A DNA stretch of 64,000 nt from an uncultured Gammaproteobacteria bacterium (GTDB taxonomy: Bacteria > Patescibacteriota > Patescibacteriia > UBA9934 > GWF2-40-263), in NCBI GenBank assembly GCA_964538435.1, contig CAZIDX010000002.1, positions 117,930 through 181,929 of the forward strand, read 5' to 3'. Below the pieces are notes generated by a model. It saw only the letters and a program-made list of their open reading frames with translations, made no database searches and had not been told where the DNA came from. Positions within the stretch are counted from its first letter, which is position 1, and each line of letters starts with the position of its first letter. The translations under genes and the position numbers were made by a program. This document shows positions 1-64,000 of the stretch, piece after piece.

Positions 1-1851
1 GATGCTTGGCACGCAGCACTCCCAGATAACATTCGCGAGTGGCTCCTCAACGAACGTGGTGTTGCTGCTGAGGTGATTGATGAAGCCAAGCTCGGCTGGA
101 GTGGTACCCACCTCACCATCCCGATCCCAGACGCGAGCGGTAAGTATCTCTTCGTGAAGAAGCGTCGTACGCCTCTTAGCGATGAGGGGCCAAAGTACGA
201 GAACGCAACTGGATCAAAAGCAGCACTCTTTGGGGTCGAGTACCTAGAAGACGCTGTGATGATCGTGATCTGCGAGGGAGAGCTTGATGCGCTTGTACTG
301 CGCTCACAGGGTATCCCAGCCGTTACATCGACGGGTGGTGCCAAGACGTTCAATGATGAATGGGTGGAACTATTCAGCAAGATCGAGCATGTCTTCATCT
401 GCTATGACAACGACAAACCAGGTCAAGAAGGTGCTCGTCGTGTTGGAGAGCTGATCCCCCACGCCAAGATCATGACTCTTCCAAAGGAGGTTGGTGAGGC
501 GGGTGACCTGACGGATTTATTTGTCCGTCTCAAAAAGACCCCAGACGACTTTCTTGCCCTTCAGCGAGACGCAAAGACCCTTGGGGAGCTGGAGGAGGCT
601 GGGGAGCGATTCAAGGCCCTTCCCAAGCCCAGTAAGACCATCAGCTTAGATGAATGGCGAGAAGTGATTTATCAGAATTTCCCTGAGTGCCTGACGGCTG
701 CCGAGGTGGGAGTGGCTGTGATAACCCAGCTCTTGATCAAGGACGTCCGCAACCCGTTTGGTCTTGTCTATGTGGACGTTCCAAGTGCTGGTAAGACGAT
801 TGCGCTGAACTTCTTCTCAAAACTAGACGAGCTGGTCTACACAACCGACAGCTTCTCTCCAGCTTCCCTTGTCTCACACGCCTCCAACCGCAAAAAGGAA
901 GACCTGAAGAACATCGACCTGCTTCCTCGCATTCGTCACAAAGCCCTTGTGGTGCGTGACTTGGCTCCTATGTTCGCTGAGAGGCAGGAGAATCTGCTCA
1001 AGAACCTTGGGGTTCTGACCCGTGTGTTTGATGGTGAGGGTTATGAATCGGACTCTGGTGTTCACGGCAAGCGTGGTTATAGGGGTGACTACATGTTTAC
1101 GTTTTTGGCTGCGAGCACACCTATTCAGCCGCGCGTATGGCGGTTCATGGGGGCACTCGGATCTCGATTGTTCTTCTTGAACATGAACGTCGGCGACAAG
1201 TCGGAAGACGAACTTGCTGAGCTCTTAGTCGCTGATGATTTCAAGAAAAAGGAAGGTGTGTGTCGTGATGCAACTCGTGACTTGCTCCTATCGATTTGGG
1301 ATCGATTCAACGGCGGTGTGACATGGAACAAGCGTGGTGACCCAGAAAACGTTCGTGTCATCATTTCTCGCTGTGCAAATCTCTTAGCATACTTGCGAGG
1401 AACCATGGAGATATCGTCTAGTGATGAATATAGTGGCAACGCTGATTACAGCGACAAGCAAACGGAAAAGCCGATGCGTATCAATCAGCTTCTCTACAAC
1501 CTGGCTCGTGGACACGCCCTTGCGTGTGGCCGCATACAGATCACGGATGCTGACTTGAGACCTGTTGTCGAAGTCACGCTCAATTCTGCCCAGCAGAACC
1601 GTGTGAAGCTCTTCACAGCGCTCATTGAGCATCAGGGCACGATGAACGTCGCATTGGTTGAGGAGGCTCTGGGTTGCAGCTACACCACCGCATCAAACGA
1701 AATGAGTGCGTTTGAATACCTTGGGCTGGCCAATCTTGAATCCCACAAGACCACAAGTGTTGGGAGGCCTGAGAAGATCATAACCATCGCGGATGATTTC
1801 GACTGGTTCTGTTCTGAGGAATTCAGAAAACTACGCGTTCAAAAGCCTTAA
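1..1851 (+). CDS. DnaG-like Toprim primase, 5'-truncated by window edge, with C-terminal P-loop-like region (phage/plasmid replication protein type)
   Basis: Reading frame is open from nt 1 (DAWHAALPDNIREWLLNERGVAAE precedes the GTG at 73). Toprim motifs ICEGELDALVL (Glu) and ICYDNDKPGQEG (DxD). Later a Walker-A-like PSAGKTIAL motif. Confidence 0.7.
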   Translation, partial: DAWHAALPDNIREWLLNERGVAAEVIDEAKLGWSGTHLTIPIPDASGKYLFVKKRRTPLSDEGPKYENATGSKAALFGVEYLEDAVMIVICEGELDALVLRSQGIPAVTSTGGAKTFNDEWVELFSKIEHVFICYDNDKPGQEGARRVGELIPHAKIMTLPKEVGEAGDLTDLFVRLKKTPDDFLALQRDAKTLGELEEAGERFKALPKPSKTISLDEWREVIYQNFPECLTAAEVGVAVITQLLIKDVRNPFGLVYVDVPSAGKTIALNFFSKLDELVYTTDSFSPASLVSHASNRKKEDLKNIDLLPRIRHKALVVRDLAPMFAERQENLLKNLGVLTRVFDGEGYESDSGVHGKRGYRGDYMFTFLAASTPIQPRVWRFMGALGSRLFFLNMNVGDKSEDELAELLVADDFKKKEGVCRDATRDLLLSIWDRFNGGVTWNKRGDPENVRVIISRCANLLAYLRGTMEISSSDEYSGNADYSDKQTEKPMRINQLLYNLARGHALACGRIQITDADLRPVVEVTLNSAQQNRVKLFTALIEHQGTMNVALVEEALGCSYTTASNEMSAFEYLGLANLESHKTTSVGRPEKIITIADDFDWFCSEEFRKLRVQKP

Positions 1852-2098
1852 TAATTTTCTCGCCAAATCTGGCCCTGTATATATGAAGTCCATTACCTGC
1901 CTAGAGTGTGAACAAACCATTCCCCCTCGTCGGCTGCGATTTCTTCGTTCACTTTGGAACCTGATCGATGACTACTATTGCGAACGATCAGACCAAGACA
2001 TCGAGGAAATTGAGGCCGCCATCAGAATCAATGGCTGTCACATCGAAACGGTTCATACCAAGAACATCTGGGAACAAGAAGCGACAAACTCCTATTGA
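1793..2098 (+). CDS. hypothetical small protein; possible TraR/DksA-like zinc finger (CLECEQTIPPRRL); likely true start at internal Met near 1883
   Basis: ORF track; CxxC-x3-IPxxRR pattern resembles TraR/DksA C4 fingers but the second Cys pair is incomplete. Confidence 0.3.
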   Translation: MISTGSVLRNSENYAFKSLNNFLAKSGPVYMKSITCLECEQTIPPRRLRFLRSLWNLIDDYYCERSDQDIEEIEAAIRINGCHIETVHTKNIWEQEATNSY

Positions 2099-2116
2099 TT
2101 TCGACAGGATTTCTCT

Positions 2117-2725
2117 ATGCCCAAACAGACCTGCGAGACACAGTATTGCCTTGATATCAGAGCCTTGAAGCAGCAGGGATTGTTGAGAAATGGGGGCAGT
2201 AGTGGTCTGTACCAATGGGGGTCTGATGGAGAGATCACGTCGAGTATCGGACTTTGGATCGATACGCAGCGTTTAAGGGTACGTCTGCGATATCGATTCA
2301 TAGATCCTTGTGGCAAAGAGTGCGAGTTGGACTATGTGGTCAGCCTCACCACCACCCCATGCTTCTTTGGTGGACGTCGCTACTGGTTCAAGTGTCCAAT
2401 AAACAAAGATGTAACAAAGTGCGATCGCCGTGTGGCCGTGCTCTACATGGGAGACAAGTACTTCGGATGTAGGAGCTGCTACGACCTGACTTATCAGAGC
2501 CAGCAGAAGACGCACACAGGCCGCTGGTCGCTCTTTGGGAGGATCATGGACCTTCAAGACGAGATAGCCAAAGGACACGATCACATCCGCATCAAGCATT
2601 GGCTCGGCCGCCCCACAAAGCGATTCCGAAAGTGGTTGGCCATGAAAAATCGTTACAACCAGCTTTCTCCCCAGCTTAGACCGATGGTGAAAGAAATGGA
2701 GCGTTGCTTGCGTGGGGAGGAGTAG
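2117..2725 (+). CDS. hypothetical Cys-rich protein (CPINKDVTKC ... CRSC) within putative integrated element
   Basis: ORF track, 202 aa, varied composition, no recognisable catalytic motif. Confidence 0.4.
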   Translation: MPKQTCETQYCLDIRALKQQGLLRNGGSSGLYQWGSDGEITSSIGLWIDTQRLRVRLRYRFIDPCGKECELDYVVSLTTTPCFFGGRRYWFKCPINKDVTKCDRRVAVLYMGDKYFGCRSCYDLTYQSQQKTHTGRWSLFGRIMDLQDEIAKGHDHIRIKHWLGRPTKRFRKWLAMKNRYNQLSPQLRPMVKEMERCLRGEE

Positions 2726-2961
2726 GTAAAATGATTGTGCTACCCAACCGTTCAACATTCAGAAGATTTTTTTACTCGTTTACTGCCCGAGATGGGCGGT
2801 CATGCCAGCAAGCGGGTATTCTTCTGAATATAGCGCGGTTGGGTAGCCATGGCCGCCCTTTTGGTTACCTAAACAGAAGACCGCACCTCGAGAGTGTTGA
2901 AGCGCAGGAAGTGCGGCTTCTGTCCGACTACCGTCGGATCTCGAAGTGCGGTTGCGTAGTG

Positions 2962-3926
2962 CTACCGCTGCTTGAGCTGCCAGCTCTTGCGGTTGCGACC
3001 GTCCGTGTCCTCCCAGACGATCTCGTCCCACTCACCAGCCTCGCCCACGTCGACCCATGCGTTGTAGTACGTCTGGCGACCACCTTCGGTGACGAAGATG
3101 AGGTTGAGGCGGAAGCGGTACTGCCAGTCGTTGGGGCGCGGCTCGACACCGACCACCACGATCACGGCATCACCACCTCGACCGCTCTGGACGTGCTCGA
3201 CCGAGTGGAGCGTGATGCTCTCCTCGACCTTGAACAGTCCCCAGAGACGATCGGGCAGCAGCGGGATCTTCTCGCCAACACGAGCCTTCTCCTGACGGTC
3301 GATCTGGTCCGCGTAGGTCTCGAAGGTCCGACGCAGGGCAGCCGTGTTGCTCAGCATCAGGTAGAGCTCTTCGAAGCTGTGCGTCATCGGGGCGATCCAC
3401 CCACGCGATCCCTTGCCGGGGCGCGGGGAGTAGACACCGAAGACGAGCTGGGAGCCCGCCGGATGCGGTGCGAGCACCTCTCCCGGCTTGGGGCCGTCGA
3501 CGCTGCGGTCCGAATCGAGGTCGCTCCGACGCCTGTTGATCCGCAGGAAGCCCCAGAAGAGGTAGGTGCGCTGTTCGAGATCGGGTTGAACGTTCCGATC
3601 AGGAGCAGGGTCGTTCCGTCCCTTGTGGAGCAGCGCTCACAGGACGACCCACGCGGGCACGAGCACAGGCTGTTGTGTCCACGCACGGTCATCCTGACCG
3701 TGTAGTTGTCCACCGTACGACCCAGATCCCATTCCTTGGCACCCGGACCACCCACGATCTCACGAGGCTTGTACAAGCCGTCGGTGATGGCAAAAGGCAT
3801 GAAGCCCTCCTTAGTTGTTGTCACCTGATCTGACGCAGGTGTCACGCCCTTATCCGCACATGAAGTAACGGACGTCTCACCGGTTGGTAAGAGAACAATA
3901 ATCTCACAAAATCGGCCTTTTGTCAA
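2962..3926 (-). pseudogene. high-GC gene of unknown function split by a frameshift near 3640 (two overlapping minus-strand ORFs 3384..3926 and 2962..3477 in adjacent frames)
   Basis: Minus-strand translation in the frame of ORF 2962..3477 stays open and protein-like upstream to a TGA at 3637-3639 (…LLHKGRNDPAPDRNVQPDLEQRTYLFWGF…). The upstream ORF 3384..3926 degenerates into S/T/R/P low complexity past about 3650. GC3 is very high. The plus ORF 2704..3705 has antisense-like L/V/R/A composition. Confidence 0.45.
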
Positions 3927-3968
3927 CCAAGCTAGGCCGGGAATTCACTAAAATTAGCTACAAATTCT

Positions 3969-5582
3969 ATGAAGAACTACGTTATCTATGCTCGTAAATC
4001 TACGGAATCAGAAGATCGGCAGGTGTTGTCGATTGATTCGCAGGTGAACGAGATGAAAGAGACCGCTAAGAAGCTGGATCTCAAGGTTGTGAAGGTTTAC
4101 AAGGAGGCAAAATCAGCCAGTAAGCTTGGAAGAGAGAAATTTGCTGAGATGATGCAGGAGGTCATGGACGGCAAGATCGATGGGATTCTTTGTTGGAAGC
4201 TCGACCGACTGGCTCGCAACCCTATCGACGGTGGCCAGGTCATCTGGGCACTCAAGGATCAGAATTTGATGATCCAAACCCCAGCACAGCTCTACAGTTC
4301 TGAGAAGGAAAACCAGATCATGCTCTACCTCGAATTCGGGATGGCGCAGAAGTACACCGATGATCTTTCCAAAAACGTGAAGCGTGGGAACATGGAGAAA
4401 GCCAATCGTGGTGGTTGGGGTGGTGTGGCTCCCATTGGGTATCTCAATAAGCTTGATGACCACACCATCATGCTGGATCCCGACCGTGCGACTCTGGTTC
4501 GTAAGGCTTGGGAAAAAGTGCTGGACGGCGCTTCACCCGAACAAGCACGTCGATATCTAAACAACGACCTCGGATTTAGAACCGTGAAACGAAAGAAGAC
4601 GGGAGGTAAGCCCCTCTCCTATAGCGGGATGTATCGCATGCTGCGTAATCCGTTTTACTATGGTTTGATCCGTCGCAGACACGACGGGGAGCTCATGGAA
4701 TATATGGGAACGCATGAACCGCTCATTACCGAGGAGGAATTCTGGCGCGTGCAAAAGATTCTTGGCGAGCCAGTTCCTCGTCCTCAGATAAAAGAATTTG
4801 CGTACACAGGCCTCATTCGTTGTCAGGAGTGCGGGTGTCACTTCACGGCGTATGAGATTAGAAAGAAATCTGGGAAGAGCTACACCTACTATCGTTGCAC
4901 TAAACGCAAAGACGGTGTTGAGTGCAGCCAGAGGCAAATCAGCAAGAAGGATCTTGAAAAGCAGATAATGCGGCTTCTGACTGAGATGACCATCCCCACA
5001 CAATTCGCTGACTGGGCAGTGCGTTGGCTTCGGTTCGTTCATGAGAATGAAACGGATAGTCAGTCGTCGCTGCGTGAATCACTTCAAACGGCTTACAACG
5101 ATACCCAGAAACAGATCGATAGGCTCACAGACATCCTGATTCGAGAGCTCATCTCTGAGAAGGAATACAAGAAGCGAAAGAGTGAGCTCATGCAGGAGCG
5201 CTCACGTGTGAGTGCAAAGCTTGCTGACCAAGAACAAGCGGCAGACAACTGGGTGGATCGAATGGAAAAGGCGTTTATGTTCGCCAAGAGTGCACGGGCC
5301 ATGTTCGCAAATGACGAGCGCGTTGAATCACGTCGACGCATTGTTCGCGCTCTAGGATCTAACTTCTCGATTTTGGACAAAAAGCTCAGCTTAGAACTTG
5401 AACCGGTGTGGTCACTCTTCGCCAAACACTCCGAACAGCTCTACAAGGATCTAACTCATGTAAACGTCGACAAAACAGGCATGATCAAAGAAAAAACCAC
5501 AGCTTCTGCTGCTGTGATTTCCTCTTGGCAGGGGCGCTGGGACTCGAACCCAGACGACAGGTTTTGGAGACCTGCATGCTAG
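3969..5582 (+). CDS. large serine recombinase (serine integrase) with resolvase-type catalytic domain, recombinase domain and Cys-rich zinc-ribbon region
   Basis: N-terminal VIYARKSTESEDRQ...SIDSQ catalytic serine motif, central recombinase domain, CQECGCHF...YYRCTKRKDGVECS zinc ribbon, C-terminal coiled-coil-like region. 3' end overlaps tRNA-Trp. Confidence 0.9.
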   Translation: MKNYVIYARKSTESEDRQVLSIDSQVNEMKETAKKLDLKVVKVYKEAKSASKLGREKFAEMMQEVMDGKIDGILCWKLDRLARNPIDGGQVIWALKDQNLMIQTPAQLYSSEKENQIMLYLEFGMAQKYTDDLSKNVKRGNMEKANRGGWGGVAPIGYLNKLDDHTIMLDPDRATLVRKAWEKVLDGASPEQARRYLNNDLGFRTVKRKKTGGKPLSYSGMYRMLRNPFYYGLIRRRHDGELMEYMGTHEPLITEEEFWRVQKILGEPVPRPQIKEFAYTGLIRCQECGCHFTAYEIRKKSGKSYTYYRCTKRKDGVECSQRQISKKDLEKQIMRLLTEMTIPTQFADWAVRWLRFVHENETDSQSSLRESLQTAYNDTQKQIDRLTDILIRELISEKEYKKRKSELMQERSRVSAKLADQEQAADNWVDRMEKAFMFAKSARAMFANDERVESRRRIVRALGSNFSILDKKLSLELEPVWSLFAKHSEQLYKDLTHVNVDKTGMIKEKTTASAAVISSWQGRWDSNPDDRFWRPAC

Positions 5583-5601
5583 CCATTGACATCACGCCCC
5601 T
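5526..5601 (-). tRNA. tRNA-Trp (anticodon CCA)
   Basis: Reverse complement reads AGGGGCG-TGA-...CAGGT-CTCCAAA-ACCTG...CTGGG-TTCGAGT-CCCAG-CGCCCCT-G-CCA. Acceptor stem 7/7 paired, anticodon loop CUCCAAA, T-loop TTCGAGT. Closely resembles canonical bacterial tRNA-Trp. Confidence 0.85.
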
Positions 5602-5681
5602 ATATTCAATTGACGCCGAGAATTATACAGGAATCCACGGATTTGAAAAGGTTAAACACAAAATGCTACCCTTCTATCACT

Positions 5682-6299
5682 ATGACAAACGAACAAAAGA
5701 AAACGAAGAAACGCAACTTCCGAGCGAAAATAATCAAAATCGATCGCGTAGCAGCCTGGGTAATGTTCATCACCATCATCCTCTTTGCCATCACCGGCTA
5801 CGGCATGACCAAGGGACTCATCGATGAATCCCTTGCCTCTAACCTTCACCTCAACTGGCTCCTCCTCATCGGAATCATCTCCTTTGTCATTCACACAAGC
5901 TGGGGCATCCACATGTCACTCAAACGCTGGCGTGTCTGGAACATCTTCACAAAGATAATCCTCCTGCTCGTTTACCTCACCCTCATCTTTGGAGGCATCT
6001 ACCTTGAATTCTTTTACACACCAAGCTACGAGACAGCGCAAACCTACGAAACAACACAAACGGAAGAACTCACGGAAACCGAAATCTTCACAAAAGAAAC
6101 ACTTGCACAGTACAACGGAGAAAACGGAGAACGCTCCTATGCTGCCATCGATGGGATCGTATACGATGTCTCAGATGTATTTAAAAACGGATGGCACAAG
6201 GGGCACCAAGCCGGCCAAGAGATGTCTGATGCCTATTACTCCGAGCACTCAAAGTCCATGCTAAAAAAATATCCGGTTGTTGGATCCTACCAAGAGTAA
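5682..6299 (+). CDS. membrane protein with C-terminal cytochrome b5-like heme/steroid-binding domain
   Basis: N-terminal TM helices, then LAQYNGENGERSYAAIDGIVYDVSDVFKNGWHKGHQAGQEMS matching the cyt-b5-like (PGRMC/Dap1-type) pattern. Start moved to internal ATG 5682 because upstream codons overlap the tRNA. Confidence 0.65.
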   Translation: MTNEQKKTKKRNFRAKIIKIDRVAAWVMFITIILFAITGYGMTKGLIDESLASNLHLNWLLLIGIISFVIHTSWGIHMSLKRWRVWNIFTKIILLLVYLTLIFGGIYLEFFYTPSYETAQTYETTQTEELTETEIFTKETLAQYNGENGERSYAAIDGIVYDVSDVFKNGWHKGHQAGQEMSDAYYSEHSKSMLKKYPVVGSYQE

Positions 6300-6302
6300 A
6301 CT

Positions 6303-6671
6303 ATGCCAAAAAAACAAATCTACATCGGACACTCGTCTGATATCGACTTTCAAACAGAGCTCTACGAACCCATCCGAAACGCAGACTTCTACAAAAACCA
6401 CTCTTTCATTTTCCCACACGATCAAGGAACAATCATTAACAACCCAAAGGAACTCTACGCCGCAGTCGATGTGTTTGTTGCAGAAGTCTCAGAGCCCTCA
6501 ACAGGTCTTGGAATCGAACTTGGTTGGTGTCAGGCGGCAGGAACAAAGATTGTTTGCATTCACAAAAGAGACAAACAACCCTCAAGCGCGCTCACGGCCG
6601 TGTGCAGCGACTTTAGATCATATTCAACACAGGAAGAGATGATCTGCGCGATCGAGGAAATCCTTCGATGA
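6303..6671 (+). CDS. nucleoside 2-deoxyribosyltransferase-like small protein
   Basis: KQIYIGHS N-terminal strand and C-terminal STGLGIELGWCQAAGTKIVCI resemble the Nuc_deoxyrib_tr fold signature (DSGTAFEIGYA..GKPVI). Confidence 0.55.
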   Translation: MPKKQIYIGHSSDIDFQTELYEPIRNADFYKNHSFIFPHDQGTIINNPKELYAAVDVFVAEVSEPSTGLGIELGWCQAAGTKIVCIHKRDKQPSSALTAVCSDFRSYSTQEEMICAIEEILR

Positions 6672-6675
6672 TCCC

Positions 6676-6704
6676 TTGACAACATTTCGTGCTCATGCTA
6701 TTAT
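6676..6704 (+). promoter_or_regulatory. sigma70-like promoter TTGACA-N17-TATTAT
   Basis: TTGACA 6676-6681, 17-nt spacer, TATTAT 6699-6704. Confidence 0.5.
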
Positions 6705-6834
6705 CTTTCTCGGACAACTGAAGAACCTTCAAAACCAATCCTCCATACTTTGCATGGGGGGTTATTTAAACCCAAAAATCAATAACCCTTCATGCATGGC
6801 ATGGGGGGTTATTTTGCAGAAAAGCAAACATTCC

Positions 6835-6861
6835 CCCGTGCCAAAATGGTACGGGTTTTTT
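6835..6861 (+). terminator. intrinsic terminator/attenuator inside a ~190-nt leader preceding CDS 6888
   Basis: cccgtgcc-aaaat-ggtacggg stem (one G.U) followed by TTTTTT; then RBS GGGAGGA and ATG. Confidence 0.5.
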
Positions 6862-6887
6862 GCACCTTACAACCTGGGAGGATCGAC

Positions 6888-7325
6888 ATGCTCAAAATGC
6901 TGAAGGTCGTCGTTCACAGACAAAACGGAAGCCCAGAGTTCTTCCAACCAGAAGGAGTGCTTCACAAAGAGCTCGAAAGAGCCGCAGGCGCACCCATCGT
7001 GTACAAGCTCTATACCGAGCTTATCAGCGAGGACGAACTCGATGGACTGCTCGCAGAGTGCAAGCAGGCCGATGTGGTCATCCTTGACTACAAGACGCAC
7101 CCCACGTACTACGACTGGAACGACAGCTGGGGCAAGTACCCAACCAGCGAGGCTTGCAAGGCTGCCAAGGCAATCAAGAAGAACCCTCACGTCAGACTCT
7201 TCGCACCGACAAGCCGCCGCAACGAGGGATACGTCTTCCCGATTCACGAGATCGCAATGCCGATCAGTTGCTACAACAGCAAAATCGTGATCGCTACGAT
7301 CAAAGAGCTGGCCCAGCAGCTTTAG
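6888..7325 (+). CDS. hypothetical protein
   Basis: ORF with RBS gggagga 6-12 nt upstream of ATG 6888; the track start at 6792 lies inside the leader/terminator. Confidence 0.5.
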   Translation: MLKMLKVVVHRQNGSPEFFQPEGVLHKELERAAGAPIVYKLYTELISEDELDGLLAECKQADVVILDYKTHPTYYDWNDSWGKYPTSEACKAAKAIKKNPHVRLFAPTSRRNEGYVFPIHEIAMPISCYNSKIVIATIKELAQQL

Positions 7326-7394
7326 ATCACAAAAGAGCCAGGCACACGACCTGGCTCTTTCAAATTTGTTTTCTACGCAACTGCAAAAGTGTGT

Positions 7395-7547
7395 AGAGAT
7401 CGGGCGCCGTTCCGCAGCAAAGACGTAAAGACCTACTTCACCGAGGTGAGCAACAAAAGGGTTGTGCTGTCTTTAAGCGAGGATGGTCCTAGCACCGAGA
7501 TCAAGCGCGTAGCGCGCAGAGATCGGGCGCCGTTCCGCAGCAAAGAC
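7395..7547. repeat. two identical 30-bp direct repeats (AGAGATCGGGCGCCGTTCCGCAGCAAAGAC) at 7395-7424 and 7518-7547, each followed by mutually reverse-complementary ~20-nt segments
   Basis: Exact 30/30 identity read directly. Segment GCAACAAAAGGGTTGTGC after repeat 1 is the reverse complement of CACAACCCCTTTGTTGC after repeat 2. Confidence 0.6.
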
Positions 7548-7584
7548 ATCACAACCCCTTTGTTGCGAACTAACCCCCACCCCA

Positions 7585-7612
7585 TTGACTTTTCCCCAAA
7601 AAACCGTACAAT
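7585..7612 (+). promoter_or_regulatory. promoter TTGACT-N16-TACAAT giving an essentially leaderless U32 transcript
   Basis: TTGACT 7585-7590, TACAAT 7607-7612, ATG at 7622. Confidence 0.5.
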
Positions 7613-7621
7613 GCCGGCGAT

Positions 7622-8881
7622 ATGCCAAACAACTACGACCACATCGAACTCCTCGCTCCAGCAGGCTCTTACGAGTCTTTGCACGCAGCCATAAATAGCG
7701 GCGCTGATGCCGTGTATTTTGGTCTCAAGGGATTCAACATGCGCGCAAACACCGCAAAGCCATTTGAAATCTCTGACCTGAAAAAGATCGTCGAGGAGTG
7801 CGAGCAAGCTCGAGTAAAATCCTATCTCGCACTCAACACACTTGTATACGACGAAGGAATCGATGAGATGAAAAAGAAGATCGATGCAGCAAAAGAATTC
7901 GGCGTAACAGCCATCATCGCCTTTGACCTCACAGCCATCAGCTACGCCCGCGAGATCGGAGTCGAGGTTCACATCTCAACACAACACTCCATTTCAAATA
8001 TCGAGGCAGTTAAGTTCTTCTCACAATACACAGACCGAGTAGTGCTCGCACGCGAACTCACACTCGAGCAGATCAAACACATCGTCAGCGAGATCAAGAC
8101 CCAAGACATTCGCGGACCAAAGGGGCGTCTCGTTGAAGTTGAAATCTTCATCCACGGCGCCATGTGTGTATCTGTCTCAGGCCGTTGCGGAATGAGTCTC
8201 TACTTCTACGGAACCTCAGCCAACTGCGGAGAGTGCTCTCAACCTTGCCGCCGCGCGTACACAGTGAAAGACAAATGCACAGGAAAAGAACTCGAGGTCG
8301 ACAATGAATACATCATGTCTCCAGAAGACCTCTGCACCATTGGAATGCTCGATGAAATTCTTGACTCTGGAGCAGTCTCTCTCAAAATCGAAGGACGCGG
8401 TCGCGCTCCTGAGTACGTTGATGTTGTTGTGCGCACATACCGAGAAGCCATCGAGGCGATCAAGAATAATGAATTCGATAAAGAAAAAATTGCCGCATGG
8501 CGAGAGCGGCTTGGAGCCGTATTCAATCGAGGCATGAGCGAAGGGTTCTACAGAGGAAAAGCCTACAAATACTGGAGTGGAATCGCAAACTCAAAAGCAA
8601 CACAGCGCCGCGAGCTCGTTGGAACTGTCACAAAGTACTACAAAGAGCCTGGTGTGGCCGAAATTAACGTACAAGCAAGCGAACTTGATCCAGACACGCC
8701 ATGCATCTTCACAGGACCAACAACTGGCGTGCTTCGTGTCACAGCAGAAAACATCCATGTTGATGGAAAACCAGCTGAAAAAGCCGTTCAAGGCGATCTT
8801 CTCACACTCAAAGTCCCAGAGCGCGTGCGCAAAAACGACAAGCTCTACAAACTATGCCTGACCGACAGCGCTGGCAAATAG
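7622..8881 (+). CDS. U32 family protein (collagenase-like peptidase / RlhA-TrhP-UbiU-type hydroxylase family)
   Basis: N-terminus ELLAPAGSYESLHAAINSGADAVYFGLKGFNMRA is characteristic of U32; Cys cluster CGECSQPC. Confidence 0.8.
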   Translation: MPNNYDHIELLAPAGSYESLHAAINSGADAVYFGLKGFNMRANTAKPFEISDLKKIVEECEQARVKSYLALNTLVYDEGIDEMKKKIDAAKEFGVTAIIAFDLTAISYAREIGVEVHISTQHSISNIEAVKFFSQYTDRVVLARELTLEQIKHIVSEIKTQDIRGPKGRLVEVEIFIHGAMCVSVSGRCGMSLYFYGTSANCGECSQPCRRAYTVKDKCTGKELEVDNEYIMSPEDLCTIGMLDEILDSGAVSLKIEGRGRAPEYVDVVVRTYREAIEAIKNNEFDKEKIAAWRERLGAVFNRGMSEGFYRGKAYKYWSGIANSKATQRRELVGTVTKYYKEPGVAEINVQASELDPDTPCIFTGPTTGVLRVTAENIHVDGKPAEKAVQGDLLTLKVPERVRKNDKLYKLCLTDSAGK

Positions 8882-9930
8882 AACTTGCAGATTCCATCAG
8901 AACGGTCGAACAGCTAGAGGAACTGCTCCAGATTCCAAACCGCGATCAAATCCTCGAGGTGGTTTCAAATATGCGTCTCTCCATCACCCCTCACCAGCGC
9001 TCGCTCATTGACTTTACAAACCCACATGACCCCCTCCTGCGCATGGTTATTCCTCATGAGCAGGAGCTTTTTGTTACCGAATCCGAACTTGTTGACCCAA
9101 TTGGTGATGAGAACGACATGCCTGTCCCCTTTCTCACACACCGATACCGTGACCGCGCGCTCATCTATACAACCTTCAACTGCGCCGCGTACTGCCGATT
9201 TTGCTTCCGCAAGTTCAAAACAGGCCAAGCAACACCTGGGCCAACCCAAGAAGAACGTGAACGCATCTTCAACTATCTTCAAACACACCCTGAAGTAGAA
9301 GAAGCTATTCTCTCAGGTGGAGACCCCCTCACCCTTACAGATGACCTGATCAAAATGTGGCTAAACGAATTGTCCAAAATCAAGAGCATTAAACGCATCC
9401 GAATCCACACACGCACCCTCGTAAATCTCCCGTCTCGAATCACAGCCTCTCTTGCAGAAATCCTTTCAAACAGTGATAAACCGATTGTCATTGTCAGCCA
9501 TTTCAACCACCCACGCGAACTTGCCCAACAAAACATTGATGCTATCAATCTCCTGACATCAGCAGAGATTCAAATAAAGAATCAAAACGTACTTCTACGC
9601 GAGGTCAACGACAATACAGGCACACTCAAAACCTTGTTCACAAAACTTGTTCAAGCTGGTGTTGGTCTCTACTATATTCACCAACTCGATCTAGCACGAG
9701 GAACAAATCATTTCCGTGTACCAATCAAGAAAGGCATGCAGCTCATGCGAGAACTTCACAACGAACTCACAGGCATTGCACTGCCCCGCTACATGCTCGA
9801 CCTGCCTGGTGGCAAAGGCAAGATCCAAATCAATAAAGAAAACCTGTGTTGGCAAGGTGATCATTGGATCGTAAAAAGCCCGCTTGGAGAAACGGTGAGG
9901 TATAATGAACCAGACGTGACAGAAACGTAA
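8854..9930 (+). CDS. KamA-family radical SAM protein (lysine 2,3-aminomutase-like)
   Basis: CAAYCRFC radical SAM CxxxCxxC in KamA context (TTFNCAAYCRFCFRKF), overall KamA-like length and motifs. Confidence 0.8.
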   Translation: MPDRQRWQIELADSIRTVEQLEELLQIPNRDQILEVVSNMRLSITPHQRSLIDFTNPHDPLLRMVIPHEQELFVTESELVDPIGDENDMPVPFLTHRYRDRALIYTTFNCAAYCRFCFRKFKTGQATPGPTQEERERIFNYLQTHPEVEEAILSGGDPLTLTDDLIKMWLNELSKIKSIKRIRIHTRTLVNLPSRITASLAEILSNSDKPIVIVSHFNHPRELAQQNIDAINLLTSAEIQIKNQNVLLREVNDNTGTLKTLFTKLVQAGVGLYYIHQLDLARGTNHFRVPIKKGMQLMRELHNELTGIALPRYMLDLPGGKGKIQINKENLCWQGDHWIVKSPLGETVRYNEPDVTET

Positions 9931-9956
9931 ATTGATGCTAACCTGTCCATTCGATT

Positions 9957-12557
9957 ATGAACGACTCACCATTCATTTTTAAACGTTATTATTTTGACCC
10001 AGCATCAGGCGAGATTCTGCTTGATTACATGCTGGGTGATATTGAATTTAAAGAAACAATCACTCTTCCAATGGATGGTGTGGACATGGACCAAATCGAT
10101 AAAGACGAACTCGACCGCGCGCTATTCGCACTCCACCTCATGACAGGAGTGAGTTACTACAAAACAACCTGCGCAAAAAAAATCAAAATCGAATCCGGCA
10201 CACTCTCAAAAACCCAAGCTGCTTTTTGGAACAAAACTTACACGCACGGACTCGGTGAATTTTTCTACACAAACCAAATCGATTTCAGGAATCTCATCGA
10301 CTTCCCTTTTTCAGATAAAACAGACAAGCTTGAACTCGCACACACAACTCGAGAACCAAACCCTCTCGTGCCAATCGGTGGTGGAAAAGATTCTGTCCTC
10401 ACAGCCGAGCTGCTCAAGAGAGCTAAAGTCCCCTTCACCACCCTTACAGTAAAAGACGCTCCCCCAATCAAAAACACAAGCGAAATCATAGGAAACGGGC
10501 GAATTGTTGTTCACCGCGCACTCTCTCCAAACCTGATTGATTTCAATACGCAAGAAGGTGTCTACAATGGCCACGTACCAATCACGGGTGTGCTTAGCTT
10601 CCTCAGCGTCGTTATTGCCATCCTACACAACAAGACAGATGCCATCTTCTCTCTCGAACAAACCGCAAGCGAAGGCAACCTCAAATACCTCGGCGAAGAA
10701 ATCAATCACCAATACAGCAAGTCGCTCGAATTCGAGCAGAGCCTGCAGTCTTATCTTTCAAGCTACGTTACAAAAAACGTATCCGTCTTCAGCTTGATCC
10801 GCCCGCTCTCAGAGTTCGACATCGTGAAGCGCTTTTCAAAACTCGAGCATTACTTCCCTGCCTTCTCAAGCTGCAACAGGAACTTTACTTTTAAAAACAC
10901 AAACAAAGATACAAAAGCATTCTGGTGTTGCGAGTGTCCAAAATGCGCATTCATGTTTGCCATGCTCTCAGCCTGGCTCACTCACGATCAGGTCGTAGAA
11001 ATCTTTAGTCAGGATCTCTTTGCAAAACCCAAACTCAAAGACCTCTTCAAAGAACTCCTCGGTATCCAGGGAAACAAACCCTTCGAGTGTGTAGGGACAG
11101 CAGAAGAAACCGCAGCTGCATTCGAGCTCGCATTCCGCCGCGGCGACGCAAACGAAACACAGATCATGAAAATGTATGAGAGTGATGTTCGAGATTCACT
11201 CACAGACCCTGATGAAATCATCTCCAAGCTACTCACCCCATCGACCGAACATGCAATTCCGCTTGAATACCAAAAGTACTCACCTGCACTGAACCCTCTC
11301 CAGCGCGTTGCTCACAGCAAGACCCTCCTGCTCGGCTTTGCTGCGACCAACCAATCACTGCTCAAAGCCATCCTCAAGGTCAATCCAGACGCAGACATTA
11401 CTATCGCAGACCAAAACCCCGACCTTGATCTACCAAACGGAGTAAATTCTCAACTCGGAGACAGCCACTTAGATAATCTCCCTAACTTTGATCTCATCAT
11501 CCGCTCACACGGTGTTCCCTACGGACCAAAACTTGAAGCCGTGCGATCTCGAGTCAAAGGTGCAGCCCAACTTTTCTTCGAGTACGTTCACAGCACATCA
11601 AACGCACGCATCATCGGAATCACAGGAACCAAGGGTAAATCCACAACCGCAACACTCATCCATATGATGTTGCAAGCTGCTGGAAAACGTACACTGTTCG
11701 TTGGAAACATCAACGCACAAGAATGGGACTGGCTCGATCAAATCACAGATGACACTTACATCGTCTACGAACTCTCCAGCTACATGCTAGAAGATTTCAC
11801 AGAAACCCCAGACGTATCCGTGTGGCTAAACGTGTACGACGATCACCTCACCTGGCACAACAACTCACCAGACGAATACACACAAGCCAAAGCAAACATC
11901 TGTGCAAACCAAAACACAACAAACACCTGCATCTTCAACGCCCATGACGCGCGCGTAGCAAACGGCACATCATCAAGCAAAGCCAAACTTATCGATTTCA
12001 CACAAAAAGAAATCGACCTGGGTGACATACAGCTTCGAGGAAATCACAACCGCGAAAACATGCTCGCAGCACTCTGCGCAATAAATGCACTGGGAATACC
12101 CGAAATAGACGTTCTACCCGCTCTAAGAGCCTTTTCAGGCCTCCCACATCGTCTTGAAACCATCGCCACAGTAAACAACGTCGACTACGTAGATGACACC
12201 CTTGCAACCAATCCAGAAGCAACCATTGCCGCAATCAAAAGCTTCGACAATATCTCCTGCCTTATCCTGGGTGGTGAAGACCGCGGTTACGACTACTCCG
12301 AGCTTGCAAAACACGTCAATGAAATCAAAAACCTCATCCTACTCCCAGGCTGCAGAGACAAACTTAAGACCACACTCACAAACTTCCCAGGAACAATCCA
12401 CGAAGTCGAGTCTGTCGAGGAAGCCGTAACCACCTCTCACAAACAAGCTGAGCCAAACACAGTCGTCCTCCTCTCCCCTGCAGCGCCAAGCTACGACCAG
12501 TTCAAGAACTACGAGAAGAAAGCAAAGGTGTTCAAACAAGCAATTACAAACCTCTAA
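9957..12557 (+). CDS. two-module protein: N-terminal PP-loop ATP pyrophosphatase-like domain with Cys cluster (QueC-like) fused to C-terminal Mur ligase family domain
   Basis: PIGGGKDS (SGGxDS-type PP-loop), FWCCECPKC Cys cluster about 190 aa later, then IIGITGTKGKSTTATLI Mur ligase P-loop, DDHLTWHNN central motif and MurD-like C-terminus. Confidence 0.6.
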   Translation: MNDSPFIFKRYYFDPASGEILLDYMLGDIEFKETITLPMDGVDMDQIDKDELDRALFALHLMTGVSYYKTTCAKKIKIESGTLSKTQAAFWNKTYTHGLGEFFYTNQIDFRNLIDFPFSDKTDKLELAHTTREPNPLVPIGGGKDSVLTAELLKRAKVPFTTLTVKDAPPIKNTSEIIGNGRIVVHRALSPNLIDFNTQEGVYNGHVPITGVLSFLSVVIAILHNKTDAIFSLEQTASEGNLKYLGEEINHQYSKSLEFEQSLQSYLSSYVTKNVSVFSLIRPLSEFDIVKRFSKLEHYFPAFSSCNRNFTFKNTNKDTKAFWCCECPKCAFMFAMLSAWLTHDQVVEIFSQDLFAKPKLKDLFKELLGIQGNKPFECVGTAEETAAAFELAFRRGDANETQIMKMYESDVRDSLTDPDEIISKLLTPSTEHAIPLEYQKYSPALNPLQRVAHSKTLLLGFAATNQSLLKAILKVNPDADITIADQNPDLDLPNGVNSQLGDSHLDNLPNFDLIIRSHGVPYGPKLEAVRSRVKGAAQLFFEYVHSTSNARIIGITGTKGKSTTATLIHMMLQAAGKRTLFVGNINAQEWDWLDQITDDTYIVYELSSYMLEDFTETPDVSVWLNVYDDHLTWHNNSPDEYTQAKANICANQNTTNTCIFNAHDARVANGTSSSKAKLIDFTQKEIDLGDIQLRGNHNRENMLAALCAINALGIPEIDVLPALRAFSGLPHRLETIATVNNVDYVDDTLATNPEATIAAIKSFDNISCLILGGEDRGYDYSELAKHVNEIKNLILLPGCRDKLKTTLTNFPGTIHEVESVEEAVTTSHKQAEPNTVVLLSPAAPSYDQFKNYEKKAKVFKQAITNL

Positions 12558-12560
12558 TAC

Positions 12561-12585
12561 AAAAACTCACCATGGTGAGTTTTTG
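12561..12585. terminator. bidirectional intrinsic terminator built on the CTCACCATGGTGAG palindrome
   Basis: AAAAA-CTCACCATGGTGAG-TTTTT immediately after the stop of CDS 9957..12557. Confidence 0.6.
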
Positions 12586-12633
12586 TATAAATCCAGTTTC
12601 ACTAAATTTAGTTAAAAATCTTACTTATCCACA

Positions 12634-12667
12634 CTGACATTTCCTCACCATGGTGAGAAAATGTCAG
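12634..12667. repeat. 34-bp palindromic element CTGACATTTCCTCACCATGGTGAGAAAATGTCAG (family member 1 of 3-4)
   Basis: Near-perfect inverted repeat centred on CCATGG; related copies at 52472-52505 and 53045-53067 and core copy at 12566-12579. Confidence 0.6.
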
Positions 12668-12770
12668 CTTTTTGTATTTGAAACCTCAAAAAAGAAAGCT
12701 TGATAACACCGATGTTTTTGAATTAGAAAAGCCCTACTCCGCAGAGCAAGGCCACGTTATCGTGTTGGGC

Positions 12771-13718
12771 CTACTTCAGCTTACGCCAGTCGACCCAGGT
12801 CTCGAGCAGGTTATCGAACGGTTGACCCTCCCCAATCCACCCGATATGAGGGACACCTTGCATCCACTCAAGCTTCAGGAACATGGTCATCTCTCCCCCA
12901 CACGCATCCCTAACACCCTTTTCAACAGGGATGATGACCACACCCTCAGGCGGATCAAAATGCGGGTGCCGCTCCATCATCACAGCGTAAAGCACGAGAT
13001 CGTGCAGTTTGCCATGCGACCACATGTGTCGACCATCTGTATGATGCCGGTGAACTCTCCGACGATTCACACCGTCCGTGACATACAGATTCTTCCCCAG
13101 ATCCATCACCTTCCACACCCCCGGTTTCTGATACCCAGGACGTGAAGGAAACTTGGACCAGTCGATCTTGAAATCACAATGGACAAAATCCAGAGCAAGA
13201 AGCTTCTGCACCTGCCGAGCTGTAATCTCAACAACCGGCATCACGACACCAGTCTCCCCCATATGCTCACGTTGCTCACGATCATCAGTGTAGTTCCTGC
13301 GATAGATGCCTCGCTCCCGATCGTTGAAACGGATCACCTGACACGTCAGCCAAGACAGCATCTTGGGTGTGATTACACGAACGATCCCAAGATCGAACGC
13401 ACGCACCTTGTCGATCGGGCACTGCTCGTCGTGAGCTTTGATGAACATTCGCGTCAACGACTCGCGATCAAGAACCCGCTCCCCCATCACCTCAGCCAGA
13501 TGCAGAAGAAGCGGGTTGTGAGCCAACGCTGTCAGAGCAACTTCGTTGAGATCTCCTCGAGCCATTCGCGCACTGAACTCATGCACGAACCTGTACGCAT
13601 CTTCGCGTGCAGCCATGTCTTCCTCCGACTCATCTTCTTCGCTCTCAAAACAACCACCAGGCCGAGGATCAAGCCCTAAAGATGAGACAAAGTGTTGTGG
13701 TCGCCAACAGCGATCCAT
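12771..13718 (-). CDS. hypothetical protein in GC-rich island; weak resemblance to RelA/SpoT-type (RSH) nucleotidyltransferase synthetase motifs
   Basis: ORF track 315 aa. Motif-level resemblance only: DKVRAFDLGIVRVI (D-x-x-G-x-R-x-I), GIYRRNY, PVVEITARQ (compare EIQIRT). Confidence 0.45.
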   Translation of the reverse strand: MDRCWRPQHFVSSLGLDPRPGGCFESEEDESEEDMAAREDAYRFVHEFSARMARGDLNEVALTALAHNPLLLHLAEVMGERVLDRESLTRMFIKAHDEQCPIDKVRAFDLGIVRVITPKMLSWLTCQVIRFNDRERGIYRRNYTDDREQREHMGETGVVMPVVEITARQVQKLLALDFVHCDFKIDWSKFPSRPGYQKPGVWKVMDLGKNLYVTDGVNRRRVHRHHTDGRHMWSHGKLHDLVLYAVMMERHPHFDPPEGVVIIPVEKGVRDACGGEMTMFLKLEWMQGVPHIGWIGEGQPFDNLLETWVDWRKLK

Positions 13719-13826
13719 TCACTGCGGCAAAGGCATGTCACCAGAAAACCTTCCCAATGTCAACACAAACCCTTGACACAAACAACTTTTTCCACTACAA
13801 TCCCTCTCTCACTCCGGAGGTGAATC

Positions 13827-14429
13827 ATGAACCGTCAGACGTTCTTTTACTCCCTTCCTCTGGAGCAATACAGCCCAGAGGACCTACGCCGCATCCAGCT
13901 TGCCTACTGGCTTGCAAAGGAAGGCCACCGCACACAGCACCGCGACGATGGTGAGCGCTACTTCGAGCATCCTCGAGCTGTTGCCCTGATCCTCGTCGAG
14001 ATGGGCTACACGGACGTGAGCACCATCTGCGCCGCGCTCCTGCACGACGGCGTCGAGGACACGTACATCCTTCCCGATGCCTACCTGGCGCTGGTTGGAC
14101 CCACGGTCTGGAACTGGGTCTTCACCCTTTCCAAGAAGATCCCCGCCTTTGACCCTGTCACTGGCGTGGTGATCGACTACGTCAAGCGCGACCAGGACAA
14201 GTACTTCGAGGGTATTGCCGCTCTCCCACCCCAGGCGCGTGTGATCAAGCTTGCTGATCGCCTTCACAACCTTCGCACCTGCGGAGTCATGAAGGAAGAC
14301 AGGAAGCAGCGCTACATCCACGAGACCCGGAGTCTCATCCTCCCGATCGCCCAGAGCACAGACCCGAACTTCGTCCAGGTGATCGAACACGAGATCAAGC
14401 TTGTCCTCGCCACCTGCAAGGACGACTAG
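13827..14429 (+). CDS. HD-domain hydrolase of RelA/SpoT type (small alarmone hydrolase-like)
   Basis: HRDDGERYFEHPRAVALIL...AALLHDGVEDT...IKLADRLHNLRT matches the (p)ppGpp hydrolase HD domain signature. Confidence 0.75.
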   Translation: MNRQTFFYSLPLEQYSPEDLRRIQLAYWLAKEGHRTQHRDDGERYFEHPRAVALILVEMGYTDVSTICAALLHDGVEDTYILPDAYLALVGPTVWNWVFTLSKKIPAFDPVTGVVIDYVKRDQDKYFEGIAALPPQARVIKLADRLHNLRTCGVMKEDRKQRYIHETRSLILPIAQSTDPNFVQVIEHEIKLVLATCKDD

Positions 14430-14473
14430 CCACCCACCTGGGTGGTTTTCAAATTGCACCCCCTGGAGAGGAC

Positions 14474-14505
14474 AAAAAGAAGACACTCGATGTGTCTTCT
14501 TTTTA
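14474..14505. terminator. bidirectional intrinsic terminator
   Basis: AAAAA-gaagacac-tcgat-gtgtcttc-TTTTT. Confidence 0.6.
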
Positions 14506-14635
14506 AAATCTCCACCACCCCTCCACGGTTCAGGTTAGATACCGGCCGTTGCGACGTTTCTCTTTCAAAACCTGTGTGTTTTGAAGAGAAATGTCGCCGG
14601 CCGTCACAAACCCATGCAGAAAGACAAGAATTTTT

Positions 14636-16237
14636 TTAAAACTCCTGAAACCTCTCAATCATATCCTCTGGCATCTCCACCCCAGCCTGCTCTGCCAAAG
14701 CTTGAATATGACCCTCAAGCTCCCCAACAAATTTATCATCATTGAAGAAATCTCCATACGTTTCTTTTTCAACAAACCGGCCCATCTCTTCAACCTTATG
14801 CTTAACCTTTCGCCCCTCGATCAATCCTTTCTTCCGCCAAACCGTATGCCTGTTTGCAATATCCATATGCGGCTGCAGAAAATCATAGAGCCATTGCACA
14901 AATTCTCGCTGCGCTCCTTCGATCTTATTATATGCAAAGTATGCCTCCCGCTTATCAACTTGAAATAAATCTGCAGATTTAATGTATTCCCCAGCGGCAA
15001 GTTCTGAAGCAATCTCGTGTGGTTTTTTTGATGTGTTAAACCGGACAAGACCAAGTGTTCGAGTTGTGGTTATCATTGCCGCCCAGTAATCACGAAGGCG
15101 CAAATCATCATCATGCCGCATCAGAGACTCAGGAAGCATATAAGAAGGCGATCCTGCAATTGGTTCATCAAAACTCGTGCGCACCACTCCACCCCCTTTT
15201 GCAATCCCATGATCAATAAGATGTGCGAGCCCTGCCTCATCCACATCCTCTGGCAACATAACATTTCCAGGCTTCACATCTCTGTGTGTCCACCCAAGCG
15301 AGTGCATCTTACGAAGCGTTGAAACAACAGAACGAAGCGCAACCGCCATCTGATACCCCCATTCAGGACTTGAGACCATCTCTTCCTCACTGCGCATGCG
15401 CTTTTCACGCGCGTCAAACATATCTTCACCTTTATACTGATCCATCACAATCGCAATCATAGTATCTCCATCTGGCTCCTGAATCATTTCTGTGCAAAGC
15501 AAATCCCCAGCAGCCATCATACCCCCAACCTCATTCCACATCATATAGAGGCTGTAATCTCCAACCTCGCCATTATCCATTTCAATACGTCTATTTCCAC
15601 CCTTTGCAGCAACAAATTTTACTAAACGTTTCTTCTGAGATTCTGAACCCCCATACGACACCTCATACACAGACCCAAACGCACCCTTTCCAACCCGATT
15701 ACCAACCTCCCATTTCACTCCGGCAGCATACACATGATCAGGGATATTTATTGGATCAAACGACTTGGTGTGATCAAAAACCGGTGGAGGCGGCCTGTCT
15801 TCCATGCGTGAAACCTGCTTCCATTCCTCAGGCACAGCCTCAAGCTCTTGATATAACTCTGATTGAAAAATATAACCCTCAGGAATACTAGGTTCCGTAT
15901 CAAGCGCATTCGTAATCCGCTCCACCCAATCCTGATGAGGCATTAGCTTTCGCTCTTGACGCATCAAAGCAACCTCATCAATTACGGATGGGACTTCAAT
16001 CTCGATTTTTGTAACATCAGGTCCTTCATCCAGAGAAGCTCGAGTTTCAACACCAGGCCGCTTCGTGCTCACCTGAGTAATTTCACCTCCCGGACTTCTA
16101 CTAACAACCGTCTCTTCTCCGCCTGACAATCCACCTCGAATAACCTCTGTCATCTCATCGTTTACCTCAGTAGGCTGATCACTCCCTTTCGGAGCCTTCC
16201 AATTGGCATATTGTTCCATGTCTGATTGAGTTTCCAT
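14636..16237 (-). CDS. Hanks-type serine/threonine protein kinase with long N- and C-terminal extensions
   Basis: GNRVGKGAFGSVYEV glycine loop, VAAK, HRDVKPGNVML catalytic loop, DHG (DFG variant), GSPSYMLPE. Confidence 0.8.
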   Translation of the reverse strand: METQSDMEQYANWKAPKGSDQPTEVNDEMTEVIRGGLSGGEETVVSRSPGGEITQVSTKRPGVETRASLDEGPDVTKIEIEVPSVIDEVALMRQERKLMPHQDWVERITNALDTEPSIPEGYIFQSELYQELEAVPEEWKQVSRMEDRPPPPVFDHTKSFDPINIPDHVYAAGVKWEVGNRVGKGAFGSVYEVSYGGSESQKKRLVKFVAAKGGNRRIEMDNGEVGDYSLYMMWNEVGGMMAAGDLLCTEMIQEPDGDTMIAIVMDQYKGEDMFDAREKRMRSEEEMVSSPEWGYQMAVALRSVVSTLRKMHSLGWTHRDVKPGNVMLPEDVDEAGLAHLIDHGIAKGGGVVRTSFDEPIAGSPSYMLPESLMRHDDDLRLRDYWAAMITTTRTLGLVRFNTSKKPHEIASELAAGEYIKSADLFQVDKREAYFAYNKIEGAQREFVQWLYDFLQPHMDIANRHTVWRKKGLIEGRKVKHKVEEMGRFVEKETYGDFFNDDKFVGELEGHIQALAEQAGVEMPEDMIERFQEF

Positions 16238-16282
16238 ACAACCACTATTATACGCATTTTTTGATACAATACCATCGATCCC

Positions 16283-17119
16283 TTGCCAAAACTGAGTATT
16301 TCAGCTATATTCTGTTGTTCAAAACACACTATGACATTTCAAACACGAATCCTGTTCGAACATCTTCTCAAATACATCCTGATCTTCATTGTGATGGGGA
16401 TCGTTTGGATTCCAGTGCAAACAGGACTCACCAACGCTGTAGAATCAGGTAAACTTGAAGCGATCGCTGTCATCATGGGTATTGTGGCCCTATGTAGCCT
16501 TACGGGATACTACACCTTTTCCTACACAGTCGTAGCCAAGACTTGGCGACAGCGCTACTTCGGATATCTCTGCACACTCCTGATGGGAATCTCACTTTCA
16601 ATCTCACTGCTCATCATCTACGTTATTGCTTCACTCTGGGTACCTGAAATGAAAGTTGTGTGGATGGGAACACTCGGATCGCTCTACATCGGAACGATCA
16701 TCTACGACAACTTTGACCTGCTCCGCATGGAGAAGGATGTCGCAGCCATCAACTTCTACGAAACCAACGTAAACATCGATGACGACCACATCCTAGACAC
16801 AACCGTCGACTACCTCCGAGAAGGACAACACCTACGTTTCTCAAACTCCCTGATCGGAAAAGCCATCATGGACCTGGGGCGAGAAAGAAAACTCATGGAA
16901 CTTGTTGAGGGAGGAAAATGGATCTACGAAAACGCAGACGAAGAGCAACACACCATCGACCACAAAATCATCGACCTCTTCAAACCATTCAAACAACACA
17001 GAACATCAATCGCAAACATCCTCACACAACTAGAAGAACACCAATCACAACACGTAGCCGACCAACTCATCGCCCAGCTCCTAACAGAAATAGACGACCA
17101 CTTCGACAACAACAAGTAA
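16283..17119 (+). CDS. membrane protein (about 4 TM) with soluble C-terminal domain; true start possibly ATG 16331
   Basis: ORF track; hydrophobic helices in N-terminal half. Confidence 0.5.
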   Translation: MPKLSISAIFCCSKHTMTFQTRILFEHLLKYILIFIVMGIVWIPVQTGLTNAVESGKLEAIAVIMGIVALCSLTGYYTFSYTVVAKTWRQRYFGYLCTLLMGISLSISLLIIYVIASLWVPEMKVVWMGTLGSLYIGTIIYDNFDLLRMEKDVAAINFYETNVNIDDDHILDTTVDYLREGQHLRFSNSLIGKAIMDLGRERKLMELVEGGKWIYENADEEQHTIDHKIIDLFKPFKQHRTSIANILTQLEEHQSQHVADQLIAQLLTEIDDHFDNNK

Positions 17120-17147
17120 AAAAACTAGCCGCAAGGCTAGTTTTTTA
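17119..17147. terminator. bidirectional intrinsic terminator
   Basis: AAAAAA-ctagcc-gcaa-ggctag-TTTTTT right after stop codon. Confidence 0.6.
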
Positions 17148-17431
17148 GTTCACCCCTCCTGGAGAGGCCGACGTGAGGCACTCGACGTGCCGACACGTCG
17201 CAGCCCCCACCACCCCACCCATAGGTCCAGGACGCCAAACGGCCGTTCGGGGTAGTGGTTTAAAAACATTTACAACGAGTTTTTAAACCACTACCCCGTG
17301 GCCGCCCAAAACTCCCGCAGCAAGATTCGAGCAAGGTTCGAGCAAAGGCGCAACCAATTAAAGGAGAGGAAGGGAAGGAAAAAAGGTATTAGAAAAGCCC
17401 TCGACCGAAGTCAAAGGCTCGTTAGCATGAC

Positions 17432-19516
17432 CTAGAAACCCGGCCACACCTTGCGAAGCGCCTCCCTCGTTGCATGACCCATCTTCAGGCCCCGCGCAGT
17501 CTCCTTGTCGTACCAGCTTGCCGAAGCAATCTCCACCAGATCCACATCCGCCTCGTACTCGATCAGCACGCGAACCAGGATGTTGGTCACCACGTACGCA
17601 CGCTCCTCACCACCGGGCTTGACCCAGCCAGTGTAGTGCACGCTCACGTTCTCCGGAGCAGGCTCGGGCAGACCCGTCAGGTCCACACCAATCTCCTCAC
17701 CAGCCTCGCGGATCCCCGCACAGAGAGCATCGTGATCTTCAGGATCGATGATGCCACCCACATGCGCGAAGTAGCCCGGATAGGACGTGTCTTCCCCACG
17801 CTCGACCAGCAGCACCCGATCCGTGATCGGATTGTGCAACGTCAGCGTGGCAGCCCTGCGCAGATTCTTGTGGATCGACGGCGGCTCCAGAATCCAGACC
17901 CCTTCGTTCTCGATCCGCTGGACCGTACGGAAGCCTCGAGCCTGGTAGAACTCAGCCACTTCGCAGTTGTCATGTGCAGCCACGAGCACGCCTCGCTGGT
18001 TGATCTGATCCACCAGCTGCTGACCCAGACCCATGCCACGAGCCTCACCGTTGAGGTAGAACGAGTGCCACCCCTCCTCGGTCCTGGCCACCACACCAGC
18101 AATCACATCGCCGGCAAAGATGAGGCTCAGACTCACGCGCCGAGCAAAGTCCGGCCGACCGATCTGCTTCAGGTGGAACAGGTACTCGGACGCAGCTACA
18201 TCCCATTCCTTGCGGATCTGGTTCACAGCATTGAGGTCTCGAAGGTACAGCACATGTCCGTGATTGGTCATCTCGAGCATGAGTGTGTCGCTATCGAGCC
18301 ATGCATCCGAGACATTCGAATTGCATGCCAGTGCCTCGAGAACACTCATGGCCTGCTCGAGCGTACCACACGGGTACGAGAGCCGGGTCTTGGCCATGTT
18401 CTCACCAACCACCCATCCATCATGGAAGTGCAGGCTGGCCGCATGTGCGAACGCTCTGTGGACATGCAGATGCACAGACGAATCGATGCTGGGCTTCTGA
18501 CCCTTCGAGCCCGAGAAGAGCACTTCACGCTTGTCAGGATTCCCGAGCCGCACCGAGATCAGATCGTCCAACTCAAGCTTGCTCTTGTCTGTGGCCCGAG
18601 GGTTCACCAGAAGACTTCCGTCCCCTGGAGCCACTGCCACATTTCCAGACGTATCGCAGAGCAACCCCGCATCCTGAGCAAACTCGATGAGGTCACGCAC
18701 AAGCTGCGCACGTATAGGGCTCGCTTCTGCAAAAACGATCTCAGGAGAACCATCCACTACCTGCACACTCCTGTGCCAGTGGGTCGCGCGGTAGCGAGCC
18801 ATGATCTCCACGATCTGACGCGCCACATCATCGCTGTGTCCCTCGATGCGCACCACGCCACCATCCGGTGTCACCCACCAGATGGGATGCTGTCCGCCAC
18901 CGATCTCCTCGGCCAGGTTCGCAATCGTGCCATTGAGCCGCGCTCGCTTGTTCTGCTTGCGCGCAGCAGCGATCACATCCTGCAGGCTCGAGTTCTTCTG
19001 ACTCAGCAGCTTGAACCCCACGATCAGGCACTCGATCCCGAACTTCTCCCGCCAGGTGTCGAGCACCTTGGGAAGCTTGGGAATGCGCAGCACGAGCTCA
19101 TCACTGCTCGAGGAGATCTTCCCCTCGATCGGATTGAGAAACCCGAAGTCACTGACCGCAGCCGCGCTCATGGCGTATCCCGGCTGACCGTAGGTCTGGA
19201 CTGCCTCGTCAATGGCCTCCAGATACTCCTTGAACGTGCTGAACACGATCACCTTGGCACCCTTGGGAAGATTCGACCGATGCTTGTAAAAAGCGAACTC
19301 GCTGAGAACGAGCACCACCGGAATCCCGCGGCGGGCGAAGTGATGTGCGAACGTCACTGCAAAGCCACCCTTTGCCTTGTTGGCCATGGAACGCATGGCA
19401 TCGACTTGCGCCATGGTTCCACCACCCGTGATCAGGGCGTATGGAGCTTGAAAGGACATGTCTTGACCTCCAGTTGCCAGTGAATCTGGCAAGGCCAGAT
19501 CATAGCAGAATTCCAA
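17432..19516 (-). CDS. 694-aa four-domain fusion: CoaB-like (phosphopantothenate-cysteine ligase family) / class II aldolase-adducin-like / GNAT acetyltransferase / Nudix hydrolase
   Basis: ITGGGTMAQVDAMRSMANKAKGGFA (CoaB signature); SGNVAV...HLHVHRAFAHAASLHFHDG...LEMTNHGHVL (class II aldolase); GMGLGQQLV...AEFYQARGF (GNAT); GGIIDPEDHDALCAGIREAGEEIGV (Nudix box). GC3 very high; the plus-strand ORF 17474..19483 is antisense-like. Confidence 0.75.
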   Translation of the reverse strand: MEFCYDLALPDSLATGGQDMSFQAPYALITGGGTMAQVDAMRSMANKAKGGFAVTFAHHFARRGIPVVLVLSEFAFYKHRSNLPKGAKVIVFSTFKEYLEAIDEAVQTYGQPGYAMSAAAVSDFGFLNPIEGKISSSSDELVLRIPKLPKVLDTWREKFGIECLIVGFKLLSQKNSSLQDVIAAARKQNKRARLNGTIANLAEEIGGGQHPIWWVTPDGGVVRIEGHSDDVARQIVEIMARYRATHWHRSVQVVDGSPEIVFAEASPIRAQLVRDLIEFAQDAGLLCDTSGNVAVAPGDGSLLVNPRATDKSKLELDDLISVRLGNPDKREVLFSGSKGQKPSIDSSVHLHVHRAFAHAASLHFHDGWVVGENMAKTRLSYPCGTLEQAMSVLEALACNSNVSDAWLDSDTLMLEMTNHGHVLYLRDLNAVNQIRKEWDVAASEYLFHLKQIGRPDFARRVSLSLIFAGDVIAGVVARTEEGWHSFYLNGEARGMGLGQQLVDQINQRGVLVAAHDNCEVAEFYQARGFRTVQRIENEGVWILEPPSIHKNLRRAATLTLHNPITDRVLLVERGEDTSYPGYFAHVGGIIDPEDHDALCAGIREAGEEIGVDLTGLPEPAPENVSVHYTGWVKPGGEERAYVVTNILVRVLIEYEADVDLVEIASASWYDKETARGLKMGHATREALRKVWPGF

Positions 19517-19660
19517 GAAAAGTCAATGTTTCCAAGGGTTTTCTTCCAAACCCAGGGTGTCCACATTGACAAATACCCCACAAAAGCGTAGAATCCGCAT
19601 CGTGTCTAAAGGAAAGAGGGGCCTGACACCACTACATTTTCCCTTGGAGAAACCTAGCGG

Positions 19661-20308
19661 ATGAACGAAGGAAACCTGCTCACCATGTGCCACGGAGACA
19701 TCGGTGTGGGACAAGTAACCACCTCGACAGCACAGACCGAAGACCAGACCGAAACCGAGCTGAGCCAATGGCCACATAGCGCCACGCTCACCCCATGGAT
19801 CATCCCCATGGGCACAGAGCGCCCGATCCCCTGGAAGGAACCGGCCACGCACATCTCCAGACTGATCCGCCCCACGGACACCGTGGCCCTGATCAGCTTC
19901 CGTGATCCCACGGATTGGGAAGGCATCGCGCTTCGCATGCTCGAAGCCGAGAACCAGAGCGTGAGCATCATGATCATCGCTCCGGACGGAACCGATCCTC
20001 GCGTGCTCGGCACCCTGATCTCGAACGCCGGCGACCACGCTTCCATGCACGGTCGTATCCAGCACGAGCGCGAAAAGGTCGTGTTCGAAGCCTCGGATCA
20101 CCTCATGCGCATCCTGGGTATCGATCTGCGCAAGGCTGTGCGCAACTCCATCACCCTGATCCACCAAGGCCGTGTCAAGGCTTCCTGGATCTCCATGAGC
20201 CGCGAAGGCTCAGGACCGCACGACTGGTCCGGAACCCAGCGCACCCTCGAGCTCTTTGCCGAAGAAGAGCCCACGGACGTCTACGAAGAGCTCGAACTCG
20301 AAGAGTAA
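19661..20308 (+). CDS. hypothetical protein (GC-rich island), acidic C-terminus
   Basis: High GC3 in plus frame, varied composition; overlapping minus ORFs are G/A/R/V-rich antisense artefacts. Confidence 0.5.
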   Translation: MNEGNLLTMCHGDIGVGQVTTSTAQTEDQTETELSQWPHSATLTPWIIPMGTERPIPWKEPATHISRLIRPTDTVALISFRDPTDWEGIALRMLEAENQSVSIMIIAPDGTDPRVLGTLISNAGDHASMHGRIQHEREKVVFEASDHLMRILGIDLRKAVRNSITLIHQGRVKASWISMSREGSGPHDWSGTQRTLELFAEEEPTDVYEELELEE

Positions 20309-20431
20309 CCCTCCTCGACCAAGCTCACTGCAACCGATCTTGCCCCGCAAGGTCGGTTTTCTCATTCCGACGAATCTCTAACACCTCACTACCTCCACCC
20401 AGAGGCCGGTTGCACACCAATTAAGGCGAGT

Positions 20432-20517
20432 GGTGCTGTGTGGGTATTTCACGAGGTGGTGGTCGTCTATACTGTGAGACGGCCCGGCTCCGCCGAGTGA
20501 AATACCCACACAGCACC
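20432..20517. repeat. 21-bp perfect inverted repeat (GGTGCTGTGTGGGTATTTCAC ... GTGAAATACCCACACAGCACC) with 44-nt spacer at right border of GC-rich island
   Basis: Read directly; both arms exact reverse complements. Confidence 0.6.
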
Positions 20518-20540
20518 ACGAGCCGATTCATAACAAATCA

Positions 20541-20570
20541 AAAAACCGGCCGCAGCCGATTTTTTTCAAT
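20541..20570 (-). terminator. intrinsic terminator of rpmG
   Basis: cggc-tgcg-gccg stem flanked by A-run and T-run immediately downstream of the rpmG stop. Confidence 0.5.
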
Positions 20571-20726
20571 CTACTTGGTTTCTTTGTGCAACGTATGCGT
20601 CTTGCACCATTTGCAAAACTTCTTGAGCTCCAACCGGTCCTTAAGCTTCTTTTTATTCTTAAAGCTCTGGTATCCGATCCGTTTGCACTCAGTGCACTCA
20701 AATTTGATGAGATTATCTTGAGACAT
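20571..20726 (-). CDS. rpmG: 50S ribosomal protein L33
   Basis: Manual minus-strand translation: [51 protein letters not shown] (51 aa), with the L33 zinc-ribbon Cys pairs and KNKK/LHKETK signature. Below the 60-aa cut-off of the ORF track. Confidence 0.85.
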
Positions 20727-20855
20727 ATTTCATTCATTTACGGGCAGATTGTACTCATCTTACCTATTTTTGTCAATAGATCTCCCCATGCCCCACTCTG
20801 GATATCCAGACTTCACAAAAAACCCATCTTTTGATATTATTTCGCCGTTACCTGC

Positions 20856-20885
20856 GCCGTTGTAGCTCAGTCGGTAGAGCGCATC
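20856..20885 (+). other. 30-nt duplicate of the 5' end of tRNA-Thr(GGU)
   Basis: GCCGTTGTAGCTCAGTCGGTAGAGCGCATC identical to 21182-21211; followed by GC-rich hairpins, not by the rest of a tRNA. Confidence 0.7.
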
Positions 20886-20939
20886 TCCCGCCGTTGGCGG
20901 GACCCCGCCTCGTAATATGGCGGGGCATGGTAATGTAAT

Positions 20940-21182
20940 ATGCATTTCGTATACATTCTCTACAGTGAATCTCATAATCGTTATTACATCGGCTCTACAT
21001 CAGATATAGACAAACGTCTTGTTGCTCACAATTCTGGAAAAACCCGATCAACAAAACCTTTTAGGCCTTGGAGGATAGTTTATTCCAAAACACTAGAAAC
21101 GAACACTGAGGCAAGAAAAAGAGAAAACCAAATCAAAAGATACAAAGGAGGAGAAGCTTTCAAAAAACTCATAAACAACTAG
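20940..21182 (+). CDS. small GIY-YIG nuclease family protein (YhbQ/UPF0213-like)
   Basis: YILYSESHNRYYIGSTSDIDKRLVAHNSG (GIY...YIG...R...H/N), ...RENQIKRYK; stop codon overlaps first nucleotide of the tRNA. Confidence 0.8.
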   Translation: MHFVYILYSESHNRYYIGSTSDIDKRLVAHNSGKTRSTKPFRPWRIVYSKTLETNTEARKRENQIKRYKGGEAFKKLINN

Positions 21183-21257
21183 CCGTTGTAGCTCAGTCGG
21201 TAGAGCGCATCCATGGTAAGGATGAGGTCACCGGTTCAATCCCGGTCAACGGCTCCA
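21182..21257 (+). tRNA. tRNA-Thr (anticodon GGT)
   Basis: GCCGTTG acceptor, GCTC-AGTCGGTA-GAGC D arm, CATCC-ATGGTAA-GGATG anticodon arm, ACCGG-TTCAATC-CCGGT T arm, CAACGGC-T-CCA. Confidence 0.85.
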
Positions 21258-21294
21258 CGCAAAACACTCCAGCTTGCCTGGGGTGTTTTGCGTT
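21258..21294 (+). terminator. intrinsic terminator after tRNA-Thr
   Basis: gcaaaacactcc-agcttgcct-ggggtgttttgc. Confidence 0.5.
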
Positions 21295-22519
21295 GTCTGA
21301 TATAATAAAGACCTCAAACAATACTATGAAACTCTTTCACCACCACACCGCGCGCCACCACCACAGAACACTCGACTCAGACTTCTGGCTCTTTGAACTC
21401 TCTGTGTGGATGCACACCTTTGCCCGAGCCCTCATTGCCATTTTCATCCCAATCCTGCTTCTCCAACTCGACTATTCTGTCAGCGACGTCATGCTCTACT
21501 ACTTCCTCTACTGCCTCTTTGACGTCCCTCTCAACTTTCTTGCTGACTCTGTTGTAAGGCGGATTGGTGCGCGAGCAGCCATCACAGCCGGAACACTTGC
21601 TGCCATCGCCTTTTTCATCATCCTCTTTGCCCTCACTCCAAACAACTGGCCACTCATTGTCGCCCTCGCTCTAGCAGCTGCCATCTACGACACGCTCTAC
21701 TGGGTCGCCCATCTCTACTTTTTCATGGAGAGCAGCAAGAACCGCAAGAGCGCATCAAAAGACACTGGCCTTATGAGCATTGCCAGGCGCCTCGCAGGCC
21801 TACTCGCACCAGCATTCGGAGCACTTGTACTAATTTTCTTCAGCGACAAAGTCCTCATCCCAATCAGCATCTTAATCCTGCTACTCTCAATCGTACCACT
21901 ACTCAAAGCAAAACACGTCAAAGACAAACCAACAAAACCAAAACCAACCTTTAAAGAATTTTTTCCAGAGTGGCGAAACCTTCGCGACTACGTCATTACA
22001 AGCCTGTACGGAGTTCATGCAGCAGCCGAAGGCATCATCTGGCCAATGTTCATCTTCCTCACATTTGAATCCATCGAATCTGTAGCCATTATTCCAATCA
22101 TTGTCTCAATCACAGCAATGATCTTTACCTTCTTTGTTGGAAAACTCAAACGCTCACACTTTAAAGAATCGATTGCCATCGCAAGCACTCTTATCGCTGT
22201 AGCCTGGGTGCTCAGATTCTTCTTTGCTGTTCCAACATTTTATTTCGTCAGTGTATTCCTCGTCGGACTCTTCATGGTCTTCATCAGCATCCCAGTGGAC
22301 AGCAGCATTTACGAACGAGGAGAAAATGTTGATTCTCTCACCAGCTCCACCTACCACAACTTCTTTGCCATGATCTCAAAACTTATCTTCTTCGGAGTCT
22401 TAGCGCTTGTCTCACACATCTTCCCTTCAACGTTTTGGATCGCAGCCTCATGCATGATTCTTGTGGCGCTCATTGCTGGCTTTGCCCACCCAGTTCTGCC
22501 CCAAACCATCAAAAAATAA
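21293..22519 (+). CDS. polytopic membrane protein, MFS-transporter-like (about 12 TM)
   Basis: ORF track 408 aa, repeated hydrophobic helices, His-rich N-terminus. Confidence 0.5.
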   Translation: MSDIIKTSNNTMKLFHHHTARHHHRTLDSDFWLFELSVWMHTFARALIAIFIPILLLQLDYSVSDVMLYYFLYCLFDVPLNFLADSVVRRIGARAAITAGTLAAIAFFIILFALTPNNWPLIVALALAAAIYDTLYWVAHLYFFMESSKNRKSASKDTGLMSIARRLAGLLAPAFGALVLIFFSDKVLIPISILILLLSIVPLLKAKHVKDKPTKPKPTFKEFFPEWRNLRDYVITSLYGVHAAAEGIIWPMFIFLTFESIESVAIIPIIVSITAMIFTFFVGKLKRSHFKESIAIASTLIAVAWVLRFFFAVPTFYFVSVFLVGLFMVFISIPVDSSIYERGENVDSLTSSTYHNFFAMISKLIFFGVLALVSHIFPSTFWIAASCMILVALIAGFAHPVLPQTIKK

Positions 22520-22593
22520 TCCCCAAAATTGATCATTGACTTTTTGACATAGTTTCTATAGAATAGCCCTCGTACTCGCTATTTTCGGCATTT

Positions 22594-22678
22594 GGGTCGG
22601 TACTCAAGCGGTCAACGAGGTCAGACTGTAAATCTGATGGCATCGCCTTCGCAGGTTCGAATCCTGCCCGGCCCACCA
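22594..22678 (+). tRNA. tRNA-Tyr (anticodon GTA), class II with long variable arm
   Basis: GGGTCGG acceptor, TCAGA-CTGTAAA-TCTGA anticodon arm, long variable arm, GCAGG-TTCGAAT-CCTGC, CCGGCCC-A-CCA. Confidence 0.85.
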
Positions 22679-22679
22679 T

Positions 22680-22755
22680 GCCACCTTAGCTCAGTTGGTA
22701 GAGCACCGGTTTTGTAAACCGTAGGTCGTCGGTTCGAGTCCGACAGGTGGCTCCA
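22680..22755 (+). tRNA. tRNA-Thr (anticodon TGT)
   Basis: GCCACCT acceptor, GCTC-AGTTGGTA-GAGC, anticodon loop TTTGTAA, GTCGG-TTCGAGT-CCGAC, AGGTGGC-T-CCA. Confidence 0.8.
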
Positions 22756-22855
22756 GAAAAACATTCAGAGAAATCTGAGTGTTTTTCTTTTCTAACAAGT
22801 TAATATTTTTTGCCTAAGCCTAAGCAAATTTTGCTTAAATTAGCGTCAGGATCAC

Positions 22856-22884
22856 TTGACAAAAGTGCAAAAATATGCTATGAT
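22856..22884 (+). promoter_or_regulatory. strong sigma70-like promoter TTGACA-N17-TATGAT
   Basis: TTGACA 22856-22861, TATGAT 22879-22884. Confidence 0.55.
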
Positions 22885-22890
22885 GGTACC

Positions 22891-22976
22891 ACAATTGAAC
22901 TGGGGAGAGAGACCAAGTGCCATTCTTGGACCCAAACAATGGCAAAACAAGCAAAATCACCGAAAACCGGTTTTTG
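22891..22976 (+). ncRNA. candidate ~85-nt small RNA beginning CUGGGGAGAGAGACC and ending in an intrinsic terminator
   Basis: Promoter upstream, no ORF, terminator gaaaaccggttttt; 5' motif shared with 32043 element. Confidence 0.4.
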
Positions 22977-23021
22977 TCTAAATTTCTCCTCCAGAAAATA
23001 GATAAAAATCGGTTTTTGTTT

Positions 23022-23155
23022 TTTCAGCGCCCCGTCCAAGACTAAGGAAATTCCTTATTCTCGGACGGATCACCCTGATCCATCGACTCAACTCGCTCCC
23101 TGTCCCCTCGTAGAGGTGGATAAAGCGCTGGCTCCTGAATAAGGGGTCGGAAGGC
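23022..23155 (+). promoter_or_regulatory. structured leader RNA element, copy 1 of 4 (nested hairpins ccgtcc...ggacgg)
   Basis: Shares outer stem CCGTCC/GGACGG, conserved CGACU...CUGYCCCU...AGARGUG...GCGCUGG core and a pre-RBS hairpin with copies 2-4. Inner hairpin sequence differs but pairing is preserved. Confidence 0.5.
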
Positions 23156-23419
23156 ATGTTCGTTATGATGACCCTCGCGCTCACCGCTCGCTTCGCCGTC
23201 AACTTCGCCAAGGGCTTCGGCCTGGTTTCCCTCTTGGTCTTCATGACCTTGATGGTGGTGGGGCTCGAGATGAGCTTCCACGCGGGGACGACCTTGTCCC
23301 TGAAGACCATGGTGGAAGTCTGCACGATCACGGCGCTTCTCGGAGTCCCAGCAGGCTGGTTCGTCGCCTGCTACCCGATCGAAGTACCTCAGGCGAAGAT
23401 CCTGAACACGCCCAACTAG
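23156..23419 (+). CDS. small hydrophobic protein (87 aa, 2-3 TM)
   Basis: ORF track; ATG 7 nt after GGAAGG. Confidence 0.5.
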   Translation: MFVMMTLALTARFAVNFAKGFGLVSLLVFMTLMVVGLEMSFHAGTTLSLKTMVEVCTITALLGVPAGWFVACYPIEVPQAKILNTPN

Positions 23420-23538
23420 GGCCGGTATCTCCTTGCCTTTCGGGAGATGACGAACTACTTAGATAGGCAAAGGGCACGCAACCACCCTAAATCAGGAAGC
23501 ATCCAGCGACGACCTCACCAACGCAATGAGTGAGGTAT

Positions 23539-23662
23539 CCGTCCAAGACGCATAAGCACCCGCTTGTGCCCCTCGGACGGAATATCTCCGTTCGACTTCC
23601 CCGCCCTCTGCCCTGTGAGAAGGTGCAAGGCGCTGGCCCCTACGGGTCGAAAGGCAGCTGCT
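23539..23662 (+). promoter_or_regulatory. structured leader RNA element, copy 2 of 4
   Basis: See copy 1; pre-RBS hairpin ggccc-ctac-gggtc. Confidence 0.5.
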
Positions 23663-23992
23663 ATGAAGCGCGCCCTGATCACCGCCACCAACATCTGGAA
23701 CACCCTGCCATGGTGGATCCAGACACCAGTCATGATCTTCACTATTTACTTCTTGGTCTGCCTGTTCTTGGGACAGATCGGAGTATTCGTGAATGCAAGC
23801 GTCCGAAGCTCCTTCGGGGGAGATTTCTCCCTCATGGACTTTCTGAACTCAGAAGCCACCGCCGTGTTCTACGCAGGCGTGTTGTCCATGGGATGCACCA
23901 TCCTCATGGGCGCTCACGAAATCTTGATGAACTTCGCACGCTACCGCGCGTTCATGAAAGTTTTCGTGGGTCTCGAAGACGAGAACGAATAG
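23663..23992 (+). CDS. small hydrophobic protein (about 110 aa); track ORF 23564 starts inside the leader
   Basis: ATG 23663 after GAAAGG; hydrophobic helices. Confidence 0.5.
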   Translation: MKRALITATNIWNTLPWWIQTPVMIFTIYFLVCLFLGQIGVFVNASVRSSFGGDFSLMDFLNSEATAVFYAGVLSMGCTILMGAHEILMNFARYRAFMKVFVGLEDENE

Positions 23993-24024
23993 ACCCACTG
24001 CCCCGCTACTACGTAACCGGGGCT

Positions 24025-24150
24025 CCGTCCAAAGCGCACAAGCAAATGCTTGTGCCCCTCGGACGGAATATCTCCGTTCGACTTCCCCGCCCTCTGCCCT
24101 GTGAGAAGGTGCAAGGCGCTCGTCCCGTGTGGACGAAAGGCTGACGTGTC
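24025..24150 (+). promoter_or_regulatory. structured leader RNA element, copy 3 of 4
   Basis: Nearly identical to copy 2 over the core; pre-RBS hairpin cgtcc-cgtgt-ggacg (compensatory change). Confidence 0.5.
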
Positions 24151-24426
24151 ATGACCTGGTTCCAGAAATTCAAAATCTTCGCGTGGAAAACATTTTGGAT
24201 TGGCTTCCTGTCTATGAACATGCTATTCGCAAGTTTGGGAGCATTCTTCTGCGTGGACATCTTGGAGTTTGAGCTCATGCTCATCTCCTCCGTCGTCATT
24301 GGCGCCATGATCTTCGGATCACTTGCAGCCACCTTCCCAAAGATCGGGGAGGAGATCTTCTACCTCAAGGAAGAAGACGGAAAGATGGTGGATGCCTACC
24401 CACCCGCAGAAAGCAAGGAACAGTAG
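24151..24426 (+). CDS. small hydrophobic protein (91 aa)
   Basis: ORF track. Confidence 0.5.
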   Translation: MTWFQKFKIFAWKTFWIGFLSMNMLFASLGAFFCVDILEFELMLISSVVIGAMIFGSLAATFPKIGEEIFYLKEEDGKMVDAYPPAESKEQ

Positions 24427-24492
24427 CAAGGATCAGTTGCTTCTCCTCAAGAAAGCAACACCACGACTAGCCTCACCAACGCATGTGAGGCT

Positions 24493-24534
24493 CCGTCCAA
24501 AGCGCATAAGCACCCGCTTGTGCCCCTCGGACGG
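24493..24534 (+). promoter_or_regulatory. structured leader RNA element, copy 4 (5' module only), followed directly by a terminator and no ORF
   Basis: Identical to 5' module of copy 2. Confidence 0.45.
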
Positions 24535-24540
24535 ATCATC

Positions 24541-24574
24541 CAAAAACGAGAAGGCTCAATGCCTTCTCGTTTTT
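24541..24574 (+). terminator. intrinsic terminator
   Basis: acgagaaggc-tcaat-gccttctcgt followed by TTTT. Confidence 0.65.
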
Positions 24575-24622
24575 ATTTCTCACCACCCCTCCAAATAAGT
24601 TTAATTGCCAACTAAAGGTGAG

Positions 24623-24745
24623 TGATTTGTTGTGTTTAGACCATCGCGCAGACAAGCCAGCTTGGTGCCCCGAAGGGGATGGCTTGTCGAGCGTGAGCAG
24701 CGACCGCCGCTGGAGCGGTCGACTGCGAGTCTAAATACAACAATC
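24623..24745. ncRNA. GC-rich structured element closed by a ~17-bp stem (GATTTGTTGTGTTTAGAC ... GTCTAAATACAACAATC) in convergent intergenic region
   Basis: Long terminal inverted repeat enclosing internal hairpins (cccc-gaa-gggg, cgaccgc..gcggtcg); no ORF. Confidence 0.35.
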
Positions 24746-25565
24746 ACGAACCTTCTTCCCTCTCTGTCTTCTGTATATACTTCTCCTTCATCTCCTGAAA
24801 CTTCTTTTCAAACCCTTCAATCTTCGTATTCTCAGGATTCACTTCTTTCAAAGCCGTGATCCCTTTTCGAACATCCTTGAGCGATCCAGCCTTGAGCGCA
24901 GCCTCGATGTAAAAATCTAGATACTTTGGATTCTTTGCTCGCTTCTCTATTGCCTTGCGCAAATACTCAAGCGCCCCGCGATAATTCTCAAGCCCGATCT
25001 CAAGCTCAGCTAAAGACACATTCACACTCGCATCATCCGGCGAAAGCCGCAACGCAAACCTAAGTGTCTCACGCGCCTGTTCATACTGCTCGTCTTCGAT
25101 ATACATATTCCCCAACCCTTCGTATGCATCAACATTCTTTGGGTTGTGACTGATGATATCAATAAAGATCTTTTCAGCAGGGATAAACTCCTCTTCTTTG
25201 ATGTAATCATCAGCCTTGTTAATAAGCTCTTTCACGATCTCAGAGCTGTAAGAATGCTGCCCCTCAGTCGATGATCGCTTAAGCTTTTGATAGTACTGCT
25301 CCATGCGATACAAACGCTGCACAGCACGCCGCCCCATCTTTGAAACAGCCACCACAGCCTTCCCTGTTTGTTTTGAAACCGTCCTGAGTTTTGCCCCTCC
25401 CTTACGATTAAACTTTTGCAAAATAAGCTTTTCCTTTACCAACCGCTCTCGCTCCTTTGGAATCGTATCAACATCAATCATTCGAATCTGCGGCAATTTC
25501 TTGTAAACCACAAAACCGATCACGATCAGAGCTATCACGATAATTGCTATAGGAATCAGCCACAT
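24744..25565 (-). CDS. membrane-anchored TPR-repeat protein
   Basis: N-terminal TM helix then TPR-like repeats (AYEGLGNMYIEDEQYEQA...). Confidence 0.6.
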   Translation of the reverse strand: MWLIPIAIIVIALIVIGFVVYKKLPQIRMIDVDTIPKERERLVKEKLILQKFNRKGGAKLRTVSKQTGKAVVAVSKMGRRAVQRLYRMEQYYQKLKRSSTEGQHSYSSEIVKELINKADDYIKEEEFIPAEKIFIDIISHNPKNVDAYEGLGNMYIEDEQYEQARETLRFALRLSPDDASVNVSLAELEIGLENYRGALEYLRKAIEKRAKNPKYLDFYIEAALKAGSLKDVRKGITALKEVNPENTKIEGFEKKFQEMKEKYIQKTEREEGS

Positions 25566-25570
25566 ACACT

Positions 25571-26344
25571 TTATTGCTGCGCTTCAAGCACATCAACAGC
25601 AGCATCAACGATTTTACTGAATTGATTAAGACGCACGCTTGCGCCGCCGACAAGTACACCATCAATCTGCTTTTCACGCAAGATCTCATAGGCATTCTCT
25701 CCATTCACACTCCCCCCATAAATCACACGCAAACTCTCTGCCGCTGCCATCGGAAACACCTCACTTAAGATTGTTCGAATGTACTCATGCATCTCAATGA
25801 TATCCCCCACCTCAGCCGTGTTTCCGGTCCCTATCGCCCAGATTGGCTCATAAGCAACATAAAGCACATCTTTGTCATGCAGACGAATTCCAGAGAGCGC
25901 CTTTGCAAGGTGATGCTTTACCACCTCCCGAGCCTCTCCGGCCTCTCGCTCCTCTGCGGTTTCCCCCACGCACAAAATCGGAACAAACTTTTCACTAAGC
26001 GCATGCTCAATCTTTTTCTGCACCATCTCATCTGTCTCGCCAAGTTTAAGTCTTCGCTCAGAGTGCCCAATGATCACATGTGTCACCTTCATCTCTTCTA
26101 GCATTCGAGAAGAAGTCTCTCCAGTAAACGTTCCGCTGCGCTCCCATGCAATGTTCTGTGCACCAAGCCTAGCTGTGCTGCGAGCAACAACCTTTCGCAC
26201 TTCCCCAAGCGCCACAAATGGAGGACAAATCACAAGCTCAGGAACAACCTTTCGCCCACGCACCGTAAGCAACGTGCCGCGCGCAAGCGCCACACTCTCT
26301 CTTACCCCCACATTCATTTTCCAATTCGCAATAATGGTTTTCAT
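25571..26344 (-). CDS. tpiA: triosephosphate isomerase
   Basis: IIANWKMN, VAYEPIWAIGTG, catalytic EPIWAIG; start placed at MKTIIANWKMN. Confidence 0.85.
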   Translation of the reverse strand: MKTIIANWKMNVGVRESVALARGTLLTVRGRKVVPELVICPPFVALGEVRKVVARSTARLGAQNIAWERSGTFTGETSSRMLEEMKVTHVIIGHSERRLKLGETDEMVQKKIEHALSEKFVPILCVGETAEEREAGEAREVVKHHLAKALSGIRLHDKDVLYVAYEPIWAIGTGNTAEVGDIIEMHEYIRTILSEVFPMAAAESLRVIYGGSVNGENAYEILREKQIDGVLVGGASVRLNQFSKIVDAAVDVLEAQQ

Positions 26345-26413
26345 ATTGATAGCGGTTAGCGAGCAGCGGTTAGCGAGTAGCCTAATCGCTATACGCTCCA
26401 CGCTAATCGCTTT

Positions 26414-27694
26414 TTATTTCACAAACCCCGATTGTTTTAACAAGTCACGTTCGCCCTTAAATGGACCAACTGCAGCAAGGCTCATCTTTGAAAAATCAAG
26501 GAGCTCCTTAGCAACATCGTGCACCTCTTTTCGTGTCACTGCCTCCATTCGTTTTATCACCGCCTGAGGTGATCGCACACGTTTTTGGAAGAGCTGCTCG
26601 CGTGCGTACCAATGAGCGCGTTCAAAACTGTCTTCCATCTTGATGGCCATCTGCCCCCTAACAAATGTTTTCGCATCCCTAAGCTCTCGAGTGGTTACCC
26701 CATCTCTCTTGATCTTCCGAAGCTCTTTCATAATCGTCTTCATGGCCAGCTCAAGACGTTTTTTATCAAGCCCAGCACGAATCATGAAACTCCCAACATC
26801 ATCATAAGCCCCATTATAAGTTCGAACAAAATACGCCAACCCCTTACGCTCTCGAACCTCACTAAAAAGCCTTGAACTCATGTTGCCACCCAAAATGGTT
26901 GAAAGCAAGCCAAGTGCGACATTTTTCTCATTTTGCACACCAAACGAAGGAAATCCAAGCGCAATCTGCACCTGCTCAGTCTGCTTTATCTGCAACCCCA
27001 CACGAGGGAGCTTTTGCTTTGCAGGAAGCCCTGCTGGCTCATACACCTCTCGATCCAGCACCTTATCTTTTCGTTTTCCAAACTTAGTCGCAATCAAACT
27101 ACGGACGTTTTTATCAATATTCCCTGCCACTACAAGCGTCATGTTCGACGGCTGATAGTACTTCTCGTAAAACGCATACATCTCATCACGATCCATTTCC
27201 TTAATAATCTTCGGTGTTCCCGCAATCTCCCAACCAAGCGTTCCGCCATCAAACATTACTCGTTCGATAAGATCGTTAATAAAATACATCGGATTATCTT
27301 CATACATGTTGATCTCCTCAACAATCGCACCGCGCTCCCGATCCATTTCACCAGCATCAACCTTTGAAGCGAAAAGCATATCATCTAAAAGATCGATCCC
27401 AAGCCCCAAATGACTTTTATCAACCTTTACGTAATACCCAGTCACATGCTTATCAGTAAACGCATTGTAGCTCGCACCTATTGCGTCAAGTGTACGAGTG
27501 ATGTGCTGCGAAGTCGGTCTACGACGCGTTCCCTTAAACATCATGTGCTCAATAAAATGTGACGCACCATTTATACGTTTGTACTCATACCTTGAACCCA
27601 CGCGCACAAGCACAATGGCTGAAACCGTGTCAGTTCCCTTTGTAGGAACAAGCAAAACGCGCATCCCATTATCGAGCGAATATTTCTCAATCAT
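26414..27694 (-). CDS. M16 family zinc peptidase (insulinase-like)
   Basis: HFIEHMMFKGT inverted zinc-binding motif HxxEH. Confidence 0.8.
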   Translation of the reverse strand: MIEKYSLDNGMRVLLVPTKGTDTVSAIVLVRVGSRYEYKRINGASHFIEHMMFKGTRRRPTSQHITRTLDAIGASYNAFTDKHVTGYYVKVDKSHLGLGIDLLDDMLFASKVDAGEMDRERGAIVEEINMYEDNPMYFINDLIERVMFDGGTLGWEIAGTPKIIKEMDRDEMYAFYEKYYQPSNMTLVVAGNIDKNVRSLIATKFGKRKDKVLDREVYEPAGLPAKQKLPRVGLQIKQTEQVQIALGFPSFGVQNEKNVALGLLSTILGGNMSSRLFSEVRERKGLAYFVRTYNGAYDDVGSFMIRAGLDKKRLELAMKTIMKELRKIKRDGVTTRELRDAKTFVRGQMAIKMEDSFERAHWYAREQLFQKRVRSPQAVIKRMEAVTRKEVHDVAKELLDFSKMSLAAVGPFKGERDLLKQSGFVK

Positions 27695-27834
27695 AGTAAA
27701 ATCTCATCCTTTTAATGGTGAGAGGTCTTAGCAACAACAATATGTTCGAGTAAATTTGAAAACTTTTCCTCGAGCTGGGGCGTTCGACGCCAGGTTCCGG
27801 CGAGAGTGAAAAGTTTCAAATTTAAGAGAACAAC

Positions 27835-29199
27835 CTATCCCAAACGGGCCTTGAACCAAGTCTCGAGCTCGTCAATCGCAACTCGCTCCTGCTCCATGCT
27901 GTCACGGTCACGAATGGTCACAGCTTTGTCCTCAAGTGAGTCAAAGTCAACGGTCACACAATATGGTGTACCGATTTCGTCCTGTCGTCGGTAACGCTTA
28001 CCGATCGATTGTGTTTCGTCATAATCTGCACGCCACTTCCCTGCCAACTTCTCAAACACAGGACGCGCGAACTCCTGAAGCTCTGGCTTTTTTGAAAGCG
28101 GGAGCACAGCGATCTGATACGGAGCCATATGCGGCTTAAAGCGCATCACTTTGCGCACATCACCATTCACTTCCTCTTCATCGTACGCACTCACCAAAAT
28201 CGCCAAAATAGTTCGATCTACTCCAAGTGACGGCTCAACCACATGCGGCACAATCTTTCGCTGAGGGTCATTTGGATCTGTGTACGTAAGATTTTCTCCA
28301 GAATGTTTTTGGTGATTTGAAAGATCAAAATCTGTGCGATACGCCAAGCCCCAAAGCTCCTTTGTTCCAAATGGGAACGTAAATTCAAAGTCGAGCGTTC
28401 GCTTTGAATAATGAGCCAAACTCTCCTGCGGAACTTCTAGCCGATGGAGTCGCTCTGGATCAATACCAATTGAAGTCGCCCACTCTTCCATCCAAGTCGC
28501 CCATGCATCAAAATGCATCTCCCAACCTTCTTCTTCAATAAAGTACTCAATCTCCATCTGCTCAAACTCAAGCGTGCGGAAGATAAAATTCCCAGGCGTA
28601 ATCTCATTACGAAACGCCTTACCAATCTGAGCAATTCCAAACGGCAAACGCTTTCGAGTGGTTGTTTGGACATTCTTAAAATTCACAAAGATGGCCTGAG
28701 CTGTTTCTGGACGCAGATACACCTTCTTGTCCTCAGACCCCATATTCATCTCAAACATCCCGCTAAACTGCCGCGGCTCAGTAAGCTCATTTCCATCAGG
28801 ACTCTTGATTCCTTTTTCCTTGATAATCGCACCCAGCTCTTCCAAGCTCCTTCCGTCCACATTCTCTCCTGTCACTTCTTCAATCAGATGATCTGCTCGA
28901 AAACGCTTATGTGTCACCTTGTCCTCAACCAAAGGGTCGTTGAACGTATCAACATGGCCTGAAGCCTCCCACACACGTGGATTCATCAAAATCGCACCAT
29001 CAAGCCCAACCATATCACTGCGGGACTCAACAACCTGCTTCCACCAATCAGCTTTTAAATTTCTGCGCATCTGCGCCCCCAAAGGACCAAAGTCCCATGC
29101 GTTTGAGAGCCCTCCATAAATAGAAGAACCTGGATACACGAACCCTCGCTGCTTGGCGAGGGTAACGATTTGTTCCATTGATACCTGTTTTTCCGACAT
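27835..29199 (-). CDS. glyQS: glycine--tRNA ligase, alpha2 (class II) type
   Basis: GFVYPGSSIYGGLSNAWDFGPLG and class II aaRS motifs. Confidence 0.85.
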   Translation of the reverse strand: MSEKQVSMEQIVTLAKQRGFVYPGSSIYGGLSNAWDFGPLGAQMRRNLKADWWKQVVESRSDMVGLDGAILMNPRVWEASGHVDTFNDPLVEDKVTHKRFRADHLIEEVTGENVDGRSLEELGAIIKEKGIKSPDGNELTEPRQFSGMFEMNMGSEDKKVYLRPETAQAIFVNFKNVQTTTRKRLPFGIAQIGKAFRNEITPGNFIFRTLEFEQMEIEYFIEEEGWEMHFDAWATWMEEWATSIGIDPERLHRLEVPQESLAHYSKRTLDFEFTFPFGTKELWGLAYRTDFDLSNHQKHSGENLTYTDPNDPQRKIVPHVVEPSLGVDRTILAILVSAYDEEEVNGDVRKVMRFKPHMAPYQIAVLPLSKKPELQEFARPVFEKLAGKWRADYDETQSIGKRYRRQDEIGTPYCVTVDFDSLEDKAVTIRDRDSMEQERVAIDELETWFKARLG

Positions 29200-29200
29200 A

Positions 29201-29755
29201 CTACACCGTCATGATTTCTTCTTCTTTTGCTTTACCAATTTCCCCTGCCTCATTATCAAACTCCTTTGTGAGCTTATCGATCTCATCAAGAAGCTTGAAC
29301 TTTTCGTCTTCGCTAATCTCTTTTGCTTTCTCAAGCCCATTCACCTCATCGCGCAAACCTTCTCGCACACCGCGCACACGAATACGCGCATCCTCAACCT
29401 TATCCTTCACAATCTTCACGATCTGAACACGATTCTCTTCTGTCATCTGAGGAATCATGATACGGATCACTTGTCCATCAACAACAGGACTAAGCCCAAT
29501 CCCTGAATCACGAATGGCCTTTTCAATTGCTTGAAGCGTTCCCTTATCCCAAGGCTCAATCACAAGCGTCTTTGAATCTGGCACCTGAACAGAAGCAAGT
29601 CCTTTGATCTCCATTTTTGAGTCATACACCTCAACGGGAATATCCTCAACCAACGCAGGATTTGCACGCCCAGTACGAAGAGCAGAAAGTTCTTTATGTA
29701 GCCGATCAATTGCGGCTGTATACTCAGGTTTCTTTTGTGTCAAAATTGCATGCAT
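29201..29755 (-). CDS. frr: ribosome recycling factor
   Basis: 184 aa, typical RRF sequence (ALRTGRANPALVEDI...). Confidence 0.9.
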   Translation of the reverse strand: MHAILTQKKPEYTAAIDRLHKELSALRTGRANPALVEDIPVEVYDSKMEIKGLASVQVPDSKTLVIEPWDKGTLQAIEKAIRDSGIGLSPVVDGQVIRIMIPQMTEENRVQIVKIVKDKVEDARIRVRGVREGLRDEVNGLEKAKEISEDEKFKLLDEIDKLTKEFDNEAGEIGKAKEEEIMTV

Positions 29756-29770
29756 AAATAATCATTATTC

Positions 29771-30820
29771 TTAATCAAGAGCCGAAGCTACACCGACATA
29801 TAACACGCTTGAGTCATCTGGGTCAACCAGCATTGCGCGTGGCACTCGAGAGCTATTAAAACGTTCAGTCTCCCAAGTCACTCCTCCATCAAGAGATCGA
29901 TAGAATGTAGAGCTGGCTGCATAGAAAAGCGTATTTGGATTTTCAGGATCCATGGCAACCGCACGAATCTTTATCTGACCAGACGACGTTACAAGCCTGA
30001 GCGTCTCCCAAGTTTCACCAAAATCCGTTGACTTATGAAGTCCGTATGTTGACGCTGCAATCACCGTCCCTGCATCTGCAGTCTGCACCAAAGCAGAAAC
30101 CTCATTTGCATCCTTCAGGCTCTCGATCTCACTTTCAACTTGATTCCAGCTGTCTCCGCGATCATCTGTGCGCCAAATCCCGTCTTGATAGGTTGAAACA
30201 AGAATGTTTCGACTATCTGCGTTGCTGACCAAAATTTCTGAAATCTCCTTGCCTGTTTTCAAAGACGTTCGCCATGTAGTTCCTTTATCCTCACTCTTTA
30301 GCACATCTCCGTTAGAAAGCCCTATCCAGAGCGTGTTTGAGTCGTACCAATCAGCTGCAACAACACCGATGTAGACACCTGTACGCGTCTCAACATAGGT
30401 TTCGCTATCAAACGAACGCATGCAATCTGTAGATTGATAAAGCCGCGAACCTCGCGCCGCATACACAGTGCAAACACTACTCGCATCAACAGCTACGTCA
30501 TACACAGTATCTGATTGCAATGCACTGTTCCTTGGTTGTCGCCATGAAACACCAGCGTCTTCGCTGTAAAGCATTCCATTGCTTCGTGTTCCAATGTAAA
30601 GAAAGTCTTTATCCTGAGGGTCCATTTTCATGGACAAGACATTTGAAGAGCTAAGCGTACCAATACCTTGCGCGGTAGGAACCAGGACAGTTTGTGCCCA
30701 ATCCTCACCCGCATTGAAGGTTTTGAAAATTCCGCCGTCAGATCCCCCTGAAGAGCTTGATCCAAAGCAACCAGCTCCAAGCAAGACGATCACACACGAC
30801 AGTGCGATAAGTTTTTTCAT
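29771..30820 (-). CDS. lipoprotein with BNR/Asp-box repeats (beta-propeller)
   Basis: Lipobox LLGAGC; repeated SxDxGxTW motifs (SEDAGVSW, SEDKGTTW, TDDRGDSW, STDFGETW, SLDGGVTW). Confidence 0.65.
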   Translation of the reverse strand: MKKLIALSCVIVLLGAGCFGSSSSGGSDGGIFKTFNAGEDWAQTVLVPTAQGIGTLSSSNVLSMKMDPQDKDFLYIGTRSNGMLYSEDAGVSWRQPRNSALQSDTVYDVAVDASSVCTVYAARGSRLYQSTDCMRSFDSETYVETRTGVYIGVVAADWYDSNTLWIGLSNGDVLKSEDKGTTWRTSLKTGKEISEILVSNADSRNILVSTYQDGIWRTDDRGDSWNQVESEIESLKDANEVSALVQTADAGTVIAASTYGLHKSTDFGETWETLRLVTSSGQIKIRAVAMDPENPNTLFYAASSTFYRSLDGGVTWETERFNSSRVPRAMLVDPDDSSVLYVGVASALD

Positions 30821-30825
30821 AGTGT

Positions 30826-31776
30826 TTAAAAAGACAAGAACAAATGTTCTAAGGCTAAATGTGGATTGACATTATGGTGAGCAGCGCGGCGCACAGCATT
30901 CAAACGACCAAGAGCATCAATAATCTGATCATCCGTCTTTGCTACACCTGCTTCGTGCATGCAAAGCTCCTCGCAACCGATAAAACGCAGCAGCCCGTCT
31001 CGCAAAACCTCTTCTGCAGAATCCAGATGAGTGCTTAAGAGCCCGCGTTTATTCACCTCGCTCTTTGGGACAAGATCCGTGGCTGCGCGAAGACGCTCAG
31101 GCACACTTGATCCAAACGCAAGCTTCATTGCTTCAACACCTGTGGTCCGTTTTGCGTAAAACTCACTGTCTTTAAGTAGTCGAAGAGCGATCCCAGGCCG
31201 TCCAAGCGATTGAGCACTAGCAGGCTTTGCATCAGCTCGAGAAAAACCTTTCTTCACAACTCCTTCAACAATATCTTCCTGAGAGACAGGATAAAACCGA
31301 ATCACCTGACAGCGCGAAGCAATCGTCTCAAGCACAGACTGAGTAGACGGTGCGCGCAAGAACAGAAGTGTTTGCCCCTTTGGCTCTTCCAGTGTTTTCA
31401 AAAGTGCATTAGCCGCAGCATTGCTCATCTTATCTGCCTCCTCAATAACCGCTGCCTTCCACCCCCCTGCCATGGCACTCATCGAAAGCGAACGCGTGAG
31501 CTCACGAATCTGCTCAACCGAGACCTGAGTTTTGAGCTTCTCGGTTTTTTTGTCTTCAAGTCTGCGCACCCACGACATATCCGGAATTGCATCAAACGAA
31601 CCACTACCTTCAAAGAGCGCTTGAAGAAGCGCTTTAATAATCGTTGTTCGTCCAACCCCCTCTGCACCTACAAATAAAAACGCATGCGGAAGCGTATTAT
31701 TCGCCATCATCCGCTCCAAAATCGTCAAAATCCTCCCATGACCAATAACTCCCGCAAAGGGTTTTTGCATACGCAC
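30826..31776 (-). CDS. holB: DNA polymerase III delta-prime subunit
   Basis: AAA+ clamp loader fold, GAEGVGRTT Walker A, LEEPK sensor region. Confidence 0.8.
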   Translation of the reverse strand: MRMQKPFAGVIGHGRILTILERMMANNTLPHAFLFVGAEGVGRTTIIKALLQALFEGSGSFDAIPDMSWVRRLEDKKTEKLKTQVSVEQIRELTRSLSMSAMAGGWKAAVIEEADKMSNAAANALLKTLEEPKGQTLLFLRAPSTQSVLETIASRCQVIRFYPVSQEDIVEGVVKKGFSRADAKPASAQSLGRPGIALRLLKDSEFYAKRTTGVEAMKLAFGSSVPERLRAATDLVPKSEVNKRGLLSTHLDSAEEVLRDGLLRFIGCEELCMHEAGVAKTDDQIIDALGRLNAVRRAAHHNVNPHLALEHLFLSF

Positions 31777-31962
31777 CCATTATAGCATGAAAAACAAAGC
31801 AAACCTGTGGAACCACTTAAGTGACGATCGGCACCTAAGTGACCCCTTGTTCAAATGAGAAAAAAATAACTTTGGGACAAAAGTCAAAGTGAGTAAACAG
31901 AATTGCGGACATTCTTTTTTGCTAATTTTAGCCAAATCTTCTCCAATTCCCACTCTTCAGTC

Positions 31963-31991
31963 TTGACAAAATTGACAAAATGTGGTAGACT
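31963..31991 (+). promoter_or_regulatory. promoter TTGACA-N17-TAGACT with extended -10 TG
   Basis: TTGACA 31963-31968, tgTAGACT 31983-31991. Confidence 0.45.
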
Positions 31992-32042
31992 GTGCCTACA
32001 ACATGAGAAGAAAGAAATTGCTTCTCGTACACTACAACTTAG

Positions 32043-32172
32043 ATCTCTGGGGAGAGAGCCGATAAGACCACGGTAAATGGTCTTCAACAGGAATCTAGCA
32101 AAAGCTAGAAAGCCGGTTGTTGTATGTATCTGACTCACTCCACAGAAAGATGCATTCAACAACCGGCTTTTT
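32043..32172 (+). ncRNA. sRNA/attenuator unit beginning CUGGGGAGAGAG and ending in a terminator hairpin (agccggttgttg ... caacaaccggct + TTTTT)
   Basis: Homologous 5' motif and AAUGG element to sRNA at 22891; 12-bp terminator stem. Confidence 0.4.
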
Positions 32173-32318
32173 CTTATAGAAACATAGGGCGTTCATGATT
32201 GAGACCAATTTTGGTGAACGGGATGTCAGCGCCAGAGGCGTACTGAAACGTACGTCGACAAGCTGACAGGGACCCGTGAGCCAAAAGTGGGCCGATCAGG
32301 AATGCGCTTATATCCAGT

Positions 32319-32745
32319 CTCATGGAGGAGAGAGAAAACCGTCCGAGGAACTTCTTTATGAAGAACCTTGGCGGCGATCACTGAATGGTTCCACTCGGTT
32401 TAACCCGCTTGCGGGTCCTAGCTGACTGAATCCATACGCCAAGTGATCACGAATGATACTCGAGCTTGCTCAAGTCACTCATTCACCCCTACCCCTCCAG
32501 GAGACTGCATATAACTTCCAACCGGGAAATTCGGAGGAGAGAGAAAACCCGTTCGATTGATCTCAACAGAGTGACATCGACGGTGAACATCAAATGGTTC
32601 GACTCGGCACGTCTGACTCGATCCATACTACCGATGTTCAAGATGTACACCAGCCCTCGGGCAGGTCACTACAATTTTCTTCTCCGGTTTCCCCGGCCGG
32701 ACCTGATCAGTCCATTCCAAGCCGAGGGGTGCACCCAAACCGTTC
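32319..32745 (+). repeat. tandem duplication of a ~214-nt structured unit (starts 32319 and 32533), each beginning GGAGGAGAGAGAAAACC and containing AAUGGUUCSACUCGG and GAWYCCAUAC blocks
   Basis: Blocks align at constant spacing between the two units. Confidence 0.5.
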
Positions 32746-32760
32746 GAGGAGGACTCCACA

Positions 32761-33029
32761 TGAACACCCGCACCGCCACCACGACCGCCATCTCCGCCAC
32801 CTCCGTGACCATGAGCGACTGGCTCGCCGGTGACGTCGAAGATTTCAGCCTCATCGAGGCCGACATCGACGACATCGACACCGACGACTTCCACGCCACG
32901 ACCCTGGAGGAGAGCGTCGAGATCATCGCGGCCCTGGGCACCATCGCCCTGACCGCGGTGCTGATCGCCAGCACCTTCCCCAACATCACCGAGGCCGTCA
33001 CCGGCGGCCTGAGCTTCATCCTCTTCTAG
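32761..33029 (+). CDS. small protein (89 aa), acidic N-terminal half and hydrophobic C-terminal half
   Basis: ATG 32761 after GGAGGA; high GC3. Confidence 0.4.
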
Positions 33030-33474
33030 AGGGAAGCTCGCCTGCTACTAGGTGCAGGCAACGGGGGCGACGCTAACGCAATTGCGTCGCCTATCCCAAT
33101 GAGAACTGGATCCATGCTTCCAGTGCTCATCAGGATACCGATCCTTACAAAGAATGATCTCCGCGACGCACGATTGAATCTCGATCCTGCATCGCGGAAA
33201 TCATCAAAGCAAATATCCAATCAGATCAAAAAGACTGCACACCTAAACACTGTTAACAAGAAACCTAATAGCGAAAGCGAACTGGAATCAAGTTAATAAG
33301 AATAGGCAGAGAAGTGAAGGGGGTGAAAAGGAGCTTCGGCTCCCAACCACAACCAGATCATCTCGCGTGCACCTTTCTGAACTGGATGGAGGAAGCTGAA
33401 GCTGATGGGCGTGGTGCCCACCCCGCAACAGTAGAGTAGGGCACCAGCCCAAAACAAACAGGCTGCCCAAAACA

Positions 33475-35148
33475 GTGGGTAGCACAGCGCACTGGAGTAC
33501 ACCCATGACCACCTCCCCCGCCAACCTGACCTCCCCCGTCTGCACCGACGCCCAGGGCCGCGACTGGACCTCCGACGAGGCCAAGGCCCGCCGCGCCATG
33601 AAGGCCTGGGCGCGTCTCAACGGTCGCCGCCAGGAAGAGCCGAAGATTCGCGAGCTCCAGGCGTCCGAGGGCGGTCTGGGCTGGCACACCATCGGCGACG
33701 AGAACTGCTTCGACCTCGAGATCGACATGAACGACCGCGGCTGGTTCGAGATCGACCAGTTCGCCACCGACGAGGTCGTGTCCAACCTGATGGGCGTCGA
33801 GACCAGCACCAACATCGACCTGGCCACCGCCCTGACCGACGAGATCGTCCGCGACGAGGCCTGCCTCGACGCGATCCGCGTGCTCATCGACACCGTGGGC
33901 TACGCCCAGGCCATGTCCAAGCTCGAGGAGATCATCACGATCACCAAGGGCGAGGACGAGGACGGCCCCTACGTCGACATCGACATGGGTGACTTCCCGG
34001 CCATGGTCGAGGCATACCGCACGGTCGCGACCGACCCCCTGGTCACCCAGTGCGACATCCCGATCTGCTGGCTCGTCGGCTTCAACGGCGCTCCTCTGGG
34101 CGTCAACGGCCTGGCCACCATCGAGCAGGCCATCGACAACGCCGAAGAGCTCGACATCGACTGGCGCCTCTGGATCGAGGGCGACGAGGACGAGCAGTGC
34201 ACCGCCATGCACGTCGTCACCGAGCTCGCGTCCCGGCTGCAGGGCAAGGTCAAGCGCGTCCGCGCCCAGGCCGAGCGCGCCGAGCGTCAGGCCAAGGCCC
34301 AGCGCAAGGCCGCCGAGCGCGCCGAGCGTCAGGCCAAGGCCCAGCGCAAGGCCGCCGAGCGCGAGACCACCCAGAAGGTCGAGACCCCCAAGGTCGAGAC
34401 CGACTGGATGGGTCGCGTCCAGGGCCCCAGCGGCGAAGCCATGTTCCAGTGCACCGGCCGCCGGTACGTCCCGCCCGCCACCAACGACCAGAGCCCGTTC
34501 GGCGCCCAGGGCCCGACCGAGGGCACGCACGAGCTGTGCCAGGTCAAGGGCTCGGCCGACTACATGTACGTCGGCTCCCTGGACTCCATGTGGCGGCGTC
34601 AGAACCGCAACGTGGTCGAGGTCTGGCACCTGGCCAACCATGCGCTCTGCCCGAGCTGCATGGAGCGGATCTCCCGGTCCGTGGCCCGGAAGAACGGTGG
34701 CAACCGCCCGTTCTTCCAGACCGTCAGCGAGGCGATCGACCTCATCGAGGCCGAGGAGCGCAAGCTCGAGAACAACAACACGTTCTTGCGCACGCCCGGC
34801 ATGGACTCGTCCATGCGCGCCTCCCGGTTCGCCGTCAAGGTGGACTGGGCCGCAGACGACGCGTGGAAGACCCTGGCCAATCGCGCACCGAACCTGTCCG
34901 GCGCCCAGTGGGCGGCCCTGCGCCACTCGCTCCAGCTGGGCACCCTGGACCTGACGGTGCTCACGCGCCAGATCGTCCCAGGCTGGGAAGTCGACGGCGA
35001 CGCAGGCTACATCGGCTACTGGCTGATCTGCAAGCTCGAGCGCGACCAGGTCGCGTGGCAGAACCGCCAGCGCGAGCGCAGCGCCCGCAAGAACGCGCGC
35101 AACCGCCACGGCCGCGGCCAGTCGCACGAAGCGCCCTGGATGCGCTAG
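33475..35148 (+). CDS. hypothetical protein, very G+C-rich, with internal coiled-coil tandem repeat and Cys pairs
   Basis: Plus frame has high GC3 and protein-like composition; the longer minus ORF 33358..35397 is L/A/G/R/V-rich antisense. Confidence 0.6.
   Translation: MGSTAHWSTPMTTSPANLTSPVCTDAQGRDWTSDEAKARRAMKAWARLNGRRQEEPKIRELQASEGGLGWHTIGDENCFDLEIDMNDRGWFEIDQFATDEVVSNLMGVETSTNIDLATALTDEIVRDEACLDAIRVLIDTVGYAQAMSKLEEIITITKGEDEDGPYVDIDMGDFPAMVEAYRTVATDPLVTQCDIPICWLVGFNGAPLGVNGLATIEQAIDNAEELDIDWRLWIEGDEDEQCTAMHVVTELASRLQGKVKRVRAQAERAERQAKAQRKAAERAERQAKAQRKAAERETTQKVETPKVETDWMGRVQGPSGEAMFQCTGRRYVPPATNDQSPFGAQGPTEGTHELCQVKGSADYMYVGSLDSMWRRQNRNVVEVWHLANHALCPSCMERISRSVARKNGGNRPFFQTVSEAIDLIEAEERKLENNNTFLRTPGMDSSMRASRFAVKVDWAADDAWKTLANRAPNLSGAQWAALRHSLQLGTLDLTVLTRQIVPGWEVDGDAGYIGYWLICKLERDQVAWQNRQRERSARKNARNRHGRGQSHEAPWMR
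34279..34362 (+). repeat. perfect 42-bp tandem repeat x2 inside CDS (encodes AERQAKAQRKAAER twice)
   Basis: gccgagcgtcaggccaaggcccagcgcaaggccgccgagcgc repeated exactly. Confidence 0.7.
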
Positions 35149-35519
35149 TGCGACCGCAGGCATGAGGCTCCCTGCATGAAAAGAAGCCCAAAGGGTACTC
35201 CTAAACCCTCCACCTGCTTGAAGGTGGTTAATCCGAGAGGATGGAGTTGAGCAGCCGCAAGCTTCTCGTAAAACCGAAACCGCCCCTGTACGCAACAGGG
35301 AGGACGGGCCGATCGCGTAAAAAACGATCGGCCATCCCTCAGAGAGGTTTAGACTCATGAAACAGTCTAGAAACCTCTGACCGGATAACCAGAACAACCA
35401 AGTCCGATTTTGTCACGGACTTTAGACCTACCAAACAAAAACCCATCCACCGACAAGGTGGAGATCAGTCTGGCCTTTAGCAAGCCAGAACGACAAACTG
35501 ATCAGATCCTTGAAGGAGG

Positions 35520-36254
35520 ATGCTCATGTCCCATCGCAACACCAGCCCCTTCGGCGCCCAGTCCAACCCCAACCGCCGTCGCAACCGCCGCCCCCGCCGC
35601 CCGACCTTCGAGATCTGCCTCAAGGCCCTCGCGGTGTACACGCGGTTCATCTTCATGAGCCGTCTCCCCCACCCGGCCGACGCCAGCGACGAGGCCAAGA
35701 ACACCCTGTTCACCCAGGCCACGGACTCCTACGTCCCCTGGGCCAAGGGCTCCTACGCCTCCGCCAACGGCACCCGCCTGTGGGCCCGCGGCATCGCGCG
35801 CGTGGACGGCACCGAGGACAAGCTCCAGGCCATGCTCGACGAGATCGAGAAGCCCGAGCTCGTGCGCGTCAAGCGCGGCAACGCCCTGACCACCAAGGTC
35901 AACGGCAAGCCCGTACCCTTGGCCGACCGCCAGGTGTACGTCCTCAAGGTCGCCGGCATGGCCCTGCTGCTGGGTTGCCACCCCAACAGCATCACCCCCA
36001 CCAACACCAAGTCCGCCTTCGCCAAGGACGACTTGGTGGGCCCCCAGCGGATCGGCACCCGCGCCAGCCAGGAACTCATCCAGCGCATCTTCCCGAGCGC
36101 CATGCTGGCCGAGTTCAACGCCGAGTTCGAGGCAGCGGCCCCCAAGGCCAAGGCCCAGAACAAGGTCGAGGACGGCGCCGAGGTCACCGAGCTCCCCACC
36201 CCGGCCCCGGCCGACACCTCCGTCAAGCCCGCTCCCGCGGCCGAGGCCTGCTAG
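35520..36254 (+). CDS. hypothetical protein, very G+C-rich; shares SPFGAQ motif with upstream neighbour
   Basis: Protein-like frame; ORF 35510..36280 in the other frame is R/P/G-rich artefact. Confidence 0.55.
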   Translation: MLMSHRNTSPFGAQSNPNRRRNRRPRRPTFEICLKALAVYTRFIFMSRLPHPADASDEAKNTLFTQATDSYVPWAKGSYASANGTRLWARGIARVDGTEDKLQAMLDEIEKPELVRVKRGNALTTKVNGKPVPLADRQVYVLKVAGMALLLGCHPNSITPTNTKSAFAKDDLVGPQRIGTRASQELIQRIFPSAMLAEFNAEFEAAAPKAKAQNKVEDGAEVTELPTPAPADTSVKPAPAAEAC

Positions 36255-36490
36255 CATGGCTGGCTAGCAAAGCGAGGTGAAACGCGCTTAAAGGGGACGG
36301 CGCAGTGAAAGGAGAAATCCTGGATCTGCGCCGGCCCCTGAGGCAAACGAAAACGCAAGACCTGGCCAAACGCAAACAGCCAGGTCCGATCGTCAAAGCT
36401 GAGAAGTGTCTCACTTCTCGCCTCTGATGATCGCCAAGCGCGATTAAACGTTTGACCAATAAACCCTCTCCCCTTATTGGTCAGACATGC

Positions 36491-36519
36491 AAAAAACACG
36501 TGTATCCCACGTGTTTTTT
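36491..36519. terminator. bidirectional intrinsic terminator
   Basis: AAAAAA-cacgtg-tatccc-acgtg-TTTTTT. Confidence 0.6.
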
Positions 36520-36803
36520 GTTTGTATTTACTGATGACTTTTTTTCGCACCTACGAAAATTTGTCATCTTTTTCTATTCGTGTTTCTTAAATGAAACAAA
36601 AAACTTTGCAAGTTTCCAAATTTGTCAGTTCATTGACAAACCTTTGTCACTTGATATTGACAGTATGCTTAGTGTATGATATCCTCTATAGTCGTCTCGT
36701 GGTGGGATGACGTGGTTCCCGGCCTACCGGGAAAAAGAGAGTGACGCAGCAAAATAAAGAACTGTCAGGAGACTGCGCGTTGACTCTCGAAGGAGTTGGT
36801 GTG

Positions 36804-36950
36804 ATGAAGGAACTGATGCAAGGCCTTATGGCCATGCATGCCGCAGAGGCCACTCAAGCCTCACGCTACAATGGCATGAACACTGAAGACGACGTTGCAC
36901 GAGACCCGTTCAGCGTCACACCTTCGATGCACTGCTTTGGTGGCGATTAG
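36804..36950 (+). CDS. candidate small protein (48 aa) MKELMQGLMAMHAAEATQASRYNGMNTEDDVARDPFSVTPSMHCFGGD
   Basis: RBS GAAGGAG 9 nt upstream; preceded by hairpin-containing leader. Confidence 0.3.
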   Translation: MKELMQGLMAMHAAEATQASRYNGMNTEDDVARDPFSVTPSMHCFGGD

Positions 36951-37071
36951 CTACCTTCATTCCTTATCCCCACAACACCACCACAAGACCAACAACACAA
37001 AAAGCACCTCAACAACGCCGAGATGCTTCTCCAACACGCGGGCCCATCCAAGGGCTCTTTCTGTTTGTAAA

Positions 37072-37869
37072 CTAATTATTCTCAGTCGCCTTCCAAGCAA
37101 GATTAAAAAGCGCCATCATCGCATCTGCAATTTCCTGATTAATAAGCACTGCAGCCATAATCGATGACTTGTGAGAAGCAAAGAACACATGACTTCCCCG
37201 AACAGTAATTTCACCATGAATTGGAAACTCACTTGCAGATATCTTTCGCGAATCTGCTGACACATCAATTGGCAACTCAGCATTCACATCATCAACAACA
37301 ACCAACGCACGGGCATTTACTCCTTCTGTTGCTCTCTGATGACGCAACTTTTTTAAGTGATCATCTCTTCCATGAACATACTCCTCAGATTTGAAAACAT
37401 CAGTAATCGGATAAATGTGAACGTAATCTCCTTTTAGCCTTTCAAAAATCTGCCTTGCAGTCTCAACTCCTTCAAAACCTTCGAGATACCTCACTTGCGG
37501 CTTTACCCCTTCAGCATTAAACATACCAACGAGCATTGGGAGCACCTTCTCAAGCTCACCCTGCTTTGCCTTTAGCGCATTCTGCTCGTGCTCAATAATC
37601 GAAAGCAGTCTCTCAGGACTCTCAGGTGAGTAAAACTTTTTCTTTCCTTTTGTGAATGTACTCATGAGCCCACGCGCGCTCAATGACTCAATCATGACAT
37701 ACGTAGTCGCACGATTCACTTTTGATTTATGCGAAATATCTTGCACTGAAGCCGGGCCAAGCTCAAGCGATGCCAAGTACACAGCTGTCTCCTTGTCTGT
37801 GAGCCCAAGCTGCTTTAATTCTGTTTTGATTTCTTCCATAAAATTATGTTTGTTGATAACAACTGACAT
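37072..37869 (-). CDS. TrmB-family transcriptional regulator
   Basis: N-terminal wHTH (TDKETAVYLASLELGPASVQDISHKSKVNRATTYVMIESLSARGL) plus C-terminal TrmB-like domain. Confidence 0.7.
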   Translation of the reverse strand: MSVVINKHNFMEEIKTELKQLGLTDKETAVYLASLELGPASVQDISHKSKVNRATTYVMIESLSARGLMSTFTKGKKKFYSPESPERLLSIIEHEQNALKAKQGELEKVLPMLVGMFNAEGVKPQVRYLEGFEGVETARQIFERLKGDYVHIYPITDVFKSEEYVHGRDDHLKKLRHQRATEGVNARALVVVDDVNAELPIDVSADSRKISASEFPIHGEITVRGSHVFFASHKSSIMAAVLINQEIADAMMALFNLAWKATENN

Positions 37870-39068
37870 TATACCAGGCTTCTGAGAATTTCCCAGGTCT
37901 GCTCAGCGGTTTTCTCCCAAGAGAACTGTTTGACCCTTTCAGACCCTTTACGCGCAAGCTCATCTCGAAGCGTTCCTTCATGCGCAAGCTTCTTCATTGC
38001 TTGCCCCCAAGCCTCAGGTTCCTTTGGTGAAGCAAACAAGGCTGCATCCCCACACACTTCTCTGTGCGGAGGAATATCTGAAGTAATAAGCGGCGTGCCA
38101 CAGGCCATGGCTTCTAGATTGGGCAAACCAAATCCCTCATACCAAGACGGGAACAAAAACGCCATTGCATGACTCATGAGAGCCGCCACCTCTTTGTCTG
38201 AGCGGTACCCAAGCAAACGAATCTGATCACGCACAGAAGAATGCTCAAGATGCTGCTTAAGCTCCTCTGCTCCGTACCCTGGCGTCCCAACCAAAACGAG
38301 CTCAAACGGATCACCGTGTCCACGATCAGCTTTAAAAAGCTCAAACGCACGAATAAGACTTGAAACATTTTTTTTCTTTTCCAGACGACCTACAAACAAA
38401 AAGTAGTTCGCTCCAATGCGATGTCTTTGAAGCAGTGGTCGAGCCTCCTCCGCGCTCACAGGCCGATACACTGTTGTGTCAGCCGCAAGCGGAGTCACAA
38501 AAATCTCTTCCGCTGGAACCTTGTATACATCAATCAGCTCCTGCTTTGTAAACTCAGACGGAACAATATACCGCTGAGCTTTTTTAATTGCTCGCTTTGT
38601 ATACGCAAGAAGTCTTCGCTTTGTCTTTGCATCAAACAAATCAGGTCGCCGATCCGCTGCAATGTCATGAATCGTTGTGACCGTCATCTTTGGGCCAAAC
38701 ATAGGGAGCCCTTGCGCAGGCACAAACAAAACATTTGGCTTATTGCGAAGCATCTCCAAGCTCATCCGCCCCTTCATCCAAGCCCGTTCAAGCGGCCATG
38801 AGAGCACGGTTGGTTGCCAGGTTAAAACCGGGGCATCGAGCTCGTCTGCAAGTATGGATGGTGAATACAAAAGCACGCGCTCATTCGGCTGAAGATTGTT
38901 TGCAATCTCAGACGAATCTCCCCCGAACGCGCGTGGTTTCATTGCTCTGAGCAAATGGCGTGAGTAATTCTCAACACCGGTTCGCTCTCCCTTATTTGCA
39001 GACGATGCATCAATACCGTAAACAACCTCGCCTGTCTGACGTTTTAAAAGATTCAAATTGTCGTCCAT
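37869..39068 (-). CDS. GT4 family glycosyltransferase
   Basis: FVGRLEKKKN...EGFGLPNLEAMACGTPLITSD (E-x7-E motif region). Start trimmed to avoid overlap with mreB. Confidence 0.75.
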   Translation of the reverse strand: MDDNLNLLKRQTGEVVYGIDASSANKGERTGVENYSRHLLRAMKPRAFGGDSSEIANNLQPNERVLLYSPSILADELDAPVLTWQPTVLSWPLERAWMKGRMSLEMLRNKPNVLFVPAQGLPMFGPKMTVTTIHDIAADRRPDLFDAKTKRRLLAYTKRAIKKAQRYIVPSEFTKQELIDVYKVPAEEIFVTPLAADTTVYRPVSAEEARPLLQRHRIGANYFLFVGRLEKKKNVSSLIRAFELFKADRGHGDPFELVLVGTPGYGAEELKQHLEHSSVRDQIRLLGYRSDKEVAALMSHAMAFLFPSWYEGFGLPNLEAMACGTPLITSDIPPHREVCGDAALFASPKEPEAWGQAMKKLAHEGTLRDELARKGSERVKQFSWEKTAEQTWEILRSLV

Positions 39069-39070
39069 AT

Positions 39071-40075
39071 CTAGCTGGTGAAAATCGAGCGTTTGTAAGC
39101 TTCGAGGTTCTCCAATGCGATTCCTGTCCCCTTGGCCACACATTGCTGCGGGTCCTCTGCCAAAAATGTTGGCACACCCGTTGCCTCTGCAATGAGTGTA
39201 TCAAGATTTCGAAGTTGAGACGACCCACCTGAGAGCACAATTCCCTTGTCCATCACATCTGCAGACAATTCTGGCGGTGTTTTGTGCAGAACTTCCTTAA
39301 CAGTGTTAATAATCCCCTCAAGCTCATCTTGGATGGCCTCTGTCACATCATCACTCGACACCTCAATCACTTTAGGAAGTCCATTCACCATGTCACGACC
39401 TTTCACTTCCATTGAAAGTTTATCTGGTAAGTACATCGCAGCTCCAATCTGAATCTTAATATCCTCAGAAGTACGCTCACCAATCGCAAGCCCGTACTTT
39501 CTGCGAATGTGCTCACTAATAGCACTATCGAACTTCACACCGCCAATACGCACAGACTCAGATGCCACAATTCCCCCAAGCGAGATCACAGCCATCTCAG
39601 CCGTTCCCCCACCAATATCAATGATCATGTGACCCGATGGCGAACCAATCGGAATATTCGCCCCAATCGCCGCCACAATAGGCTCTTTAATGATATATGC
39701 CGCCTTAGCTCCCGCAGCAAGCGTCGCATCAATCACCGCACGTCGTTCTGTTGAAGTGATACCTCCAGGAACAGCCACCATAACCTCAGGCCTAAAAATA
39801 CGAATTCCTCCAAGAGCCTTGTTGATGAAGTATCGAAGCATGGCTTCTGTTGTCCTGTAGTCAGCAATCACACCATCCTTAAGCGGCCGGCGAGCCACAA
39901 TCGTATCAGGCGTACGCCCAAGCATGTCCTTTGCCTCCTTTCCAACAGCAAGCACTTTTTTATCTGTATACGAAACAGCAACAACAGAAGGTTCATGAAT
40001 AATAATACCTCGTTTAGGAAGGTAAACGAGGACAGTGGTGGTTCCAAGATCAATTCCAATTTTCTTTTGAAACAT
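39071..40075 (-). CDS. mreB: rod shape-determining protein MreB
   Basis: IGIDLGTTTVLVY, actin-fold phosphate motifs. Confidence 0.9.
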   Translation of the reverse strand: MFQKKIGIDLGTTTVLVYLPKRGIIIHEPSVVAVSYTDKKVLAVGKEAKDMLGRTPDTIVARRPLKDGVIADYRTTEAMLRYFINKALGGIRIFRPEVMVAVPGGITSTERRAVIDATLAAGAKAAYIIKEPIVAAIGANIPIGSPSGHMIIDIGGGTAEMAVISLGGIVASESVRIGGVKFDSAISEHIRRKYGLAIGERTSEDIKIQIGAAMYLPDKLSMEVKGRDMVNGLPKVIEVSSDDVTEAIQDELEGIINTVKEVLHKTPPELSADVMDKGIVLSGGSSQLRNLDTLIAEATGVPTFLAEDPQQCVAKGTGIALENLEAYKRSIFTS

Positions 40076-40132
40076 AGGAGGGCCTCACAGGCTTCATCTA
40101 ACGAACATATAAAAGTTTGGCTCCCCCTAGCC

Positions 40133-42157
40133 TTACAGGTCAATCTCGAAAACGAGATCCTGATCCAAAATTGTGTTCAGCTCGTACGTGTCATCTCCCC
40201 ACTGACCATCATCCTCTGCTGGGGTTGCGTGCGTGACATTTTTATCAAAATCAAGCTCAAGCGTCAACGAGTGATCACGGCTTCCAATCTGTTTAAACAC
40301 GCTCAAATTATAGCTATTTTCCACAATTGACTCAACAACCTCATCAGAAAGCTTGTAGTCAAACACAAGCTCACCTGTGGACAACGGCTCAATTGAGATA
40401 AACGCACCAAACACACTCATACCAAGCTCATCATACTCATCAACAGGCCCTGCACTCCCGCTTGGATTCTTAATAATGTCGTCAAGCATAGCCCCTTGAA
40501 CACTAATAAGCTCCGACCCAAACGGAACATAGAGTCGTGTGTATGTGCGGTACCGAGTCGTCTTCCAATCAAACCCCTTCATGTGATCATAACGCACGGT
40601 TGTTCGCCCAACCCACTCTCCAGTCTGACTACGCCCAAGCTGGTACGTGATCGTTCGGTCAACAGCAGGATCCGATTTTAAACTCGCCAAGTTCGCATCC
40701 ACCACCATCTGTACATCAGCAGTCTGCGGCAACACGCGCCCTCCCCAACCAACATCAGTAAAAAGCTGCTCAAGCTCCTGATCAGTGCTATAAAACACAA
40801 GTTGTTTATTCAAGAGCGCTTCTTCTGAAACCCGAAGCACCTCACCCCAATCTTCTACAGGCAATGCAAAAAGTTTTTTCTTTGCCTCATTCACAAGATC
40901 AGCAAGGATCTCTTTGCGCTGCTGCTCTGGAATCCCTTCTGACTTATACCCAAACTGAACCTGATACTCAATCATGTCTGGGATGTTTTCATGAGTAAAC
41001 GTCTGACCACCAGCCACAATCGGCCCCGTGATCTCAAGCAGCTTTGATGCATATGTAGGTGTCATCGCAATCACTCCATCAACCCTGCTCGCAACCGGAA
41101 CAGCTTCTCGCTCTTGCTCATCAAGTAAACTCACCTCATCCAAGAACCTTTCAATTGCCTTCACGCTACTCGAAGCAAAATCCGGAGACCAGTTGCTGTC
41201 GCGAAAGAACCATTTTGTTGTTGCGTTGTAACGCTGAAACGGAACCGGAGCAACCTGATCAAGATCATCAGCCACAGCATTATCAAGCGCATACACATCA
41301 ACCGTCTCAAGATGAGAAATATCACCATTTAACGTCTCAAGGACTCCATAAGACCCAATAAACCCCCCACCTGGACGAATTTCACTATTGTTCAAAAACA
41401 GAAGAAGGTTTGTCTTTGTCTCACCAATTCCAGCAACCTGAGGGATGATATTAGTAGCAACCGACACCATAGAGAGATACTCCTCAATCTTTTCAAGATC
41501 AACAAGCATGTCTGATGCCACATCATAAACAGGAAGCAAAAAGTCATTCGCAGCAAAAAGCAAAAGCTCGTCCTGAATAACACGAATGCGCTCAAGCACA
41601 AACTCCAAATCATCCGATGAAGCTGCCAGCCGCTCAAGAATCAAACGCTTCGTATCAGACGGCAACTCATCAAACGTCACACTCGGCTCAAGCCCAAGCT
41701 GCACATCCTTTAAATACTGCTCCGAAAGCCCTGCAAGCTGAATGACATCCTTGCTGATCTCAAGAAGCTCGCCAAAGGAATCTGTGATCTCTGCTGTTGC
41801 AAGAAAAAGTGTTGTTGCACTTGAAAGCGATTCTCCAATAAACGGAGCAAATGAAAGCGGACGAAGATACACAAGCCGGCGCTCAGCGCGATCAAACGAC
41901 GCTGACGCAAGCTCAATCTCTTCCTGTGCCTGCTCAAACGAAAGATCAACAGCAGCATCTCGTGCATTAAGCAGATGATCACGCCCATCCACAATCTCGG
42001 CCGCAGCCTGCACGCCAAGCACTACTGCAAAAGCCCCGTACACCACTGCCACAATAAACAACAAAAGAAAGAACCGTTTGATGTTCTTCCAGCGCGCTTG
42101 TTTATGTTGCTGCTCAGCTGGCTCCATCCGGTGAATGAATGCTTCGCTGTGTGACAT
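40133..42157 (-). CDS. large membrane-anchored protein, DUF4012-like
   Basis: Single N-terminal TM then ~600-aa extracytoplasmic domain; located within a glycosyltransferase cluster. Confidence 0.5.
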   Translation of the reverse strand: MSHSEAFIHRMEPAEQQHKQARWKNIKRFFLLLFIVAVVYGAFAVVLGVQAAAEIVDGRDHLLNARDAAVDLSFEQAQEEIELASASFDRAERRLVYLRPLSFAPFIGESLSSATTLFLATAEITDSFGELLEISKDVIQLAGLSEQYLKDVQLGLEPSVTFDELPSDTKRLILERLAASSDDLEFVLERIRVIQDELLLFAANDFLLPVYDVASDMLVDLEKIEEYLSMVSVATNIIPQVAGIGETKTNLLLFLNNSEIRPGGGFIGSYGVLETLNGDISHLETVDVYALDNAVADDLDQVAPVPFQRYNATTKWFFRDSNWSPDFASSSVKAIERFLDEVSLLDEQEREAVPVASRVDGVIAMTPTYASKLLEITGPIVAGGQTFTHENIPDMIEYQVQFGYKSEGIPEQQRKEILADLVNEAKKKLFALPVEDWGEVLRVSEEALLNKQLVFYSTDQELEQLFTDVGWGGRVLPQTADVQMVVDANLASLKSDPAVDRTITYQLGRSQTGEWVGRTTVRYDHMKGFDWKTTRYRTYTRLYVPFGSELISVQGAMLDDIIKNPSGSAGPVDEYDELGMSVFGAFISIEPLSTGELVFDYKLSDEVVESIVENSYNLSVFKQIGSRDHSLTLELDFDKNVTHATPAEDDGQWGDDTYELNTILDQDLVFEIDL

Positions 42158-42168
42158 AACCCCCGTTG

Positions 42169-42990
42169 TTATGACGAGCGTGGATGAGACTCGTCTTTAT
42201 ACTTCTTATAGTAGTATACCGCACTTTGAATCTGAATTCGGGTAAGCGGATTGAAAAGCTGTTTCACAAATCCCCCCTCAGCTGTTTCACGCCTGTGGTA
42301 ATGAATAAGTTCAGTCTCAGGATGATAAACAACTCTCCACCCCTTTTTCCAAAAACGACGACACAAATCCTGATCTTCAAAATACACAAAAAACTCAGGA
42401 TCAAATCCACCAACCTGCTCAAGAGCCTTCCGTCTAATAAACATAGCGGCCCCAAGCAAGTAATCAACATCCTGAGTCTGGGTGTGATCCATATCCACCA
42501 TCATGTATTCACGCACTTGCGCTTTGGCAAACCCAAACCACCTAAGCACAGGAACTCGACGATAAAGAATCACGCTTGGTTTCATGAATCGATAGCAACT
42601 ATGCTGAAGCGAACCATCTGGATGACTCAGACGTGGCCCAACCATCCCAACATCCTCATGCGTGTCCATATACTCTGTTAGCCTCTCAAGAACACCGGGC
42701 TGCATGACAATATCTGGATTAAACACGAAAAGATATCGGCCTGTAGCTTTTTCAATTGCCTTATTCATTCCACGCCCAAACCCTTCGTTGCACTGGTTCA
42801 CAATAAGTTTCACATGTGGAAACTCTTGCTCTACCATCTCAGCCACTCGCTGCTTTGGATTGTTATCCACCACAATAACCTCATGACTGACATGAGGTGC
42901 AACACGCTCTATCCCCTTAAGTGTCTGACGCAAAAGACGAGGAGTGTTGTAGTGAACAATCAAAATGGAAACATCTTTCATACAAACCAT
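42169..42990 (-). CDS. GT2 family glycosyltransferase
   Basis: VSILIVHYNTPRLL...VVDNNPKQ, DxD region. Confidence 0.75.
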   Translation of the reverse strand: MVCMKDVSILIVHYNTPRLLRQTLKGIERVAPHVSHEVIVVDNNPKQRVAEMVEQEFPHVKLIVNQCNEGFGRGMNKAIEKATGRYLFVFNPDIVMQPGVLERLTEYMDTHEDVGMVGPRLSHPDGSLQHSCYRFMKPSVILYRRVPVLRWFGFAKAQVREYMMVDMDHTQTQDVDYLLGAAMFIRRKALEQVGGFDPEFFVYFEDQDLCRRFWKKGWRVVYHPETELIHYHRRETAEGGFVKQLFNPLTRIQIQSAVYYYKKYKDESHPRSS

Positions 42991-44045
42991 TTACGCACTT
43001 CACGTGCGCGCACCTTTGCCTCACCAAGATTCAGTCTTCGCTTACGAATCATGGCTGGTGCAAGCAAAATCGTATCAATTAAACATTTAAGCGAGCTTGG
43101 TTCAAGAAGCGCAATGTAGACCATTCGCGCAATCTCGTAAAGAACAATGCGAGGGAAAGCAAGAACCGCACTCGAGACACGTAAATTCTTGATCATCATG
43201 AGCCAATGATTGCGTGTAGAGTAATAATTCCTTTTCGATGACTTGCGTCGCCTATTCCTGATTCGAGAAAACATCCCCCCCGCTTCTTTGCCATACATGC
43301 CTCGATAGTGATGCGCAATCGCATGCGGAATAAATCGAGACTCCCAGCCAGCATGCTGAAGACGCCATGCCATATCCACATCTTCCTTGTAGGCAAAAAA
43401 GTCATGATCATAAAACTCATCGTTGTAGCGCACAGACTCAAGCGCGCTCAGCCGGTAGAGCACGCAAGCTCCTGAAATCCCAAATACTTCTGTCTGCCCA
43501 TCATACTGCCCATCATCCCTCTCTCCTGCCCCGCGATCTGTCACTGTTCTATTCTTGTGAGGATTAAGACCTGTTGAGTCGATAAGATCCGAATGCACCG
43601 TCTCCATCAAAACTTCGTCTGCCAAATTCTCACCGAATGCCCTCAAAAGCTTTCCACCAAACGAACCAATATTCTTTGGCCCAACATGCACGCCACGCAT
43701 AAGCTCCTCCAAAAATGTTTCACTCATCAAGATATCTGGATTGCACACAAGTACAAACCGATCATCAAGATCTTCTTTTGCGCAATGATCCACCACAAGC
43801 CTGATCCCCTGATTGTGAGCATCGCAAAAACCCAAATTGCGCTGATTACGCAAAAACGCAACCTGCGGATAAGCTTCACGCAAAAACGCCTCAATGCCAT
43901 CTGTAGAAGCATTGTCGATTACACGCACAACAAAATCCTGATAAGTTTGCTTGAAAATCGTCTCAAGTAAATCCGGCAGGAACTTCATGGAGTTCCATGT
44001 CACAATATTGATAGAAACGACAGGTTGCTGTGTTTGATGTTGCAT
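42978..44045 (-). CDS. GT2 family glycosyltransferase
   Basis: VSINIVTWNSMKFL...VIDNASTDG. Confidence 0.75.
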   Translation of the reverse strand: MQHQTQQPVVSINIVTWNSMKFLPDLLETIFKQTYQDFVVRVIDNASTDGIEAFLREAYPQVAFLRNQRNLGFCDAHNQGIRLVVDHCAKEDLDDRFVLVCNPDILMSETFLEELMRGVHVGPKNIGSFGGKLLRAFGENLADEVLMETVHSDLIDSTGLNPHKNRTVTDRGAGERDDGQYDGQTEVFGISGACVLYRLSALESVRYNDEFYDHDFFAYKEDVDMAWRLQHAGWESRFIPHAIAHHYRGMYGKEAGGMFSRIRNRRRKSSKRNYYSTRNHWLMMIKNLRVSSAVLAFPRIVLYEIARMVYIALLEPSSLKCLIDTILLAPAMIRKRRLNLGEAKVRAREVRKWFV

Positions 44046-44108
44046 AAGTTTTCAATCCCCCCTATGGTAAGCAATAGAAGGAAGGAATACAACTATTGAT
44101 CGATATTT

Positions 44109-44822
44109 ATGGAGTTACAACGCCCAAAAATTGGAATTGGTGTTCTCGTCTTAAAAGACAATAAAATTCTTGTTGGAAAACGCATTGGCGCGCACGGCAC
44201 TGACACCTGGGCGCTTCCAGGAGGTCACCTTGAGCTCAATGAAACATGGGAGGCCTGCGCACAACGAGAAGTTTACGAAGAAACCGGCATTGAGATTAAA
44301 AACATTCGCTTTGCTTGCGCAACAAACGACATTCACAAAGACGAATCCAAGCATTACATCACCCTCTTCATGATCTCAGACCATTCAGCTGGAACAGTTA
44401 CAAACAAGGAGCCAAAAAAGTGCAGTGGTTGGGAATGGCTCAAATGGGAATCTCTCCCTGAACCAAGATTCAAACCCTTGGACACCATCATTCGCCAAGG
44501 CTACCATCCGCTTCGAAAAAAACACGACAAACTTGTCCGCGATAAGATCGTTGAAATCATTGAATCAAACGGTGAAAAAGCAACTTGGTACAAAGCCAGC
44601 AAAGAAGAATATCGAGAGCGGCTTCAAACAAAACTTGTAGAAGAAGTGCTCGAATACCTTGAAAGCAAAGACATTGAAGAGCTTGCGGACATCAAAGAGG
44701 TTATTCATTCACTTCACGCTCTTGATGGTGTACCGCGCGAACAACTTGAACTCATTCAAAAAGAAAAGCGCGACAAGCGCGGTGGTTTTCAAGATCGCAT
44801 CATCCTCAAAGAAACAATGTAG
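44109..44822 (+). CDS. Nudix hydrolase fused to C-terminal all-alpha MazG-like pyrophosphohydrolase-type domain
   Basis: GGHLELNETWEACAQREVYEETGIEI Nudix box; C-terminal helical EEVLEYLESKDIEELADIKEVIHSLHAL region. Confidence 0.65.
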   Translation: MELQRPKIGIGVLVLKDNKILVGKRIGAHGTDTWALPGGHLELNETWEACAQREVYEETGIEIKNIRFACATNDIHKDESKHYITLFMISDHSAGTVTNKEPKKCSGWEWLKWESLPEPRFKPLDTIIRQGYHPLRKKHDKLVRDKIVEIIESNGEKATWYKASKEEYRERLQTKLVEEVLEYLESKDIEELADIKEVIHSLHALDGVPREQLELIQKEKRDKRGGFQDRIILKETM

Positions 44823-46310
44823 CTACTTGCGAACTTTCTTTGTAACATGAAACCCAAGGTACTTTCCTGTCATTAAACGTGTTTGCGCATCAACCGCTGG
44901 AAATGAACCGAACACAATAAACGTAATCGGAAGAAGAGCCCACTGCAGCAGCATGACTGCCCAAGTGTGCTTTTTTATTTGCTTTGGTCTTCGAGGCAAA
45001 AGCGTAAGCGACATCACGGCTGAGATAAAAATACCGATCATAGCAAGCTGCATGAGTAGCTCAAGCGTAAACGGCGCAGCTTGCACAAGCGCCTCAGCCT
45101 GACCCTTTGCCACAATCAAAGGAAACCAACCAAGAAGAAACATGATCACTGGAGCTGTTGCCCAAGTAAACATACCTTCAACATGATTAAAGAAATACTG
45201 AAACTTCTTGCGCCTCGGTATCTTTTTGTCACGCGAAAATCCATCAACCAAAAACGGAAGGTGCTCCACTCCCCAGGCCCAGCGCCTCATCTGCACATAA
45301 AGCGCCTTAAGCGAATTCCAATACCCTTCTCCTGTAACAGCATCCATTGAAACCGGTAGGTAGAGCGGCTCCACTCGGTAATCCCCGTGATAATGTAAAA
45401 ACGCTTGCATGAAAATTCGAGAGTCCTCACTCACAATATCCTTCTGCCAAAAACCAACATCCTTAAGCATGGTCCACGGCATGGAGTGAGATGAGAACGT
45501 CCAAAGCCGATCAGGACGAGCTAGCTCCCCAAAAAGCCAAAAGGTTGTTCCAAACGCACCAACACGCACAGGAGCTTTTGCTGACCAAATGTTATTTGAA
45601 AAAAGAGCAATCGGTTGATACGAAGCTCGCAGCGGATTCTCTACCGTGCAAAACTGATGGGTTAGGTAAGAAAAATACTGAGGATGCGCAATTGTATCCA
45701 CATCAAACGCTGAAACCACATATTGCTCATCTTTTATGTCTGGGTACCTCTCTTCAAGAACCTTTGCCACATGATTCCCCATCCAGTTCAAATTGGACCC
45801 CTTGCCTTGAAGCTCTCCCTCAAGACCCTTTGGATGAAGTGTCCAAATAAACTCACAAAACACGTGACCGAACTCCTTTTCAGCACGATGAGCATTTTTT
45901 AAAAAATGCTCCTTATCCCCCTCCTCACCACCGAGCGCTACAACAACTCTCTTGTTTGGAAACGGATTATCTTTGATTGATCGTATGGTTGAGCGAATCA
46001 CCTCATACTCCTCTTTATAGGTAGGCAGAAAAACAATGTGATAGATCTGGTCTGCCCCTGTCACCTCAGAAAGCTTTGCCTGCCAATCAATTGAGCGTAC
46101 TCGACGGAGACGACTCCATGATTGAACAACAAATATATTGAAGTAGACCACGCGAAAAAGCCAAAGCAGATCAAACACAATAATAAACGCAATCGCCCAG
46201 ATTGGTTTTACAAACGTGAGAGTAATCGCCAGGAAAAATGTCCCCCAAACTAGAAGTCCGGGGAACATTTCCCAAAATCGCAATTGTCCGTAATGGTACG
46301 GCTTTTCCAT
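44823..46310 (-). CDS. processive membrane GT2 (cellulose-synthase-like beta-glycan synthase)
   Basis: Multiple TM helices, QMRRWAWG (QxxRW) motif, D,D,D35 region. Start set to MEKPYHYG so as not to overlap downstream gene. Confidence 0.7.
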   Translation of the reverse strand: MEKPYHYGQLRFWEMFPGLLVWGTFFLAITLTFVKPIWAIAFIIVFDLLWLFRVVYFNIFVVQSWSRLRRVRSIDWQAKLSEVTGADQIYHIVFLPTYKEEYEVIRSTIRSIKDNPFPNKRVVVALGGEEGDKEHFLKNAHRAEKEFGHVFCEFIWTLHPKGLEGELQGKGSNLNWMGNHVAKVLEERYPDIKDEQYVVSAFDVDTIAHPQYFSYLTHQFCTVENPLRASYQPIALFSNNIWSAKAPVRVGAFGTTFWLFGELARPDRLWTFSSHSMPWTMLKDVGFWQKDIVSEDSRIFMQAFLHYHGDYRVEPLYLPVSMDAVTGEGYWNSLKALYVQMRRWAWGVEHLPFLVDGFSRDKKIPRRKKFQYFFNHVEGMFTWATAPVIMFLLGWFPLIVAKGQAEALVQAAPFTLELLMQLAMIGIFISAVMSLTLLPRRPKQIKKHTWAVMLLQWALLPITFIVFGSFPAVDAQTRLMTGKYLGFHVTKKVRK

Positions 46311-46311
46311 G

Positions 46312-46992
46312 TTATCGCTCAGATGAAATATCTTTTTTGAGTCGATCAATGAGTCTTGATGCATGCTCCTTTCCACCAAGACCAAACGCAAGCCCTCCTC
46401 CAAGAGCAAGCATGGCAACAAGCCCCGTGAACAAAACATTAATAAGCTCCGGAGCAATCTGAAGTTGCACAAGTGCTGCCATGAATGAGAAAACGAGAAT
46501 AGCCCACTTTGCAATTCCTGAAAGGAATTTTGCTGATGCAAGCTTCGCAGCTTCTACAGCTGACTTCACAACACTTTGAACAAAATTTGCAAGCAGAATT
46601 CCAGCTAGCAAGATGATCACAGCAATAATCACATTTGGAATGAAGAGTACTACTTGCTCAAGGTACTCTGTCACCTGCCGCCAACCGAGAATGTCTGTAG
46701 CAGCAATAAGAGCAATAATAATGAAGAACCACTTCACAATCCACCCAAGCAAATGACCAATGTGAAGATGCACACCTGCGCGCTCAAATTGATTCTTAAT
46801 CTCAAGCTTCTTTGCAAGCTCATCAAGTCGCAGCACAGCCACAAGTTTTACAACAACAGATCTGAGAACAAGAGCAATGATGATCCCAAGAATGAACACG
46901 ATGATAGCACCAAGAACATTTGGAATATAAGCCACGATTGTGTCCCATAATTCCACCAAGGGACCCTGTAACACTTCTTGTGTAAAATTCAT
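46312..46992 (-). CDS. polytopic membrane protein
   Basis: ORF track 226 aa, 5-6 hydrophobic helices. Confidence 0.5.
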   Translation of the reverse strand: MNFTQEVLQGPLVELWDTIVAYIPNVLGAIIVFILGIIIALVLRSVVVKLVAVLRLDELAKKLEIKNQFERAGVHLHIGHLLGWIVKWFFIIIALIAATDILGWRQVTEYLEQVVLFIPNVIIAVIILLAGILLANFVQSVVKSAVEAAKLASAKFLSGIAKWAILVFSFMAALVQLQIAPELINVLFTGLVAMLALGGGLAFGLGGKEHASRLIDRLKKDISSER

Positions 46993-47084
46993 ATAAACGA
47001 TGGGTTAATTGTTATTCAATTCCCCCTATTAATAATTTGAGAGTACCACTTTCACCAAAGCGCTTCCATATCCACTATCCCCAC

Positions 47085-47483
47085 TTAAGAAGACTTTGCT
47101 TTTGTGATCTGCGGCGGACGATCATAAAAAGGCTGAGCCCAATGCTGCTCTTTCAAATCTAAATCCGATAGCTTTTCACAAAGCTCTGCAATCGTCTTCT
47201 TATCTGGATTCTCAATAGCATACACTGAAACCTCTTGTGTAAACGCAATTGCATTTGCAATCGTTATGCTCACCCGACTTGCCGTAAACGAGCCAGGGCC
47301 CGTAACCACATACACACCATCAATGTCGTTCAAAGATGCGTTGCTCTCGCAAAGCACCTGATCAACAGATTTCAAATGTTCTTCTGGACCTACATCAATC
47401 GTAGAGCAAAAAATAAGCTCTTCGTTCTCGAAGAGCCCAATTTCTAATTCTCGAATATCTTGTGAGCGAAGAAAGAGTCGCAT
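47085..47483 (-). CDS. TsaB/YeaZ-like protein, N-terminal domain only (132 aa)
   Basis: GPGSFTASRVSITIANAIA matches TsaB GPGSFTG(L/V)RIG motif. Confidence 0.55.
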   Translation of the reverse strand: MRLFLRSQDIRELEIGLFENEELIFCSTIDVGPEEHLKSVDQVLCESNASLNDIDGVYVVTGPGSFTASRVSITIANAIAFTQEVSVYAIENPDKKTIAELCEKLSDLDLKEQHWAQPFYDRPPQITKAKSS

Positions 47484-47487
47484 AGCT

Positions 47488-48111
47488 CTAACTCATGTTA
47501 TCGATCATCACAACCTTTTCATTTCCTAAAATCGAAAGCAAAAACTTGTCAGCAACCTGCCTTCGATCAAGAAACTCTTCTCTTGGCATGAGCGTGTAGT
47601 TAATCTCGTACGGAAGCTCTGACTCAAACCTTGAAATAAGCTTGGCCAGATCCTTTGGTCCAATACTACCCACAATCAAAATGTCAGTAGGAATATCCTC
47701 TGCATCCACAAAACGTCCGGTAAATGCAAAATAGTCGATTTGTCCATTTGCACTAATTTCTTCCACAAATGTCTGTTTCAACAAAATTTGCACCTTTTGA
47801 AAGAGTGAACGAAGATCGTCATAAAGAATAAAATCCGTGTTCACTACAAAGTATTTCTTTTTATCTGAAAGAGCTTTGCTCTGACGCGGTTCGCCCTTTT
47901 TTTCTGAAATAAGCCCCATTTCCATGAGGTTTTTCAGCTCCCTCCTGACTGAATTGAGCTGCGCATCAATGCGCCTAGTAAGCTCTCGAACAAAGAAAGC
48001 CTCATTTGGGTGCTGCAAAAACAGTGCCATTAATCGCGCACGTGTCTTTGAACCAAACATCTGCTCAAGTTTGAAGGTTTTTTTCATATTTGGAAATTGG
48101 TTGCGTACCAT
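47488..48111 (-). CDS. HTH transcriptional regulator fused to nucleotidyltransferase-like domain
   Basis: N-terminal wHTH (ARLMALFLQHPNEAFFVRELTRRIDAQLNSVRRELKNLMEMGLI); C-terminal domain resembles minimal NTase. Confidence 0.5.
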   Translation of the reverse strand: MVRNQFPNMKKTFKLEQMFGSKTRARLMALFLQHPNEAFFVRELTRRIDAQLNSVRRELKNLMEMGLISEKKGEPRQSKALSDKKKYFVVNTDFILYDDLRSLFQKVQILLKQTFVEEISANGQIDYFAFTGRFVDAEDIPTDILIVGSIGPKDLAKLISRFESELPYEINYTLMPREEFLDRRQVADKFLLSILGNEKVVMIDNMS

Positions 48112-48160
48112 CTGTATCCAGGTATAATGTACACAAATAGCATTTATTCGGCAAATTTCT

Positions 48161-50371
48161 ATGGTTTTCCAGATTAAGGCGGCTGCGTACCGCCCAGAGT
48201 CACCAGCCGAGAAAATAAGGGGGGTTTCTCAGCTCATTCCTCTCAGAGAACGAGGGGGGTATGTTTTTTTACTTGCCTACACCAAGAAAGAAACATCTCA
48301 CTCCGAACTCCTCTTGCAACTCCTCTCAGATCACATACATAGACTTGCAAGTTCATTCGGAAAAGATGCAAACGCACAACACCGTTTTGAACAATTTCTT
48401 GGTGCACTCAACGAAACTCTTGCCGAACAGGTGCGCGAAGGAAGATGGCGTGTGCCGATTGAAGATTTCCACGCTGTCGTAGGAATCGCATCTGACGAAC
48501 AAATGTACATCTCGGGCTGCGGCGAGCTTACATCACTCTTCCTGCATCGCAAACCTTCACAGCGCTACCAAATCTTCAATCTCTTCAGAAGTATTCAAAC
48601 CGAGCGCTCACTCCCAACCTGGGAAAAAGCATTTGCCGTTGTGCTTGACGGGGATCTGCATGAAGGAGATGTGTTTTGTGTCGCAGACAAAGACCTTCAA
48701 CACACAATCCCACCTGAAGAGCTAAACAACATCCTCTCCACCCTACCCCCAGTAAGCTCAGTGGAAAAAATCAGACAATACTTCTCTCTAAAAGACGCCC
48801 TCCTTCTCATCGTGCTCAAAGCACATCAATCTGGATCAGGGACCACAAAATCAAAAGAGGACACACACCGATCCACGCTCTCTGTAGCACAGCTCACAGA
48901 AACAGAAGATGTAACTGAACAATATCTCGATGACCAACGACCAAACCTAACCGCTTTTGCAGGCAAGCTACTTTCAAGAATCACAAATTTCTTTTCAGGA
49001 AGAAAACCGAGTGTTGAAAGCCTAAAACCGTCAACGAAAAAGGATCATGTTCTGCGTATTGCAAGACTCGCTGGAAAACTTCTTTTCAAATACACCAAAC
49101 GATCTGTAAAAGCTTCAGCAAAACACACAAAGGCCCTGGCAACAAAGAGCGGACGTGAACAAGCTGTGTCCTGGATAAAAAACATCAAAAAGAATAGTAA
49201 AAAAGCTGTTTCTAAAGTCGGAGGCAGAGCTAGAGGCATTCCTCGATCTACCAAATTCCTCATCATAGGACTCATTATTGCAGTGATTATTTTCGGCATT
49301 GGAATCCGAGTCCTCTCACAATCACAAGCACAGTCAGCTCAAGAGCAGGCCTATCAAGATTCAATTATCCAAATTGAAGACCTCATTGAACGAGCGTCTG
49401 GTGCAGTGATCTACAAAGATGAAGATCAGGCTCGTAGCCTTTTTGGAAACGCACTCACGCTTGTCGAAGAACTCCCAATCGATACACCAGAACGAGAAGC
49501 TAAATCCACAGAACTCTTCTCAAGCATTCAATCTTCTCTGGATGAAATCCGTCACCTCATCACCATTCCAAACCCTCCCCTCCTTGCCGATCTTGGAAGC
49601 ACAACAGACGGTGTGTTTGGAACAAGTCTTGTAAAAACAAGTGAAGGTGTATTTGTATTCGGTACAAATGGAACTGTGTACAAACTTGACCAGACCAACC
49701 GTCGATTCGATCTTGCAGCACAAGGCGAAAACACACCAACCTCTCTTGTGGCAGCTGAAGACGATGGAGATATCTACTTCCTTGCTGAAACCGGAGCAGA
49801 AAACGAAGGTGCCTACAGTGTAGACACAGAGAATGGAACCATCACACCTGTTCTAAATCAAGAACACTCTTGGGTAGATATCGTCACCTACGCCAACCGA
49901 CTCTACTTCCTTCAACCATCAAGTGACACAACCGAAGGACAAATCATGCGTGCAGGACAAACAGGCTCAACCTTTGGTGCACCAAGCGAATGGATTTCTC
50001 AACGAACTGCAGACTTCTCAAACGTTGTCTCAATGGCCATTGACGGAACAATTTTTGTGCTCAGCAAGAACGGAACCATCACTCGCTTTGAAAGCGGAAG
50101 TGAAGTTGGGTGGGATGCCGGTGTTGTTGACCCGCCGCTTTCAGTAGCCACACGAATCGAAACCGATGAGCTCAGCGACTATATCTATGTACTGGAACCA
50201 GAAACAAAACGTCTCGTCGTATTTAACAAAGAAAACGGCGAGTTCATTGCACAGTACAAATCAAACGCATTTACGGATCTAAGCGACATTGCTATTGACG
50301 AAGAGAACTACACCGTTTATCTTTTAGCTGGCTCAAAACTCTACTCAATTGCCGCAAGTCACATTGAATAA
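48161..50371 (+). CDS. large hypothetical protein, central TM segment and C-terminal beta-propeller-like repeats
   Basis: ORF track 736 aa. Confidence 0.5.
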   Translation: MVFQIKAAAYRPESPAEKIRGVSQLIPLRERGGYVFLLAYTKKETSHSELLLQLLSDHIHRLASSFGKDANAQHRFEQFLGALNETLAEQVREGRWRVPIEDFHAVVGIASDEQMYISGCGELTSLFLHRKPSQRYQIFNLFRSIQTERSLPTWEKAFAVVLDGDLHEGDVFCVADKDLQHTIPPEELNNILSTLPPVSSVEKIRQYFSLKDALLLIVLKAHQSGSGTTKSKEDTHRSTLSVAQLTETEDVTEQYLDDQRPNLTAFAGKLLSRITNFFSGRKPSVESLKPSTKKDHVLRIARLAGKLLFKYTKRSVKASAKHTKALATKSGREQAVSWIKNIKKNSKKAVSKVGGRARGIPRSTKFLIIGLIIAVIIFGIGIRVLSQSQAQSAQEQAYQDSIIQIEDLIERASGAVIYKDEDQARSLFGNALTLVEELPIDTPEREAKSTELFSSIQSSLDEIRHLITIPNPPLLADLGSTTDGVFGTSLVKTSEGVFVFGTNGTVYKLDQTNRRFDLAAQGENTPTSLVAAEDDGDIYFLAETGAENEGAYSVDTENGTITPVLNQEHSWVDIVTYANRLYFLQPSSDTTEGQIMRAGQTGSTFGAPSEWISQRTADFSNVVSMAIDGTIFVLSKNGTITRFESGSEVGWDAGVVDPPLSVATRIETDELSDYIYVLEPETKRLVVFNKENGEFIAQYKSNAFTDLSDIAIDEENYTVYLLAGSKLYSIAASHIE

Positions 50372-50373
50372 CT

Positions 50374-50787
50374 ATGAAAACCCAACATATCATCATGCTC
50401 AGCCTGGCTGTTGTAATCGCCGTCATCGGAACACTCGTGTGGGCAAACCCAAGCCAAGCCCCAGACAGCGTCAATATTGAACCCGTGTATGAAGAGCAGA
50501 CCCAAGCACTTCTTGGAACTTGGCGCGGAGAAGGTCACTATGACGACAACAGTCTTTGGTACATGATCTACAATTTCAACGAAGACAGCACCTTTACACT
50601 TGAAACTGACTCAACCTACGCAGAATCTGGAACATACAAAGTGGTAAAAACATACGAAGATGGCTCCATTGATGTTTCAAAAACCTACAAAGAAGGTGAG
50701 CGCACAAACGAAATGCACATTGCCCTAACAGACGAAAACACCATCGTCATCGAAGGCGCGCAACTCTCCCGAATCATCGTTGATTAA
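50374..50787 (+). CDS. small secreted protein
   Basis: Signal peptide-like N-terminus. Confidence 0.5.
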   Translation: MKTQHIIMLSLAVVIAVIGTLVWANPSQAPDSVNIEPVYEEQTQALLGTWRGEGHYDDNSLWYMIYNFNEDSTFTLETDSTYAESGTYKVVKTYEDGSIDVSKTYKEGERTNEMHIALTDENTIVIEGAQLSRIIVD

Positions 50788-50797
50788 CACACCAAAC

Positions 50798-50832
50798 CAA
50801 AAACCACTCCGCCATTGGCGATGTGGTTTTTT
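50798..50832. terminator. bidirectional terminator between convergent genes
   Basis: AAAAA-ccact-ccgccattggcg-atgtgg-TTTTTT. Confidence 0.5.
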
Positions 50833-50845
50833 GATTGAAACAAAT

Positions 50846-51256
50846 TTACTTGAGCTCTGCTGATCCACCAGCTTCCTCAATCTGCTTCTTCATCTCCTCA
50901 GCCTGCTCCTTAGGTACTCCTTCCTTTACCATTCCAGGGGCAGCATCAACGATAGACTTTGCTTCCTTAAGCCCAAGACCAGTGATTGCTCGAACAGCCT
51001 TGATGACACCAATCTTGTTGTCACCAGCTCCAGTGAGCTCTACATCAAATTCAGTCTTCTCCTCAGCAGCTTCTCCAGCAGCAGCGCCACCACCAGCCAT
51101 CATCATTGCAGGTGCAGCGGCACTAACACCGAACTTATCTTCGAGGATCTTAACGAGCTCTGCAAGGTCGAGTACTGACATTTCCTCAATCTTACTTACG
51201 AGGTCCTGGAACTTTGCTGGAACCTCAACAGGTGTATTTGTTGCTTCTTCAGACAT
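50846..51256 (-). CDS. rplL: 50S ribosomal protein L7/L12
   Basis: Characteristic N-terminal dimerisation, Ala-rich hinge, C-terminal GLKEAK...VKEGV. Confidence 0.9.
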
Positions 51257-51283
51257 AACATTGTTTTTTCAAATGAATAGGGA

Positions 51284-51805
51284 TTACGCCTTAGCCTCTT
51301 TAACGGCATTAAGGACGTATACAAGATTGCGCAAGTTTCCAGAAAGCGCATTGACGAAACCTGATACCGGAGCATTGATAGATCCAACCAACTTTGCAAG
51401 AAGCTCTTCCCTGCCAGGCAAGGTTGCGAGCTGCTTAATGGCTTCTGATCCAACAAACTCTCCTTCTAGGACTCCGCCAACAATTTGAATTCCATCTCGC
51501 TCTTTACCAAACTCAGCAATGAGCTTGGCTGCTGAGACCTCGTCATCGTATCCGATCGTTGTGAGGATACTGCCCTGGAGATCTTCTTTCTTTGCTCCAA
51601 AACCTTTTTCCTCTAGCGCTCGAACGAGCAGGGTCTTCTTTGCGATCAAGACTTCTACACCGGCTTTCTTTCCTTTCTCACGAAGCGTGTCGGCATCGTC
51701 CATTGTGTATCCAGAAATACTGGTAAACACAGCAGACTTCATTGTGCCAAGCTTGTCTGTGAGCTCTGCGACAATCTGTTCTTTTTCTTGTCGTGTTTTT
51801 GGCAT
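51284..51805 (-). CDS. rplJ: 50S ribosomal protein L10
   Basis: Typical L10 sequence, followed by rplL. Confidence 0.9.
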   Translation of the reverse strand: MPKTRQEKEQIVAELTDKLGTMKSAVFTSISGYTMDDADTLREKGKKAGVEVLIAKKTLLVRALEEKGFGAKKEDLQGSILTTIGYDDEVSAAKLIAEFGKERDGIQIVGGVLEGEFVGSEAIKQLATLPGREELLAKLVGSINAPVSGFVNALSGNLRNLVYVLNAVKEAKA

Positions 51806-52039
51806 AGTTTGTGTTGTTTGAGTTGATTAACAACTCTAAGTTCGACCTTTATTAAAAAACTGCGGACTCACAGCCGCAGGATAGGTCGACAACACGAGAA
51901 GTGCTATCTCCACATACCTCGACGGGACTTATGCACTAGGCAACCCGTTTTCTACGGCGAATCTTCAGTTCGCGAATATGATAGTAAAAACGAGAAAAAA
52001 TGTCAAGATGGGCTTATTTTTCCCTATTTTTCAAGGGAC

Positions 52040-52407
52040 TTGACAGGGCATGTACGGGGGGGGTAAGCTGCCTGGGCTGTTGGGATCTGCGCAGAGCAGA
52101 GGAACAAAACCCGAGATGGGTTGTTCTGTCGAGTTTGCGTGTCCGCGTGTCAGTAAGTAGCCGACAGGTGGTGTTCGGAAGCCTCCCGTACAACCTTTTC
52201 GAAGGTGAGGTGAAAGGCGCCACGTACAACCTGAAAGCCAAAGAGACTGAATAGGCCTGCGTCCCGGAAGAATATCGCAAACAGGACGGATGGGACTTAC
52301 CGATGCTTCTCAGCAGCACCTCTCGTGGGGGCCCGGATGACGCCACGCGTCAGACGGGTCCCCACATCACCCTTTTTCCAAACCGACACCTCTGGTGTTG
52401 TTTTTTG
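52040..52407 (+). ncRNA. candidate ~350-nt GC-rich noncoding transcript (promoter-like TTGACA at 52040, weak terminator at 52384-52407, long hairpins); identity unknown
   Basis: No convincing ORF on either strand; 40-nt hairpin GUGGGGGCCCGG...CGGGUCCCCAC; repeated CGUACAACC. Confidence 0.3.
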
Positions 52408-52430
52408 TTTCAGCCTTCTTGCACTATTCC

Positions 52431-52454
52431 ACAAACCTACAAACCTACAAACCT
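52431..52454. repeat. 8-bp tandem repeat ACAAACCT x3
   Basis: Read directly. Confidence 0.7.
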
Positions 52455-52471
52455 ACAAGCACACAAACATC

Positions 52472-52505
52472 CTGACATTTCCTCACCATGGTGAAGAAAT
52501 GTCAG
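52472..52505. repeat. palindromic element CTGACATTTCCTCACCATGGTGAAGAAATGTCAG (family copy)
   Basis: Matches 12634-12667 copy at 32/34 positions. Confidence 0.6.
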
Positions 52506-53059
52506 CACTTTTTTGAAATATACACCTCAACCCAATCTGAAACTTTTGCGCTTTTTACGAATCGCTGTATATCCAAAACAATATCCCTGTCTGATTTCCA
52601 AACACTCTTCTGAACTTGCACACAACCGGCTTGCTTCAAAAAATTACGAAAAGAATCTCGTCCCTTTCTAGCGCCAGTTGGAAAATCATAAATAATCAAA
52701 CAAACCTGATCCAAACCCAACCTCGGACGATCTCTCATCGTGCGAACAACAAGCTCGCCCTTCCCTTTTTCAGTAATTTTTGCAATTAACTGCCCTTCCT
52801 TCTTCTCAATCACGAGCAGCTCTTTTTTCTTCAAATACTCCAATCTACACTTCTCTCTCCTACGACGTTTACGCTCTCCAACTACTCTTTCAACCTTCGG
52901 ATCCAACGGAAGCCGACCTCGATACCTCCAAAGATCAAACAACTCATCAATTGTCGCGACTTCCTCAGAAAGATAAACCAAAGTGTCGGTAATCAATTCT
53001 TTCCCTAACTGAATTTTTGTTTTCTTTTCTTCCTCCCTCATACAACATTTCCTCACCAT
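52502..53059 (-). CDS. hypothetical protein, N-terminal wHTH-like region and C-terminal region with Cas2/VapD-like sequence pattern
   Basis: LIIYDFPTGARKGRDSFRNFLKQAGCVQVQKSVWKSD resembles Cas2 beta1-alpha1-beta2 (LVxYDV..RRR..KxL..G.RVQ.SVF.C). Gene is bracketed by two palindromic elements; start codon lies in the CCATGG core. Confidence 0.4.
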   Translation of the reverse strand: MVRKCCMREEEKKTKIQLGKELITDTLVYLSEEVATIDELFDLWRYRGRLPLDPKVERVVGERKRRRREKCRLEYLKKKELLVIEKKEGQLIAKITEKGKGELVVRTMRDRPRLGLDQVCLIIYDFPTGARKGRDSFRNFLKQAGCVQVQKSVWKSDRDIVLDIQRFVKSAKVSDWVEVYISKKC

Positions 53060-53067
53060 GGTGAGAA
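53045..53067. repeat. partial palindromic element ACATTTCCTCACCATGGTGAGAA (family copy)
   Basis: Core CTCACCATGGTGAG exact. Confidence 0.55.
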
Positions 53068-53251
53068 TTCGTGTTACTTATTAGTGTGTCTTTTTTGGGT
53101 AACACAAAACCCTCGACGAATTGCGTGTCTATTTCGACACAAATCGTCCAGGGGAGGATCGCGAGTTAACTCACTCGCCTCTTTACTGAAACATCGAGAA
53201 ACAAAATTGTCAAGGATTCGAAAACCCTGACCAAAGCCAGGGTCGTTGACC

Positions 53252-53866
53252 TCACTTCTTGAGGACCGGATGAACATGATCAAACTCATCCACGTGAGGG
53301 AGAGACTGAATCGCAGCAAGGAGCGTCTCAAGCTGCTCGGGCTCAGAGTAGACATGAGGAACAGCAACACTCACACTGCGCGGCTGCCCTTCCCCCACAC
53401 GAATGCACCACCGCGCATCCGCATGATCCCTATGAGTCGATGGGCCGCAGATGAAGTAATCTCCTCCTGACCCATCCCAGGAAGATTTCACGGGGGTATC
53501 CTGCTTTTCTGACCAATCAGTCCAAATCCGCGAGATGTATCCCGTACCTGGTCTACGTACCTGCATCCCAAGCATCTTCTCGCTCCAGCCCCTTGCACGC
53601 AGAGCTCGGCAGATGGGATCAAGATCAAAATCCTCTTTCCCGATGTGCTCAGCTATGAGCTCTTGCGCATGCGAACCTCCTCCACGATGTGGATGATCCA
53701 AAACCATGATGCCCTGCACTTCTTGAACAGAGCTGACCTGCATGGAACTGGCATGCAGCGCATACCGAATTCCATCACATTCAGCCACAAGAAGCACAAT
53801 GCGATCGCCTTGAGGAGCTTGGGCAAGAATCACATTCACTGAAGGAACACTCTCTTGAGATGACAT
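53252..53866 (-). CDS. hypothetical protein (GC-rich)
   Basis: ORF track 204 aa; WDGSGGDYFICGPS motif. Confidence 0.5.
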   Translation of the reverse strand: MSSQESVPSVNVILAQAPQGDRIVLLVAECDGIRYALHASSMQVSSVQEVQGIMVLDHPHRGGGSHAQELIAEHIGKEDFDLDPICRALRARGWSEKMLGMQVRRPGTGYISRIWTDWSEKQDTPVKSSWDGSGGDYFICGPSTHRDHADARWCIRVGEGQPRSVSVAVPHVYSEPEQLETLLAAIQSLPHVDEFDHVHPVLKK

Positions 53867-54001
53867 GATTTACCTCCAAAGAATCATTTCAAGCTTATCG
53901 ACACAAACCCAACTCGTCAATATACAACCTCGAGTGAAAACCTGAGAATCTTCAGTGGAGATTAGAAAAGCGGATCCGAAGACCCGCTTTGAAACGTGTG
54001 C

Positions 54002-54481
54002 CTAGACGGTCGCCGAGGCGATGTCAGACTCGTCGTAGGGATCGAACAGTCTCTCCAGGAGCGACGAGACTTGAGAATGACCCTCATCCTCAGAAAGCTC
54101 GTCGACCTCGATGGCCGGCCCCAACGCGGCGCCGAGCACGGCACCAGGATCGAAGAACTGCGCATCGGGAACGTAGGCGAGAATCGTCTGCCTGAGCAGC
54201 TCGAGGCTCTTGCCTTTGAACTCGTTGTCGTTGAACTCGATTCGGTAGCGACGCCATGTCATGGCAATCGACTCACTCACCTCGAACTCACCCTCATCAT
54301 CCTCATCGTCATCCGGATCGACCAACGTAATGTCAGTCACCTCCATGAGACGCTTGCTGTCCCCGATCACCCACAGCCCCTCGTCGAACTTGTAGGCATG
54401 AGTGCTGGATGTGAAGATCATGGCGAGTTGAACCGCGAAATCCTCGTTGTCGAACCCCTGTACGCGAACGTGCAGCTGCAT
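54002..54481 (-). CDS. highly acidic hypothetical protein (159 aa)
   Basis: Runs of D/E (DPDDDEDDEGEFEVSE, DELSEDEGH); GC-rich. Confidence 0.5.
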   Translation of the reverse strand: MQLHVRVQGFDNEDFAVQLAMIFTSSTHAYKFDEGLWVIGDSKRLMEVTDITLVDPDDDEDDEGEFEVSESIAMTWRRYRIEFNDNEFKGKSLELLRQTILAYVPDAQFFDPGAVLGAALGPAIEVDELSEDEGHSQVSSLLERLFDPYDESDIASATV

Positions 54482-54612
54482 GAGCTTTTCCCCTCTCTAT
54501 GGCTGCGGTTACGGCATCTCTCTCTTCGCAATAATAAGTCTAGCACACCCCGCAAACAGTGCCAATATAGGAAAACTTCAACCAAAAAAGCAGGCTGGAG
54601 CCTGCCTTTTCT

Positions 54613-55323
54613 TTACACACCAACAACCGTCCCAACAAAATTCCCCCCCTTCAAAAGCCCATCTAAATTCTCGATATTCTTCCCGTTCATAATCACCACA
54701 TTGATCTTTGACCGCTGAGCCAGTCGAGACGCAACAGGATCAAACGGTACATTCATACCAGGATCCCACTCATCCCCAACCATCTCCCGAAAATCCTTCC
54801 ATGAAATATTGCAGATCGGTTTTGCACTCTTGTACTTCTTCGGATCCTGATCATACACATAATCAATGTTCGAGAGATTGAGTACCACCGCACTCCCAAG
54901 CCGCTTTGCAAGACGTGTTGCAACATAATCCGTTGACCACCCAGGCTTCCATCCAGCCGCGATCAAAACCGGCTCCTTCCACTTTTTCAGATCCCGAGTT
55001 GGATCTTTCACCATGGCCGGAAACGCTACGTCTCGAAACATCGTCCTAAGAAGATGACCATTGAGCCGCGTTGAATGAATCCCAAGCCAATCCAAATCAT
55101 CTCGCGTGAGCTTCCCGACCTTACGCGCGGCCCCTTGATAAGAACGCGCGGTATCTCCCCCACCAACAACAATCACAAACCGCCAACCTTTCTTAATGTG
55201 CCTAAGCACAAGTTTTTTTAAATCTTTTAAAAACTCATGATCAATTCCCTCTGGCGGCGCTACAAGCGACCCACCAACAGAGACAACGAGTGTGGCTGGT
55301 TTCATGTCTGATGTTTGTTTCAT
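54613..55323 (-). CDS. pyrH: amino acid kinase family protein, UMP kinase-like (archaeal-type)
   Basis: LVVSVGGSLV...FVIVVGGGDTAR...; start placed at MKQTSDMKPATL to avoid overlap. Confidence 0.6.
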   Translation of the reverse strand: MKQTSDMKPATLVVSVGGSLVAPPEGIDHEFLKDLKKLVLRHIKKGWRFVIVVGGGDTARSYQGAARKVGKLTRDDLDWLGIHSTRLNGHLLRTMFRDVAFPAMVKDPTRDLKKWKEPVLIAAGWKPGWSTDYVATRLAKRLGSAVVLNLSNIDYVYDQDPKKYKSAKPICNISWKDFREMVGDEWDPGMNVPFDPVASRLAQRSKINVVIMNGKNIENLDGLLKGGNFVGTVVGV

Positions 55324-55354
55324 AAAAAACCCCGCCTTGGCGGGATGATTAGTT

Positions 55355-55708
55355 CTAAGTTTCTTTAGCATGTTTAATGAGCCAGTTTGTACCAAGAGAA
55401 ATCACCCACAAAAGGAGTGCTGCCAAAAGCGCTGGAACAAACCCAGTCACCACAAACCCCTCAACAATCGTTGAGACAAGCCAAATCATCAGTGCATTGA
55501 TCACAAACGTGAAAAGACCGAGCGTAATCACAGTGACGGGCAGTGTGAGAATGAAAAAGAGAGGTCGCACAAGCGCATTCACAAGCCCAAGCACAAGCGC
55601 AGCAATCAAAGCATTGTAAAACGTCTCCACCCCAAACCCAGGTACAAGACCAGCAACAGCAATAAGCGCGATCGCATTGATCACCCACCTGAAAAGTAAA
55701 TATGACAT
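55355..55708 (-). CDS. 4-TM membrane protein of phage holin family 4 / DUF360 (YvlD-like)
   Basis: Sequence pattern LVINAIALIAVAGLVPGF...LGLVNALVRPLFFILTLPVTVITLGLFTFVINALMIWL typical of this family. Confidence 0.6.
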   Translation of the reverse strand: MSYLLFRWVINAIALIAVAGLVPGFGVETFYNALIAALVLGLVNALVRPLFFILTLPVTVITLGLFTFVINALMIWLVSTIVEGFVVTGFVPALLAALLLWVISLGTNWLIKHAKET

Positions 55709-55761
55709 AAGCGTTTAGCACTTAGCGTTTAGCGAGGAGTCTATTCGCTCCATGCTATTCG

Positions 55762-55974
55762 CTATTCGCTCTGAAATTTTTGTTTAATCTCCTCAACCTT
55801 GTTCTCCACCTCACCAAGTTTCTTTTTAAGCTCAGATGCAAGCTCAAGACCACGCTCAAACTGCTTAAGCCCCTTATCAAGATCGAGATTCTCTTCAGAG
55901 TCAAACCACTCTGTAATCTTCTCAAGCTCGTCAAACGCATCAGAGAAATTCATTGTTTTTTTCTTTGCTGGCAT
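55762..55974 (-). CDS. xseB: exodeoxyribonuclease VII small subunit
   Basis: 70 aa, FEELEKIxxxLE...LEESL-type helical pattern (FDELEKITEWFDSEENLDLDKGLKQFERGLELAS). Confidence 0.8.
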   Translation of the reverse strand: MPAKKKTMNFSDAFDELEKITEWFDSEENLDLDKGLKQFERGLELASELKKKLGEVENKVEEIKQKFQSE

Positions 55975-55977
55975 ACA

Positions 55978-57282
55978 TTACACAAGTTTCTGTTGGCCTT
56001 TACCACCAACACTTCTAACCTCAGCCCTCGCTGATCCTTTAGCAAATTGTACCTCGATCTCCTGCCCCACTTCAAGCTCAGACACATTTGAAACAACAGA
56101 TCCCTCCATAGTCACAAGTGAGTACCCGCGCGCAAGAACACGTTTTGGATCCACTTGACGCAAAATCTTTCCAAGCCCCTCAAGATCACTGCGAATAAGC
56201 ACAAGCCAATCGTTTGTCCCAACCTGAAACTGCTCATAGACCGAGCGGAATCTCTCTTTCTGCCGTTCAAGCACAAACGAGACAAGATTTGTTGCATGCT
56301 CAATCAAACGACTCTTCTCTGCAATCTCATCCTCAAGCCTGTCCTGCATGTGACGACTCATGGTTTCAAGCTCATAAAGCACATCCTTTCGCGATGGCAC
56401 AATGCGCTCTGCAGCATTCGACGGAGTTGACGCACGCACATCTGCCACAAAATCAGCCAAAGACTCATCGCGCTCATGACCAACCGCCACTACAACAGGA
56501 ATCTTTGAGGCATAAATGGCCCGCGCAACCTGCTCATCATTAAACGCATGCAAATCCTCAAGCCCTCCACCTCCACGCGTAAGCACAAGCACATCTGGCC
56601 GCTGCTCCTCATCAAGCCCATTAAAATACGCAAACGCTCCCACAATCTCATCAACAGCCTGCCTACCTTGCACATGCACATGAGCATGATCAAGAGCCAC
56701 GCCTCCCCATCGATTATTCAAAATGCGAACGAAATCCCCATACGCAGCTGCATCGCGAGATGTGATAAGACCGATCCGCTCAGGAAATCGCTTGAGTCCG
56801 CGCTTGCGAGACACATCAAAAAGCCCCTCAGCCTCAAGTTTCTTTTTCAAAAGTTCGTACGCACGACGAAGAGCCCCCTCTCCCACCGGCGCCACCTCCT
56901 GTACATTCATCTTAAACGTTCCAAACCTCTCATAAATCTTTGGCTGCCCCTTCACTTGCACCCGCATTCCATCTTCAAGTTCAACCTTAAGCTGCCACAC
57001 CGTCATAAAACACTTAAGCACTGCCTGCGCCTTTTCATCCTTTAAATCAAAACTGACCCATTTTTGCTGGGCCACTCTAAAATCCGACACCTCTCCTTCA
57101 ACTACTGTCTCTTTTGACGGTATCTGAGCGAGCGTATCATTTACGTATTGGAGATATTGTCCAACAGAAAGAACAGTTGGTTCTATCACAAGCCGACCAT
57201 GAAATAATAAGGTTGATAATACTGCACCAAGAGCCAGAGACCGAGTCCAAGCAAAATATGAGAGATAAGTGTCTCCACCCAA
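55978..57282 (-). CDS. xseA: exodeoxyribonuclease VII large subunit (start uncertain; overlaps upstream gene)
   Basis: OB-fold N-terminus, catalytic core ...LTRGGGGLEDLHAFNDE...VGHERDESLAD. Confidence 0.8.
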   Translation of the reverse strand: MGGDTYLSYFAWTRSLALGAVLSTLLFHGRLVIEPTVLSVGQYLQYVNDTLAQIPSKETVVEGEVSDFRVAQQKWVSFDLKDEKAQAVLKCFMTVWQLKVELEDGMRVQVKGQPKIYERFGTFKMNVQEVAPVGEGALRRAYELLKKKLEAEGLFDVSRKRGLKRFPERIGLITSRDAAAYGDFVRILNNRWGGVALDHAHVHVQGRQAVDEIVGAFAYFNGLDEEQRPDVLVLTRGGGGLEDLHAFNDEQVARAIYASKIPVVVAVGHERDESLADFVADVRASTPSNAAERIVPSRKDVLYELETMSRHMQDRLEDEIAEKSRLIEHATNLVSFVLERQKERFRSVYEQFQVGTNDWLVLIRSDLEGLGKILRQVDPKRVLARGYSLVTMEGSVVSNVSELEVGQEIEVQFAKGSARAEVRSVGGKGQQKLV

Positions 57283-57662
57283 ACGTTCTTACCTTCTTTG
57301 AGCGCAAACATCCCCATACCAAGAAGTGGATACACCACAATTCCTACCACAATCCAACTCAATAGTGCATAGACAAAAAGCGAAGCAAACGAAAACGCCG
57401 ATCCAGTCACAAAAAGCCAACCCTGCTCAACAAACAAAATATACACGACCCCAAACAAGAATCCGATCACAAGATAAAGCAAGAGCCCGATTAAAAATAC
57501 TTCATGATGATGCCTGATCTTCACACCAAAAATCGTCTTAACATCAATCACCAAAGGATTGCGCTTAACCCGACCTCGCTCCACAATTTCCAAAATAATC
57601 GCAGGAAATGCAAAAACAAACGCCACAAGTCCACCAAGCGATCCTGCAAGTAAGTAGTCCAT
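57186..57662 (-). CDS. membrane protein (5 TM)
   Basis: ORF track. Confidence 0.45.
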   Translation of the reverse strand: MDYLLAGSLGGLVAFVFAFPAIILEIVERGRVKRNPLVIDVKTIFGVKIRHHHEVFLIGLLLYLVIGFLFGVVYILFVEQGWLFVTGSAFSFASLFVYALLSWIVVGIVVYPLLGMGMFALKEGKNVWVETLISHILLGLGLWLLVQYYQPYYFMVGL

Positions 57663-57663
57663 A

Positions 57664-58554
57664 TTACGGGTAAATTACTATGATTACTTTTCTCCCATCA
57701 GCAACCTGTGTCTCACTGTTGTAATCATGCATTGCTGACATAATCGTGTCAAAGTCATACAAGTACTGCTCTCCATGCTTTGTACCTGGATCATTGGTAA
57801 TAAAATGATCATCCTGCGTATACCCACGAATAACAAGCATGTGATACTCAGGTCCTGGAGGAGTAAAAAAGGGATTTCCCAAAAGCCGGCCAGCCGACGG
57901 TACAATCACAGGCCTCCCGTCTGCAACATGCTGCTTAATCTCATCAACGGTTGGATCTTCTATAAGCTCAACCGCAGAAAACCCATACATCATCTCAGCA
58001 AACACCCCCACCTGCTCAGCAGTCGTGCTCTCATAAAAACCAAAAAGCCCCGTCTCAAACTCCATAATCTCAAGCAAATCTGCATCAGCTGTCTCTGGCA
58101 AAATCGGCTCCCCAGACACCCCTGCATAATACTCAGCTACCATGTACACACTCGCCTCTTCACACAAATCCTGATACGGCTGATCCCAGTTAGCATTCGG
58201 TGCTTGAGACGTGAATGGAACTGCAAGATTGATCTCGTCAGGAAGATCAAGCTTAACCTCCACCTCGTCAACAATCTCCTCCTCAACAACTTCCCCCACC
58301 ACTTCTTCCTCTTCTTCTTCAACCTGAACATCAAACACTTCATCAAGAACCACCTCCTCAACATACTCGGGCAAAGCATCTTCAAAAGGATCGGTCTGCT
58401 CCTCTAAAACATACTCAAAACTCACAGCTTCAGGAAGCTCAGGTGCGGACACCTCACGCACCCAATCCAAAATAGCTACTCGGTTTACATACAGAGTAGC
58501 CCCAATCGCAATCATGATAATAACGAAGACAAATAGCCTTCGAAAAAACTTCAT
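57664..58554 (-). CDS. secreted papain-like cysteine peptidase, C39-like (Peptidase_C39_2-type)
   Basis: Signal/TM anchor, acidic linker, C-terminal domain with Cys (DLCEEASVYMV) and His (HMLVIRGY). Confidence 0.55.
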   Translation of the reverse strand: MKFFRRLFVFVIIMIAIGATLYVNRVAILDWVREVSAPELPEAVSFEYVLEEQTDPFEDALPEYVEEVVLDEVFDVQVEEEEEEVVGEVVEEEIVDEVEVKLDLPDEINLAVPFTSQAPNANWDQPYQDLCEEASVYMVAEYYAGVSGEPILPETADADLLEIMEFETGLFGFYESTTAEQVGVFAEMMYGFSAVELIEDPTVDEIKQHVADGRPVIVPSAGRLLGNPFFTPPGPEYHMLVIRGYTQDDHFITNDPGTKHGEQYLYDFDTIMSAMHDYNSETQVADGRKVIIVIYP

Positions 58555-58556
58555 AG

Positions 58557-58901
58557 CTAAAATGGTTTACAAATCCCAACCTCCTCAACAAAATCCTGGC
58601 ATGAATGACTGGCAGGACACTGATCGTCTCCATGACACTCACAATGTTCCACACACATCTCAATACATACGGTCCCCTCATCAGCACCCCGACACACTGA
58701 CCCACACTCTTCCCATTCTCCCCCAGCATCAGAGCAACTCTCTTCCATAAGCGCTGACGCATCAACATTTGTAACTTCAGGTGGGCTGGTATCAATTGCC
58801 GGAACAAGCGGATCACTTACCGTTTGCTGACCAGATGAATAAATCGCCACGCCAATCAAAACAACCACAATGGCGAGTAAAAAGATTTTTGTGTTCCTGC
58901 T
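58557..58901 (-). CDS. small secreted Cys-rich protein
   Basis: TM/signal then 13 Cys in about 70 aa. Confidence 0.4.
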   Translation of the reverse strand, partial: SRNTKIFLLAIVVVLIGVAIYSSGQQTVSDPLVPAIDTSPPEVTNVDASALMEESCSDAGGEWEECGSVCRGADEGTVCIEMCVEHCECHGDDQCPASHSCQDFVEEVGICKPF

Positions 58902-60301
58902 CATAAAACAGCATTCTCTCTTATCCACCTTTGCAAACGATAGGTAGCAATACAATCATCTTCATTGTACTCAATGATTTTTTGCAACAACTTTGGAGAC
59001 TTCTTTGCGAGCCACTCTTCAAACCAAAGCACCGAATTTGCACCAGATGCATCCGCGCTGCGCCACTCAAATCCAATATAGTTCCCAATGTCTTTTAGTG
59101 AATAAAACGAGAGTGGAAAGATAACCGCCGGACGCATAACAGACAAAATATCAATCATATTGCGCTCAAACGCATCTCGAGCCATTTCAGACGCCCCATA
59201 CTTGGCTGCAAAACGTCGCACCACCTCTTCCTCAAACCAGCCATAGTGATAAATCGGCGCATCAATATGCTGCTCAATAAAATCAACAAAATCATCCCAC
59301 ATCTGCCCCTCTTGATCTGGTGAATCTGCAAAAAAGTGATGATACTCCTCTCCATCGCTTGAAACCTTATAAACTCCAAACAGATAATCAAAATCGCGAA
59401 GCGGATCGCTTTCAATATCAAAGAAAAGCTCAATATCAGCCTCAGGCAAATCAACACTTGAGCGGATCATGTGACGATGCTCACGAATAGCCAAGGCCTG
59501 ATCTCGCATCATCTCAAGCCTGCCAGGATTTGCCTCTGGAGCAAGCGTCTCAAGCTCAGGAATACTCTTTAGCGCAAGCTCACTGATCGTATCCACCCCC
59601 GCTGCCTCCAGACGACTCACCTCCTCGCGCCACACACGATTTAAAAGCGAAAGATCATCACATTCCCTTGACTCTGTCTGACACTCAGAAAACCACGGAG
59701 ACTGCTTACACCCACTTGTAACAAAATGCGAAGGCCGTTTTCCTGCAATAATCTTTTCAATCTCAGTAAGCGTAAGCTCGTACTCTGCCTCAAACTCCTC
59801 AATAAGATAATCAAGTACTTGATTATCTGGTGTGATGACATATCCCTGAAGCGGCTTCACTCCCTGAACCTTTTCAAGAAGTTCTGCATAAAAACACCCT
59901 TGAAACTTATGCTCGTCACGCGCACTCCGATCACGCTTAATATCAGCTGCAACATAATAATAGTCACCAAGCAAAGACCTGCCCTCCACCTTTTCCAAGA
60001 TATCCGGCATACCAACCCAATGCTTATCAACAAGTGCGCCTCGATAAATCGTTGTACGCCCCTCTCGCATGAACTCAAGCGTTTGCTTAAACGCTTCGTC
60101 CGGATCCTCAGCCGTCACCTCAGCCAAATCCTGCTTATCAGAAATAAGCTCCCGCTGAATCTCCTCAATAAGACCTTGGTCTTGAAGCTCTTCCATGAGT
60201 GGCTCATGTGGACGATGCTCCTCTGCATGCGCATCAAAATACACCCAATTTGGACACTTGAGGTACCTGAAGAATGTTTTTTCTGTGATTGTTTGTTGCA
60301 T
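58901..60301 (-). CDS. TM0106-family RecB-like nuclease: N-terminal PD-(D/E)xK Cas4-like domain plus C-terminal RNase-H-like (DEDD) exonuclease domain
   Basis: YLKCPNWVYFD, GMPDILEK, YVAADIKRD; later ELFFDIESD, YHYGWFEE, YNEDDCIATYRL. Confidence 0.6.
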   Translation of the reverse strand: MQQTITEKTFFRYLKCPNWVYFDAHAEEHRPHEPLMEELQDQGLIEEIQRELISDKQDLAEVTAEDPDEAFKQTLEFMREGRTTIYRGALVDKHWVGMPDILEKVEGRSLLGDYYYVAADIKRDRSARDEHKFQGCFYAELLEKVQGVKPLQGYVITPDNQVLDYLIEEFEAEYELTLTEIEKIIAGKRPSHFVTSGCKQSPWFSECQTESRECDDLSLLNRVWREEVSRLEAAGVDTISELALKSIPELETLAPEANPGRLEMMRDQALAIREHRHMIRSSVDLPEADIELFFDIESDPLRDFDYLFGVYKVSSDGEEYHHFFADSPDQEGQMWDDFVDFIEQHIDAPIYHYGWFEEEVVRRFAAKYGASEMARDAFERNMIDILSVMRPAVIFPLSFYSLKDIGNYIGFEWRSADASGANSVLWFEEWLAKKSPKLLQKIIEYNEDDCIATYRLQRWIRENAVL

Positions 60302-60458
60302 GGTACTATTATATCAGAAGCGAATAGCAAAAGCTCACCCCCTCAACCACAATCCAAGGAGTTCCCTTTGGAAAGTGATGTAGGCCCTGCATCAGCCACG
60401 TTCTCTCTCACCATCGAACCTGACACGGACATCTTTGCGTTCACACACCTCAAAGGAC

Positions 60459-60952
60459 CAATGGACAACGTCGTGACGATCCAGGAGTGTCCAAAACCGA
60501 TCCGAGACATGATCGGCCCCGTGATCGCAAAGCTCATTCAGCTTCAGATTCGATCCCTCAATTACGACCCTGGGCGAGGCGAGAACTTCGCTGTCATCTT
60601 CAAACCCAAAACAGAACCAAGGCCCGACCCCATCACCGGCAAGATACCTCCGACACCTGAGCCTGTGCTTGTGGAAATCCCGTTCCCAAAACGAAAAAAA
60701 GCGCTCGAAGCGCTTCGGATCACAGCCTGGTGGGTCGAGCACGAACGCAGACGACTGATCGCAAAGCTCCGAGCACACGAAGCAAGTGATCCAAGCCAGA
60801 TACACTGGGTCTGCCCAAACTGCAACGAGCGCGTCTCACACGAGCGTTCGCACTGCCGCAACCACGAGTGCCCATCCTGGGACATGCTCCACATCGCCAC
60901 TGACGAACCAACACTTCACTTGGTCAACATCTCTGGCAACGCTCCTGCCTGA
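60459..60952 (+). CDS. hypothetical zinc-ribbon protein (GC-rich); start uncertain (possibly upstream GTG)
   Basis: High GC3 in plus frame; CPNCNERVSHERSHCRNHECPSW; overlapping minus ORFs are artefacts. Confidence 0.45.
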
Positions 60953-61015
60953 CTTCCACGAAACCAGGCCCAACCCGTCCACAATCCCGCCACAGCGAGA
61001 CAAGGACGGGTTTTC

Positions 61016-62248
61016 TTATTCTTCTAATAAATAATCCGCACTCTCGTACACGTTCCTTGCATTCCATAGAATCCAACCGCTTGCCCCAGCATCGCGCGAA
61101 GCTTGTATCTGCGCTTCAATCAAATCCGATGTATACACCGCACCAATATCAAAATCCTGAAGCCAAGGTCGCCACTTAGCCTGAAGCGACTCCTCGGTCC
61201 CAGACCACACACCTCGAATCAATCCCGTACCTTCATCAAGCGATAGCTTCACAATCTCATACGGGTACACTGCTGGGTTACCATAACCTTCAAACCCATC
61301 TGGATAATGTGACGGATACACCATAGGAGAAATAAAATCTGCAAACGGGAGCGCGTCCACGAGACGCTGACCAATGTTATAACCACTATGAGAGAAAAAC
61401 GTCATCCCAAACAAATCAAACGACACAGGGATACCTTGATCTCGCATACTGCCACCAACAGACTTGAAAAACCGTTGCATCACGTCAATCTTTTCCTCAA
61501 CCCCATCGTAAACAGGATACACAATACTGCTCACAGCACCATCTGAGGCAAATCGAACGTAATCATACTGAATCTCATCAAACCCACGCGCATAAAGCTC
61601 TTCCCCAAGCCGAATTGCATAATCTGCAACCTCCACCGAGGCTGGATCCACCCACACAGAACCGATGCTGTCGTACCAAAACCCACCAGAACCTGAACGC
61701 ATAGCAAACTCCGGGTGTTCATACGCAAAAGCAGCATCTCGCATCACAGCCACGCGTGCAATGCGGTAAATCCCTTTCTCCCCAAGCCACTCGAGCATGC
61801 CATCCAAATCCTCGATAGCAGGATTAAGCATGACATACGACTCCAAACTCTCATCATTTGGCACAAACGCCAACTCTCCATTATCCATCTTTGCATCAAT
61901 CACAACACTATTGAGCCCCGTCGAAAGCATGTACTCAAGCAAATTCTCCCCGCGCAAGCCCCCGGCCGTCACAGCGGTCCAGTAGATCCCACGGACCTCG
62001 TCTGGAAGTGGAACTCGAAGAGGGGTAGGAGGATTAGAAGGAGTAGAAAGAGTAATAGGGCTCTCAGATTCTGCTCCTTCTACTCCTTCTATCTCGTGCG
62101 TTACTCCTATTACCCCTTCTACCCCTTTCTCTACAAAAACCAAAAACCCCACCACAAAAGGAAGGGTTATCATCAAAACCAAAAACACAGGGATTGCCAA
62201 CCAGCCCCTGTGTTTTGAATGTTCTTGTTTTCGCTCTTCAGCGCTCAT
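61016..62248 (-). CDS. membrane-anchored putative glycoside-hydrolase-like protein (DUF4015/GHL-type TIM barrel)
   Basis: N-terminal TM, then (beta/alpha)8-like pattern; assignment by resemblance only. Confidence 0.45.
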   Translation of the reverse strand: MSAEERKQEHSKHRGWLAIPVFLVLMITLPFVVGFLVFVEKGVEGVIGVTHEIEGVEGAESESPITLSTPSNPPTPLRVPLPDEVRGIYWTAVTAGGLRGENLLEYMLSTGLNSVVIDAKMDNGELAFVPNDESLESYVMLNPAIEDLDGMLEWLGEKGIYRIARVAVMRDAAFAYEHPEFAMRSGSGGFWYDSIGSVWVDPASVEVADYAIRLGEELYARGFDEIQYDYVRFASDGAVSSIVYPVYDGVEEKIDVMQRFFKSVGGSMRDQGIPVSFDLFGMTFFSHSGYNIGQRLVDALPFADFISPMVYPSHYPDGFEGYGNPAVYPYEIVKLSLDEGTGLIRGVWSGTEESLQAKWRPWLQDFDIGAVYTSDLIEAQIQASRDAGASGWILWNARNVYESADYLLEE

Positions 62249-62251
62249 GTC

Positions 62252-62863
62252 TTATTCCTTATCTTCAACACTTACAGCTGTCATGGTGTCTCCAATCATC
62301 ATCTCGTCAACAATATCCATCCCCTCAGTCACCCGCCCAAAAACTGAATAAGCTTTTGCAAGCGGAGTATCTTCTAGCATGATAAAGAATTGAGAACCGT
62401 TTGTGTTTGGGCCTGAGTTTGCCATTGCCACAGTCCCTCGTTCATATCCATAATCATCCTCAAGCTCATCTTCAAACTTATATCCTGGCCCACCTGTTCC
62501 ATTTCCACTTGGATCCCCACCTTGGAGCACCCAGCTCTCTCGCCTGTGGAATGTTAGTCCGTTGTAATACCCACCCGTGGTCAAGTAAACAAAGTTAGAA
62601 ACGGTATTTGGAGCTGTGTCTGCAAAAAGTTCAAACACGATATCTCCCTTTTCTGTCTGAATACGAATCTGTTTGTTTTGGATCTCCTCATCAGAGAGTG
62701 TTCCTGGGAATTCCCATTGAAGCTCGGTCATATCTTCTTGAGCGGATGCGTTATCTGGATAATGAAAGGTAATCTCGTCTGTTGCTGTATCAGCAACGTC
62801 TCCTCCCACACAGCCAGCGCCAACGAGCAGTAGCGCAGCTGCAAACACTGTTAGTTTTTTCAT
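62252..62863 (-). CDS. ppiB: cyclophilin-type peptidyl-prolyl cis-trans isomerase lipoprotein
   Basis: Lipobox LLVGAGC; GGYYNGLTFHR...GTVAMANSGPNTNGSQFFIM. Confidence 0.85.
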   Translation of the reverse strand: MKKLTVFAAALLLVGAGCVGGDVADTATDEITFHYPDNASAQEDMTELQWEFPGTLSDEEIQNKQIRIQTEKGDIVFELFADTAPNTVSNFVYLTTGGYYNGLTFHRRESWVLQGGDPSGNGTGGPGYKFEDELEDDYGYERGTVAMANSGPNTNGSQFFIMLEDTPLAKAYSVFGRVTEGMDIVDEMMIGDTMTAVSVEDKE

Positions 62864-62866
62864 AGT

Positions 62867-63526
62867 TTAGAGCAAGCCAATGGATCGAGCGACATTTGCG
62901 ATCCCATCTAGCACAACAGACCCTCCACCTGTACCACCCATAGCCGTTGTTGAAATAAGCATTCCAGCAAGCACAGCCACAATCACCACAACCACACCTA
63001 GAAGTTCATTCACACGCATTGGAAGATGATCGCAGTTAGAACAAGTTCCAACAAACACAATCCTCTTCTCTACCTCAACAACCTTGTGTGGTTTCTTGAT
63101 CTGAGTTTCAGTAATCGTCACAACAGGAGCCTGGTCAATAGCCGCCTTTGCTTCCTCGCGAGCCTCAGCAACCATCTTCTTTGCAGCAGCTGGCTTTACA
63201 ACCTTCTTCTTTGCAACAGGTTTCTTTGCTGGAGCCTTCTTCGCGACCTTCTTCTTAGCTGGAGCCTTCTTTTTTGCTGGAGCCTTCTTAGCAACTGGCT
63301 TTTTCTTGGCAACTTTTTTTGGAGCAGCCTTCTTTGCTACTTTCTTTTTTGCTGGAGCCTTCTTTTTGGCTACAGGCTTCTTTGCTGCGGTCTTCTTTTT
63401 GGCCGCAGTCGTTGTGCGTTTTTTTGTTGGCATAAAAAAATCACTCTCTCCTTCCTGGGGTCTCCCCCTAATGAACAATGTTTTAAAACTTATACCTATT
63501 ATAGCACATCGAATATTGAGATCCAA
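62867..63526 (-). CDS. histone H1-like Lys/Ala-rich protein with C-terminal Cys pair and TM segment
   Basis: KKKTAAKKPVAKKKAPAKKKVAKK repeats. Confidence 0.55.
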   Translation of the reverse strand: MDLNIRCAIIGISFKTLFIRGRPQEGESDFFMPTKKRTTTAAKKKTAAKKPVAKKKAPAKKKVAKKAAPKKVAKKKPVAKKAPAKKKAPAKKKVAKKAPAKKPVAKKKVVKPAAAKKMVAEAREEAKAAIDQAPVVTITETQIKKPHKVVEVEKRIVFVGTCSNCDHLPMRVNELLGVVVVIVAVLAGMLISTTAMGGTGGGSVVLDGIANVARSIGLL

Positions 63527-63528
63527 AG

Positions 63529-63975
63529 CTACTCAACTTGATCATTTATCCCCAACACAACAAAAACACTCCCCTGAAACTCAATCGGCGCGCTCACAGA
63601 TTTTTCTGACAGATCAAAAACGGTCGAAAGCACCTCTGAGCCTGCACCATAACGATCAATGACAATAATCTGAGCCTCTGTCAGATCCAAACCATCCCTC
63701 CACTCTGACTGAACAACCATTTCAAGCTCTCCATTGAGAATCAAAGCGCTCTCATCCGTTCGAATCTCATAAATCGGACTCGCAAGCCCATCAATCTCAG
63801 CATCAAAACTCTCAACCAGAATAATCTCAACCAAGCTCGCCGAATCTGTCACAGCCCTCAGTGTCACAGCCCCATCTTCTGACCGAGCAAACACCTGATC
63901 CGGCACACTCGAAAAAGCAGCAAACAAACTACCAACAAAAACCACCGCGACAACAATCGCGATGAGCCAATACAT
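63529..63975 (-). CDS. secreted/membrane-anchored hypothetical protein
   Basis: N-terminal TM MYWLIAIVVAVVFVGSLFAAF. Confidence 0.45.
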   Translation of the reverse strand: MYWLIAIVVAVVFVGSLFAAFSSVPDQVFARSEDGAVTLRAVTDSASLVEIILVESFDAEIDGLASPIYEIRTDESALILNGELEMVVQSEWRDGLDLTEAQIIVIDRYGAGSEVLSTVFDLSEKSVSAPIEFQGSVFVVLGINDQVE

Positions 63976-64000
63976 CTCTTGTGTTTTCTTTTTCCCCCGC

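Follow-up and report, generated by a model that had tools for sequence, protein, structure and literature searches.

The region between 31963 and 33029 of the window, the whole 64,000-nucleotide stretch of DNA analysed here, raises the question of what kind of RNA is transcribed ahead of a small acidic ORF and what it does there. An initial annotation had described a long structured leader containing an sRNA unit and a tandem duplication, and had proposed a related sRNA at 22891. The host is an Uhrbacteria-like member of Patescibacteria, in the candidate phyla radiation (CPR). Members of the CPR, none of them in culture, have very small genomes in which few regulators can be recognised; Uhrbacteria are one group of tiny groundwater bacteria, and to our knowledge very few regulatory RNAs are known from the radiation. 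The organism of the window is present in the sequencing runs SRR8146440 and SRR8146441.

The window was compared with all 4227 models of Rfam 15, and only four tRNAs were found at gathering thresholds. At E ≤ 10, the segments 31900–33500 and 22750–24700 gave unrelated matches at chance level, mostly to miRNA and snoRNA models and far below gathering; the resemblances to the glycine, TPP, guanidine-I and yybP-ykoY consensus sequences had already been described as partial, and none of these families was matched. Blastn of the leader against phage and plasmid sequences gave no match, pattern scans of viral contigs gave 0 matches, and no description of this leader RNA was found in the literature. 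On sequence grounds, the leader is a previously undescribed, lineage-restricted structured RNA family of a known general kind, so far found only in Uhrbacteria.

Architecture of the leader and its operon

The leader, approximately 760 nt long, begins at the promoter (31963) and ends at the 89-aa ORF (32760), and transcription is predicted to start near 31998 (Table 1). The promoter lies where it had been annotated, and its block TCTTGACAnnnTTGACAAAAT.TG.TA..T is also present in the relatives L088, L098, L099, L100, L105, L107, and L108. Folding of the 781-nt leader gives a z-score of −12.9, in agreement with the earlier description of a long structured RNA. Equivalents of the 5'-terminal hairpin and of the ACACUACAA that follows it are present in relatives, and a purine strand is common to the three leader modules, units 0, 1, and 2.

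Table 1. Positions in the window of the leader modules, the operon genes and the second locus
Feature	Position	Strand	Details
Sigma-70-type promoter	31963–31991	+	TTGACA-17-TAGACT, extended −10 TG, TTGACA duplicated
5'-terminal hairpin	32003–32028	+	AUGAGAAG/CUUCUCGU, then conserved ACACUACAA; MFE helix list
Unit 0, attenuator module	32040–32178	+	Model R2: 132 bits, E = 2.9e-28
Module X, inserted accessory hairpin module	32199–32297	+	Tip GUACUGAAACGUAC; MFE helix list; outside core leader
Unit 1, four-helix domain	32318–32505	+	Model R1: 154.9 bits, E = 1.8e-38
Unit 1, P1			UGGAGG/CCUCCA
Unit 1, P2	32339–32374		
Unit 1, P3	32376–32448		
Unit 1, P4	32451–32484		
Unit 2, four-helix domain	32527–32697	+	Model R1: 176.5 bits, E = 4e-44
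Unit 2, P1	32531–32542 with 32676–32687		UCGGAGGAGAGA with UUUCUUCUCCGG
Unit 2, P2	32549–32583		
Unit 2, P3	32584–32640		
Unit 2, P4	32644–32673		
Putative expression platform	32676–32752	+	CU-rich P1 3' strand (32676–32687), hairpin, SD
First ORF, 89 aa	32760–33029	+	Acidic N-terminal half, hydrophobic C-terminal tail; GC3 0.97
Second ORF, up to 557 aa, start uncertain	33475–35148	+	GC3 0.95; diverged counterpart in L088
Third ORF, 242–244 aa	35520–36254	+	Arginine-rich N-terminus; GC3 0.97; counterparts in L088, L108
Operon-end terminator	36489–36521	+	
Promoter, second locus	22856–22884	+	TTGACA-17-TATGAT, extended −10
Second unit 0 copy	22893–23024	+	CUGGGGAGAGAG, hairpin, terminator hairpin 22961–23018

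Unit 0 contains the invariant UGGGGAGAGAG (32048–32058), a hairpin (32064–32084), a conserved CAACA, a second hairpin (32094–32109), and an intrinsic terminator consisting of the hairpin 32109–32170 and the U-run UUUUUCUU. The two terminator arms (32109–32131 and 32148–32170) are 23 nt long and 91% complementary, and are followed by TTTTTCTT; the terminator had been recognised at 32111–32172, with a stem of only 12 bp, so that its presence stands and its length does not. The motif CTGGGGAGAGAG at 32047 has its sole other occurrence in the 64 kb at 22900. The terminator of unit 0 is separated from unit 1 by approximately 13–70 nt in those relatives whose contigs cover unit 0, and by approximately 13–30 nt in several of them. 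The spacer is longer in the window and in L107 because of inserted copies of module X, which is counted outside the core leader since it is missing in L088 and L098 and occurs in L107 as two copies with covarying stems.

Units 1 and 2 adopt the same four-helix fold, each of approximately 170 nt in the MFE helices, with an overall identity of 59.5%. The closing helix P1 is formed by the invariant GGAGGAGAGAG paired with a CU-rich strand, P3 has the conserved AAUGGUU..CU.GG / CU.AC..AUCCAUAC and carries an additional 20-nt tip hairpin in unit 1, and GUCACU is conserved on the 3' side of P4. An exact 17-mer, GGAGGAGAGAGAAAACC, at 32324 and 32533 confirms the tandem duplication and sets its period at 209 nt in place of the approximately 214 nt first given, and the shared blocks noticed earlier are borne out by AATGGTTCSACTCGG and CTGACT..ATCCATAC, which are collinear between the copies. 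Unit 0 reaches only 7.6 bits with model R1 and does not score as such a unit; the idea that it is a degenerate relative of units 1 and 2 is conjectural and draws on the common motif and on L024, in which a complete unit is headed by GGGGAGAGAG. No further units were found in the spacers around the 557-aa and 244-aa ORFs of the window. A possible upstream ORF, whose start codon would be the AUG within 'AUGGAGGAG' of unit 1, was rejected on inspection: it has no SD, its length is variable, and the substitutions track base-pair covariation and not codon positions.

The Shine-Dalgarno sequence (SD) GAGGAGG is located at 32746–32752, with the AUG 7 nt downstream, and in all relatives unit 2 is followed, after a comparably short interval, by an SD and a short ORF. 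The 89-aa ORF, considered coding because of its GC3, has 14 D/E in the first 55 residues and one K/R in total, as expected from its earlier description as a protein with an acidic half and a hydrophobic tail. The question of whether homologous small acidic ORFs elsewhere carry the same leader receives a negative answer: the ORF matched nothing but its own sequence, found on a Logan contig of 983 nt that is identical to the window, and the first ORF is wholly different between relatives. The other downstream ORFs are likewise ORFans varying by species. A word-indexed search of 5.8 billion proteins gave no match to the 557-aa ORF, exact look-ups of this protein and of GlyRS found nothing on record, and the third ORF has just two distant homologues among 1.84 billion representative proteins. 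The island proteins have no match in Pfam, PHROG, PADLOC, or NCBIfam, except for a borderline AbiLii match (E = 0.01) that was disregarded. The GC3 of these genes is 0.95–1.0, in a genome of approximately 46% GC.

Covariation and conservation among Uhrbacteria

Homologues were obtained from a metagenome pattern scan, in which 12 of the 15 matches were due to chance on inspection, and from contigs of holB relatives. With the covariance model, the tandem pair was found beside a holB-like gene (DNA polymerase III delta') in every relative recovered, with holB identities of 49–78%, and orthologous copies exist in at least eight other genomes. The pair is divergent from holB in L088, L098, L100–L104, L105, and L108, where the contigs are long enough; the short contigs of L099, L106, and L107 contain one complete and/or one truncated unit. 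The same model detected single copies in other Uhrbacteria operons and no match in approximately 78 other genomes, mostly of other CPR lineages. Among 80 GlyRS loci of other species, the motif is present in just two Uhrbacteria MAGs; a GlyRS-based genome scan, with a best identity of only 58% and no close synteny, served as a 1.35-Mb negative/positive control set. At most loci the units are situated within the 5' leader. In L095 they stand between genes, and in L024 the unit is located at the 3' end of the operon, just upstream of a terminator and with no ORF after it.

The four-helix fold is conserved through compensatory changes. In the alignment of 14 copies, 92.3% of the cells are paired, compared with 33–46% when the partners are slid, and double changes occur in 27 of 46 pairs. 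With 17 distinct copies the corresponding values are 92.2% and 34–46%, compensatory changes are found in 34 of the 46 pairs, and none of 500 shuffles reaches the observed value. Five copies aligned with MAFFT and folded with RNAalifold independently gave compensatory changes in 18 of 46 pairs, which argues against an artefact of model fitting. Covariation is strong in P2, P3, and P4; P1 is characterised mainly by invariance, with few compensatory changes and a pairing of only 78–79%. The transcribed strand is fixed by an invariant G–U pair and by the score of the reverse strand, which is only 25 bits.

These data bear directly on the possibility that the units are selfish or neutral repeats of MITE or REP type, generic mRNA-stabilising hairpins, or chance resemblances of purine runs. 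Copies do occur at several loci, and the islands contain other repeated intergenic hairpins. However, although copies in the same genome share only about 60% identity, 92% of cells remain paired via compensatory changes, the orthologous position is retained where holB is just 49% identical, and conserved unpaired nucleotides together with strand-specific G–U pairs argue for selection on a specific fold. MITE and REP elements are characterised by many near-identical copies, terminal inverted repeats, and the lack of an orthologous position; here there are two copies in 64 kb. The similarity also reaches far beyond the purine run, and the initial annotation's own fear of a resemblance confined to that run is dispelled by the covarying helices. 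The pairing tests on 14 and 17 copies have already largely refuted this reading, which is regarded as very improbable. The tandem duplication is ancient, both copies have been retained, and the structure is maintained by compensatory substitutions.

Identities of orthologues to the window are 62–83% for unit 1 and 66–79% for most copies of unit 2. At approximately 70–77% nucleotide identity, the leader as a whole is as conserved as the flanking housekeeping genes, whereas its ORFans change almost beyond recognition between related species, the first ORF having no nucleotide similarity at all. Such a conserved leader ahead of fast-changing ORFans points to a function at the RNA level that is important enough to keep, and links it to an unexplained class of genes that may act in the interaction with the host or environment.

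Termination, translation and candidate partners

Along the plus strand from 31991 to 36651, no second promoter-like site was found, so that the sole promoter of the 4.3-kb operon precedes the terminator of unit 0. The arrangement is that of an intrinsic-terminator attenuator, with a hairpin and U-run between the promoter and the genes and no downstream promoter, and the same promoter–terminator–gene layout exists at the 22.9 kb locus. Since no promoter-like site lies between the terminator and the genes, the downstream genes depend on read-through, and unit 0 is to be regarded as a 5' attenuator, not a separate gene. The terminator is itself conserved with covariation, compensatory changes being found in 15 of 27 pairs of unit 0 among nine sequences.

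Because no other promoter serves the operon, unit 0 is most likely a conditional terminator. Transcripts from the sole promoter would end at 32170 unless an alternative fold arises, in which CAACA would pair with UUGUUG in the 5' arm of the terminator, and the CU-rich loop of the terminator would pair with the GA motif. When transcripts truncated before the terminator 3' arm were folded, the CAACA–UUGUUG pairing was predicted in all nine sequences and the pairing between the GA motif and the loop in five of them. The energy of the motif–loop duplex lies within the top 2–5% of the background in seven of the nine sequences; in the other two the pairing is weak.

The second locus had been described as a separately transcribed RNA of about 85 nt at 22891. 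Its relationship to unit 0 holds, its status as a short free RNA does not: model R2 trained without this copy matches 22893–23024 on the plus strand over the full model length (43 bits, E = 7e-8), the element extends through its terminator hairpin to 23024, and it heads the 23.0–24.6 kb operon of small hydrophobic proteins. Except where the reverse strand of the unit 0 terminators themselves is matched, no other R2 match in the window has an E below 0.096, and none falls on other terminators of the 64 kb. By these scores, the element is a true homologue of unit 0, and the motif is complementary to the loop UUUCUCCUCCAG of its terminator hairpin. The proposed family of RNAs sharing the GGGGAGAGAG / GGAGGAGAGAG motif is thereby upheld, with a narrower membership and a different geometry. 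The motif does not initiate the RNAs, being located approximately 49 nt (32 kb) and 8 nt (22.9 kb) downstream of the predicted start, the AAUGG of the 22891 element belongs to an unrelated hairpin, and the sites at 14458 and 17160, previously listed as members, read CCTGGAGAGG, with no YTGGRGAGAG match and no match to R1 or R2. The 118-nt repeats of the 23–24.6 kb island were tried as diverged units and gave no R1 match even with filters off.

Could unit 0 and the 22.9 kb element instead be free-standing, trans-acting sRNAs, with the CU-rich loop as a seed that would pair with ribosome-binding sites of the GGAGG type, among them the GA strands of units 1 and 2? Both elements possess a strong promoter of their own and a strong terminator, so a terminated RNA of approximately 135–180 nt should accumulate, and the loops are complementary to GA-rich, SD-like sequences; terminated riboswitch leaders of Listeria, SreA and SreB, reportedly act in trans and would provide a precedent. 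However, both copies directly precede co-oriented operons that lack a promoter of their own, which makes a leader role necessary, and in several relatives the terminator lies near unit 1. An sRNA gene would be a transcription unit that downstream expression does not need, and here it is needed. The designation as an sRNA unit is accordingly abandoned; the terminated product may have a role in trans in addition, and the free-standing reading as such is improbable.

A second level of control is suggested by unit 2, where the invariant GGAGGAGAGAG of the P1 5' strand would mimic the SD and compete with the real SD for CUUCUCC. In the folded unit, P1 would hold CUUCUCC and leave the SD at 32746–32752 free; with P1 open, CUUCUCC would pair with the SD and block translation initiation at the first ORF. 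With the P1 5' strand omitted, the CU strand paired with the SD in the MFE fold in six of eight homologues, as an energy prediction. A pairing of the start codon with 32191–32197 was also examined and rejected, as it is not conserved and the segment is missing in L088 and L098. We favour, at somewhat better than an even chance, a structured leader family that would act in cis, through conditional termination at unit 0 and SD competition at unit 2. Several points weigh against this two-level model: complementarity between purine-rich and pyrimidine-rich strands is easily obtained and the alternative folds come from energy prediction only, the support for P1 is mostly its invariance, control of the SD leaves the intergenic copies of L095 and the 3' copy of L024 unexplained, and the downstream genes are unrelated, species-specific ORFans, while riboswitches normally control a coherent, conserved gene set.

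The two levels might also be joined into a relay, in which the near-identical purine strands GA0, GA1, GA2, and the real SD alternate with pyrimidine strands (the terminator loop, CU1, and CU2), and a single 5'-end event, for example the binding of a ligand or protein, would set the whole leader in one of two registers and couple termination to translation initiation. In the first register each GA would pair with its own CU, the domains being folded, the terminator bypassed, and the SD free; in the second, each CU would pair with the next downstream GA and the SD would be blocked. This extension is doubtful.

As to what the units might recognise, the conservation of their junctions and internal loops would suit a small molecule or an ion, in which case the leader would be an orphan tandem riboswitch, or else an RNA-binding protein dedicated to it. 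A conserved structured domain with covariation, the generic mark of a riboswitch, is present; a coherent gene set pointing to a ligand is absent, the downstream ORFs having neither homologues nor families. The unit may be the aptamer of a new riboswitch class. Another possibility is that it is the RNA partner of the Arg-rich protein, marking lineage-specific, fast-evolving, GC3-extreme CPR operons.

In the latter case, the units would be recognition sites for a dedicated RNA-binding protein, either the Arg-rich operon protein or a host factor, acting in autoregulation, ribonucleoprotein assembly, or antitermination of the lambda N/nut type. P3 is a long helix whose sequence is conserved along with its pairing, a typical feature of protein sites. 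All four operons available at full length (those of the window, L088, L108, and L024) include an ORF with an Arg-rich N-terminus, the terminator of the leader must be read through, and binding of a protein tolerates the intergenic and 3' positions of units. However, the Arg-rich proteins of the window and L024 have no detectable homology beyond composition, the unit of L005 has no such ORF nearby, no RNA-binding domain is detectable in the island proteins with the four databases named above, and the single-sequence AlphaFold model of the 242-aa protein alone is unusable (pLDDT 40). Protein recognition is considered unlikely.

The units might, finally, be cis-acting processive antitermination elements such as HK022 put or Bacillus EAR, which would modify RNA polymerase so that it passes hairpins and terminators. 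Their occurrence in leaders or between genes of operons with long, highly structured spacers, and immediately 5' of the terminator in L024, would suit such a role. However, the strongest terminator, that of unit 0, is transcribed before units 1 and 2 and is hence beyond their action, and no curated antitermination RNA of Rfam resembles them, so that this explanation has a low probability.

Comparison with known regulatory RNAs

Binding of a ligand by the domain would define a new riboswitch class of tandem architecture, and binding of the Arg-rich protein a new RNA–protein system. In either case, the covariance models R1 and R2 provide a handle for surveying such operons across Patescibacteria.

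Among known systems, tandem-aptamer riboswitches (glycine; NAD+-I, or nadA motif; c-di-AMP ydaO, with its internal pseudo-symmetry) share with the leader two homologous domains in series within a 5' leader, conserved nucleotides in junctions and internal loops, and, by prediction, a P1 3' strand that alternatively pairs with the SD in the manner of a classical expression platform; the terminator-bearing module upstream may be counted as a further likeness. Unlike these riboswitches, the leader has no Rfam riboswitch match, its four-helix domains measure approximately 170 nt, non-conserved ORFans take the place of a metabolic or transport regulon, and some copies do not precede a gene.

Unit 0 resembles terminator attenuators and Listeria SreA/SreB in its promoter, conserved 5' domain, and strong hairpin with U-run ahead of genes, as well as in the predicted antiterminator pairing of CAACA with UUGUUG, but its 5' domain matches no known sensor, whether T-box, leader peptide, or known aptamer. 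HK022 putL/putR and EAR are likewise structured elements in leaders or between genes of long operons; they differ in that no Rfam similarity to them exists here and units 1 and 2 come after the main terminator. Compared with the orphan 'ornate' RNAs (raiA, OLE, ROOL, GOLLD, and HEARO), none of whose Rfam models matches the window, the present RNA forms a leader or spacer within mRNAs, consists of repeated modules, and is so far seen only in Uhrbacteria; in common with them, it is a large RNA of several helices with strong covariation and a restriction to one lineage, discovered before any function was known for it.

Architecture and genomic setting of the leader

An attenuator module (unit 0) followed by two tandem four-helix domains (units 1 and 2, helices P1–P4) occupies the leader of a fast-evolving, GC3-extreme operon. 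The promoter, terminator, tandem repeat and small ORF proposed by the initial annotation are all present. The promoter reads TTGACA-17-TAGACT with an extended -10; the purine motif CTGGGGAGAGAG of unit 0, at 32047, recurs in the window only at 22900; and the terminator hairpin, with arms of 23 nt each, is followed by a U-run. The exact 17-mer GGAGGAGAGAGAAAACC lies at 32324 and 32533, with two more conserved blocks collinear, and the 89-aa ORF is acidic in its front half and hydrophobic at its tail.

The 781 nt starting at 32000 fold with a z-score of -12.9. The two repeat units share one architecture in the MFE fold: the purine and pyrimidine strands form a closing helix (P1) around three hairpins, and the same stems are built from different sequences, GAUCACU/AGUGAUC in one unit versus UGAACAUC/GAUGUUCA in the other. 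Between units 0 and 1 sits an inserted accessory module, a long hairpin with GUACUGAAACGUAC at its tip; contig L107 has two copies whose stems covary, and the module behaves like a movable RNA element. A start-codon pairing with 32191-32197 in the MFE fold was dismissed because it involves this module, which is missing from contigs L088 and L098.

Coordinates of the leader, its operon and neighbouring features in the window
Feature	Position	Strand
CCCCUGGAGAGG-plus-hairpin sites	14452-14500, 17155-17200	
694-aa fusion protein	17432-19516	-
22.9 kb element (second copy of unit 0)	22893-23024	+
Hairpin by the 118-nt repeats	23032-23068	
Further island ORFs	23156-24426	
118-nt intergenic repeat	23538-23655, 24024-24141; partial 24485-24535	
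GlyRS	27835-29199	-
Ribosome recycling factor	29201-29755	-
holB-like DNA polymerase III delta' gene	30826-31776	-
Leader promoter	31963-31991	
Unit 0	32040-32178	
Terminator arms	32109-32131, 32148-32170	
Accessory hairpin module	32199-32297	
Unit 1	32318-32505	
Unit 2	32527-32697	
89-aa ORF	32760-33029	
GCUAACGC-containing hairpin	about 33059-33098	
Conserved operon intergenic stretches	33085-33213, 35302-35386, 36167-36520	
557-aa ORF	33475-35148	
42-nt tandem repeat in 557-aa ORF	34270-34363	
Third island ORF	35520-36254	
Double TTGACA promoter, leader and 48-aa ORF	36651-36685, 36804-36950	

The window has a G+C content of approximately 46%, with housekeeping genes of bacterial type and high-G+C islands at 17-20 kb, 23-24.6 kb and 32.2-36.4 kb; the leader sits at the start of the last and largest. 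The nearest species representatives of the GlyRS are only 58% identical and belong mostly to CPR/Patescibacteria, and the nearest named relatives of holB are Candidatus Uhrbacteria. Judged by database comparison, the 557-aa, 89-aa and 242-aa island proteins are ORFans: the protein search returned no match for the first, only a self-match for the second (from a contig of 983 nt that is identical to the window) and two distant representatives for the third, and Pfam, PHROG, PADLOC and NCBIfam give no family for any of them. GC3 is 0.95–0.97 in the island ORFs, also high in L088, L102 and L105 and up to 1.00 in L108, versus near 0.58 in the housekeeping genes and approximately 50% G+C in the spacers separating the island ORFs. 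The island proteins diverge far faster than the flanking genes, yet the chromosomal position of the operon is kept across species. Within the 557-aa ORF, a perfect 42-nt tandem repeat of 2.2 copies encodes AERAERQAKAQRKA repeats. Directly 3' of the operon terminator, a further double TTGACA promoter is followed by about 120 nt of structured leader and an ORF of 48 aa, and another G+C-rich island encodes a 694-aa fusion of DFP (pantothenate-metabolism flavoprotein C-terminal), class II aldolase, GNAT and NUDIX domains.

Relatives and covariation of the four-helix units

At gathering thresholds, the whole window yields four tRNAs and nothing else from Rfam 15; at E <= 10, 31900-33500 and 22750-24700 give only chance-level matches to unrelated families, mostly miRNA/snoRNA models. 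The leader has no blastn match in phage and plasmid collections. Since the island proteins are ORFans, relatives were sought by RNA pattern. The metagenome scan (GGAGAGAG-N40-60-AATGGTT-N15-45-ATCCATAC) gave 15 matches versus about nine expected by chance on our own estimate, and three of them are genuinely homologous: L088 with its duplicate L092, and L095. L088 shares the synteny of the window, namely a lipoprotein, holB, the promoter, the CUGGGGAGAGAGCC module with terminator, two units, a Shine-Dalgarno sequence (SD) and a short ORF, followed by a diverged counterpart of the 557-aa protein and an Arg-rich 242-aa protein. L095 has one unit, between genes of a small-membrane-protein operon.

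More contigs were reached via close homologues of the holB protein and searched with R1, a covariance model built from a MAFFT/RNAalifold alignment of five units (46 pairs, compensatory changes in 18). Two tandem units divergent from holB exist in L098, L100–L104, L105 and L108 (holB identity 67%, 55%, 55% and 49%), and one of L100–L104 comes from Ca. Uhrbacteria CG_4_9_14_3_um_filter_50_9. Three contigs end inside the leader: L099 (57%) with one complete unit, L106 (55%) with one complete and one truncated, and L107 (54%) with one truncated. E-values among these holB relatives range from about 1e-5 for truncated copies to 1e-45. In 80 loci from other species, totalling 1.35 Mb, the sole matches are three further, more distant copies in two Uhrbacteria MAGs.

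The share of paired cells is 92.3% across 14 distinct copies, versus 33–46% when partners are slid by 1–3 columns, and 27 of the 46 pairs show double changes. Adding the three MAG copies, for 17 in all, raises this to 34 of 46 with 92.2% of cells paired, values reached by none of 500 shuffles. P2, each half of P3, and P4 are separately supported; P2 is dispensable, being missing in two copies, and P1 is supported mainly by GGAGGAGAGAG invariance, with 78–79% pairing. Most orthologues are 62–83% identical to unit 1 of the window or 66–79% to its unit 2, versus about 60% between units 1 and 2 within a genome; the two copies thus go back to an old duplication and are both maintained. Leader nucleotide conservation (approximately 70–77%) is on par with the adjoining housekeeping genes, and no nucleotide similarity with relatives is detectable in the first ORF. 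The leader is almost certainly a conserved functional RNA, and the units belong to a genuine structured RNA family that has not been described before and is so far known only from Uhrbacteria.

Three intergenic stretches of the operon are 73–91% conserved with relatives, whereas the coding parts are not, and the GCUAACGC-containing hairpin recurs 3' of ORFs in L088, L098 and L095.

Unit 0 and the 22.9 kb element

The UGGGGAGAGAG-to-terminator segment is kept in all relatives. Aligning nine sequences shows covariation in the terminator stem as well as the small hairpin; 15 of the 27 pairs carry compensatory changes. The initial annotation had seen a related sRNA at 22.9 kb, which is a true homologue of unit 0, because R2, the unit 0 covariance model built without this copy, matches it across the full model length (43 bits, E = 7e-8); besides matching the 32k terminator itself on the reverse strand, R2 gives no other site in the window better than E = 0.096. 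Other parts of that proposal fall away. The AAUGG element of the 22.9 kb RNA is part of a local hairpin, and the sites at 14458 and 17160 read CCTGGAGAGG, which mismatches the motif, and are matched by neither R1 nor R2. A free-standing sRNA gene is not borne out either: at both loci, the sole promoter-like site lies upstream of the unit 0 module, the terminator is about 13–30 nt from unit 1 in several relatives, and three small hydrophobic ORFs form an operon directly behind the 22.9 kb copy. Expression of the downstream genes therefore requires read-through.

Each ORF of the latter operon is preceded by a 118-nt structured intergenic repeat (copies 89% identical), which opens with a CCGUCC...GGACGG hairpin and is not matched by R1. 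Another UGGGGAGAGAG, at a different locus of L108 (2442-2631, +), lies upstream of a 319-aa ORFan and is not matched by R2. Just past two gene ends in the window, CCCCUGGAGAGG followed by a hairpin stands outside the families described and may reflect chance or an unrelated motif associated with terminators.

Candidate mechanism and alternative roles

When unit 0 transcripts are cut short ahead of the terminator 3' arm and folded, all nine sequences pair the conserved CAACA with UUGUUG of the 5' arm, and five pair the GA motif with the CU-rich loop of the terminator; the motif-to-loop duplex is in the top 2–5% of the genomic background in seven of nine. Together, these predicted pairings would form a plausible antiterminator. 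Downstream of unit 2, all relatives with long enough contigs carry a hairpin, an SD and a short ORF (40–89 aa, very high GC3, sequence not conserved) at a short, similar distance. In MFE folds computed without the 5' strand of P1, its 3' strand (CUUCUCC) pairs with the SD in six of eight homologues. The P1 5' strand may compete with the true SD for one pyrimidine strand, as in a translational ON switch, which would explain why it is an invariant SD look-alike. This cis-regulatory mechanism of unit 0 read-through and SD competition is slightly more likely than not; ligand sensing as such is rather doubtful.

Several features misfit a simple riboswitch: the genes behind the leader are non-conserved ORFans, the L095 unit is placed between genes, and in L005 a unit precedes a glycine-rich membrane protein. 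In L024, a full unit with CGGGGAGAGAG at its head begins the leader and precedes an ORF whose N-terminus is Arg-rich; the second L024 unit (5047-5205, -) lies at the operon 3' end, followed by a terminator only and no ORF, which does not fit a purely translational role. Antitermination by the units, action of the terminated unit 0 RNA in trans, and protein binding by the units therefore stay live alternatives. For protein binding, a protein with an Arg-rich N-terminus is encoded in all four operons seen whole, but no relatedness is detectable between those of L024 and the window. The family is new; its general kind, a structured cis-regulatory leader or orphan riboswitch candidate, is already known.
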